Assembly: GCA_964521355.1 (NCBI GenBank) | Contig: CAZFRJ010000001.1 | Span: 1-31,348, forward strand | Length of the DNA: 31,348 nt | From: an uncultured Candidatus Bathyarchaeia archaeon | GTDB taxonomy: Archaea > Thermoproteota > Bathyarchaeia > 40CM-2-53-6 > JALHTG01 | Reading direction: 5' to 3' | Part shown: positions 1 to 31,348 of the stretch, one piece after another | How positions within the stretch are numbered: position 1 is the stretch's first letter | Layout: every line of letters starts with the position of its first letter | The notes under the pieces: model-generated | What the model was told of the DNA's origin: nothing | Databases searched by the model: none | Seen by the model: only the letters and a program-made list of their open reading frames with translations | Position numbers and translations under genes: made by a program

Positions 1-1744
1 CAATACCATATGCAAGCTTGTCGACGAAGAACTGAGGCCTGTCCCCGTATCCCGCCGTTACCTGTTCAATCTTCTTCAAATCCTCCTCAAGCTTTAGCTG
101 GGCCTGCTGCAGAGTCATGTTGTGTCTAAGCGCAACGCGTTCAAGTTCATTCTTGTTTTGCAGCATTAGCTTCAGATTCTCAAAATCAAGCAAGGCAAGC
201 GGATGGACTTGGATGTGGGAATTTATGATGAATTCCAGCCGGGCAAGGCCGACCCCATCATTCGGCATCTGTCCTTGATCGAACGCTTTTTCCGGAATGC
301 CCACGTTCATCATTATGGCTGTCTTTGTCCTCGGGAAATGTGACAGATCGGCCTCTTCGACTTCGAACTTGAGAAGACCCTCGTAGATTCTTCCTGCCCC
401 CTCGCTGCAATCAACCGTAACATCAAGTCCGGACTTCAGCACTTCTGTGCCATGTTCAGTCCCTATGACGCAAGGTATCCCCAACTCACGGCTCACAATT
501 GCTGCGTGGCATGTACGTCCTCCCTTGTTTGTTACGATTGCTGACGCTATCTTCATTATCGGTTCCCAATCGGGATCAGTCATTTCCGTTACGAGGGCTT
601 CTCCTTTCTTGAATTTCGTTATGTCACGGGCGCTCTGTATGACATTAACCGGGCCTTGGCCTATCATCCTCCCTACAGGTTCACCCTCAATGAGGACATT
701 GCCCTTTTCCTTTAGGACGTACGTTCTCAGTTTTGTCCGGTCCTTTACAGCATGAACGGTTTCGGGGCGAGCTTGCACGATGTAGAGTTTCCCAGTTCTT
801 CCGTCTCGAGCCCACTCAATATCCATGGGCAAACCATAATGCTTCTCAATCTCGACTGTGTATCGGGCAAGTTGTTCTGCCTCTTCGTCTGTGATAACGT
901 ATTTGAGCTGCTGTTCTGCGGGTACCGTGGCCTGTGAGGTTCCTCCCTTCTCGTCGTAGACTAGTTTGATGGTCTTGCTTCCAGGCCTTTTGCTGATCAG
1001 TTTTCCAGTGGGTTTGAATACGTAGAATTGGTCGGGATTCACTTTTCCTTGCACGACATATTCGCCGAGGCCCCAGCTGCCAGTGATGTATACGACGTTC
1101 CTGAAACCTGACTCGGTATCTATGCTGAAAATAACTCCGCTGCTTGCTAGGTCGGAACGGACCATTTTTTGAACTGCAACAGAAATGAGTACGCTTGAAT
1201 GGTCGAATCCTTTGTCAACTCGATAGCTGATGGCTCTGTTGGTAAAGAGGCTTGCCATACACTTCTTTGTTGCCTCTATTATGTTGTCAAGGCCTCGAAC
1301 GTTCAGGTAGGTTTCCTGTTGACCGGCGAAGCTCGCGTCAGGGAGATCCTCTGCGGTCGCGCTGCTTCGAATGGCGCAGTCAGGATCTTCTTCACCGAGC
1401 TTCTCGCCGAGTTTCTGGTAGTATTCTGTGATTGCCTGTTGCAGCTCAGCTGGTAACTCAACTTTTTCGATGGCCTCTCTGATCGAGGCGCCTCTCTTTT
1501 GAAGCTCTGCCACATCATGTGTGTCCAAATTCTCAAGTTGCTTGTGTACGAAGTCAACTAGGCCAGCCTTCTCGATGGTGAGTTGGTAGGCGTATGCAGT
1601 TACAGCAAATCCGGGGGGTACAGGAACACGGGTTCGCCTAATCATTTCGCCTAGGCTCGCATTCTTTCCACCAACGAGCGGTACGTCTTGACGGCCTACT
1701 TCATCAAACCAGAGCACGAGTGGAGGATTTCTGGCGTGAGGCAA
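1..1744 (-). CDS. ppsA: Phosphoenolpyruvate synthase (pyruvate,water dikinase); 3' end runs off the window
   Basis: Manual translation from TTG at 1744: LWFDEVGRQDVPLVGGKNASLGEM, VPVPPGF, RSSATAEDLPDASFAGQ, DIEWA, QARPETV, phospho-His motif GGRTCHAAIVSRELG, DGVGLARLEFII. No stop seen in the stretches translated. It is absent from the ORF track because its stop lies outside the window. Confidence 0.96.
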   Translation of the reverse strand, partial: MPHARNPPLVLWFDEVGRQDVPLVGGKNASLGEMIRRTRVPVPPGFAVTAYAYQLTIEKAGLVDFVHKQLENLDTHDVAELQKRGASIREAIEKVELPAELQQAITEYYQKLGEKLGEEDPDCAIRSSATAEDLPDASFAGQQETYLNVRGLDNIIEATKKCMASLFTNRAISYRVDKGFDHSSVLISVAVQKMVRSDLASSGVIFSIDTESGFRNVVYITGSWGLGEYVVQGKVNPDQFYVFKPTGKLISKRPGSKTIKLVYDEKGGTSQATVPAEQQLKYVITDEEAEQLARYTVEIEKHYGLPMDIEWARDGRTGKLYIVQARPETVHAVKDRTKLRTYVLKEKGNVLIEGEPVGRMIGQGPVNVIQSARDITKFKKGEALVTEMTDPDWEPIMKIASAIVTNKGGRTCHAAIVSRELGIPCVIGTEHGTEVLKSGLDVTVDCSEGAGRIYEGLLKFEVEEADLSHFPRTKTAIMMNVGIPEKAFDQGQMPNDGVGLARLEFIINSHIQVHPLALLDFENLKLMLQNKNELERVALRHNMTLQQAQLKLEEDLKKIEQVTAGYGDRPQFFVDKLAYGI

Positions 1745-1845
1745 ATTGAGATCGCCGTCCTAGTAGGAAGGACAGGTCATATTAAAGCCTCTCGTAGAGA
1801 GTTGAGGTGCATGAAAGAAACTAGTGTGGAGGTTTTTCGTTCTAC

Positions 1846-2343
1846 CTAGGCCAGCTTCTCGACGACTATTTTGCATGGCGTTGGGAGTTTTCCGGCACCG
1901 ATCGCGAGGGCCTTCTTTGCGTGTTCAACTGCATCCTTGTTTACGCATATTGAAAGAATTGGCTGATCCGCTCTTACTCTGGCGGCTCTGCCTGAAGGCT
2001 TTCCGAATGCTCTTCTCATTCCTTCCTGAAGTCTGTCGGCTCCAGCGGTGGCGATCATTCTATTCTCTCTGAGGATTATGTGTGGATAGACACAGAGGCT
2101 CAGTAGGTAGCCCGTTTCTCCTAGCTTGTCAGCAAGCGCTTTGTTCGCCGCGACGCGGGCCGCCTCCAATGCGTTGTGTCGAATCTGAACTGCATTTCCA
2201 GCTAAGAGCGAAACTTGGTGTTCGTAGGTCGTCTTGGAATCACCCATTATGAACCTGCTGATCTTCGGTGTCGGCGATCCGTGAATATACTCTCCTCTCG
2301 TGTAGGGTTGTCCTTTTGTGTATCTGTAGTTACGACCTTTCAA
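1846..2343 (-). CDS. rpl10e: 50S ribosomal protein L10e (uL16)
   Basis: QIRHNALEAARVAANK, VYPHIILRENRMIATAGADRLQEGMRRAFGKP are typical archaeal L10e motifs; TTG start. Confidence 0.97.
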   Translation of the reverse strand: MKGRNYRYTKGQPYTRGEYIHGSPTPKISRFIMGDSKTTYEHQVSLLAGNAVQIRHNALEAARVAANKALADKLGETGYLLSLCVYPHIILRENRMIATAGADRLQEGMRRAFGKPSGRAARVRADQPILSICVNKDAVEHAKKALAIGAGKLPTPCKIVVEKLA

Positions 2344-2386
2344 TGAGATCGAATCCTGTGTAGGCTCAGCATACCGTTCATCGAGC

Positions 2387-2396
2387 GATATTTAAG
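2387..2396 (-). promoter_or_regulatory. Putative TATA box of rpl10e, flanked by a 10-bp direct repeat
   Basis: Minus strand CTTAAATATC ~45 nt upstream of the TTG start; TCGATGAACG occurs on both sides (plus-strand 2375-2384 and 2397-2406). Confidence 0.5.
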
Positions 2397-2416
2397 CGTT
2401 CATCGATCTCGCAAGG

Positions 2417-3121
2417 TTAGCACCGCTTTTTCGCGTGACAGGCTCGACGTATGACCCCAATTAGAAGAAGAGCTTCTCTTTTGGACAGGACTCCTCGGGA
2501 GATTACATTTCTGAAAGCCCTTATGGCCAATCTTCGTCTGTGGCTCGGAGTCCCAACCAGATGTGTAAGCTTACCGAAGTAACCAACCAGCCTTCTTCTG
2601 GTCTGAGAGTCCATAGGCTGGATCGTTTTCTTCTGGTCAAATATGTGCCTATGCAACTCGTAAAGTATGATTGCGCAAGCGCTTGCCACATTCAGAGTTC
2701 TGTAGCCTTTGGTTGTCGGGATTGTTATGAGCGCATTGCATTGATCCAATTCCTCATTGGATAATCCTGTACTCTCTCTTCCGAACAGAAGACAGATTCT
2801 TTCTCCCTTGGATCTGATCTTGGCTGCATACTCTTCCGGAGAAAGAGTGACCCTGAGAACGTTTGATGGCCGCGAACTCGAAATAGCGGTGGTTCCAACT
2901 ACTTCGGCGCAACCCTTGGATGCTTTCTTGATGGTTGTGACTATTTTAGATCTCTCAAGGATGTCTTCTGCGTGAGATGCATATGCCCTGGCCTGCCGAC
3001 CAATTTGCGTTTTAGGATTGACGATCCATAGATCTGTGAATCCGAAGTTCTTCATGAGCCTCGCTATCGAACCTATGTTTCCCTCATGCTCAGGCTCAAC
3101 CAGAACAACTCTAACCTGCAT
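2417..3121 (-). CDS. trmJ: SpoU/TrmJ-family tRNA 2'-O-methyltransferase
   Basis: VVLVEPEHEGNIGSIARLMKNFG; LLFGRESTGLSNEELDQC; TLNVASACAIILYEL (SPOUT motifs). Confidence 0.9.
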   Translation of the reverse strand: MQVRVVLVEPEHEGNIGSIARLMKNFGFTDLWIVNPKTQIGRQARAYASHAEDILERSKIVTTIKKASKGCAEVVGTTAISSSRPSNVLRVTLSPEEYAAKIRSKGERICLLFGRESTGLSNEELDQCNALITIPTTKGYRTLNVASACAIILYELHRHIFDQKKTIQPMDSQTRRRLVGYFGKLTHLVGTPSHRRRLAIRAFRNVISRGVLSKREALLLIGVIRRACHAKKRC

Positions 3122-3131
3122 GGGACTTCAT

Positions 3132-3938
3132 CTAGAACTTGAATAGGCTCTGATGCGTATGGATACAATTCGAGAGGTCTTCCAGCTCGTGTGTTGTCAG
3201 TTGGAAGACTCTCTTCTCAAGGAGTCCCCTAGATCTGACAAGACTTTCCAAAGATCTGTTCGCCGATGGGTCCATGGCGCGCTTCAGGACGCCTTTGAGG
3301 ATTCTTTTCCTTTGGGAGAAGAGGTACCTGACCATTCGGTCTAGAAGATCTTCGTCAACATGAGTAGTTTCATGTCTTGGAACAATTCTGACAATGTAGG
3401 AGTCCACTCTCGGTACTGGGCGGAAGGCTCTTCTTGATATGAAGTCGAGAAGTTCCACATCTGCTTTATGTTGCACAGCGACTGTGAGTCTCCCATAGTT
3501 GGCCGACCCCGGTTCCGCAACAAGTCTCGATGCGAACTCCTTCTGAAAAGTCATCGTCATTGAATCGAAGTCTCTCCTTAGAAGAAGGAATATCAGCTTT
3601 GAAGAGATGTAGTAGGGCGGACTCGAGACAACCTTGTCAAAGGCTGGCAAAGAGATTTTCAATACGTCTCCCTCAACTATTTCGACATTGCCCTTGCCGT
3701 GGAATTTTCGTCGGAGCAGATTCGCCAGCGCCGGGTCCTTCTCTATGGCGATGACCTTACTTGCGTATTGTTGAAGGACCGTTGTGAGATTTCCAGTGCC
3801 GGCTCCTACTTCGAGGATTGTTTCTCCTTGCTGCACCACAGCATAGTCAACGATTTTCTGAAGGAATGCTGGGTCGACTAGGAAATGTTGACCCAACCGT
3901 CTAATACTATGAATTCTGCTGTCATCTCTTGCCGGCAT
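3132..3938 (-). CDS. ksgA: 16S rRNA m6,2A dimethyltransferase KsgA/Dim1
   Basis: LGQHFL, ILEVGAGTGNLT, AIEKD, GDVL, FQKEFASRL..PG..NYGRL, AFRPVPRVDS; motif IV reads SPPY. Confidence 0.95.
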   Translation of the reverse strand: MPARDDSRIHSIRRLGQHFLVDPAFLQKIVDYAVVQQGETILEVGAGTGNLTTVLQQYASKVIAIEKDPALANLLRRKFHGKGNVEIVEGDVLKISLPAFDKVVSSPPYYISSKLIFLLLRRDFDSMTMTFQKEFASRLVAEPGSANYGRLTVAVQHKADVELLDFISRRAFRPVPRVDSYIVRIVPRHETTHVDEDLLDRMVRYLFSQRKRILKGVLKRAMDPSANRSLESLVRSRGLLEKRVFQLTTHELEDLSNCIHTHQSLFKF

Positions 3939-3944
3939 AGTGCT

Positions 3945-4550
3945 TTAGACAGCCCTCGTGAAGAGTCTGTACTTTGATTCTTCGCTCAATTCTTCGATCA
4001 CTCTCTTTGCGATAGTCTTCACTGGGTAGGAGAGGCCAGCTCTCTTCTGGATGTCTGCGAAGCTCTCAAAGATTTTCTTTTCGCGCTGGTTGACTATTTG
4101 CCACATGGATTTCTTGCCTATCCCGGGGAGTATCTCCAACGCATGCATTCTCGGCGTGACCGCTTGGGCCTTATTGAAGAAGTCTACAAATCTCTTCTCT
4201 TGGCTTTGGACTAGTTTCTCTAAAACTACTGGTAGCTCTGCCTTCGCTGATGCAGTCAGCTCATCGTAGCTGATTCTGCCTATTATGCGATCTACTTTTT
4301 CTCTTCTTTCTTTTCCCACGTAGATTCTTTCTTGAGTCTCGACAGTGCACCCGAGCTTGAGTTCCGCCTCAAGTAGTGTGAAGTAGTCTTCACCTAGGAC
4401 TTGGACTGTGGGGGCTGCTACGTGTCTAAGTCTGTCTGGCGATGACCTACCGGTTGGCAAAAAATCCAGCACGTAGGCATATTCCTCATAGAGCCGTTTC
4501 GGTACTTCGATGCTCGCCTCTCTCTCGGGTGGTCTGTCTGTTTGAGTCAA
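3945..4550 (-). CDS. DUF655 putative RNA-binding protein
   Basis: YEEYAYVLDFLPTG, QVLGEDYFTLLE, RMHALEILPGIGKK; conserved position between rpoF and ksgA. Confidence 0.92.
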   Translation of the reverse strand: MTQTDRPPEREASIEVPKRLYEEYAYVLDFLPTGRSSPDRLRHVAAPTVQVLGEDYFTLLEAELKLGCTVETQERIYVGKERREKVDRIIGRISYDELTASAKAELPVVLEKLVQSQEKRFVDFFNKAQAVTPRMHALEILPGIGKKSMWQIVNQREKKIFESFADIQKRAGLSYPVKTIAKRVIEELSEESKYRLFTRAV

Positions 4551-4676
4551 GAATGGGATCCCTGCCTCAGGTCCAGCTAGCTACTCTTTCTCGACGTAGG
4601 CTCGCGTAGAAGTTCCTACCGAAGGGAGAGACCTCATTTGCACCAGAACCGTCTCAAAGAGGACTCGGAATTTCAT

Positions 4677-4684
4677 TTTATAAA
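4677..4684. promoter_or_regulatory. Palindromic TATA box (TTTATAAA), possibly bidirectional
   Basis: Perfect palindrome in the 340-bp rpoF/DUF655 gap; could drive DUF655-ksgA-trmJ (minus) and an antisense transcript (plus). Confidence 0.5.
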
Positions 4685-4712
4685 CCTTCTCTAGAGATTG
4701 GGCTCAGTTGCG

Positions 4713-4859
4713 ATGATGCTCATAGCCCTGACTCACATGATCTGTGTATTGCTCTCCACCGACTACATCGAAATGATGCTAGACGAAAGCGACGGGAATA
4801 GTCTACTCTTCCTCAGCATTGCGATTCTTATGATCTGGATCAGAGTCACACGCTGCTAG
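4713..4859 (+). CDS. Candidate 48-aa hydrophobic small ORF (alternatively a C/D-box-like sRNA)
   Basis: ATG..TAG frame MMLIALTHMICVLLSTDYIEMMLDESDGNSLLFLSIAILMIWIRVTRC starting ~29 nt downstream of TTTATAAA; no recognised family. Confidence 0.25.
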   Translation: MMLIALTHMICVLLSTDYIEMMLDESDGNSLLFLSIAILMIWIRVTRC

Positions 4860-4890
4860 GATAAGTGGCATCCCTTTTTCCGAAGACAGT

Positions 4891-5238
4891 CTAGCTCTCG
4901 CGGGCTGCCTGAGATACCAATCTCAGTATCTCGTCAAGTTGATCTGTTGCGATTACCTTGCCCTTGGTCGTAAGTATCGTTCGGAGCTCCTCCCTAGTCC
5001 TAGGCATGCAATTTACCACCTGGATAGCTTCGGCTTGGCTTAGCTTGCCCTTCTCCGTGAGTTCCTTCATGAGTCTTTCAGCTTTCGCAGGGGTTGCCTT
5101 ACTGAACTTCGTTGTAAAGGCCAGGGTTCGTCGTTGGAATTCTCCTAACTCCTCTTCCTTCAATCTCTCAAGTATGCGCTTTGCTTCTATGATCGTGATG
5201 TCTTTTTGATCAAGCATCCTTCTCGGCATGTCTCTCAT
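4891..5238 (-). CDS. rpoF: DNA-directed RNA polymerase subunit F (Rpo4)
   Basis: ITIIEAKRILE, LGEFQRRTLAFTTKFSK, AIQVVNCMPRTREELRTIL; ATGA overlap with the rpl21e stop; alternative ATG at 5229. Confidence 0.93.
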   Translation of the reverse strand: MRDMPRRMLDQKDITIIEAKRILERLKEEELGEFQRRTLAFTTKFSKATPAKAERLMKELTEKGKLSQAEAIQVVNCMPRTREELRTILTTKGKVIATDQLDEILRLVSQAARES

Positions 5239-5531
5239 CTTCCTCGACGTTCCAAATGCTCAGGTCTGACAAGGATCATGGCAGGTCTACCTCCTGCGGA
5301 GACGTTTACGGCGTAGCTTCTTCCTCTTTTTCCAGCTACGACTCCTATCTTTCCGTAGAATCGTCTGTGTGGCATGCCTTTGTGTATGCTAGGATCAGTT
5401 TTTATGCAAACCTTGTCTCCCACGCTGTACGCCTGCAGTAGCTTACCTATGCTTATCTTGCCTCTTCTTCTGTGGTCTTTCCTGAAGAGGGCTCTGGTCT
5501 TGGAACGATATCCCTTCGATCTCTTGCCCAT
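5235..5531 (-). CDS. rpl21e: 50S ribosomal protein L21e
   Basis: MGKRSKGYRSKTR, GDKVCIKTDPSIHKGMPHRRFYGKIG, LVRPEHL; ATG at 5531. Confidence 0.97.
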   Translation of the reverse strand: MGKRSKGYRSKTRALFRKDHRRRGKISIGKLLQAYSVGDKVCIKTDPSIHKGMPHRRFYGKIGVVAGKRGRSYAVNVSAGGRPAMILVRPEHLERRGR

Positions 5532-5590
5532 GAGCTTCACCAAGCATCAGTTGGGCGCACGTTTCAGTCGCCTTTCATATACACTTTTCC

Positions 5591-6928
5591 CTAGGATTTC
5601 ATCTGAAAGAACCCTTTCCTGAGCATCATGGGTTGCCGGCGTCGCATCATCTTCATCATCTTCTTCATATTCGAGTATTGATTGACTAGTTCTTTGACCT
5701 CCTTCTCACTTCTTCCGGATCCTCTGGCAATTCGTCTAGCTCTTGACGAGTCGATAACCTTGGGTTCTTGAACTTCTTCCTGCGTCATCGACTGTATAAT
5801 TACTCTCCAAGCGTCTAGCTTTTGCTCGGCTGTGTCCATTGCCTCATCAGGTATGTTGAAGCTACCTGGGAGCATTCTGAATACTTTCTTGAGTGGCCCC
5901 ATTTTTCTTAGGGCTTCCATCTGTTCATACATGTCTTTCAACGAGAATCTGCCTTCCAAGAAGACTTTGGCCTTTTCCTCGGAGACACCCGTCTCGGCCT
6001 CTCTTACCTTCTCCACTAGGCCCTTGATGTCCCCCATTCCTAGAAGTCTGCCGACAAAGGTGGATGGGACGAATTCCTCTAGATCGTCAACCTTCTCTCC
6101 TGCTCCTATGAACTTGATTTTCACTCTAGTGGCTGCGACGGCTGAGAGTGCGCCTCCTCCTCGGGCTGAGCCATCAAGCTTTGTGACGAGTATCGAGCCG
6201 ATGTTTGTGGCTTCCGCGAATGCTGTAGCCTGAGCTGTGGCCTGCTGTCCAATAGTACCGTCAATTGTGAGCACAATCTCGTCTGGGCGTATTGCTTCTG
6301 CAAGTTCCTTCATCTCCTTCATGAGGTCTTTCTCGTTTCTATGTCGTCCGGCCGTGTCGACAATTGCAATGTTGCACTTTTCTCTCTCAAGGTGCGCCAA
6401 TCCACTCTTAGCCACCTTCCATGATGCTTTTTCGGAAGGGTCTCCGTACGCTGGCACGCCTATCCTATCTGCAAGTTGTTTGATTTGCTCAAAGGCTCCT
6501 GGCCTGAAAGTGTCGGCACAGATCAGACCGGGCTTAAGTCCTCTTTTTTGGTAGAATCTAGCAATCTTGACTGCGCTGGTGGTTTTGCCGGAACCTTGAA
6601 TTCCAACCAACATTATGAGAAAGATTTTTCCGGGCTGGATCATTGTTCCTGAGGGTTCTTCGCCTAGGAATCTGGTGAGTTCCTCGTATAGGACCTTGAT
6701 CACATGTTCTCTTCTTGAGACTCCTGGCGGGAGACTTTCGCTGATGGCTCTCTGCTGTATATTTGACGATAGCTGGAGAACCAAATCGACATTTACGTCA
6801 CCTTGAAGCAATGCCCTCTGAAGATCTCTGACCAGATCTTTTACTGCAGCCTCATCAACTAACGGAAGCCTCAGTAGTCTTCTTATGGCTTCGTTTAGAG
6901 ACTTGCCGATATTCTCGAGGGCGCTCAG
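5591..6928 (-). CDS. srp54: Signal recognition particle protein SRP54 (start probably CTG at 6928; longest ORF starts at ATG 7009)
   Basis: GIQGSGKTT, DTFRPGA, DTAGRH, TKLDGSARGGGALS, LLGMGD, M-domain SRARRIARGSGRS. Homology begins at (L)SALENIGKSL. Confidence 0.96.
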   Translation of the reverse strand: MSALENIGKSLNEAIRRLLRLPLVDEAAVKDLVRDLQRALLQGDVNVDLVLQLSSNIQQRAISESLPPGVSRREHVIKVLYEELTRFLGEEPSGTMIQPGKIFLIMLVGIQGSGKTTSAVKIARFYQKRGLKPGLICADTFRPGAFEQIKQLADRIGVPAYGDPSEKASWKVAKSGLAHLEREKCNIAIVDTAGRHRNEKDLMKEMKELAEAIRPDEIVLTIDGTIGQQATAQATAFAEATNIGSILVTKLDGSARGGGALSAVAATRVKIKFIGAGEKVDDLEEFVPSTFVGRLLGMGDIKGLVEKVREAETGVSEEKAKVFLEGRFSLKDMYEQMEALRKMGPLKKVFRMLPGSFNIPDEAMDTAEQKLDAWRVIIQSMTQEEVQEPKVIDSSRARRIARGSGRSEKEVKELVNQYSNMKKMMKMMRRRQPMMLRKGFFQMKS

Positions 6929-6991
6929 TTCTGAGTCTCCGCCTTGTGTCGATCGGATTTTCTTGATATGTTCAACATCATTACTTCTTCT

Positions 6992-6997
6992 CTTAAA
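6992..6997 (-). promoter_or_regulatory. Putative TATA box (TTTAAG) for srp54
   Basis: AT-rich box in the srp54/PAC2 divergent gap; it lies downstream of the in-frame ATGs at 7009 and 7000. Confidence 0.4.
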
Positions 6998-7038
6998 CAT
7001 TAGCTGCATGAATACAACAAGTCTTTTCTGAACCGGTA

Positions 7039-7803
7039 TTGAGCGAAGCTGAGAGAAGAGACTTGGAATCCATCACTGTTGTTGAAAGGAAAGGAATGCC
7101 CCAAGGCCTCACCCTCATCAATGGTCTTCCAGACGTAGGCCTAGTTGGGGTTCTGGCGGTGTCGCATCTGGTTTCCTCTCTCAAGATGGAGGAAGCCGGA
7201 TCAATTGAGTCAGAACTCCTTCCGCCCCTAGTCGTTCTTCATAGAGGTCTGCCGAAGTCTCCAATACGGATCTTCTTCAAGGAGCCGCTTGCTGCAATAG
7301 TTTCTGAAACAGCTGTACCGTCGGAAGCAGTCTACAGTCTTGCTGACGCTATTGTGAAATGGGCAGGCTCAAAGAAGGCCAAGATAGTCATTTCGGTCGG
7401 AGGGATGGCTGTTCAGAATCGTCAGAATATTGAGAAGCCCAAGGTTTTCGCAGCGTTAACCGATGAGAGCCTGATCGAGATGCTTGGAGATTCCGCTGAA
7501 GTTCTCCAAGAGGGATACATGGTTGGGCCATACGCTCTGATCCTCAAGAAATGCCTCGATTCCAAGATAAGCGGAGTCACCCTACTCGCCCAATCATTCT
7601 ATAACTATCCGGATCCGGAGGCTGCAGCGGCTGCACTTGGATCCTTAGAGAAGATTACAGGCATTGCATTAGATGTTTCTGAACTCCTACAGAAAGGAGA
7701 GGAGATCCGCTTAAAGGCAAAGGACATTATGAGGCGTACGCAAGAAGAAATGTCTAAGATGAGTAAGTCGCACGAGTATGAGGTCCCTCCGCTCTATGGA
7801 TAG
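7039..7803 (+). CDS. Proteasome assembly chaperone (PAC2/PbaA-B family)
   Basis: LINGLPDVGLVGVLAVSHL, SELLPPLVV, SPIRIF, ISVGG, PDPEAAAAAL and C-terminal HbYX motif PPLYG; TTG start. Confidence 0.9.
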   Translation: MSEAERRDLESITVVERKGMPQGLTLINGLPDVGLVGVLAVSHLVSSLKMEEAGSIESELLPPLVVLHRGLPKSPIRIFFKEPLAAIVSETAVPSEAVYSLADAIVKWAGSKKAKIVISVGGMAVQNRQNIEKPKVFAALTDESLIEMLGDSAEVLQEGYMVGPYALILKKCLDSKISGVTLLAQSFYNYPDPEAAAAALGSLEKITGIALDVSELLQKGEEIRLKAKDIMRRTQEEMSKMSKSHEYEVPPLYG

Positions 7804-7809
7804 GTGACC

Positions 7810-8229
7810 GTGCAAATGCTCAAACCGAGAAGGCGTCGATCCTCCGGCATTGTAAATGACTTGGGAAGACATGCAAGGAAACTGAAGGATGAAACCTTCA
7901 GGTCTGGTTGGGATGAGGCTGCGTGCTCTATTGAGCCTTTATCAAATATTGCAGTCGGCGCAGAGGAGATTACAGTTACAGTGGATCTGCCTCTTGTAGA
8001 CGACAAGCAGGTCAGAGTTCAAATTCATGGCGAAGATACTGTTGAGGTCTACGCCAAGACGAAGCGGACAGTTAGATTTGATGACCTAGGTATCAAACAT
8101 AGAAGGGGAGAGTTCACATGCTATCGTGCCCTGATAGAGCTTCCCGAACCCGTGGATGATACTAGAGTCATTCATCATTTGAAACGTGGAATTCTGGAGA
8201 TACGCCTTCTGAAGTTGCGACAGGAATAG
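7810..8229 (+). CDS. Hsp20/alpha-crystallin family small heat shock protein
   Basis: IEPLSNI..EEITVTVDLP, IELPEPVD, KRGILEIRLLK; SD-like TAGGTGA before GTG 7810 (alternatives 7804, 7816). Confidence 0.8.
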   Translation: MQMLKPRRRRSSGIVNDLGRHARKLKDETFRSGWDEAACSIEPLSNIAVGAEEITVTVDLPLVDDKQVRVQIHGEDTVEVYAKTKRTVRFDDLGIKHRRGEFTCYRALIELPEPVDDTRVIHHLKRGILEIRLLKLRQE

Positions 8230-8241
8230 ATGCGACTATAG

Positions 8242-9180
8242 CTACTCTCCGACTTTTGACACGCGTTCGAGTGCTGAAGCGACTATTAGCGGAAAGCATA
8301 TGATAACATCGCCTATGACAGTTACACACTTGGCTCCTTGTCGGATCTTGCCCCAGCTTATGGCCTCCTCCAAATATGCACCGCTGAGGCTGCCTGCCTC
8401 TGGCCGGTCCATCGTGACTTGGATCGCCAGATCAACTCCCTCTCTCAAGATATTAGCCATCAAAACATGATGCTTGGGGCTACCTCCTCCCAAGATTATT
8501 GCTGCAGATTTCTTCGCCTCCAGTCCTAGCTGCATCAGTCGCTTCAAGTCTTGGAGCGGGTCAATGGCGAGGGGCTTCGTCTGGCCATAAGTCCAAAGGT
8601 TCAGTCCAACCATCGAGTCAAGAAATCCCGGCGAGAAGATAGGAACATTCCGGTTTCTGCACTTCGTCAATATCGATGAGGGGTCGTCCAGTTTGGCTGC
8701 GATCTGACTGAAGAGATCTTGGAGGGTCAGATGTCGTCTTTTGTCTTCCGGGAACTCATCTAAGGCTTGAAAGACGAGTCTCTCCAAGGCCTCGAACGCT
8801 TGTAGCTGGACGTAGATATCTCCGATCCTTCCGACCCCGTCCCTACGGAGCTGTGGATCGTCAGCAGAGAGAGATCCAATAAAATGTCGATACCCCAATG
8901 CCTCTATGATGTCGTGTACAATGTTGGCTCCTGTGGTTACGATGGCGTCGACGAATCCTCGATCAACAAGATCTGCAAGGATTTGCCGTAATCCTCCCGC
9001 AACGAGTGGCCCGGCCAAAGACAGAAATACAGTGTGCTCTGTGTCAGAGAACATTTCGGTCAGTATTCTAGCGGCCTGCCCGATTCTTCCAGCTCCAAGG
9101 ATTCCACAGGCATCCATCTGCTGGACGAGCTGGTTCACTGTCATGTGCGGTTGGACTCGCATCTGCTCTACAGTTTTCAT
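8242..9180 (-). CDS. dys: Deoxyhypusine synthase
   Basis: FLSLAGPLVAGGLR, IVTTGANIVHD, GGGSPKHH, DRPEAGSLSGAYLEEAISWGK (catalytic Lys); adjacent to eIF5A; alternative GTG at 9189. Confidence 0.96.
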   Translation of the reverse strand: MKTVEQMRVQPHMTVNQLVQQMDACGILGAGRIGQAARILTEMFSDTEHTVFLSLAGPLVAGGLRQILADLVDRGFVDAIVTTGANIVHDIIEALGYRHFIGSLSADDPQLRRDGVGRIGDIYVQLQAFEALERLVFQALDEFPEDKRRHLTLQDLFSQIAAKLDDPSSILTKCRNRNVPIFSPGFLDSMVGLNLWTYGQTKPLAIDPLQDLKRLMQLGLEAKKSAAIILGGGSPKHHVLMANILREGVDLAIQVTMDRPEAGSLSGAYLEEAISWGKIRQGAKCVTVIGDVIICFPLIVASALERVSKVGE

Positions 9181-9230
9181 ATTGCCCACTAATCCATACT
9201 TCTTGGACAGTTAGATGAGGTGCTATAAGT

Positions 9231-9626
9231 CTAAGACTTTATTCTAACGATCTTGTTTCTGCCGAGCATCCGCCAGAACTCGACTTCTTGGCCAGGAGCG
9301 ATTTTTGCTCCTAGCTCTTCCTCACTGGGAAGAGGTGTGTCAAACATCTCATAGGTTTCCACATCCATTAGCTGGATGGTATCTCCCGTCTGTGAGATCA
9401 CCTGCGCTGTCTTCTTCTCTATGATTGGAACGTCAAGCTTTCCATCGACAGGGCTGATCACCGTTTTCTTGTTATTCGTGAAGACTCCTATCGCAACGAT
9501 TCTTGCCTTTGCCGCTCCATGTTTTCCCGGCTTGCTCTTCTCATACTCCACTATCTTGCAGGGCTCATCATCTATGACGACGTATTGACCGATCTTGATC
9601 GAGCCCACATCTACTGGTCTACTCAA
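9231..9626 (-). CDS. eif5a: Translation initiation/elongation factor aIF5A
   Basis: KSKPGKHGAAKARI hypusination loop; TTG at 9626 preceded by SD-like GGTGAAGAGG. Confidence 0.97.
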   Translation of the reverse strand: MSRPVDVGSIKIGQYVVIDDEPCKIVEYEKSKPGKHGAAKARIVAIGVFTNNKKTVISPVDGKLDVPIIEKKTAQVISQTGDTIQLMDVETYEMFDTPLPSEEELGAKIAPGQEVEFWRMLGRNKIVRIKS

Positions 9627-9714
9627 CCTCTTCACCGGCCCGATCACTCTAGGCATCGAATCAAATCTAAAAAGGCTTGCCACCATACGAGACAGCGAGC
9701 GAACCCACTGCAGG

Positions 9715-9722
9715 TTTATAAC
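9715..9722. promoter_or_regulatory. Putative TATA box in the eif5a/nadK divergent region
   Basis: TTTATAAC ~36 nt upstream of the nadK TTG. Confidence 0.45.
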
Positions 9723-9757
9723 AAAACGAACTGATAGTAAGGGCTGGTGCTGCGTCA

Positions 9758-10615
9758 TTGATCAAGAGAATCGGCGTGGTTTCGAGGCTCGACGATAGTG
9801 AAGCTTTGGAGACTGCAGCCGATCTCTTCAAGTTCATACTTGGCAAGCGCCTTGTTGGAATACCTGAAGAAGAGTTCGCAAGACTGAAACGCCTTGGCGG
9901 TGGAAAGCCTCTCTCCGAAATGAAGGCCGACCTGATAGTCACGGTTGGGGGTGACGGAACGGTTCTGAAGACTTCCATGCTCATTCCTGAAGCTGACACG
10001 CCGATCCTAGCAGTAAATATGGGAAGGCGAGGATATCTGACTGAAGTGTTGCCTGAACAGGGAAGGGAAGCCATCAGCGATTGCCTGAAAGGAAGAGTCA
10101 GACTGGAGGAACACATGAAGCTCTCCGTGGTTCACGGTAGTGGCGCTAGCATCGACGGCCTGAATGAGGCGTTATTCGTGCCCGCTCTTCCCCACAAGAT
10201 GATAGCTCTCAACATAAAGGTTGGAGGACACGACCTTGTCGATTGTCGTGCTGACGGATTGATTGTAGCTACGCCCACCGGCTCTACGGCGCATGCCTTC
10301 TCGGCCGGAGGACCTGTATTGGACCCCTCACTAGAAGCATTCGTGTTGGTGTTCATTTGCCCCGTAGACCCAGTCCACCCTGTGGTTGTTCCAGCGAGGA
10401 AAGAGATCTCGATCAAGTTGAGCAATGCAACCTCCCGAGCTTCCGTTATCGTTGATGGAAGACATCGCCAAGACCTTGCGCCGGGGAAATCGATTTTGAT
10501 AAAGAAATCGAAGCGTAAGGCGGTATTCGTCCGGTTTGACCGGCCAAGGATCAAGAGAAGCTTGGTACGCTTTCCAGCTGTGGAGATAGGAAGAAGTGAG
10601 AGTGCTGGTCCTTGA
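9758..10615 (+). CDS. nadK: NAD(+) kinase
   Basis: VGGDGT, AVNMGRRGYL, LNE, DGLIVATPTGSTAHAFSAGGP. Confidence 0.95.
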   Translation: MIKRIGVVSRLDDSEALETAADLFKFILGKRLVGIPEEEFARLKRLGGGKPLSEMKADLIVTVGGDGTVLKTSMLIPEADTPILAVNMGRRGYLTEVLPEQGREAISDCLKGRVRLEEHMKLSVVHGSGASIDGLNEALFVPALPHKMIALNIKVGGHDLVDCRADGLIVATPTGSTAHAFSAGGPVLDPSLEAFVLVFICPVDPVHPVVVPARKEISIKLSNATSRASVIVDGRHRQDLAPGKSILIKKSKRKAVFVRFDRPRIKRSLVRFPAVEIGRSESAGP

Positions 10616-11123
10616 TACTTCAGCATTCCTTATGGGTTTCAATCCTCTTTCGGTAGCTCTCAAGGTATTTACGGTACCTGCAGTCGAGCAGGAACTCTCT
10701 GCGACGAGCATGGCTATGGTCCGTTTTTCTACGGCACGTGACTCAGGCAGGCTTGATGTGAGAAGGCCTACCGATTCCTCCCGGTCACGCGTCAAGGAGG
10801 AGTCATTGAAGTTGGGAGAACAGCTGGTGCTCTCGCAGGCTGATTCTGAGATTCTGGCGTTGGCACTTGATCTCAAGGATTGCGGTCTAGAACCGGTCAT
10901 AGTGAGCGACGACTATGCAGTTCAGAACATTGCAGAGACGCTTTCCGTTGCATATGCTTCGCTTGCAACCTTCGGGATATCATATGAGTTCAACTGGATT
11001 TCCTATTGTCCCGCTTGTTTCAGGCGCTATCCTCAGACTCCTACCTGCACTGAGTGCCCGGTTTGTGGAACCACGCTGAAGAGGAAGGTTTTAAGAAAGC
11101 TTGAGGCAAAGAAGAAGCTCTAG
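10596..11123 (+). CDS. nob1: Nob1-like PIN-domain rRNA maturation endonuclease with C-terminal Zn ribbon
   Basis: VLDTSAF, LSQADSEILALALDL, SDDYAVQNIA, CPAC...CPVCG. Confidence 0.92.
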   Translation: MRVLVLDTSAFLMGFNPLSVALKVFTVPAVEQELSATSMAMVRFSTARDSGRLDVRRPTDSSRSRVKEESLKLGEQLVLSQADSEILALALDLKDCGLEPVIVSDDYAVQNIAETLSVAYASLATFGISYEFNWISYCPACFRRYPQTPTCTECPVCGTTLKRKVLRKLEAKKKL

Positions 11124-11132
11124 GAGATTTGT

Positions 11133-11747
11133 TTGCGGTCACTTACCCAACTGATCAAGAAGGCGCAAGAACTCAAGTCGAGAGGGCTTACCACTCAAGA
11201 GATTTCCGAGGAGTTGAAGGTTCAAGCTGACACAGTTGTCTGGCTTCTTCTTCGCGGAAAGGAGCGACTAAGAAGGCCAGTGCCGATCGACCTTTTCGTT
11301 GACTGGAGTCACATAGGGTCAAACGCTCGTCGTCTCTCTCTCGCGGGCTGGGCACTGGCCGATTTGGCCCGAGAATCGATCAAGAACGAAGAATTTGAGG
11401 CGCCTGATGCTGTCGTCGCAATTGAAGGAAGCGGCATGGTTCTAGGAATGGCTGTGGCAGAACAGCTTGAGAAGCCCTTTGCCGTAGTTAGGCCTCAACG
11501 CATTGCCGATAGGAAGCTGTCGGGAGCAATCAATCCATCGTTTGCGTCCATCGACAACAAGAAAGTGTTGGTGGTTGATGCGGTGCTTATGGAGGGTGAA
11601 ACAGTCAAGGCTGCAGTTCAGACTGCTCGAAGTGTCAGAGCAAAACCTACTGGCATAGTCGTGCTCATAAACAAGAGCAATCAAGACACCATAGACGGGG
11701 TTCCATTGAGAGCGTTAATCCAGCTACTCAGCATGGCAAGGAGTTAA
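11133..11747 (+). CDS. Orotate phosphoribosyltransferase-like regulator (GfcR/PyrE2 family)
   Basis: N-terminal HTH LIKKAQELKSRGLTTQEISEELKVQADTVVWLL; DWSHIG; PRTase fold with degenerate PRPP loop VVDAVLMEGET. Confidence 0.85.
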   Translation: MRSLTQLIKKAQELKSRGLTTQEISEELKVQADTVVWLLLRGKERLRRPVPIDLFVDWSHIGSNARRLSLAGWALADLARESIKNEEFEAPDAVVAIEGSGMVLGMAVAEQLEKPFAVVRPQRIADRKLSGAINPSFASIDNKKVLVVDAVLMEGETVKAAVQTARSVRAKPTGIVVLINKSNQDTIDGVPLRALIQLLSMARS

Positions 11748-12955
11748 TCTCTCTTCGTGAGCTTCGCCACAAAGTAGCCTGAGTCATGGAGCTGGGGATG
11801 GAATCTTTGGGTGAGCCTCCCTTCTGGCAGTGGAGTATCAAACCCTGGTGAGCCAAGCATCAAGTCCTGCTTCTCCACCTCTAGCCCGCACTCGTCAACG
11901 GCAAACCTGACGTTTTCCTCACATTCAGGCAAAGTCATAGTGCAGACACTGTAGACCAGGGTTCCTCTTGGACGAAGTATCTTGGAAGCGGTTTTCAGAA
12001 ATTGCCTCTGATATCGAGAGAGTGCTAGGATTTCCTCCTGTGAAGTGTATTCATATGTCTTAGGCGTGACTCCCAAGGCAGAGCACGGCGGATCCACCAA
12101 GCATCTGTCAGCAACAAGTTCCGGAAAGTCCATATCCAGATATCTCGCATCATGGGTGATCAGCCCCACTCCATGACAACCGAGCCGCTGAAGGTTCTCC
12201 CTAGTGAGAGCAATCTTCCTTTCGTTCCGGTCGACCCCGATCGTTCTTGCAAGTCCTTTCGTGATCTGGCAAATATGCGAGAGCTTGCCTCCTGGCGCAC
12301 AAGTGAGATCAACTATCGTCTCACCGGGCTGTGGGTCTAAGACTCTGGTTGTCAGAATTGCTGGCAAAGACTGAGGATACACAAGGCCCTGCTCGTACTC
12401 TGGCATTTCTCTGAGGCTTGGAACTCTGAATAGGGGAAAGACAACCTCAATGGCAAGTCCTCGTCGAAGGGTCAATATGCTGTTTTCGCTCATTTGGGCG
12501 ATGCCGGCGCCCACGATCTGGCCTTGATCATCACTGATCGAAACTTTGTCGCCTTTCCTCAAGCCCTGACATTTTCTAATGCCCGGGGCGTAGACATGTG
12601 CGCCCTGCAAGACCGACTCGGCTGTGAATTTGTCTACGACGATCTTCTTAGCGAAATCCTGAGTAGATCTTGAGGTTTCAACTTCAAAGTAGAGTGCCTC
12701 ATCAATGAGCGGATGCTTATGTACCTGCAGACCTCTCGTCTCAAACTGCTTTGCAATGTGATCTCCAGTCGTCTTCAGAGTGTTCACTCGAAAATAGTAG
12801 TGCCGTCCCGGCCGTTTTAGCGATTGGATCACTTTGACAAGATCGTCGCCGTAGACTCTTTCCAGTTCTGAGAGTGTGTCCAATGAAAAATGGAATCTTT
12901 TCGCCAGCGCCTCCAACGGGGGCATTCCTGCGCTCTCGTTACTCGCTGATTCCAA
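11744..12955 (-). CDS. PUA-domain RsmB/NOP2-family RNA m5C methyltransferase (archaeal NSUN6-like)
   Basis: PUA: ESVLQGAHVYAPGI; QSLPAILTTRVLDPQPGETIVDLTCAPGGK; DPPCSALG; YSVCT; QRFHP. Alternative ATG at 12925. Confidence 0.9.
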   Translation of the reverse strand: MESASNESAGMPPLEALAKRFHFSLDTLSELERVYGDDLVKVIQSLKRPGRHYYFRVNTLKTTGDHIAKQFETRGLQVHKHPLIDEALYFEVETSRSTQDFAKKIVVDKFTAESVLQGAHVYAPGIRKCQGLRKGDKVSISDDQGQIVGAGIAQMSENSILTLRRGLAIEVVFPLFRVPSLREMPEYEQGLVYPQSLPAILTTRVLDPQPGETIVDLTCAPGGKLSHICQITKGLARTIGVDRNERKIALTRENLQRLGCHGVGLITHDARYLDMDFPELVADRCLVDPPCSALGVTPKTYEYTSQEEILALSRYQRQFLKTASKILRPRGTLVYSVCTMTLPECEENVRFAVDECGLEVEKQDLMLGSPGFDTPLPEGRLTQRFHPQLHDSGYFVAKLTKRD

Positions 12956-12961
12956 TCGAGA

Positions 12962-13465
12962 TTAGAGTCGTAAGATTTCCACTCGTCTGCTTTCAGTATC
13001 CACTGTGGCGATTGTGGATTCTCCGCTGAGGTATCCGCAGACCTCACCGGGGTTGATAATGAGAGTTCCGCCTGAGATATACGATTTTGCTTCATGAGTA
13101 TGCCCGCAAACAATTAGATGATAGTACTGGCTTCTAATCAGAGAGTTGAGTAAGTCGAGTTCACTTCCGTGGGTCAAGGCAACTCTCAATCCGTCCGCTT
13201 CAACTTCTGCGAAGTTTCCACGAACCTCCTTTCCGATTTCAGCGAACCTCTTTCTCAAGACTTCCTTTTCAGCATCATTGTTTCCATAGATCGCTATCAT
13301 TGACGCTTTTAGGTCGCTGAAGGATCTTGGAACAAAAGGGCTTATGATGTCTCCGGCGTGGAGAACGAGTGATACCTTGGCCCGATTTAATACTTCGACT
13401 GCCCTTCTGATCATGGGTAAGTTGTCATGTGTGTCCGATATCGCTCCGATGAGCAAGCCATTCAC
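12962..13465 (-). CDS. YfcE/MJ0936-family metallophosphoesterase
   Basis: ISDTHDN, HAGD, YGNND, THG, GHTH, NPGE. Confidence 0.93.
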   Translation of the reverse strand: MNGLLIGAISDTHDNLPMIRRAVEVLNRAKVSLVLHAGDIISPFVPRSFSDLKASMIAIYGNNDAEKEVLRKRFAEIGKEVRGNFAEVEADGLRVALTHGSELDLLNSLIRSQYYHLIVCGHTHEAKSYISGGTLIINPGEVCGYLSGESTIATVDTESRRVEILRL

Positions 13466-13511
13466 CGCTACCCAGATGCCTCGTCGGAGCTATATTGAGG
13501 TGTCGCAGACG

Positions 13512-13982
13512 CTACTTGCTGTTGATTCGAATGAGATCTTCTATGATCTCTGCGGCCAAGCGTTGTGCGGCTCTTGACGCTTCGTGGCTGAGGCCTCTAG
13601 TGAAATCTGTTCTTGGCTCTATTTCGACTCCGTATATCTTCACTCTCTTCGGCATACTCCTCGATGCGAAGCGCCTTCCGAGCTGATAGGCTGAGGCGAA
13701 GTTGAAGCGATGAGGCGCAGTAAAGTGCACCGTGTTCTCGAGCTGTTCCGGCTTAAGCCTTCGTATGGTTCCGACCTGACCTCTTGTCGCCACTGCGTCG
13801 ATTATTATCGCCCTATCGTACCCCATCATTTCCTCAATGAGTTCAATGCCACCTGCACTGACTTCTTTGATGTCGACGTTGGGGGTATGCGGCAGCTCTC
13901 TCCTCACCAACTCGGCTACGTGGTTTCCCACGCCGTCGTCGCCTAGAAGAGTATTGCCAACACCGATGACGACAGTCTTCAG
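13512..13982 (-). CDS. hycI: [NiFe]-hydrogenase maturation protease (HyaD/HycI family), probable CTG start
   Basis: The frame extends upstream of the track ORF to CTG-KTVVIGVGNTLLGDDGVG; also IIIDAV, TAPHRFN, IYGVEIE. The CTG overlaps the mvhA TGA. Confidence 0.93.
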   Translation of the reverse strand: MKTVVIGVGNTLLGDDGVGNHVAELVRRELPHTPNVDIKEVSAGGIELIEEMMGYDRAIIIDAVATRGQVGTIRRLKPEQLENTVHFTAPHRFNFASAYQLGRRFASRSMPKRVKIYGVEIEPRTDFTRGLSHEASRAAQRLAAEIIEDLIRINSK

Positions 13983-15454
13983 AGGCGCCTCATCCTCTTG
14001 ATCAGCTTCTTCTCCGGGCTGTAGATGTCTATCTCAAGTGGCATCTTTCCCGGCAAGGTGTGTGTCGCGCATGCTAGACATGGGTCATAGGCCCTGAAGG
14101 CCATCTCGACCATGTTCAGAACTTCGCCGTCGGCCTTCCCTTTTCTGATCAGGCTTTGGGCTGCTCTCTTGACGGACATGCATATCCCGGCGTGGTTATG
14201 CGTTGTTGCGACTATCAGGTTGACTGCTTGCATAATTCCCTCTGGATCAGTCCTGTAATGGTGAATCAACGTTCCTCTGGGCGCCTCAATTGCCCCAACG
14301 CCTTCTTTCGGGGTCGCAGTTGGGATGGTTCTCACTTTGTCGCTTCTCACGTCAGGATCCTGAGCCAGCTCCAACAGCCTCTCACTTGCATAGAGCGTCT
14401 CGATGACTCTGGCCCAATGATATGCCAGAGTCTCGTGAGCAGGTCTTCTCAGAATCTCGAACATCTTCTCATAGGCGGCCTGAGCCAACGGAGTTGCGAT
14501 TCCGTCTGCAACATTGAAGCGGGCTAGGGGGCCGACTCTGTAGACGCCGCTGTCCTTTCCTTCAGTCAGACCTTTCCAACCAACATTCTTGAGGTATGGA
14601 AACTTGAGGTAGGTCCATGACTCCACATGCTCCGAGAGATGTTTGAGGTATTCTCTCGGTTCGAATAAGGCAAACTGGCCTCCCTCCGGATCGATTATCC
14701 TTAATCGTCCGTCGTATAGGTTCATCTTTCCATGGTCGTCCACCATACCCATGTAGAATGTTCGAAGCCTATACGAGTCATCTGTGACCAAATCGAAGTG
14801 CTTCTTATTCTTCAAGACTGTGTCTTCGAAGATATCGACTGTGAACTTCGAGTGATCCAAAAGGAATTTGGCCATCTCCTGTATCTTTCCGCAGTCACTC
14901 TCGGAAAGCGGCCTTGAGACTCCTCCTGGAACTGCGAAAACCGGGTGAATGGCTCTGCCGCCCACTATTTCCTCTATTTCATGCGCATATCTCAGCGCTT
15001 TGAGGACATTGCGGCCTGCCTCCACACTTACCTTCTTCAGGACTCCTGCTATGTTTCTCTCCGACGGCGGTGCTCCCGGTCCTACGATGAAGTCTGGTCC
15101 TCCCAGTGCATAGAAGTGGGTTGAATGGTCGTGGACGAAGAATGCGCAGTAGCCCAGTTCCCTTATCTTCTTCGCGGCTTCCGGAGGATCAACACTGTAG
15201 ACCGCGTCCGCTGCCTTCGCTGAGGCAAGATGGTGGTTCCAAGGGCAGACACCACAGATCCTCGTGGTGATATTTGGCATTTCTTCGACTGGTCTTCCCT
15301 CACAGAACTTCTCAAATCCTCTGAGTTCCACAGTCTGGAAATATGCCTCGTCGACATCGCCTTTCTTGTCCAGGAGTATGTGGATCTTGGCGTGTCCCTC
15401 AAGTCTCGTGATAGGGTCAATCTTGATTAGTTTGGTCTTCTGCATGTTAGTCAC
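13979..15454 (-). CDS. mvhA: Group 3c [NiFe]-hydrogenase large subunit MvhA
   Basis: IDPITRLEGH, LRGFEKFCEGR, L1 RICGVC, EAPRGTLIHHY, L2 RAYDPCLACATH plus C-terminal extension. Confidence 0.96.
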   Translation of the reverse strand: MTNMQKTKLIKIDPITRLEGHAKIHILLDKKGDVDEAYFQTVELRGFEKFCEGRPVEEMPNITTRICGVCPWNHHLASAKAADAVYSVDPPEAAKKIRELGYCAFFVHDHSTHFYALGGPDFIVGPGAPPSERNIAGVLKKVSVEAGRNVLKALRYAHEIEEIVGGRAIHPVFAVPGGVSRPLSESDCGKIQEMAKFLLDHSKFTVDIFEDTVLKNKKHFDLVTDDSYRLRTFYMGMVDDHGKMNLYDGRLRIIDPEGGQFALFEPREYLKHLSEHVESWTYLKFPYLKNVGWKGLTEGKDSGVYRVGPLARFNVADGIATPLAQAAYEKMFEILRRPAHETLAYHWARVIETLYASERLLELAQDPDVRSDKVRTIPTATPKEGVGAIEAPRGTLIHHYRTDPEGIMQAVNLIVATTHNHAGICMSVKRAAQSLIRKGKADGEVLNMVEMAFRAYDPCLACATHTLPGKMPLEIDIYSPEKKLIKRMRRL

Positions 15455-16431
15455 TTCTTCAGAGCTTTCCGGTTGAGAATTGATGATGGAAGTGTGAACA
15501 TGTAGAACGTTCCCACCGGATCTTCGATCTCGTCGATGAGCGTTTTGACCTGTTCTTCACTCATCTGTTCCTCTCCTTCTAGGCCTAGTACTGAGCCGAG
15601 TGAAGCGATCATCTTGGCGCCTTGATCAATGGCTTTAGAGGTGGGTCCCATGCAGCCTCGGCAGGGCATGTTTACAGTGATGCATTTGGCTCCGCATCCC
15701 ATCCTTGTCGCCGGCCCTAAGCAGATTATTCCTTGATCCAAGAAGCATTTTTCTTGGTCGGGGATAGTATTGGAGATCCTGTGGATTTTCGGGATCTTCT
15801 TCTCTTGTCGCTTTCTTTGACATTCGTCGCATAGGATTCTGTTCGGAGCAAGCGTCGCCCCTTTCTGTGGCAGTTTTCCTTCTAGAATTGCTTCAACCGC
15901 TTTGTCGACTAGAGCTGTTTCTGGGGGGCATCCCGGGAGGAAGTAGTCTACATCAACGTAGTCATGGAGACATTGGACTGTGTCGAACTTTCTTGGAAGG
16001 TGAAGCGAATAATCGCTAACAGTTGTTTCTGGAATTGGTTCCTTGGAGTCCGGGTTATCCGAGCTAGGTGTCTCCTTATAGACAGTTGCCAGTAACTGTT
16101 TGGTTGTCGTAAGGTTCGCAAGGCCCGGTACGCCGCCATGGCAGGCGCAGGCGCCAAATGCAATCACGGTCTTTGCCTTTTTTCTCAGTAGTTGAGCTAT
16201 CTCCTTGTTTTCTTCGTTGGCGATTGAGCCATGGTAGAGGCAGAGGTCGATGCTGCCGTCTGGGAGTTGCTGAAGTTCTTCAAGCTTCTGATCGGAAGCT
16301 GTAGGCCAGAATACGATCTCGAAAGCCTTGAGTAGATCTGTCAGTTTCTCAGCTAAGTCGACTATGGCCATGTCACAGCCGGAGCATGTTGCACCTAGGC
16401 CGATAGCCAATTTGAGTTTCGTTTGGCTCAT
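15451..16431 (-). CDS. mvhG: [NiFe]-hydrogenase small subunit MvhG
   Basis: CSGCD, FGACACHGGVPG, PGCPP, CDECQR, CFLDQGIICLGPATRMGCGAKC..NMPCRGC; ATG at 16431 (the track ORF is over-extended). Confidence 0.95.
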   Translation of the reverse strand: MSQTKLKLAIGLGATCSGCDMAIVDLAEKLTDLLKAFEIVFWPTASDQKLEELQQLPDGSIDLCLYHGSIANEENKEIAQLLRKKAKTVIAFGACACHGGVPGLANLTTTKQLLATVYKETPSSDNPDSKEPIPETTVSDYSLHLPRKFDTVQCLHDYVDVDYFLPGCPPETALVDKAVEAILEGKLPQKGATLAPNRILCDECQRKRQEKKIPKIHRISNTIPDQEKCFLDQGIICLGPATRMGCGAKCITVNMPCRGCMGPTSKAIDQGAKMIASLGSVLGLEGEEQMSEEQVKTLIDEIEDPVGTFYMFTLPSSILNRKALKK

Positions 16432-16436
16432 TGTTT

Positions 16437-16865
16437 TCAACTCGCTTTGAGGGGGTTCGGGCCTAGGGCTCGAATCTGCTCTGTGAATTCGTTTACGACT
16501 CTGGCGAACTTGTCCGCCTCTGAAGCAGAGATCCATTCGAGCCTTACGCGTTCTCGCTCTATGCCTAGTTGATCGAGAAGTTTGAGGAGCAGATAGTATC
16601 TTCTCCGCGCCTTGAGATTTCCGGTCAGATAGTGGCAGTCGCTTGGGGGATGGCATCCCGCTATGAGCACCCCGTCTGCGCCGTTCTTGAGCGCAGTCAA
16701 TATGAAGCGGGGGTCAACTCGTCCACTACACATTACGCGTATGATTCTCAGGTTGGGGGAATACTGAATTCTGCTTGTCCCTGCTAGATCGGCTCCAGCG
16801 TAGGAGCACCAATTGCAGAGGAAACCGAGTATGTAGGGCTCGAATCTACTTGCCATATCGCTCAC
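16437..16865 (-). CDS. mvhD: [2Fe-2S] subunit MvhD
   Basis: FLCNWCSYAGADLAG, RVMCSGRVD, AGCHPPSDCHY, LEWISASE. Confidence 0.97.
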   Translation of the reverse strand: MSDMASRFEPYILGFLCNWCSYAGADLAGTSRIQYSPNLRIIRVMCSGRVDPRFILTALKNGADGVLIAGCHPPSDCHYLTGNLKARRRYYLLLKLLDQLGIERERVRLEWISASEADKFARVVNEFTEQIRALGPNPLKAS

Positions 16866-18823
16866 TTTGCAGTCGCGTGTTCAATCTGGGTCATAACTTG
16901 CTCATCGGTGAAATGATTCATCCTGATGGCGCCTGCTGGACAGGCAGAAGCGCACGCTCCACATCCCTTGCAGAGCGCTTCGTTGATTCTTGCCCTCTTG
17001 TCTTCAATTGAGATCGCTTGGTAGGGGCATAGAAGAACGCAGATCCCGCAGCCCCCGCATATGGAGTCGTCGACCGTGGCGTAGTAGGGCTCGACTACGT
17101 ACACTCCTGGCGCCATAAGCGACGCGGCTCCTGATGCGGCAGCTTTTGCTTGTGCAACTGCGTCAGGAATGTCCTTCGGGCCAGCCGCAGTTCCTGCGAT
17201 GAGTACGCCCTCGACTACCGTGTCGACTGGTCTCAGTTTCGGGTGGGCTTCTAGGAAGAATCCGTCAGGCCCGGTCGGTATCTTGAGGACTCTTCGGATC
17301 TCCTTTGTGTCTACGCTTGGAATGATCCCGACTGACAGAACGACGAGATCCGCTTCTATCTCTAATGGGTTTCCTGAAAGGGTGTCCTCTGCCCTTACGA
17401 CGAGGTTTTGAGTTTTTGGCTCTTCGAGTATTTCAGCTACTCTTCCCCTTGTAAACAGGACTCCGTAATCCTTTGCGGTCCTTTCGTAGAATTCCTCGAA
17501 GCCTTTGCCGAAGGCTCGTATGTCTATGTAGAATACTCGAACATCGATCTCAGGATGTTTCTCCTTTAGCTGTCTGGCCTGCTTCACTGCGTACATGCAA
17601 CAGACTCTTGAGCAGTAGAGATTGGTTCTCTCATTTCTGGAGCCAACACATTGAGCATAGACGACTCTTCTTGGCTCTTTGAGATCTGAAGGCCTTAGCA
17701 CTTTGCCTGCTGTGGGCCCTGAGGCGTTGAGCATTCGCTCCACCTCGAGCGAAGTCACAACATTTTGGAAGACGCCGTAGTTGTATTCCTGGTCGCTCAA
17801 GGGATTGTACGGGTCGTACCCTGTGGCAACAACTATGGTGTCAACATCAAGCTCAATCTCTTTGGGTGCTTGATCGTAGTCTATTGCTTCGGGTTCGCAG
17901 ACATCTTTGCATTTTCCGCAGGCTAATGGCGTCAGACCGAGGCAGTTTACTTCGTCTAGAACATAAGACGGTGGAACCGCCTGAGGAAACGGAATATAGA
18001 TTGCCTTTCTCCAGCTTAAGTAGGCGTTGAACTCATCTGGGATTTCGACGGGGCAGATTTTCGTGCATTCATCGCATGCTGTGCATTTCTTCTCATCGAC
18101 GTACTTGGGTTTCTGCAGTACCTTGACCTTGAAGTTTCCTATGAATCCTTGAACATCCTTTACCTCGGCGTAGGTGAAGAGTTTCACATTTGGGTGGCGT
18201 GATACGGAAACCATTTTGGGAGTTAGAATGCAAGACGAGCAGTCCATTGTCGGAAAAGTCTTGTCGAGTTGTGCCATTCTTCCTCCTATTGTAGGAGATT
18301 TCTCGACTAGGTAGACCGTGAAGCCTGAGTTTGCCAAATCAAGTGCTGCCGATATGCCTGATATTCCTCCACCTATGACCAAGGCGTTCCTTCCGACTTT
18401 GACCTCTTTCGGTTTAAGTTCCTCTAGCATCGATGCTCTTGCGACCGTCATCCTCAATATGTCTTTGGCGAGCAGCAACGCTTCTTCAGGATTATTCATG
18501 TGAACCCAAGAGTCTTGCTCTCTGATGTTTGCCATCTCGAAGAAGTAGGGTGACAGGCCTTCGTCTTGAAGGACTTTGCGGAACGTTGGCTCGTGTAAGG
18601 TGGGCGTGCAGGCCGCCACTATAACTCGATTGAGCTTGCTCTCATGGATGTCCTTTCTTATCAGCTGTTGTCCTGGGTCTGAGCACATATACGTGTAGTC
18701 TTTGGTCACGACGACGTTCGGGAGGGTTTCCACATAGCTGAGGAGCTTCTTGATGTCGATTACTCCTGCTATGTTGGTTCCGCAGTGGCAGAGGTAGACG
18801 CCTATCCTAGGCTGCTCGGACAT
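16862..18823 (-). CDS. hdrA: Heterodisulfide reductase subunit A (FAD, multiple [4Fe-4S])
   Basis: RIGVYLCHCGTNIAG, ACTPTLHE, GGGISG, QLDKTFPTMDCSSC, SLEVERML, QCVGSR..YCSRVCCMYAVK, EAHPKLRPV, two C-terminal CxxCxxCxxxCP. Confidence 0.97.
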   Translation of the reverse strand: MSEQPRIGVYLCHCGTNIAGVIDIKKLLSYVETLPNVVVTKDYTYMCSDPGQQLIRKDIHESKLNRVIVAACTPTLHEPTFRKVLQDEGLSPYFFEMANIREQDSWVHMNNPEEALLLAKDILRMTVARASMLEELKPKEVKVGRNALVIGGGISGISAALDLANSGFTVYLVEKSPTIGGRMAQLDKTFPTMDCSSCILTPKMVSVSRHPNVKLFTYAEVKDVQGFIGNFKVKVLQKPKYVDEKKCTACDECTKICPVEIPDEFNAYLSWRKAIYIPFPQAVPPSYVLDEVNCLGLTPLACGKCKDVCEPEAIDYDQAPKEIELDVDTIVVATGYDPYNPLSDQEYNYGVFQNVVTSLEVERMLNASGPTAGKVLRPSDLKEPRRVVYAQCVGSRNERTNLYCSRVCCMYAVKQARQLKEKHPEIDVRVFYIDIRAFGKGFEEFYERTAKDYGVLFTRGRVAEILEEPKTQNLVVRAEDTLSGNPLEIEADLVVLSVGIIPSVDTKEIRRVLKIPTGPDGFFLEAHPKLRPVDTVVEGVLIAGTAAGPKDIPDAVAQAKAAASGAASLMAPGVYVVEPYYATVDDSICGGCGICVLLCPYQAISIEDKRARINEALCKGCGACASACPAGAIRMNHFTDEQVMTQIEHATAK

Positions 18824-19373
18824 TTTTCTCCTCCACCAGTTTCAGCATGTAGTCGTAGCCCGCGGTGAAAGCGCTAAGGTTAAGCTTGTCGGTTCCTCTT
18901 GGCACAAAGCGGACTATCGCTTTTTCCACGGCTTTGGGATCGATGACCTTTGATGCGGCTGTTACGCTTCCGATCATCACCATGTTTGCAACGATTCTCT
19001 TTCCGGTTTTCTCGGCCATTCTTACTGTAGGAACAGCGTACATCTTCGCGTTCCTTATCTCCTTGAGACTAGTGACCATGTCAGGATCGTAGATTACGAT
19101 TCCCCCAGGTTTTATGTCGCCTACGTACTTGTCGAATGCCTCTTGTGACATTACGCCAATGAGGTCGGGTTGCTCGACCTTTGGATAATCGATTTCACTG
19201 TCCGAGATGACGACTTCAGATTTGCATGCCCCGCCTCTGGCTTCGGGTCCATATGATTGAGTCTGTGTTGCTTTCTTTTCGTCGAAGATGGCCGCCGCAG
19301 TTCCAAGAACGACTCCGGCTAGCACGATTCCTTGGCCGCCGAGCCCTCCAAGCCGAATCTCATAGCGGAGCAT
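18807..19373 (-). CDS. korC: 2-oxoacid:ferredoxin oxidoreductase gamma subunit
   Basis: EIRLGGLGGQGIVLAG, QSYGPEARGGAC, ANMVMIG. Confidence 0.92.
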   Translation of the reverse strand: MLRYEIRLGGLGGQGIVLAGVVLGTAAAIFDEKKATQTQSYGPEARGGACKSEVVISDSEIDYPKVEQPDLIGVMSQEAFDKYVGDIKPGGIVIYDPDMVTSLKEIRNAKMYAVPTVRMAEKTGKRIVANMVMIGSVTAASKVIDPKAVEKAIVRFVPRGTDKLNLSAFTAGYDYMLKLVEEKNVRAA

Positions 19374-20226
19374 TCGTTACCTTTTCCTCCTGATCAAGCC
19401 TTCCTTGAATGGTGATCATCTGTTGCCTCAGCAGGTCTGTGTATTCGGGCTTGTCGACGTCGACGAATTCACCCACTACGATCTTGTCCAACCCGACTTC
19501 AGCCTTGAGAGGATCTGTGAAATGTTGAATGATGCTCTTTTCCTTGAGCCAGTTGGACTGATCCATGGCGCCAGGCATTTTGTTTCTTCTACCGTATTGT
19601 TCGGGACAAGGAGAAATTACCTCAACAAAGGTGAAGCCCTTCTTCGCCAGTGCTTTTTTGATTGACTCTCTTATTCTTCGAACATGTATTGTAGTCCATC
19701 TAGCCACATAGACAGCGCCTGAGGCCGCTGCCAAATGGACAAGGTTGAAGGGGTGTTCAATATTACCGTACGGTGTTGTTGTAGTTCTGTCTTGGAGTAT
19801 GGTCGTAGGCCCGGATTGCCCTCCAGTCATTCCATAGTTGAAGTTGTTTGAGCAAATCACGGTCATGTCTATGTTTCTTCGGGCCGCGTGAATGAAGTGG
19901 TTTCCTCCTATGGCAAAAAGGTCTCCGTCTCCGCTAATCACTACTACCTTGAGATCTGGCCTTGTGGCCTTCAACCCTACGGCGAAGGCAATCGCACGTC
20001 CGTGGGTGGTGTGGAAGCCATCTAGGTTGACGTATCCGGATATCCTGCCTATGCATCCAATCCCTGAGACCACTACGACCTTGTCGAGATTCATCTTCAA
20101 TTCGTCGAGTGCGCGCAGATATTCGCTAAGAATGACACCATCCCCGCACCCGGCACACCAAATATGGGGAATCATGCCTTTCCGCGTAAACCTCTCCAAA
20201 GGATGCGCTTCTTCAATCATCATCAA
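19360..20226 (-). CDS. korB: 2-oxoacid:ferredoxin oxidoreductase beta subunit (TPP-binding)
   Basis: PHIWCAGCGDG, SGIGC, HTTHGR, GDGDLFAIGGNHFIHAARRN, YGMTGGQ, EVISPCP; starts possible at 20226, 20223 or 20220. Confidence 0.94.
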   Translation of the reverse strand: MMMIEEAHPLERFTRKGMIPHIWCAGCGDGVILSEYLRALDELKMNLDKVVVVSGIGCIGRISGYVNLDGFHTTHGRAIAFAVGLKATRPDLKVVVISGDGDLFAIGGNHFIHAARRNIDMTVICSNNFNYGMTGGQSGPTTILQDRTTTTPYGNIEHPFNLVHLAAASGAVYVARWTTIHVRRIRESIKKALAKKGFTFVEVISPCPEQYGRRNKMPGAMDQSNWLKEKSIIQHFTDPLKAEVGLDKIVVGEFVDVDKPEYTDLLRQQMITIQGRLDQEEKVTNAPL

Positions 20227-21368
20227 TTCCTCGTAAGATGTGCGAGGAGCTCTTCAGGTGTGTGAGGGTCTTCGCCTAGTTTCGGTACGAACGCGATTCT
20301 GCGATAATCAAATCTTCGTTCGACTTCTCGAACGATCTGGCCGTAGTTCATCTCTGCGACTACGATCCTATCTACCTGACTTGTGACGCTTTCTATTTCC
20401 TTGTCCGGGAATGGCCAGATCGTTGTCAAGCCAAGGAACCCGGCCTTTATTCCTCGTTTCCTGGCACGGGTTACTGCAGCTATGGCAGATCTGGCTACGC
20501 TTCCATATGCGATTAGGCATACATTGGCGTCCTCCAAGAAAAGTTTCTTGACTTGGACTATTGCGTCTCTGTTTCTTCTTATCTTGTCGCATAGTCTCTT
20601 AACGAGTTTCGTCTGCTCTTCGACGCTGTCAGTTTGCGGATGTCCTGTCTCGTCATGTGTGAGTCCGGTCGCGTAGAATCTGTAGCCTTCTCCGAATACT
20701 GCCATCGGTGGAACAAGATCCTTGTCAGGGTGGAATGGTTTGTAAAGCTCCGGGGGTACAGTTGGCTTCTTTCTATTGACGATCTTGATTTCGTCGGAAA
20801 AGGGGATAACAAGTCTCTCTCTCATGTGACCTATCAGTTCGTCCATCATCACGAAAACGGGAATTCTATATCTCTCTGCCAAGTTGAAGGCTTGAACAGT
20901 CAGGTCAAAAGCTTCTTGGACCGAAGAAGGTGAAAGCGCTACAATCTCGTAATCTCCATGCGAACCCCATTTCGCCTGCATTATGTCCTGCTGCCCAGCT
21001 TTTGTCGGCTGACCTGTGCTGGGGCCGCCTCTCATCACGTCGACGATTACGATTGGGGTCTCGGTCATGACTGCTAGCCCTATGTTCTCCTGCATGAGGC
21101 TGAATCCTGGGCCGGATGTTGAGGTCATAGACTTGACTCCTCCATAAGATGCGCCGATTATCGCTGCGACCGAGCCAATCTCATCCTCCATTTGGAGGTA
21201 GACCCCTCCAACTTCGGGCAATCTTCTCGCCATGTGCTCCGCCACTTCGGTGGCGGGTGTGATCGGGTAACCTGCAAAGAACCTGCAGCCCGCAGCTAGC
21301 GCGCCCTCAGCGCATGCGATGTCTCCTTGGGTGAAGTGCGCTCCACTCAATAGGTCTCTTCTTAGCAT
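20223..21368 (-). CDS. korA: 2-oxoacid:ferredoxin oxidoreductase alpha subunit
   Basis: FAGYPITPATE, QMEDEIGS, TSTSGPGFSLMQE, RGGPSTGQPT, WGSHGD; ATG at 21368 with SD GGAGG. Confidence 0.95.
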   Translation of the reverse strand: MLRRDLLSGAHFTQGDIACAEGALAAGCRFFAGYPITPATEVAEHMARRLPEVGGVYLQMEDEIGSVAAIIGASYGGVKSMTSTSGPGFSLMQENIGLAVMTETPIVIVDVMRGGPSTGQPTKAGQQDIMQAKWGSHGDYEIVALSPSSVQEAFDLTVQAFNLAERYRIPVFVMMDELIGHMRERLVIPFSDEIKIVNRKKPTVPPELYKPFHPDKDLVPPMAVFGEGYRFYATGLTHDETGHPQTDSVEEQTKLVKRLCDKIRRNRDAIVQVKKLFLEDANVCLIAYGSVARSAIAAVTRARKRGIKAGFLGLTTIWPFPDKEIESVTSQVDRIVVAEMNYGQIVREVERRFDYRRIAFVPKLGEDPHTPEELLAHLTRN

Positions 21369-21634
21369 TTGCCTTCCTCCTTCTTTCGTTGGAAAATGGC
21401 GAGGTCGGGGCAGATCTCCTCGCATAGGCCGCATCCGACACATGCCTCCTCATTCACGACACGAGGCGGGTGTACGCCGTGTACGTTCAGCTTAGGATCG
21501 TAGTCAAGCACATCTTTCGGGCAGAGCTTTATGCAGAGTTCGCAGCCTTTGCATCTGTCCGGCACGGTGACAATATCGACTTCGAGTATCTTCAGCTTGT
21601 GCTGGGGAGAAAGCGGCCTTCTAGTCGTCTCCAA
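21362..21634 (-). CDS. korD: 2-oxoacid:ferredoxin oxidoreductase delta subunit (2x[4Fe-4S] ferredoxin)
   Basis: CKGCELCIKLCP and CVGCGLCEEICPDLAI; TTG at 21634 follows GGGAGGG (alternative TTG at 21667). Confidence 0.92.
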   Translation of the reverse strand: METTRRPLSPQHKLKILEVDIVTVPDRCKGCELCIKLCPKDVLDYDPKLNVHGVHPPRVVNEEACVGCGLCEEICPDLAIFQRKKEEGKC

Positions 21635-21758
21635 TGCCCTCCCGCCACTAGACACGGGATTCTTCAACGTAGGCGTGCTTTCTCACCTTTCAACCTTGTC
21701 GGAGACTATTCGGCTGCATCCGGCCCGGCTCGAAGCGATGCCAGAATTATCACATGCC

Positions 21759-21765
21759 TATAAAA
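21759..21765. promoter_or_regulatory. Putative TATA box between the divergent kor-hdr-mvh operon and moaE
   Basis: TATAAAA (plus) / TTTTATA (minus) is the only TATA-like tract in the 155-190-bp gap. Confidence 0.5.
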
Positions 21766-21822
21766 CCGTATGCTTAGAAGAGTATCTGGCAAACAACAAT
21801 TCTTGGAAGTGCGGGTTAGAGT

Positions 21823-22302
21823 TTGGAGAAGGGCGATTTGCGGGAAAGAGTAGGAATCCACAAAAAGGACGAATTCAGGTTGGAGGATCTGCTGAACCGA
21901 GTGAAGGCTCATGAACGCTTCAAAGATGTTGGAGGAATAGGCATTTTCATCGGAGTAACACGGAGTACCTCAGCCAAAGGCGAACCTGTTTCTCACCTAG
22001 AGCTAGAAGCCTACGAAGGCAGGGCCCAAGAAGCAATGGCGTCTATAGCGGATGAAATCTCTGGCCGAAGAGGGATAGTGGATGTTCTCATACACCATGT
22101 CGTGGGGAAGCTGAAACAAGGCGAACTGATAATGGCCGTGCTCGTGGCCGGAAGATCTAGAAAGGACGTTTTTCCGGCACTGATCGAAGCTGTTGAAAGA
22201 ACAAAGAGCACGGTCCCCATCTGGAAGAAAGAGTTCCTGACCACCGGAGAATCCTATTGGGTCAGCGAGAATGATCGTTCCGCCGAGTCTGAGGAAGACT
22301 GA
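21823..22302 (+). CDS. moaE: Molybdopterin synthase catalytic subunit MoaE
   Basis: GGIGIFIGVTR, LELEAYE, HHVVGKL, VLVAGRSRKDVF, KSTVPIWKKE. Confidence 0.93.
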   Translation: MEKGDLRERVGIHKKDEFRLEDLLNRVKAHERFKDVGGIGIFIGVTRSTSAKGEPVSHLELEAYEGRAQEAMASIADEISGRRGIVDVLIHHVVGKLKQGELIMAVLVAGRSRKDVFPALIEAVERTKSTVPIWKKEFLTTGESYWVSENDRSAESEED

Positions 22303-22322
22303 ATCTCTACAGTTTAGCCGCT

Positions 22323-22347
22323 AGACTACCGTGCCACCGGTCAGTCC
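22323..22347. terminator. Hairpin between convergent moaE and tlpA-like genes (possible terminator)
   Basis: AGACT-ACCG-TGCCAC-CGGT-C-AGTCC folds into a bulged stem 20 nt after the moaE stop. Confidence 0.3.
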
Positions 22348-22468
22348 TTCAATAGCTAATGGTAATCACTAACCGCGTAATGTTGCCGAAGTGAATCGAT
22401 GGCACTCGCCTCCGACCGGGGGGGCTGTTCAATAACGATTGAAAAGAAAGAGGATCGCCTTCGAGAAT

Positions 22469-23107
22469 CTAGGAGATATTCGTGTCATGCTGGCCCTGAA
22501 CTTGTGTTGGACTAGCATATGTGACGAGCCTGTGCTTTCCCTTACGTAGCAGAAGCAAGGCAGTTGCAAGTGAAAGAGTCATCACGATGGATAGTGTACC
22601 AAACTCCGGTATTATCACATCAATTCTTGACCGGAGGATCCTTTCTTCAGTCAATCCTACATATCTCTCTCGTATGTAACCCTCTTGATCGACTAGGATT
22701 AGCGTCGGAATTTCTACGACTTGGTACTTATTTGCCACGCCGGCACTATCCATCGATGGAGGAACAACTATCCAAGTCATTTCATACTCCTGCACCCATT
22801 TTCTGACAGCCAGCTCTGTGTCAAGGACGGGATCTACGTCGATTGAGATTATCACTAGCGTATTGTTCGGGTAAGCGTTTGACAGGGCTTTGAGGTGTGG
22901 TATCTCTTCTCTGCAAGGCCGACACCAAGTGGCAAAGAAATCTATCAGAACGATTCTTCCCCTAAAATCGGAAAGCGAGAAGCGTCTTCTATTCAAGTCT
23001 GTCAATGTGAAGTTCGGGGCTATCGGTTGTCCGTGCGAAGAACCGACTTCAAGAATGAGAAGAGTAGTGGCCAGTAGTAGAACGCCTGCAAGCGTCGTGC
23101 GGTGCAT
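22469..23107 (-). CDS. Secreted TlpA/ResA-like thioredoxin-fold protein with PEF(G)-CTERM-like sorting tail
   Basis: Hydrophobic signal peptide; APNFTLTDL, VLIDFFATWCRPCREEIP, IPTLILVD..G; C-terminal IPEFG + hydrophobic helix + RKGKHR. Alternative starts at 23116 and 23134. Confidence 0.88.
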   Translation of the reverse strand: MHRTTLAGVLLLATTLLILEVGSSHGQPIAPNFTLTDLNRRRFSLSDFRGRIVLIDFFATWCRPCREEIPHLKALSNAYPNNTLVIISIDVDPVLDTELAVRKWVQEYEMTWIVVPPSMDSAGVANKYQVVEIPTLILVDQEGYIRERYVGLTEERILRSRIDVIIPEFGTLSIVMTLSLATALLLLRKGKHRLVTYASPTQVQGQHDTNIS

Positions 23108-23252
23108 GAACTTCACTAGGAAGGCCTCTTTCAACCGCTATTAAGCGTTTATGCGGATCCCGCTAGGTCTGTTAGGTTTGAGCGGTTTGATTTTGAGTCC
23201 CAACAACTCTTATTAGAGAAGTTGCACTTCGAAAACTTGGAGTCAAGGGTCG

Positions 23253-23675
23253 ATGGTTGAGAAAGTTCTTGTCCCGGTTGACGGTTCAAAGGCGATGGAT
23301 CGAAACGTCAGGTTCGCCTGCGATCTCCTCAAGACCTTGGGAGGAACTATGACCTTGATTCATGTTGTCATTCTGCCCGCTTCCATGGAGCCCGGGGTAC
23401 CCATTGATCCTACGCCTCTGGAGCAGGCAGGAGCGAGGATTCTGGAGGCTGCGCAGAAAATCGCGGAGGAGGAGGGTTGCAAGGCCGAAGGAATTCTTGA
23501 GACTGATTTCGGGAATGCGGGTCACAGGATAGTTAGGATTGCTCAGGAGAAGGGATTCACTCTCATAGTGATAGGTGCGAGAGGTAAGAGCAAGATCGCC
23601 AACCTCTTGTTGGGAAGCGTCTGTGACGTGGTGGCACACAACGCACCGTGTCCCGTTCTGATTGCTCGCCCGTAG
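23253..23675 (+). CDS. Universal stress protein (UspA family)
   Basis: KVLVPVDGS, IVIGARGKSKIANLLLGSV, APCPVL. Confidence 0.95.
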   Translation: MVEKVLVPVDGSKAMDRNVRFACDLLKTLGGTMTLIHVVILPASMEPGVPIDPTPLEQAGARILEAAQKIAEEEGCKAEGILETDFGNAGHRIVRIAQEKGFTLIVIGARGKSKIANLLLGSVCDVVAHNAPCPVLIARP

Positions 23676-23773
23676 CGGCAGATCAAGAGAACTCTGCAAT
23701 TGTCGGAGTGTTCTGGTCGACAAGGAAAGCCTTATTGTTCACTCGATAAGAATTACGAGCGTGGATCAACAAG

Positions 23774-24178
23774 ATGTTTCAAAAGGGTCTAGTTCCCGTC
23801 GACGGCTCCCCGTATATGCCCGGACTCGTGGCATATGCCATAGCCTTAGCAAAGAAGACTGGATGCTCTCTAACCTTCGTATATGCTGTGAATATGCCCC
23901 CTACGGCGTCCGCCTCTGACATAGAGAAGCAGAAGGCTGCTAGCATGAAGATTCCGGAGGAGTGCAAAGAGAAGGCTGCTAATGAAGGATTGTCAGCTTC
24001 ATCGAGAATCGAGGTTGGATCTCCAGCAGAAACGATCGTCAACATGGCTGAACGTGAAAAGTTCGATTTGATAATCATTGCCTCACGAGGCTACAGTCGC
24101 TTGAGGAGGCTGATTGTTGGAAGCGTTGCAGATCAAGTGATGAAGCTGGCTCCGTGCCCTGTTCTATTGTTTAGGTGA
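23774..24178 (+). CDS. Universal stress protein (UspA family), second copy
   Basis: LVPVDGS, GSPAETI, IIIASRGYSRLRRLIVGSVA, APCPVL. Confidence 0.94.
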   Translation: MFQKGLVPVDGSPYMPGLVAYAIALAKKTGCSLTFVYAVNMPPTASASDIEKQKAASMKIPEECKEKAANEGLSASSRIEVGSPAETIVNMAEREKFDLIIIASRGYSRLRRLIVGSVADQVMKLAPCPVLLFR

Positions 24179-24380
24179 ACTGCTTCTCGCATTTCACGTA
24201 GTCTTTCTAGATGACCAATGTCTTGTGGCCGATCGTTTCGTTACGTGACGGTGGCCTCTTTCACCATCTGACAGTTGCAGGTTGACGCAGGTTTTTTCTA
24301 GTTCCACCTCACACCTTCCAAACAAAACTCTTTATTCAGAGGCTACTTGTACCTCGTTGGCGCCAAGTTTGGTGAGGAGA

Positions 24381-24764
24381 ATGATTGAGAATCTCTCAAA
24401 GGTACAATTAGAAGCGATCTTTGAGTCACTTCCGGTTGACATCACGTTCATTGATGGTGACGATACTGTGAGGTACTACAATAGGGACGGCAAAAGAATC
24501 TTTGTCCGCACCCCCGCAGTTATTGGCAGGAAAGTGCAAAACTGTCACCCACCCAAAAGCCTACCGGCAGTAAATCAGCTTCTCAATGAGTTTAGGAGTG
24601 GAAAGAGAGATGTCGCAGAGTTCTGGATTCAAATGAAAGGCCGCATGATCTTCATCAGATACTTTCCCGTCAGAGATAGTGACGGGAAATATCTGGGATG
24701 TCTAGAGGTTTCTGAGGATATCGCCGAGATGAGGAAGTTAGAGGGCGAGAAGAGGCTACTGTAA
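24381..24764 (+). CDS. Stand-alone PAS domain protein (PAS_10 type, as in DUF438/hemerythrin fusions)
   Basis: LEAIFESLPVDITFID, IFVRTPAVIGRKVQNCHPPKS, EFWI, IRYFPVRD..G.YLG.LEV; ATG at 24381 after SD GGTGAGGAG. Confidence 0.9.
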   Translation: MIENLSKVQLEAIFESLPVDITFIDGDDTVRYYNRDGKRIFVRTPAVIGRKVQNCHPPKSLPAVNQLLNEFRSGKRDVAEFWIQMKGRMIFIRYFPVRDSDGKYLGCLEVSEDIAEMRKLEGEKRLL

Positions 24765-24784
24765 AGATCGAGAGAACCTGTCTC

Positions 24785-26629
24785 TCAGTCCTTGGAATTC
24801 GCCCCTCGTGCTCCTTGGGCTATCGCTTCCTCCGGTTCTCTGAACTGCATCTGGTATAGTCTTGCGTAGAGACCCTTTTTCGCAATCAATTGGTCATGTG
24901 TTCCTTCTTCGACTATTCTCCCTTCGTTCAAGACTATTATTCGGTCAGCGTTCCTTACGGTGGATAGTCGATGTGCGATTATGAGCGAAGTCCGGTTCTT
25001 CAGAAGCTTCTCGAGGGCTCGTCTAATCAGCAGCTCAGTGTAGGGGTCGACGCTTGATGTGGCTTCGTCCATTATGAGGATTCGAGGATCAGCTAAGAGC
25101 GCTCTCGCGAAGGAGATGAGTTGCCTCTGCCCGATCGATAGATTGGTGGCACCTTCTCGAATAATTGTGTCGTATCCTTCAGGTAGCCTTTCAATGAAGT
25201 CGTGGGCCCCAACAGCTTTCGCCGCTTGAATGACCGTGTTGTCTGAAGCCTCAGGCCTCGAATAGCGTATGTTTTCCTTTACTGATCCTGCGAAGAGAAA
25301 CGGCTCTTGGAGGACGAGTCCGATCTGTCTATGGAGCGATTGAAGCTTCACGTTTCGAAGGTCGTATCCGTCAACTCTGATCGATCCCGAGGTGGGATCG
25401 TAGAACCGACAGACGAGATTTATGAGAGTGGTCTTGCCTGCGCCAGTCGGGCCGACGATGGCTAGGTTTTCATTGGATGCGATTCTCAGGCTTATGTTGT
25501 TCAACACTGGGAATCTTAGATCGTAACCGAAAGAAACATCCTCGAAACCTATCTCTCCTCTGAGCGTTCCGAGTTCAATCGCGTCACTCTTCTCTGCAAT
25601 GTCCATGGGGGCGTCAATTAGTTCGAACATTCTCTCGGCGCCGGCCATGGCGGACTGGAAGTTTGTGTAGAATACGCTCAGTTGCAGGAGCGGCCGGAAG
25701 AACATTGTCAGGTAGGACATGAAGGCCACGATCGTGCCTATGGTGATCGTGCCTAAGGCAGCCTGAAGCCCACCGTACCAGAGCACGACGCACGTTCCAA
25801 CAGCAGAGATCAATTCGACGCTTGCTGGGAATACTGCGAACAGTCTTGCCGCCGTAAGGTTTGCCTGAAGGTTTTCAATGTTAACTTGGCCGAATGCATG
25901 CTGTTGATCCGATTCACGTGTGAAGGACTGTATGACGCGCATCCCCATAATGCTCTCCGCAAGCTTTGCTGTCACGCCCGCCATCTTCTGCTTGGTCGCT
26001 AGGTATGCGCTCTTTGCCTTCCTCTGGAAGCCGTAGATGAGCGCCAGAAGCATGGGCACTATGATCATTGAGACAGCGGTCAGTTGCAGGCTCATCCACG
26101 CCATTATTATGAAGATTCCGATGATGGTGACGACATCACTTATCACTGTGAGGATTCCGGAAGTCAACAATTCTTGAAGTGAATCCACATCATTCGTCAC
26201 CCGCGACACGATGCTGCCGGTCACGTTTTCCGAGTAGAACTTTAACGAAAGCCTCTGAAGACGGTAAAACATTTCCTCTCTAAGTTTGTAGATGATTCTC
26301 TGTCCTATGGCGGACATTAGGTATAGCTGCCTGTGGCTTGAGAAGAAGTTCACAAGGTTGATTGCCACGTATGCGAGTACGATGTTTGCCAGACCCGCTA
26401 GGTCGCTTGTCGTGATGTATCTATCGATCGCGACTTTTAGAATGTAGGGACCTGCCAGATTCGTTGCCGCTGTGATCAAGAGAAAAACGATGCTGGCGAT
26501 GAGTGGCGTCTTGAACGGAAGGGCATATGCACTCAATCTTCTCAGTAGGACTGTGTCAGGGACCTTTCTCTCTGCCTTCTCTTCTCCCAGAAAATCAGTG
26601 ATGTGCCAGTGGGCCATTTTTCTACTCAC
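24785..26629 (-). CDS. Type IV ABC exporter subunit (TMD+NBD), catalytically competent Walker B (TM288/TmrA-like)
   Basis: TMD; GPTGAGKT; signature LSIGQRQ; ILIMDEATSSVD; IAHRLS. Confidence 0.95.
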   Translation of the reverse strand: MSRKMAHWHITDFLGEEKAERKVPDTVLLRRLSAYALPFKTPLIASIVFLLITAATNLAGPYILKVAIDRYITTSDLAGLANIVLAYVAINLVNFFSSHRQLYLMSAIGQRIIYKLREEMFYRLQRLSLKFYSENVTGSIVSRVTNDVDSLQELLTSGILTVISDVVTIIGIFIIMAWMSLQLTAVSMIIVPMLLALIYGFQRKAKSAYLATKQKMAGVTAKLAESIMGMRVIQSFTRESDQQHAFGQVNIENLQANLTAARLFAVFPASVELISAVGTCVVLWYGGLQAALGTITIGTIVAFMSYLTMFFRPLLQLSVFYTNFQSAMAGAERMFELIDAPMDIAEKSDAIELGTLRGEIGFEDVSFGYDLRFPVLNNISLRIASNENLAIVGPTGAGKTTLINLVCRFYDPTSGSIRVDGYDLRNVKLQSLHRQIGLVLQEPFLFAGSVKENIRYSRPEASDNTVIQAAKAVGAHDFIERLPEGYDTIIREGATNLSIGQRQLISFARALLADPRILIMDEATSSVDPYTELLIRRALEKLLKNRTSLIIAHRLSTVRNADRIIVLNEGRIVEEGTHDQLIAKKGLYARLYQMQFREPEEAIAQGARGANSKD

Positions 26630-28538
26630 TCCTTCGCTGTACAGCCTGAGCCTCTAAGAGTTCTTCTTGCTCTTTGAACTGTGTTCGGTAGATCTTTGCG
26701 TAGATCCCGTCCTTTGCAAGTAGCTCTTCATGGCTTCCTTCTTCGGCGATTCTTCCGTTCTCGAAGACCACGATTCTTGATGCGTTCTTTATTGTTGAGA
26801 CTCTTTGTGTGATTATGAACGTTGTACGGTTCTTCAGTAGGATCTGTAGCGCTTGCTGGATTTCGTGCTCTGTTTCAACATCTACGCTTGAGGTTGAGTC
26901 GTCGAAGATTAGTATGCGTGGGTTCAGGAGGAGGGCCCGTGCTATCGCGATTCTTTGGCGTTGGCCTCCTGAAAGGGTGATTCCTCTCTCTCCCACTGGG
27001 GTGTCGTACTTGTCTGGGAATGACATTATGAAGTCGTGTGCGCCGGCGATCTTGGCTACGCGTTCGATCTCCTCGGTCTTCGCGTCCGGTCTGCCGTAGG
27101 CTATGTTTTCTCTTATCGAGGCGGAGAACAGGAAGGTTTCTTGGAGAACTATTCCGATCTGTTGTCTCAGAGACTTGAGTTTCACGTCTCTTAGGTCGTA
27201 TTCATCTACTGTTATGCTTCCCTCGGTTACGTCGTAGAACCTTGGGATCAGATGTATCAGAGAACTCTTACCCGATCCAGTTGCTCCTAGAAGTGCAACG
27301 GTTTCGCCTGCCTTTGCTGCCAAGTTGATCCTGTCAAGGACTTTCTTACCGGGGGCGTATTCAAAGGAGACATCTTTGAACGCGATCTCCTTCTGCATTG
27401 GCGGAAGTTCGACTGCGTTGGGTTTCTCTTCAACCTCGGGTTTGGCGTCCATTACCTCGAAGATTCTTTCTGCGCCGGTGATTGCCTGTTGATAGAACGT
27501 TATGAGGAACCCGATGAATCGAACGGGCATGACCAACATTGCTAGGTAGGCGGCTGAGGCTACGAGGGAGCCTACAGTCATATTGCCTTGAATGACCTCT
27601 GCTCCTCCGTACCAATAGACAAGAACCGTTCCTAGGCTCAAAGTGAAGGCCATGAAGGGCATGAACATGGAGCGGTACCGCCAGATCTCAAGGTTTGTCT
27701 TTAGGTACTTGCTGTGTGGAAAGGCGAACTTCCTTGTTTCATGCTCTTCTTGGGCGAAGGCTCTGACGACCTTAGTTCCAACAATCGTCTGTTGAATGAC
27801 TGAGGTCATGTCGCCGAAGATCTCTCTCACTAATGCGAAGCGCGGCCTAATTCTCCTAGAGAAATTGTAGGCTGCGAGAAGGACAAGCGGCACTGTTACG
27901 AGATACAGAAGCGTCAATCGTAGGTCGATCGTGGATATTACAAAGATAACGCTTCCAACGGTCAGAATTGACGCCACGAGTGTCTCCAGCCACCAAGCGA
28001 GAAGTGCCCTCACCTGCTCAACGTCGCTCGTGACCTTCGACATGAGTTGCCCGGTTTGAGCTTGATCGTAGAAGCTGAAAGATTTCTCTTCTAGCGACTT
28101 GAACAAGTTGTTTCTTAGGTCAAACACGACTTTTTGGCCAATGTACTGCTGGCTGTATCTTTGTGTGAATGACACGATCGATCTGAGAGCTGCCACCACG
28201 ATTATGGAGAGTGAAAGCCATGGAAGCTGATCGTACAGGTTTCGAACTAAGACCTTGTCCACTACTTCTCTAATTATGAGTGGGACAATGACGTTGAGAT
28301 AGGTGACGGCTACAACGCAAGACATGGCTAGAGTCACTGCAGGCCAGTACTTTGCCATATACATCAGGAGTCGAGGAAACGTGCCTGATCCACGACGTTT
28401 CAGGTGGACGGACGGCTTCTGCAGGGTAATGCCAACGCTTCTTCTGCAGGAGTCGCAGAATTTGGCATGTGGCGTCAGCCGACTGCCGCACTGGTCACAA
28501 TACCTCGCCAAATCCTCAGATCCTCGCTGCTGACGCAT
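26622..28538 (-). CDS. Type IV ABC exporter subunit (TMD+NBD), degenerate Walker B/switch (TM287/TmrB-like), with N-terminal Zn ribbon
   Basis: CDQCG..AKFCDSC at the N-terminus; TMD; GATGSGKS; LSGGQRQ; ILIFDDSTSSVD; ITQRVS. Confidence 0.95.
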   Translation of the reverse strand: MRQQRGSEDLARYCDQCGSRLTPHAKFCDSCRRSVGITLQKPSVHLKRRGSGTFPRLLMYMAKYWPAVTLAMSCVVAVTYLNVIVPLIIREVVDKVLVRNLYDQLPWLSLSIIVVAALRSIVSFTQRYSQQYIGQKVVFDLRNNLFKSLEEKSFSFYDQAQTGQLMSKVTSDVEQVRALLAWWLETLVASILTVGSVIFVISTIDLRLTLLYLVTVPLVLLAAYNFSRRIRPRFALVREIFGDMTSVIQQTIVGTKVVRAFAQEEHETRKFAFPHSKYLKTNLEIWRYRSMFMPFMAFTLSLGTVLVYWYGGAEVIQGNMTVGSLVASAAYLAMLVMPVRFIGFLITFYQQAITGAERIFEVMDAKPEVEEKPNAVELPPMQKEIAFKDVSFEYAPGKKVLDRINLAAKAGETVALLGATGSGKSSLIHLIPRFYDVTEGSITVDEYDLRDVKLKSLRQQIGIVLQETFLFSASIRENIAYGRPDAKTEEIERVAKIAGAHDFIMSFPDKYDTPVGERGITLSGGQRQRIAIARALLLNPRILIFDDSTSSVDVETEHEIQQALQILLKNRTTFIITQRVSTIKNASRIVVFENGRIAEEGSHEELLAKDGIYAKIYRTQFKEQEELLEAQAVQRRSE

Positions 28539-28739
28539 GCATTATCTTCCTGTCGGTAGCTTTCTGATGCCAACCGTTTGTCGAGTTCTTTTGTACGGTC
28601 TGATAGGAGAATGAGGACTGTGGGATAAGGGTTATCTACGGCTGTTTGGTGGCGGCTGGCATGGCCATTAGGCATAAGGCTATCTGATTTCCATCTGATT
28701 ATGGCAAAAGACGCGAGTTAGCTATGTAGGCGACTGCGC

Positions 28740-29285
28740 ATGGAGAAAGTCTTCAAGGAGTTTCACACAGAGGACGGACGAAGGGTGGTTCTTCGGACTC
28801 CGAGAATGAGCGATCTGGACGATCTTCTGGAATTCATCAATTCCCTTGTCGACGAGGGAGCGGAGATACTGATGGAGCAAAGAGTGACCCGTGAGGCTGA
28901 GGCCGATTGGCTTGGAAGGATGCTGGCAGATATGGAGAAAGATCTCGTGATCTGCGTAGCTGGAGAGGTTGATGGCAAAGTTGTTGCAAACTCAGAGGTT
29001 CGCAAGGGAGCAGGAAAGAGGAGCCATATGGGAACCTTGGGGATCGCCATTAGGGATGGCTATCGTGATGTTGGAATTGGAACCGAAATGATGCGAGCCC
29101 TGATCGAGGAATCGAGGAGAGCCGGGCTGAGGCTTCTTCGGTTGACTGTGTTCGATTCGAACCTGCGGGCCAGACGTGTCTATGAGAAGGTTGGCTTTCG
29201 AGAGGTTGGAAAGATGCCCAAGGCCATACGCCAAGGAGACGAGTATGTGGACGAAGTAAGTATGGCCTTGCCACTGCAATCATAG
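28740..29285 (+). CDS. GNAT-family N-acetyltransferase (RimJ/RimL- or YhhY-like)
   Basis: VVLRTPRMSD, GTLGIAIRDGYRDVGIGT, LTVFDSNLRARRVYEKVGFREVG. Confidence 0.92.
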   Translation: MEKVFKEFHTEDGRRVVLRTPRMSDLDDLLEFINSLVDEGAEILMEQRVTREAEADWLGRMLADMEKDLVICVAGEVDGKVVANSEVRKGAGKRSHMGTLGIAIRDGYRDVGIGTEMMRALIEESRRAGLRLLRLTVFDSNLRARRVYEKVGFREVGKMPKAIRQGDEYVDEVSMALPLQS

Positions 29286-29439
29286 ATAGCATACAATGTG
29301 GCTTCCGTTTCACGCTGACCGTCATGATGCGCCCTCCTCAAAGCCGCTCCTCCCGCAAGAGCCCGGCACAGTAGCCAGAGAAATCAAAAATGTCAAAAGA
29401 TGTTGTCTACTCAGACTTGATCATTGTGAGCGGGGGCAT

Positions 29440-29883
29440 ATGGAGCGAGCCGCAAAAGTCAGAACAGAGAGCGACTCTAACAAGTTGTTTCGAGCGGTTT
29501 TAGGAAATCAGGGACTGAACGCGCAAGAGCTGGCAAGTAAGATAGGCTGGAACCGCACTAAGACCAACAGAATGCTGGGCACCCTGGAAAGGAAGGGTTG
29601 GGTTGTCAGAAGGGTCTTTCCTGCAGCTCAGCCGAGAATAGCTGTGGAGCCAGACGCCGCTGTGAAGCGTTTGAGTAGCCAATTCGTGAGGCTGGCCGCG
29701 TGGAAGGCAAGGCTGCAGAGAAGAGAGAAGGAGCTCTTCGAGAAATGTGTCTCAGCGCAGATGGAGGGCGACTCCGTGAAGGCAACAATGTACGCCAACC
29801 AGTGCGCGGAGATAAGGAAAATCATCGGGCTTGTGACTAGGACTGAGCTTACGCTGTCAAGGTTGAGCACTCCCGCGATCTAG
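29440..29883 (+). CDS. Winged-helix (TrmB/MarR-like) domain fused to a truncated CdvB/ESCRT-III (Snf7) helical hairpin
   Basis: ATG at 29440 after GGGGG. Residues ~13-58 LFRAVLGNQGLNAQELASKIGWNRTKTNRMLGTLERKGWV (wHTH); residues ~75-142 ARLQRREKELFEKCVSAQMEGDSVKATMYANQCAEIRKI resemble CdvB alpha1-alpha2. Confidence 0.75.
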   Translation: MERAAKVRTESDSNKLFRAVLGNQGLNAQELASKIGWNRTKTNRMLGTLERKGWVVRRVFPAAQPRIAVEPDAAVKRLSSQFVRLAAWKARLQRREKELFEKCVSAQMEGDSVKATMYANQCAEIRKIIGLVTRTELTLSRLSTPAI

Positions 29884-29894
29884 CCTATTGGTCA

Positions 29895-29908
29895 GGGTGG
29901 GCCCACCC
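29895..29908. repeat. Perfect 14-bp palindrome GGGTGGGCCCACCC in a convergent gap (possible terminator hairpin)
   Basis: Read directly; 11 nt after the wHTH-CdvB stop. Confidence 0.5.
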
Positions 29909-29996
29909 CCCTAGGGCTTTAGCACATATCACGGTGAGAATTGTGTGGGAATTGCCTCTTTGACATGTTTCAGAGGGCTCAGGTTCTCTCCTTCTC

Positions 29997-30638
29997 CTAC
30001 AGCCACGATTTGGCGTTTTCACATGATGCTGTGAGGTGTGCCCTGGCCTCGTATCTGACCGGCTCCATATGCCCTGGAAGAATAAAGTCAACCTCAAGTC
30101 TCGCTAAACGTTCCAGAGATTCTATCAGCTTGTAGCTTTCTCCACCCGGGAGATCCGTGCGGCCGAACCCACCTTCGGGGAACACGGTGTCGCCTGAGAA
30201 AAGTATCTTGTCTTTTGGGTCGTATAGGCAGATGGCTCCGGGCGAGTGGCCTGCAGTGTGAATTACCTTGAATGTTCGCCCACCGGCGACGATGGAGTCT
30301 CCGTCGTGGAGCTTTGAAACGGCGAGGCCGAAGGTCTCGATGCTTGTGGCTTCGTCTTCATGCAAGAGAACTACTGGCGAAGACGTACCGGCTAGTTCCT
30401 CTAGGCCGCCTGTGTGATCTGGATGTGTGTGCGTTAGGATGACTTGCTTCACTCTCTTCGGATCCAAGTCCAGGGTTTTGAGTTTCGGGACCAAGGTGTT
30501 TATCCGATCGCCTGCGCCGGTATCGATGATGGTTACTTCTTCAGTTCCTAAGGTGTAGACGTTTGAGCTTAGGCCGATTCCTTCTATGAAGCATATTTCG
30601 GTGAGGTGTGGGCTATAGATCTCAAGCTTCACGATCAT
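29997..30638 (-). CDS. Metallo-beta-lactamase-fold hydrolase (glyoxalase II-like)
   Basis: SNVY, IIDTG, THTHPDHTGG, HTAGHSPG, FSGDTVF, GRTDLPGG, PGH. Confidence 0.93.
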   Translation of the reverse strand: MIVKLEIYSPHLTEICFIEGIGLSSNVYTLGTEEVTIIDTGAGDRINTLVPKLKTLDLDPKRVKQVILTHTHPDHTGGLEELAGTSSPVVLLHEDEATSIETFGLAVSKLHDGDSIVAGGRTFKVIHTAGHSPGAICLYDPKDKILFSGDTVFPEGGFGRTDLPGGESYKLIESLERLARLEVDFILPGHMEPVRYEARAHLTASCENAKSWL

Positions 30639-30698
30639 GACGGAACTCCTTCGCTAACGGTGACTCTGCAATTCCTGAACTGCTCCAACAGAGGCAGA

Positions 30699-31154
30699 CT
30701 AGAGCGGTCTACTCATTAGGATCATGTGGTCGATGAAGCCCGTCTTTCTGTAGAGGCTTATCGCGGGCGCGTTGTCGACCAAGACGTTCACTCTTACCTC
30801 TTCCACGCCTAAGGATTTGAGGTATTGGAGGCATCTTTCGAGTAGCTTGCTGGCTATTCCTCGCCCCCTATGCTCTTCTTCGACATAGAGGTCGGTGATC
30901 ATTGCTCGGGAACGCTTGAGCTTGAGCATGGACCTCGCCTGCTTCATGAACATGAGGAAGCCCACAATCCTTCCGTTGATCTCGTAGGCTAGGACCTGAT
31001 TCTCATCTTCCTTGCTTAGTCCTTCAAGGAACTCTCGGAATCGTGTCAGGTTCTCGTCGTCTATTATCAATGTTTGATCTGATGCAAGCCTTCTCCAGAG
31101 CTGTACAACTTCATCAACTTCAGTGAGTTTCATCGGGCGAACGGTTAAGTTCAT
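30699..31154 (-). CDS. GNAT-family N-acetyltransferase
   Basis: ITDLYVEEEHRGRGIASKLL, VLVDNAPAISLYRKTGF. Confidence 0.92.
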   Translation of the reverse strand: MNLTVRPMKLTEVDEVVQLWRRLASDQTLIIDDENLTRFREFLEGLSKEDENQVLAYEINGRIVGFLMFMKQARSMLKLKRSRAMITDLYVEEEHRGRGIASKLLERCLQYLKSLGVEEVRVNVLVDNAPAISLYRKTGFIDHMILMSRPL

Positions 31155-31216
31155 GGAATCTTCAGGGCGATTTCATATGCGACGGAGCTAATATGCGTGC
31201 ACCACGTAAAAGGATC

Positions 31217-31237
31217 GGGTGTAATACACCCTTTTTT
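31217..31237. promoter_or_regulatory. Inverted repeat GGGTGT-AAT-ACACCC followed by T6 (operator or terminator)
   Basis: Read directly; lies upstream of the minus-strand GNAT and next to a TTTAAG box. Confidence 0.4.
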
Positions 31238-31348
31238 CTTTAAGATCTAGTTGTTGGGAGAATACAGCGCAGAATCAATGGTCGGATTCTCCTACAATGG
31301 GCAGAAGGGCTGCTGAGTTGAGCAAGAACAAAGAGATCGATTTCCTGA

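Follow-up and report, generated by a model that had tools for sequence, protein, structure and literature searches.

MvhAGD-HdrABC is the H2:heterodisulfide/ferredoxin bifurcating complex of methanogens, and electron-bifurcating, CO2-fixing Mvh/Fdh-Hdr-Fmd supercomplexes were reportedly described by Watanabe et al. in 2021. In the supercomplexes the low-potential arm of HdrA is hard-wired to the CO2-fixing enzyme (PMC13580544). In tubeworm symbionts, korABCD is interspersed with flxABCD-hdrABC and the genes are co-expressed; the rTCA cluster of the symbionts and Thioflavicoccus is arranged as flxABCD-hdrA-korABCD-hdrBC-tfrAB, and a complex shuttling bifurcated electrons directly to OGOR was proposed by the authors (PMC6315080; PMC11636981). 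For the cultured Asgard archaeon MK-D1, H2 evolution via MvhADG-HdrABC from 2-oxoacid-derived electrons was proposed (PMC7015854). Clustering of kor, flx and hdr genes is already known from the tubeworm symbionts; the hydrogenase-bearing archaeal version described here differs.

The DNA analysed (the window) is a 31,348-nt stretch of contig CAZFRJ010000001.1 (assembly GCA_964521355.1) from an uncultured Candidatus Bathyarchaeia archaeon from sediment. Nine genes, korD-korA-korB-korC-hdrA-mvhD-mvhG-mvhA-hycI, occupy its minus strand from 21634 to 13512, and the identity of each is established by Pfam/NCBIfam profile matches. The operon is read here as encoding one HdrA-centred bifurcating or confurcating assembly, in which Kor would serve as the low-potential arm, Mvh as the H2 arm, and a third arm would be supplied in trans; a probability of about 0.5 is given to this reading.

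The genes are packed as the initial annotation had described them, seven of the eight junctions overlapping and all lengths matching those claimed when read from the sequence. In order, there are overlaps of 7 nt (korD/korA, with a GGAGGAAGG motif 5' of the korA start), 4 nt, 14 nt (korB/korC), 17 nt (korC/hdrA, with GGAGGAG, an internal Shine-Dalgarno motif, 5' of the hdrA start) and 4 nt (hdrA/mvhD), then a 5-nt gap between the mvhD stop and the mvhG start (ATG 16431), and two last overlaps of 4 nt each. The coupling is tight. For its 4-nt overlap with the mvhA TGA, hycI (13512..13982, minus strand, 156 aa) must start at CTG 13982; with canonical start codons the longest ORF begins at GTG 13931 and would leave a 47-nt gap after mvhA. 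The conserved protease N-terminus KTVVIGVGNTLLGDDGVG is encoded 5' of this GTG, the TIGR00072 alignment to HycI begins at residue 4, and the mvhA/hycI NTGA overlap is kept in 12 relatives (as TTGA in three of them). For korB, ATG 20223 is more likely the start than TTG 20226: it gives a 1-nt overlap with korA (TGATG), a GAGGA motif lies 5 nt upstream, and one relative (L081) has TTA at the position of the TTG. The korD start, TTG 21634, is conserved among relatives. In relatives, frame-shifting indels interrupt the longer korD reading frame from 21667.

A TATA-like box, TTTTATAG (21758..21765, minus strand), lies about 125 nt 5' of the korD start and is the putative operon promoter. When the operon strand between 11500 and 22400 (about 11 kb) was scanned for ten TATA-like hexamers, it was the sole match, where 11 ± 4 were expected under a first-order Markov model (minimum of 2 in 300 simulations), and it is conserved in 7 clade relatives; the single upstream box of the initial annotation was thereby recovered. 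Because the 188-nt intergenic region that holds it is divergent and common to korD and moaE, its assignment to the operon strand is presumptive. Scans for hexamers, T-runs and hairpins found no internal TATA-like box or terminator in the operon, either of which had been named beforehand as speaking against a single transcript; one T5 run was present, in korB, and terminator-like hairpins were not enriched. The seven overlaps and the conserved upstream box are consistent with the nine genes forming one translationally coupled unit. A look for RNA sequencing runs containing the locus returned none.

A yfcE-family metallophosphoesterase gene (12962..13465, minus strand, 167 aa; Metallophos_2/TIGR00040) is a possible tenth member of the unit. 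It follows hycI after a 46-nt gap containing no T-run, and in many Bathyarchaeia it trails the Kor/HdrA module regardless of the module's last gene. The RsmB/F-PUA RNA methyltransferase gene beyond it (11744..12955, minus strand, 403 aa; identified by Pfam), separated by 6 nt and also found in a more distant relative (L160), probably reflects synteny only. On the other side, moaE (21823..22302, plus strand; PF02391) is a divergent neighbour and a synteny marker: genes of the same cluster (c12) occur near other Bathyarchaeia Kor/HdrA loci (L001, L022, L039, L044, L050, L060 and L074) and at L161.

The alpha, beta, gamma and delta subunits of a four-subunit 2-oxoacid:ferredoxin oxidoreductase are encoded together (Pfam). 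KorA (20223..21368, minus strand, 381 aa) carries POR_N and PFOR_II domains, scores 580 bits against NF006412 (2-oxoacid:acceptor oxidoreductase alpha; cut-off 411) and has the alpha subunit of the Pyrococcus 2-keto acid:ferredoxin oxidoreductase (1YD7/4WBX) as its best solved relative. KorB (19360..20226, or from 20223, minus strand, 287-288 aa), the TPP subunit, has a TPP_enzyme_C domain and the GDG...NN motif in its translation. KorC (18807..19373, minus strand, 188 aa) matches PF01558 (POR), and NF006323 at 235 bits, which equals its cut-off of 235. KorD (21362..21634, minus strand, 90 aa, TTG start) is a Fer4/Fer4_7, 2x[4Fe-4S] ferredoxin-like protein with two cluster motifs only. Models specific for 2-oxoglutarate were the best or near-best for the Kor subunits, yet all scores lay under the cut-offs (KorA, 403 bits against 579; KorB, best NCBIfam match the 2-oxoglutarate:ferredoxin oxidoreductase beta subunit, 271 against 364; KorD, best NCBIfam match OGOR_delta, 61 against 125); Por, Vor and Ior models scored much lower. 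Neighbours seen in relatives include an aspartate-aminotransferase-like gene and sucCD. The substrate of Kor is probably 2-oxoglutarate. KorD had been proposed as a dedicated wire between the two complexes, which is not borne out: it is the ordinary delta subunit, which occurs in every four-subunit 2-oxoacid oxidoreductase, and the operon encodes no polyferredoxin bridge (MvhB/FmdF).

HdrA (16862..18823, minus strand, 653 aa) is a full-length, bifurcation-type flavoprotein, unfused to MvhD, with FAD and conserved Fe-S cysteine motifs by alignment; residues 3-648 align to HdrA of M. wolfeii (5ODC_A) at 863 bits, and the motifs CHCG, DCSSC, CxxCxxCxxxCP and CCMY are conserved. All three hydrogenase-module subunits are present by profile and structure matches. 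The [2Fe-2S] connector MvhD (16437..16865, minus strand, 142 aa) matches PF02662 (FlpD) with E = 1e-55 and VhuD at 146 bits; the [NiFe] hydrogenase small subunit MvhG (15451..16431, minus strand, 326 aa) matches Oxidored_q6 and VhuG (228 bits); and the large subunit MvhA (13979..15454, minus strand, 491 aa), of the Mvh/Vhu type (group 3c-like), matches VhuA (382 bits), its best solved relative being MvhA 5ODC_F (388 bits). VhuG and VhuA are the top NCBIfam matches but fall under the equivalog cut-offs. MvhA has the motifs RICGVC and DPCLACATH, with a 26-residue C-terminal extension beyond the latter for proteolytic maturation, and HycI, the cognate maturation endopeptidase, scores 108 bits against TIGR00072 (cut-off 47), so that both members of the [NiFe] maturation pair are encoded.

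At least 11 independent contigs, all from a single Bathyarchaeia clade (L001, L080-L084 and L087-L091), carry the full nine-gene order, with protein identities of mostly 77-100% (60-100% for hycI); the arrangement is therefore neither chance nor an assembly artefact. The kor-hdrA junction, whose conservation had been set beforehand as a test that could refute the module, is kept, and its 17-nt overlap is clade-wide. In L160, kor-hdrA-mvhD is retained with a different MvhGA (44% identity). More widely, kor adjoins hdrA-mvhD in 32 of 79 HdrA loci from species-representative archaeal and bacterial genomes, including Bathyarchaeia, Thermodesulfobacteriota/Syntrophales, Bacteroidales and WOR-3, in both gene orders; all seven sampled contexts of KorA homologues (69-78% identity), among them Bathyarchaeota BA1, Geothermarchaeales and Methanofastidiosia, likewise adjoin HdrA-MvhD. 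The operon conservation looked for at the outset thus extends, for kor-hdrA-mvhD, across archaeal and bacterial phyla.

The third component beside Kor and HdrA varies: it is a GltD-like NAD(P)H subunit whose N-terminus resembles HdrC, a genuine HdrB/HdrC pair, or MvhGA, the last confined, among the loci compared, to the window's clade. Exchangeable arms around a single HdrA hub would be expected to vary in this way. By these comparisons Kor, HdrA and MvhD form the conserved core and MvhGA-hycI is a lineage-specific partner; the Kor-HdrA pairing is old and widespread, and the hydrogenase is a module that was swapped in. This points to an as yet uncharacterised complex of enzymes that would link hydrogen directly to 2-oxoacid chemistry. 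HdrA itself may have been exchanged. The window HdrA is 58-60% identical to methanogen-type HdrA but only 51-57% to members of the fused, Kor-linked clade, outside which it is placed; its neighbourhood (Kor, yfcE, moaE) matches that of Kor-linked loci, and both HdrA types occur at one locus (L161). A cassette-swap history is not secure, because a single indel within the inserted ferredoxin domain ties the window HdrA to the Kor-linked HdrAs, and the tree is a neighbour-joining one without bootstrap support. If kor had become linked anew to another type of HdrA, that would argue for function.

From these genes we infer a physical complex with Kor on the low-potential arm and a third arm besides. 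H2/H+ exchange would take place at MvhA, and electrons would pass from MvhG through the [2Fe-2S] cluster of MvhD to the FAD of HdrA, the route known from the MvhAGD-HdrABC structure. On the low-potential side, the C-terminal 2x[4Fe-4S] domain of HdrA would be served by the Kor/Oor-type oxidoreductase rather than by free ferredoxin, with a route through KorD to KorB(TPP) and 2-oxoglutarate/succinyl-CoA + CO2 (about -520 mV) as the likely substrate pair. The initial annotation proposed a co-expressed module of Kor and HdrA-Mvh for confurcating H2 evolution or, in reverse, H2-driven reductive carboxylation. The conserved kor-hdrA-mvhD linkage favours such a module; the mechanism as first stated is incomplete, because three redox arms are needed and the operon encodes only those for H2 and the 2-oxoacid. 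No HdrB/HdrC-like ORF was found in the window, and neither there nor in the flanking sequence available for the 11 clade loci was there an hdrB, hdrC or tfr gene or any other high-potential module. An HdrBC-like partner, or some other acceptor or donor, would have to provide the high-potential arm in trans; HdrBC may be encoded elsewhere, as in M. marburgensis, and in methanogens hdrBC often lies apart from hdrA/mvh (PMC6085437). In the catabolic direction, electrons from the 2-oxoacid and a higher-potential donor would be confurcated to H2; in the anabolic direction, H2 would drive reductive carboxylation, with simultaneous reduction of a high-potential acceptor. The H2-evolving direction is slightly favoured for this peptide-fermenting lineage.

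The strongest competitor, though a distinctly less probable one, is that Kor and Mvh-HdrA (with HdrBC in trans) are separate complexes co-regulated from a common promoter because both draw on the same free ferredoxin pool. The characterised four-subunit Kor/Oor enzymes of Thermococcales and Helicobacter do use soluble ferredoxin or flavodoxin, KorD could equally dock free ferredoxin where no bridging polyferredoxin is encoded, and gene adjacency shows a functional link, not physical contact. Kor would then reduce or oxidise ferredoxin and Mvh-Hdr re-oxidise or reduce it, as proposed for MK-D1, whose model relies on free ferredoxin (PMC7015854). Against separate enzymes stands the translational coupling of the kor-hdrA junction in several independent lineages, namely in the window, with its 17-nt overlap, and in L162, L164 and L166, where the genes abut with a 0-nt gap or overlap by 1-4 nt. 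Por, Vor and Ior, moreover, share the ferredoxin pool, yet in the loci compared HdrA linkage is seen with Kor only.

It is unlikely that HdrA-MvhD merely conducts between Kor and its partner module without bifurcation; the window would then encode a simple 2-oxoacid:H+ oxidoreductase that evolves H2, and sister lineages a 2-oxoacid dehydrogenase that reduces NAD(P)+. Such a relay would suit an operon that encodes two substrate arms only, and 2-oxoacid oxidation (about -520 mV) to H2 (-414 mV) is exergonic without coupling. An OFOR with an NAD-linked flavoprotein subunit also has precedent in the five-subunit phenylglyoxylate:NAD+ oxidoreductase PadEFGHI, and models of the Pad family give weak matches. 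The window HdrA, however, keeps every feature of the bifurcating enzyme, and simple electron conduction would not call for a flavoprotein of 653 aa with six clusters. Many related loci also carry bona fide HdrB/HdrC beside Kor-HdrA (TIGR03288, 349 bits; cut-off 345), and hdrBC is frequently apart from hdrA/mvh in methanogens (PMC6085437). Fortuitous synteny of functionally unlinked kor and hdrA-mvh genes is very improbable and effectively refuted by conservation, since kor is linked at 32 of 79 HdrA loci, as against roughly 1% if two genes came to lie within 10 kb of each other by chance, every sampled KorA context is linked, and the association recurs across domains and gene orders.

Among known systems, the locus resembles MvhAGD-HdrABC of methanogens (5ODC) in its full-length HdrA, in the presence of MvhD, MvhG and MvhA and in the order mvhD-G-A; it differs in having Kor translationally coupled 5' of hdrA, no HdrB/HdrC or MvhB nearby and no methanogenesis genes in the window. 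Thermococcales KGOR and Helicobacter OorDABC share the subunit sizes, domains and, as in oorDABC, the D-A-B-C order, but they work with soluble ferredoxin or flavodoxin and have no HdrA link. With the uncharacterised GltD-like(c8)-HdrA/MvhD-KorDABC-YfcE module of other Bathyarchaeia, including BA1, the locus has in common the Kor family (KorA 65-72% identity), the yfcE and moaE neighbours and the coupling of HdrA and MvhD to Kor; that module has an HdrA-MvhD fusion with an HdrA of a different clade, the gene order is reversed, and an NAD(P)H-type flavoprotein takes the place of MvhGA-HycI. The Flx-Hdr-Kor rTCA cluster of Endoriftia/Thioflavicoccus likewise interleaves a four-subunit Kor with hdrA, the likeness being one of kor-hdrA adjacency only. 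That cluster has an NADH-dependent FlxABCD donor, HdrBC and a thiol:fumarate reductase; no flx, hdrBC, tfr or acl genes (including an ATP-citrate lyase context) were found in the window, where a [NiFe] hydrogenase would be the donor or acceptor, in an archaeal host. The Mvh/Fdh-Hdr-Fmd supercomplexes are alike in concept, in that low-potential electrons of HdrA pass directly to a very-low-potential CO2-fixing enzyme without free ferredoxin, as is proposed for the window. They contain polyferredoxin bridges (MvhB or FmdF), whereas the two-cluster KorD is the sole candidate bridge here, and their target is formylmethanofuran dehydrogenase, whereas here it would be a TPP-dependent 2-oxoacid synthase/oxidoreductase.

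The nine genes lie on the minus strand of the window, and their products were assigned with Pfam and NCBIfam models and by comparison with solved structures. The 2-oxoacid oxidoreductase is encoded by korD (21634..21362; ferredoxin-like delta subunit with two clusters), korA (21368..20223; POR_N and PFOR_II domains, 580 bits to NF006412 against a cut-off of 411), korB (20226, or 20223, to 19360; TPP subunit) and korC (19373..18807; POR gamma subunit). KorD had been proposed as a dedicated wire between the two complexes; it is a two-cluster delta subunit with nothing special about it as a wire. hdrA (18823..16862) matches HdrA models over its whole length, and residues 3-648 of the protein align to Methanothermococcus HdrA (5ODC_A, 863 bits). 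It is followed by mvhD (16865..16437; FlpD protein, E = 1e-55), mvhG (16431..15451; top match VhuG), mvhA (15454..13979; top match VhuA) and hycI (13982..13512; hydrogenase maturation protease superfamily, 108 bits against a cut-off of 47). The solved structure nearest to MvhA is 5ODC_F; the nickel-site motifs RICGVC and DPCLACATH are present, and the 26-residue C-terminal tail explains the dedicated protease, HycI. For KorA the nearest structure is the alpha subunit of the Pyrococcus 2-keto acid:ferredoxin oxidoreductase, with 2-oxoglutarate synthases next; the likely specificity for 2-oxoglutarate is a matter of family-level similarity only.

The junctions described in the initial annotation (overlaps of 7, 4, 14, 17 and 4 nt, a 5-nt gap and overlaps of 4 and 4 nt) were confirmed from the sequence, with refinements at the hycI and korB starts. 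The mvhA/hycI overlap (13979-13985, minus strand) requires hycI to start at CTG 13982, overlapping the mvhA stop (cTGA). The first canonical start, GTG 13931, was ruled out because it would cut off the protease's conserved N-terminus, which is encoded further upstream in a stretch with no in-frame ATG, GTG or TTG. The NTGA junction is kept in 12 related contigs (among L001 and L081-L091), as CTGA in nine and TTGA in three. Together with the conserved N-terminus, this argues that the start position is real and its codon non-canonical, and suggests termination-reinitiation coupling. The korB start region (20218-20226, minus strand) reads TTG-ATG-ATG in tandem; a GAGGA motif stands 5 bases upstream of ATG 20223, and the related contig L081 has TTA where the window has TTG. 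On the strength of this substitution and the Shine-Dalgarno spacing, korB probably starts at ATG 20223, and the korA/korB overlap is then 1 nt (TGATG), not 4 nt. The TTG start of korD at 21634 is conserved in seven relatives, and a longer reading frame from TTG 21667 was rejected on account of frame-breaking indels in relatives.

A single TATA box had been reported upstream of the operon. The box TTTTATAG (21765..21758) is indeed the sole match to ten TATA-like hexamers on the operon strand between 11500 and 22400, where a first-order Markov model predicts 11 +/- 4; such hexamers are strongly depleted in coding sequence. It is conserved in relatives and lies in a 188-nt divergent intergenic region common to the operon and moaE, so that we infer, rather than observe, that it serves the operon. 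Upstream of moaE, positions 22469-24764 encode a thioredoxin/AhpC-like protein, two universal stress proteins and a PAS-domain protein, for which no link to the operon was found. The operon itself contains one T5 run, and terminator-like hairpins are not enriched in it. Counts of TATA hexamers and T-runs were used in place of a bacterial-type promoter and terminator scan, which was set aside since its matches were no commoner than in shuffles and it is not relevant to an archaeon. No T-run was found downstream of hycI; the next gene, separated from it by 46 nt, is that of a YfcE-family metallophosphoesterase (yfcE; 12962-13465, minus strand), and the gene of an RsmB/PUA methyltransferase stands 6 nt beyond. 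The transcription unit may therefore be longer than nine genes. The operon leader (~100 nt) is not unusually structured (z = -0.06), and no Rfam families or tRNAs were found in the window. A search for RNA runs gave none with hdrA; the window sequence matched only sediment DNA metagenomes.

Conservation of the gene order was examined with HdrA and MvhA. The same nine genes in the same order were found in L001, a Candidatus Bathyarchaeota MAG from Polar Fox Lagoon (HdrA 87% identical) that was the one close relative from the HdrA scan of species-representative genomes. A metagenome scan with MvhA returned the window's own contig (L080) and ten further contigs (L081-L084, L087-L091) with this order or parts thereof, the MvhA identity across these contigs being 82-98%; related contigs were read over only ~20 kb each. 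The 17-nt korC/hdrA overlap is kept in all but one of these contigs that span the junction. The remaining MvhA relatives (at most 60% identity) belong to ordinary (hdrCB-)hdrA-mvhDGA-hycI or GltD-like-hdrA-mvhDGA clusters without an adjacent kor. A more distantly related contig, L160 (Ga0212089_10000897, 1-10339), carries korDABC-hdrA-mvhD-mvhG-mvhA-yfcE-rsmB. Its KorA and HdrA are 75% identical to those of the window and its kor-hdrA-mvhD genes 68-77% (korC 60%); its MvhG and MvhA are just 44% identical and hycI is absent, which indicates that the hydrogenase was swapped even here. By these comparisons, the complete arrangement marks one Bathyarchaeia clade, with exchange of the hydrogenase subunits within the wider clade.

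The link between kor and hdrA extends much further. Among HdrA loci of species-representative genomes, 32 of 79 have an adjoining kor. Most Bathyarchaeia have the order [GltD-like]-[HdrA fused to MvhD]-korDABC-yfcE; MAGs of Thermodesulfobacteriota and Syntrophales have korDABC-[HdrA-MvhD]-hdrC-hdrB, those labelled Bacteroidales korDABC-[GltD-like]-[HdrA-MvhD], and one Bathyarchaeia and one WOR-3 MAG korDABC-hdrC-hdrB-hdrA. The GltD-like protein scores 348 bits against a model for the small subunit of NADPH-dependent glutamate synthase and has an HdrC-like N-terminus. In the sampled contexts of KorA homologues at 69-78% identity, which include Bathyarchaeota BA1, a Geothermarchaeales MAG and a Methanofastidiosia MAG, hdrA adjoins in 7/7, whereas unlinked Kor copies at the same loci are just 51-53% identical. 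This Kor is a dedicated HdrA-associated family, present in phyla of both archaea and bacteria and joined there to partner modules that can stand in for one another. Of the co-expressed Kor-HdrA-Mvh module proposed initially, the Kor-HdrA link stands, being conserved across relatives and other lineages; the hydrogenase is a variable part of it, not a fixed one.

At three of the Kor-linked loci (L162, L164 and L166) the kor-hdrA junction has a 0-nt gap or overlaps of 1-4 nt. In L162 (the Geothermarchaeales MAG), whose HdrB scores above the HdrB equivalog cut-off, an aspartate-aminotransferase-like gene precedes the cluster, and hdrCB and an acyl-CoA dehydrogenase gene follow. In both L162 and L164, korDABC-hdrA/mvhD-hdrCB is flanked by the aminotransferase-like gene, DUF1152 and acyl-CoA dehydrogenase; to these L164 adds a CoA-disulfide-reductase-like gene, ETF-QO, sucCD and another set of kor genes, which is unlinked. 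The contig of L163 ends inside hdrA, and the aminotransferase alone is visible. The neighbours in L162 and L164 hint at amino-acid or acyl-CoA catabolism, possibly with a CoA-type disulfide; around the bacterial Kor-HdrA-HdrCB loci the neighbouring genes told us little, apart from a single ADP-forming acyl-CoA-synthetase-like gene. In Bathyarchaeia (the window and L037, L047, L050, L074, L160, L165 and L167) the Kor/HdrA module always has the YfcE-family gene at its 3' end, be it korC, mvhA or hycI that precedes. L047 (DATKLC010000024.1, labelled Krumholzibacteriaceae) has the module and three downstream genes as in Bathyarchaeota L050, and is probably a mis-binned archaeal contig.

The HdrA of the window is unfused and does not belong to the large clade that the Kor-linked fused HdrA-MvhD proteins form, both by overall identity (58-60% to methanogen, Hydrothermarchaeota and Asgard HdrA versus 51-57% to the Kor-linked clade) and in a neighbour-joining tree, which was built without bootstrap, is approximate and was used as a hint only. 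Even so, its neighbours (Kor, the downstream yfcE and the divergent moaE) are the ones found at Kor-linked loci of Bathyarchaeia. In L161 (JBGGGV010001264.1, 1-8605), a fused hdrA/mvhD and a GltD-like gene lie on one side of moaE; on the other, korDABC runs through the same 17-nt overlap into an unfused hdrA, 77% identical to that of the window. L161 is a possible intermediate in module exchange. The simplest reading would be that a canonical hdrA-mvhDGA-hycI cassette joined a Kor already working with HdrA, and that the NAD(P)H-type module was then lost. This is held loosely because a Cx7CxxCxxxC insertion (CLGLTPLACGKCKDVCEP; 17888-17941, HdrA residues ~295-312) in the inserted ferredoxin domain links the window HdrA to the Kor-linked HdrAs: it is common to the window HdrA, the Kor-linked fused HdrAs and several bacterial-type HdrAs, and absent from methanogen and Asgard HdrA. 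Separately, hdrA contains an in-frame TGA in L032, L051, L052, L054, L057, L058, L061, L063, L064, L075-L077, L079, L123 and others. In L123, the only one inspected in alignment, the TGA coincides with the conserved DCSxC motif, which would fit a selenocysteine-containing HdrA; in the window this position is a cysteine (DCSSC).

In solved Mvh-Hdr complexes, electrons from H2 pass through MvhG and MvhD to the HdrA flavin, from which one arm leads through HdrC/HdrB to a high-potential acceptor and the other through the HdrA C-terminal ferredoxin domain to ferredoxin. The Kor reaction, at about -520 mV, would be a natural occupant of the low-potential arm. In methanogen supercomplexes, a polyferredoxin connects this arm directly to formylmethanofuran dehydrogenase, which fixes CO2 (PMC13580544). 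Since kor and hdrA recur side by side and translationally coupled, with second modules that are exchangeable, we propose one HdrA hub with interchangeable arms, and for the window an Mvh-HdrA-Kor assembly in which KorD would contact HdrA. The operon might even represent a class of flavin-based electron-bifurcating/confurcating enzymes not characterised before. In it the low-potential arm of HdrA would be wired directly to a TPP-dependent 2-oxoacid oxidoreductase, bypassing free ferredoxin, and the second arm could be exchanged: a [NiFe] hydrogenase in this clade, HdrBC or a GltD-like NAD(P)H module in others. The enzyme of the clade would then act directly as an H2:2-oxoacid (2-oxoglutarate) oxidoreductase; we give this reading a probability of about 0.4.

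The confurcation scheme of the initial annotation, with Kor-derived reduced ferredoxin feeding HdrA, is incomplete as encoded: the operon supplies two arms only, H2 and 2-oxoacid, and the third is missing. Neither the window nor the clade loci (~20 kb per related contig) contained hdrBC, and the window flanks hold housekeeping genes only, with no HdrBC, Tfr or other third-arm gene. The third arm may be encoded elsewhere in the genome, as hdrBC is often unlinked in methanogens (PMC6085437). Without any third arm, the assembly would amount to a simple 2-oxoacid oxidoreductase that evolves H2.

Electrons could flow in the catabolic direction, with evolution of H2. This agrees with a lifestyle of peptide fermentation in Bathyarchaeia and the absence of a ferredoxin-recycling route from them (PMC9534799), with the aminotransferase, acyl-CoA dehydrogenase and acyl-CoA synthetase genes beside related loci, and with the precedent of MK-D1, for which H2 evolution via Mvh-Hdr has been proposed (PMC7015854). 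Reductive carboxylation driven by H2 could also operate, as in the rTCA cluster of tubeworm symbionts, where korABCD is interleaved and co-expressed with flx-hdr (PMC6315080, PMC11636981). Within the proposed Mvh-HdrA-Kor assembly, the succinyl-CoA/2-oxoglutarate step might be paired with a high-potential step (fumarate/succinate or acyl-CoA/enoyl-CoA), with H2 or NAD(P)H at the midpoint; such pairing would explain why the linked enzyme is Kor and not Por, Vor or Ior.

Bathyarchaeia are among the most abundant archaea of sediments. Genome surveys have called the role of their Mvh-type hydrogenase unclear and find many without a route for recycling reduced ferredoxin (PMC9534799). An operon in which Kor is directly coupled to HdrA-Mvh offers a concrete, testable answer, and an H2:2-oxoacid enzyme, if true, would explain the orphan group-3c hydrogenases and the missing route in non-methanogenic Bathyarchaeia. 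If the complexes form, HdrA-based bifurcation would extend to the C-C bond-forming or -cleaving chemistry of 2-oxoacids in steps of the reductive TCA cycle, in the fermentation of amino acids and in syntrophy. The principle of such supercomplexes, to our knowledge so far known only for formylmethanofuran dehydrogenase in methanogens, would then reach past them.

All parts of the operon belong to known families. Neither a kor-hdrA-mvhDGA operon nor the bathyarchaeial GltD-like-HdrA-Kor module, which is far commoner, is described in the full-text literature that was searched, an incomplete set without subscription-journal reviews; the only match was the gammaproteobacterial flx-hdr-kor cluster. 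MvhADG-HdrABC is defined by HdrBC, which the window operon as encoded lacks. The Fmd supercomplexes have a polyferredoxin that is absent from the window set, and the tubeworm-symbiont cluster differs from it by its flx, tfr and acl genes.

What the first reader, a model, noticed from the sequence alone, without database searches (positions are those of the whole stretch)
29440..29883. Winged-helix DNA-binding domain fused to a truncated CdvB/ESCRT-III hairpin
Seen: a 147-aa protein with an N-terminal wHTH (GLNAQELASKIGWNRTKTNRMLGTLERKGWV), a TrmB-like linker (IAVEPDAAVKRL), then ARLQRREKELFEKCVSAQMEGDSVKATMYANQCAEIRKIIGLVTRTELTLSRL and a stop. Knowledge, recalled and not searched: crenarchaeal/TACK CdvB alpha1-alpha2 carries the pattern R(D/E)xxLFxxxVxAQMxxDxxRAxMYAN(E)xAE(I/V)RK. 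Canonical CdvB continues into alpha3-5 and a MIM2 tail, with any wH domain at the C-terminus. Here the order is reversed and the polymerisation and Vps4-recruiting half is missing. Inference: it may be a transcription factor that dimerises via, or is sequestered by, ESCRT-III filaments, coupling division or membrane remodelling to transcription. It could also be a DNA-tethered ESCRT-III capping or adaptor subunit. I know of no described family with this architecture.
Basis: partly seen in the sequence, partly recalled or inferred. Interest (0 to 1): 0.88.

Follow-up and report, generated by a model that had tools for sequence, protein, structure and literature searches.

The report
DNA-binding domain fused to ESCRT-III hairpin
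A small, strongly conserved Bathyarchaeia protein joins a basic DNA-binding-type winged helix to only the first two helices of the cell-division protein CdvB, an undescribed architecture that hints at a link between DNA and the ESCRT-III division machinery but whose function is untested.

Summary
ORF 29440-29883 (+) encodes 147 aa. Residues 10-58 form a wHTH that passes Pfam cut-offs (IclR, TrmB, MarR, HTH_24). Residues 59-72 are a disordered linker. Residues 73-143 are a helical hairpin matching only CdvB/CdvB2 alpha1-alpha2 (E 3e-15 NCBIfam; about 1 A rmsd and 43-45% identity to solved structures). The protein ends where alpha2 ends.

It is not a decayed fragment. At least 70 full-length orthologue clusters (140-160 aa) share the same stop, and dN/dS is 0.05-0.17 in both domains. 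All genome hits are Bathyarchaeia MAGs. A second, divergent group with the same architecture also occurs there. The gene is always stand-alone, while the nearest full-length CdvB sits in a cdvA-cdvB-cdvC operon.

The wH is strongly basic (+5.9, against -0.8 for CdvB's own wH), with an invariant KTNR at the start of the recognition helix. The hairpin keeps the CdvB core but replaces two 99%-invariant CdvB glutamates (Q121, S140) and gains W88.

Best reading: a DNA-binding regulator or nucleoid protein that uses an exapted ESCRT-III hairpin to oligomerise. Association with CdvB polymers remains possible but untested. I found no prior description in the searchable literature.

The parts
29440..29883 (+). 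Complete gene: 147 codons plus TAG. wHTH, linker and CdvB-type alpha1-alpha2 hairpin.
   Evidence: Start and stop are conserved in 69 aligned orthologues. dN/dS is 0.05-0.20.
29467..29613 (+). Winged helix-turn-helix, residues 10-58. Helices at 12-22, 28-35 and 39-51, then WVVRR. Strongly basic.
   Evidence: Passes Pfam IclR, TrmB, MarR and HTH_24 cut-offs. Best PDB matches are MarR-family regulators, E 3.9e-5. AF2 helices. Mean net charge +5.9.
29554..29592 (+). Predicted recognition helix, residues 39-51. It starts with the family-invariant (K/R)(S/T)KTNR.
29614..29655 (+). Linker or possible wing remnant, residues 59-72 (VFPAAQPRIAVEPD). Disordered in the model and under the weakest constraint.
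   Evidence: pLDDT below 50 for residues 59-70. dN/dS up to about 0.5.
29656..29766 (+). Helix equivalent to ESCRT-III alpha1, residues 73-109. Contains R(E)KELFxKCVSAQ and the family-specific W88.
29767..29772 (+). Hairpin turn, G110-D111.
29773..29868 (+). Helix equivalent to ESCRT-III alpha2, residues 112-143. Contains YANQCAE(I/V)RKI. Q121 and S140 replace glutamates that are 99% invariant in CdvB.
29382..29400 (+). Conserved upstream block AATCAAAAATGTCAAAAGA (direct repeat TCAAAA-N3-TCAAAA), 58 to 40 nt before the ATG. Probably the promoter (A/T-rich TATA/BRE-like) and possibly an auto-operator.
   Evidence: Conserved in window, L001, L004, L006, L007, L008 and L010. Found only at this gene's own upstream region in the DNA held.
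29424..29432 (+). Conserved TTGTGAGYG block, 16 to 8 nt before the ATG. Shine-Dalgarno-like.
   Evidence: The SD assignment is an inference.

Best explanation
The gene encodes a chromosomal, Bathyarchaeia-specific small protein. A basic MarR/IclR-type winged helix-turn-helix is tethered by a flexible linker to an isolated alpha1-alpha2 helical hairpin that was copied from the division protein CdvB (ESCRT-III).

Shown:
- The two-domain architecture.
- The origin of the hairpin from CdvB.
- Conservation and purifying selection on both domains.
- A consistent end at the end of alpha2.
- A stand-alone genomic position.

Inferred:
- The wH binds DNA.
- The hairpin has lost alpha3-alpha5, the Vps4-recruiting tail and the N-terminal amphipathic membrane anchors, so it can no longer build or remodel a membrane-bound ESCRT-III polymer by itself.
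- The hairpin instead serves as an oligomerisation module. The most likely form is a homodimer in which two hairpins pack into a four-helix bundle that mimics the closed ESCRT-III core. This would place two recognition helices on DNA.
- The protein therefore acts as a transcription factor or nucleoid-associated protein, probably autoregulating through the conserved block upstream of its own gene.

Any link to cell division is evolutionary, and only possibly functional.
For: Architecture and hairpin origin.

Real, selected gene:
- 72 of the 75 hit clusters are near-full-length, 139-160 aa; the 69 that were aligned share the same C-terminus.
- dN/dS is 0.05-0.17 in the wH and in the hairpin.

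DNA-binding character of the wH:
- It passes the cut-offs of DNA-binding wHTH families.
- Its best solved relatives are MarR-family regulators, and it does not match the solved CdvB wH at E<=1.
- Mean net charge is +5.9, with an invariant (K/R)(S/T)KTNR at the start of the recognition helix. CdvB's own protein-binding wH is -0.8 and has P(D/E)DV at that position.

Hairpin repurposed rather than a normal polymer subunit:
- 18 core positions are shared with CdvB, but E121 became Q, E140 became S (both E in 99% of CdvB), and W88 is new.
- There are no N-terminal amphipathic helices, which CdvB paralogues need for membrane binding (PMC12818579).
- There is no alpha3-5 and no MIM2.

Not part of the cdv locus:
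- Seven different neighbourhoods contain no cdv genes.
- The related full-length CdvB P0108 lies in a cdvA-cdvB-cdvC operon.

Other support:
- A conserved promoter or operator block sits upstream.
- Precedent that an isolated ESCRT-III-superfamily hairpin is soluble and works in transcription control: PspA(1-144) binds PspF (PMC6003685 abstract).
Against: - No experiment and no complex prediction was possible, so homodimerisation is an inference.
- The hairpin keeps the CdvB signature remarkably well (43-45% identity to Sulfolobus CdvB/CdvB2), including polar surface residues R95, K97, E98, K102, D111, N120, E124, R126 and K127. That is more than a generic dimerisation coiled coil would need, and it could mean the hairpin still contacts ESCRT-III partners.
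- The wing of the wH is not confidently modelled.
- A profile of CdvB's C-terminal wH also recognises the domain (15-27 bits; hhalign 96%), so a protein-binding wH is not excluded.
- No candidate target sites were found other than the gene's own promoter.
Confidence: 0.5

Rival explanations
1. This is a DNA-bound ESCRT-III partner. The wH binds DNA, but the hairpin still docks onto full-length CdvB paralogues. It could accept their alpha3-alpha5 contacts without being able to donate its own. The protein would then be sequestered by the division polymer, or would cap or nucleate it. Transcription or nucleoid position would be coupled to division, in the way PspA controls PspF or CHMP7-LEM2 ties ESCRT-III to chromatin.
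For: - The hairpin tracks the CdvB consensus at 18 strongly conserved positions, including many polar surface residues.
- The hairpin matches only CdvB-type proteins.
- Bathyarchaeia encode CdvABC and several CdvB paralogues (PMC9723716; PMC10936438 supplement).
- Precedents are PspA-PspF and CHMP7.
Against: - Two glutamates that are 99% invariant in CdvB alpha2 are replaced by an invariant Gln and a 96%-conserved Ser, and a new invariant Trp appears. This points to a changed interface.
- The gene shows no genomic linkage to cdv genes in any of seven contexts.
- There is no membrane-binding element.
- No co-occurrence or co-evolution test could be run.
Confidence: 0.27
2. This is a mini-CdvB without DNA binding. 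The N-terminal wH would be a protein-interaction module like CdvB's own 'broken' wH, which binds the CdvA E3B peptide, or like ESCRT-II wH domains. The protein could have arisen by a junction between the wH of one cdvB copy and the hairpin of the next. It would then compete with CdvB for CdvA, or act as a dominant-negative regulator of ring assembly.
For: - A profile of CdvB C-terminal wH domains recognises the family's wH (15-27 bits; hhalign probability 96%, E 4.9e-9).
- Several full-length CdvBs hit the family profile in two stretches.
- The last wing strand is not modelled.
- There is a weak EAP30/Vps36 wH hit (E 0.015-0.002).
Against: - Scores to DNA-binding families are equal or higher (IclR 31 bits, TrmB 27).
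- The family wH profile scores CdvB wH domains at 14.5 bits or less, lower than unrelated multi-wH proteins.
- The charge is opposite (+5.9 against -0.8), and the recognition helix is basic and invariant where CdvB's is acidic.
- There is no match to a solved CdvB wH at E<=1, whereas MarR regulators match at 3.9e-5.
- EAP30 scores are below the Pfam cut-off.
Confidence: 0.1
3. This is a decayed cdvB fragment, a frameshifted gene or an assembly chimera with no function.
For: - The protein carries only part of the ESCRT-III fold.
- One database variant (P0077) has an internal inversion, and some contigs break inside the gene.
Against: - At least 70 independent clusters of the same length have the same stop.
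- dN/dS is 0.05-0.17.
- The gene occurs in seven or more species-level MAGs and on long contigs of up to 243 kb.
- Only 113 nt separate its stop from the convergent next gene, so there is no room for a hidden alpha3-5.
Confidence: 0.01

Closest known systems
CdvB / CdvB1 / CdvB2 (archaeal ESCRT-III; NCBIfam NF041008, NF041005; PDB 9s9j, 9s97)
   Same: The alpha1-alpha2 hairpin is homologous. It carries the R(D/E)KELFxKCVxAQ...GD...A.xYAN.CAE(I/V)RK signature, is 43-45% identical, and superposes at about 1 A rmsd. A Cys pair is shared with many non-Sulfolobales CdvBs.
   Different: - It lacks alpha3-alpha5, the MIM2/Vps4-binding tail, the C-terminal wH and the N-terminal amphipathic membrane anchors.
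- E121 and E140, invariant in CdvB, are replaced.
- It scores 50-56 bits against curated cut-offs of 350-370.
- It is never found in a cdvA-cdvB-cdvC locus.
MarR / IclR / TrmB / Lrs14-type archaeal and bacterial wHTH regulators
   Same: The N-terminal domain passes their HTH-domain cut-offs. It is small and basic, with a conserved recognition helix. The overall plan of a wHTH followed by a helical oligomerisation element resembles Lrs14 and TrmB-like proteins.
   Different: Only the 35-45-residue HTH core matches. None of the family-specific dimerisation or effector domains is present. The C-terminal module is an ESCRT-III hairpin, which to my knowledge and in my searches is not reported for any transcription-factor family.
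CHMP7 (eukaryotic hybrid ESCRT-II/ESCRT-III protein)
   Same: The domain order is the same, with winged helix N-terminal to an ESCRT-III-type domain. CHMP7 acts where membrane meets chromatin, at nuclear envelope reformation (PMC5069351).
   Different: CHMP7 has tandem ESCRT-II-type (VPS25-like) wH domains that bind membrane, and from my own recall, not checked here, a full Snf7-like polymerising domain. Here there is a single MarR/IclR-like basic wH and only the hairpin. There is no evidence of common descent of the fusion.
PspA-PspF (bacterial ESCRT-III-superfamily protein controlling a transcription activator)
   Same: It is a precedent for coupling an ESCRT-III-fold hairpin to transcription. 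The soluble coiled-coil fragment PspA(1-144) binds and inhibits PspF (PMC6003685 and PMC3128695).
   Different: In Psp the hairpin and the DNA-binding protein are separate polypeptides, and PspA is a complete ESCRT-III. Here the hairpin is fused to the DNA-binding domain and is CdvB-derived.

Membership tests
CdvB / ESCRT-III (Snf7 superfamily) | alpha1-alpha2 helical hairpin with the family sequence signature | tested here: met
   NCBIfam E 3.3e-15 and 2.9e-13. PDB CdvB and CdvB2 at E 1e-10 to 7e-16. Foldseek rmsd 0.6-1.1 A.
CdvB / ESCRT-III (Snf7 superfamily) | Complete five-helix core (alpha3-alpha5 packing on the hairpin) | tested here: not met
   The protein ends 4 residues after alpha2 in all 69 aligned members. 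Only 113 nt lie before the next gene.
CdvB / ESCRT-III (Snf7 superfamily) | C-terminal MIM2 or other Vps4(CdvC)-recruiting tail | tested here: not met
   There is no sequence beyond alpha2.
CdvB / ESCRT-III (Snf7 superfamily) | N-terminal amphipathic membrane-binding helix or helices | tested here: not met
   The N-terminus is a wHTH plus a disordered linker. The requirement for these helices in CdvB paralogues comes from PMC12818579.
CdvB / ESCRT-III (Snf7 superfamily) | Curated whole-protein score (NCBIfam equivalog cut-off; Pfam Snf7) | tested here: not met
   56.1 bits against a cut-off of 350, and 50.1 against 370. No Pfam PF03357 hit at E<=10.
CdvB / ESCRT-III (Snf7 superfamily) | Polymerisation and membrane remodelling | not testable with these tools
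   Needs biochemistry.
cdv division locus component | Genomic linkage to cdvA and/or cdvC | tested here: not met
   No cdv genes lie in the held flanks (up to 10 kb each side, less where the contig ends) in the window, L001, L003, L004, L015, L016 or L017. The control P0108 lies in a cdvA-cdvB-AAA operon.
MarR / IclR / TrmB wHTH transcription regulators | wHTH DNA-binding domain above the curated domain cut-off | tested here: met
   HTH_IclR 31.0 (cut-off 22), TrmB 27.3 (25.6), MarR 25.5 (24.6), HTH_24 24.3 (21.9).
MarR / IclR / TrmB wHTH transcription regulators | Family-specific dimerisation or effector module (MarR flanking helices; IclR C-terminal ligand domain; TrmB C-terminal domain) | tested here: not met
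   Matches cover only residues 15-58. The rest is a CdvB hairpin.
MarR / IclR / TrmB wHTH transcription regulators | Sequence-specific DNA binding | not testable with these tools
   Only indirect evidence is available: net charge +5.9, an invariant basic recognition helix, and a conserved upstream block.
CHMP7-like ESCRT-II/III hybrids | Tandem ESCRT-II-type wH domains N-terminal to a full Snf7 domain | tested here: not met
   There is a single wH. EAP30 scores 15.4 bits, below the cut-off of 26.8. Only the hairpin is present.
CdvB C-terminal 'broken' wH (CdvA-binding) | Specific similarity to the CdvB wH above that to other wH families; acidic or neutral peptide-binding surface | tested here: inconclusive
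   The CdvB-wH profile scores 15-27 bits on family members and hhalign gives 96%, but this is no better than IclR or TrmB. The reverse search gives 14.5 bits or less. The charge is opposite.

The most novel reading that the evidence does not exclude
The protein is a DNA-anchored ESCRT-III hairpin that still docks onto CdvB polymers. Acting as a cap, a nucleator or a sequestered factor, it would directly couple chromosome position or transcription to ESCRT-III-mediated division in Bathyarchaeia. This would be an archaeal, single-polypeptide counterpart of PspA-PspF control or of the CHMP7-LEM2-chromatin link.
Probability: 0.25. Interest if true: 0.85.

Novelty: new variant of a known kind. Interest (0 to 1): 0.62.

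Why it matters
ESCRT-III proteins are known as membrane-remodelling polymers. Here their core hairpin has been detached from everything that makes a polymer (alpha3-5, the Vps4 tail, the membrane anchor) and wired to a DNA-binding-type domain. The result has been kept under strong selection across a whole archaeal class.

If the hairpin only dimerises, this is a clean natural example of an ESCRT-III hairpin exapted as a transcription-factor oligomerisation module. It also shows that the hairpin is an autonomous folding unit.

If the hairpin still recognises CdvB, this would be the first direct physical link between DNA or transcription and the archaeal ESCRT-III division ring. How nucleoid state and division are coordinated is an open question for Cdv-based division.

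The finding also corrects annotation. Members are currently named either 'CdvB' or 'MarR family regulator', and each name describes only half of the protein.

Tried and rejected
1. Circular-permutation idea: that the N-terminal wH is CdvB's own C-terminal wH, joined at the junction of tandem cdvB genes. Profile tests in both directions and hhalign show similarity. The similarity is no stronger than to IclR, TrmB or MarR, and the charge and recognition-helix character are opposite. Result: inconclusive, leaning against.

2. The two conserved cysteines (C103, C122) as a family-specific redox or metal switch. Rejected, because 37 of 88 full-length CdvB representatives carry both.

3. A regulon search with the conserved upstream motif. 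It is found only at the gene's own promoter in the window and 14 loci. That is too little DNA to conclude anything.

4. Conserved gene neighbours. Synteny (ABC transporters, GNAT, MBL hydrolase) holds only among close relatives. Nothing is conserved across the family.

5. An invertible hairpin segment. P0077 carries an internal inversion of about 156 nt. The contig forks in MAG SPRUCE 253 are better explained by a second copy or strain plus a repeat element, and no convincing flanking inverted repeats were found. I treat it as a probable one-off or artefact.

6. Viral or mobile origin. No relative was found in IMG/VR contigs, and only generic HTH hits appeared in PHROGs.

7. Independent origins of the two groups. 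An NJ tree of 69 hairpin columns separates P0085/P0172 from the core group. Both groups are Bathyarchaeia and the data are too short to decide.

8. Pfam Snf7 gave no hit. The homology rests on NCBIfam CdvB models, PDB sequences and structure superposition.

Full report
**1. Observation**

A longer 195-aa ORF begins at 29296. Orthologues begin at the MERAAK/MQRVKRK position, and a conserved non-coding block lies inside the extension, so 29440 is the real start.

Pfam recognises residues 15-58 as a winged helix-turn-helix above the curated cut-offs of four families: HTH_IclR 31.0 bits, TrmB 27.3, MarR 25.5 and HTH_24 24.3.

Pfam Snf7 does not hit. The NCBIfam CdvB1/B2 and CdvB models match residues 74-140 at E 3.3e-15 and 2.9e-13, aligned to the alpha1-alpha2 part of the models. 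Solved Sulfolobus CdvB2 (9s97) and CdvB (9s9j) match at E 2.5e-11 and 1e-10. With the family profile, these two are the only coiled-coil or ESCRT-III proteins in the PDB that match at E<=1 (7e-16 and 8.5e-14). The wH half finds MarR-family regulators at 3.9e-5.

An AlphaFold2 model built on 69 homologues gives three wH helices (12-22, 28-35, 39-51), a disordered linker (59-70, pLDDT below 50), and a two-helix hairpin (73-109 and 112-143) at pLDDT about 98. The hairpin superposes on CdvB/CdvB2 alpha1-alpha2 at 0.6-1.1 A over 66-70 residues with 43-45% identity.

**2. A real, conserved family**

A search of 5.8 billion proteins returned 75 clusters. Of these, 72 are near-full-length (139-160 aa) and 53-92% identical to the window protein.

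- The 69 aligned members end at the same place (…LSKLSTPGG, then a stop), and both halves carry many invariant positions.
- Pairwise dN/dS is 0.05-0.17 in the wH and in the hairpin, and up to about 0.5 in the linker.
- Only 113 nt separate the stop from the convergent metallo-beta-lactamase-fold gene, so no alpha3-5 can be hidden downstream.

The 'decayed fragment or chimera' alternative is therefore refuted.

**3. Distribution**

All GTDB species-genome hits are Bathyarchaeia MAGs. The one exception is a contig binned as Methylomirabilota, which is almost certainly mis-binned.

An exhaustive profile search of 1.84 billion representatives found further, more divergent two-domain members of 144-162 aa: P0078, P0080, P0083, P0085 and P0172. 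After these come ordinary 200-290 aa CdvBs that match only through the hairpin.

P0085 and P0172 form a second small group, also from Bathyarchaeia. It is separated from the core group in a low-resolution hairpin tree and still has the CdvB-type Glu at position 121.

No wH fused to a full-length ESCRT-III was seen among the 150 best hits. No relative occurs on viral contigs.

**4. Genomic context**

The window is an ordinary archaeal chromosome segment: SRP54, KsgA, deoxyhypusine synthase, aIF5A, PFOR, hydrogenase/Hdr-like genes, Usp, PAS, two ABC exporters and GNATs. It has no cdv or ftsZ gene, and no tRNA or Rfam hit.

Close relatives share the ABC-GNAT-MBL neighbourhood. More distant members sit in unrelated housekeeping contexts. 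In every case the gene looks monocistronic.

As a control, P0108 is a 277-aa CdvB with a C-terminal wH and is among the closest full-length relatives of the family hairpin. It lies in a cdvA-cdvB-AAA(cdvC) operon. Bathyarchaeia are reported to encode CdvABC and several CdvB paralogues (PMC9723716; PMC10936438 supplement).

**5. What each half looks like**

*The wH.* It is strongly basic, with mean net charge +5.9 (range +3 to +8). An invariant (K/R)(S/T)KTNR begins the recognition helix. The C-terminal wH of 38 full-length CdvBs averages -0.8 and has P(D/E)DV at the same place.

I tested whether the N-terminal wH is CdvB's own wH moved to the front. A CdvB-wH profile does recognise it (15-27 bits; hhalign 96%), but no better than IclR or TrmB do. 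The reverse search scores CdvB wH domains at 14.5 bits or less. The wH is therefore best described as a generic DNA-binding-type wHTH. A CdvB-wH origin is neither supported nor excluded.

*The hairpin.* A column-by-column comparison of 69 family members with 88 full-length CdvBs shows 18 shared, strongly conserved positions: L78, L85, L92, R95, L99, F100, V104, A106, D111, A115, Y118, A119, N120, A123, E124, R126, K127 and L139. There are five family-specific switches:

| Position | Family | CdvB |
|---|---|---|
| 88 | W (near-invariant) | never W |
| 89 | K | K in 7% |
| 121 | Q (100%) | E in 99% |
| 140 | S (96%) | E in 99% |
| 142 | L | L in 8% |

The two conserved cysteines are not family-specific, because 37 of 88 CdvBs have both.

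The N-terminal amphipathic helices that CdvB paralogues need for membrane binding (PMC12818579) are absent. Their place is taken by the wH and the linker.

**6. Regulatory DNA**

A block AATCAAAAATGTCAAAAGA (29382-29400), containing a TCAAAA direct repeat, and an SD-like TTGTGAGYG (29424-29432) are conserved upstream of orthologues down to about 60% protein identity. The block occurs only at the gene's own upstream region in the DNA I hold. It is probably the promoter and possibly an auto-operator. This is an inference.

**7. Mechanism**

Shown: the architecture, the CdvB origin of the hairpin, selection on both halves, loss of every element needed for polymer growth, Vps4 recruitment and membrane binding, and independence from the cdv locus.

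Inferred (best explanation, about 0.5): the wH binds DNA, and the hairpin acts as an oligomerisation module. The hairpin's alpha3/alpha4-facing surface is now exposed and has been partly redesigned (W88, Q121, S140). The most plausible assembly is a homodimeric four-helix bundle, giving a small dimeric transcription factor or nucleoid protein.

The main rival (about 0.27) is that the hairpin still docks onto CdvB paralogues, so the protein would be sequestered by the division polymer or would cap it. The unusually faithful retention of the CdvB signature, including polar surface residues, keeps this alive. The replacement of two CdvB-invariant glutamates and the lack of any cdv linkage argue against a canonical subunit-like interface.

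A non-DNA-binding 'mini-CdvB' that uses its wH for CdvA or ESCRT-II-like contacts is less likely (about 0.1).

**8. Comparison with known systems**

The protein fails most defining features of CdvB/ESCRT-III (five-helix core, MIM2, membrane anchor, curated score, locus), so it should not be filed as CdvB. It shares only the HTH core with MarR, IclR or TrmB and lacks their family-specific modules.

The nearest architectural analogue is eukaryotic CHMP7, which has tandem ESCRT-II-type wH domains in front of an ESCRT-III-type C-terminal half (PMC5069351). The nearest functional precedent is PspA(1-144), a soluble ESCRT-III-superfamily hairpin that binds the activator PspF (PMC6003685). Neither is homologous as a fusion.

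Literature searches, including the comprehensive 2024 ESCRT survey (PMC10936438) and a 2025 review (PMC7619361), found no description of a wHTH-hairpin protein. Databases name members 'CdvB' (JGI) or 'MarR family regulator' (NCBI).

**9. Verdict**

This is a real, conserved and apparently undescribed domain architecture: a new variant within the ESCRT-III/CdvB and wHTH families, restricted as far as I could see to Bathyarchaeia. Its functional ideas remain hypotheses, of which plain DNA binding with hairpin-mediated self-association is the most economical.

Interest is moderate to high (0.62). The finding is surprising to ESCRT specialists and readily testable in vitro, but the hosts are uncultivated and no functional evidence exists.

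Noticed in passing
P0077 (database protein) compared with L004:10241-10396 (- strand); equivalent to window about 29689-29844: One family variant (151 aa) has normal N- and C-termini, but residues 84-135 are the translation of the reverse strand of the hairpin-coding segment (73% identity, E 2e-16). This is an in-frame inversion of about 156 nt that stays open. It may be a real inversion or an assembly artefact. No convincing flanking inverted repeats were found in the window copy.
   Followed up: partly
L013:1-186 and L014:1-140 (MAG SPRUCE 253; full copy at L012:10001-10444): Two contigs of the same MAG both begin at about codon 89 of a second gene copy. They are 98.5% identical to each other over 136 nt and 80% identical to the L012 copy, and then they diverge. 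L014 positions 410-779 are repeated at L014:6601-6962 (92%), which suggests disruption by a repeat or mobile element, or strain heterogeneity.
   Followed up: partly
window 29382-29400 and 29424-29432: A conserved upstream block AATCAAAAATGTCAAAAGA (TCAAAA direct repeat) and an SD-like TTGTGAGYG are shared by orthologous loci down to about 60% protein identity. They were found only at this gene's own upstream region.
   Followed up: partly
P0135 (341 aa) and P0178 (556 aa), from the representative search: These CdvB-type proteins, which extend well beyond alpha2, have long N-terminal extensions containing hydrophobic, apparently transmembrane stretches. P0178 also has a large N-terminal domain. 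They may be membrane-anchored ESCRT-III variants. P0100 and P0119 also have unexplained N-terminal extensions.
   Followed up: no
P0157, P0166, P0174, P0191 (269-540 aa): These proteins carry four tandem wH repeats. Each repeat resembles the family's wH more closely (up to 25 bits per repeat) than CdvB's own wH does.
   Followed up: no
Hairpin columns equivalent to window residues 103 and 122 in 88 full-length CdvB representatives: A Cys pair (alpha1 KC-V, alpha2 N-E-C-A-E) is present in 37 of 88 non-Sulfolobales-type CdvBs, where Sulfolobus has V/I. This may be an unstudied redox or metal feature of a CdvB subfamily.
   Followed up: partly
L011 (DATKOK010000093.1), P0049, P0059, P0172: There are annotation and binning problems. 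Family members sit on contigs labelled Methylomirabilota or Dormibacteraeota bacteria, which are probably mis-binned archaeal contigs. JGI names P0172 'peptidoglycan hydrolase CwlO-like protein', which looks like a coiled-coil artefact.
   Followed up: no
L019:45-2814: A canonical cdvA (PF18822) - cdvB (277 aa, with C-terminal wH) - AAA ATPase (cdvC) operon was recovered for the CdvB representative P0108. It was used as a contrast control.
   Followed up: yes
window 29296-29439: The mechanical ORF list extends the gene to 195 aa from an ATG at 29296, immediately after the GNAT stop. The extension is not conserved as protein and contains the promoter-like block, so it should not be annotated.
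   Followed up: yes
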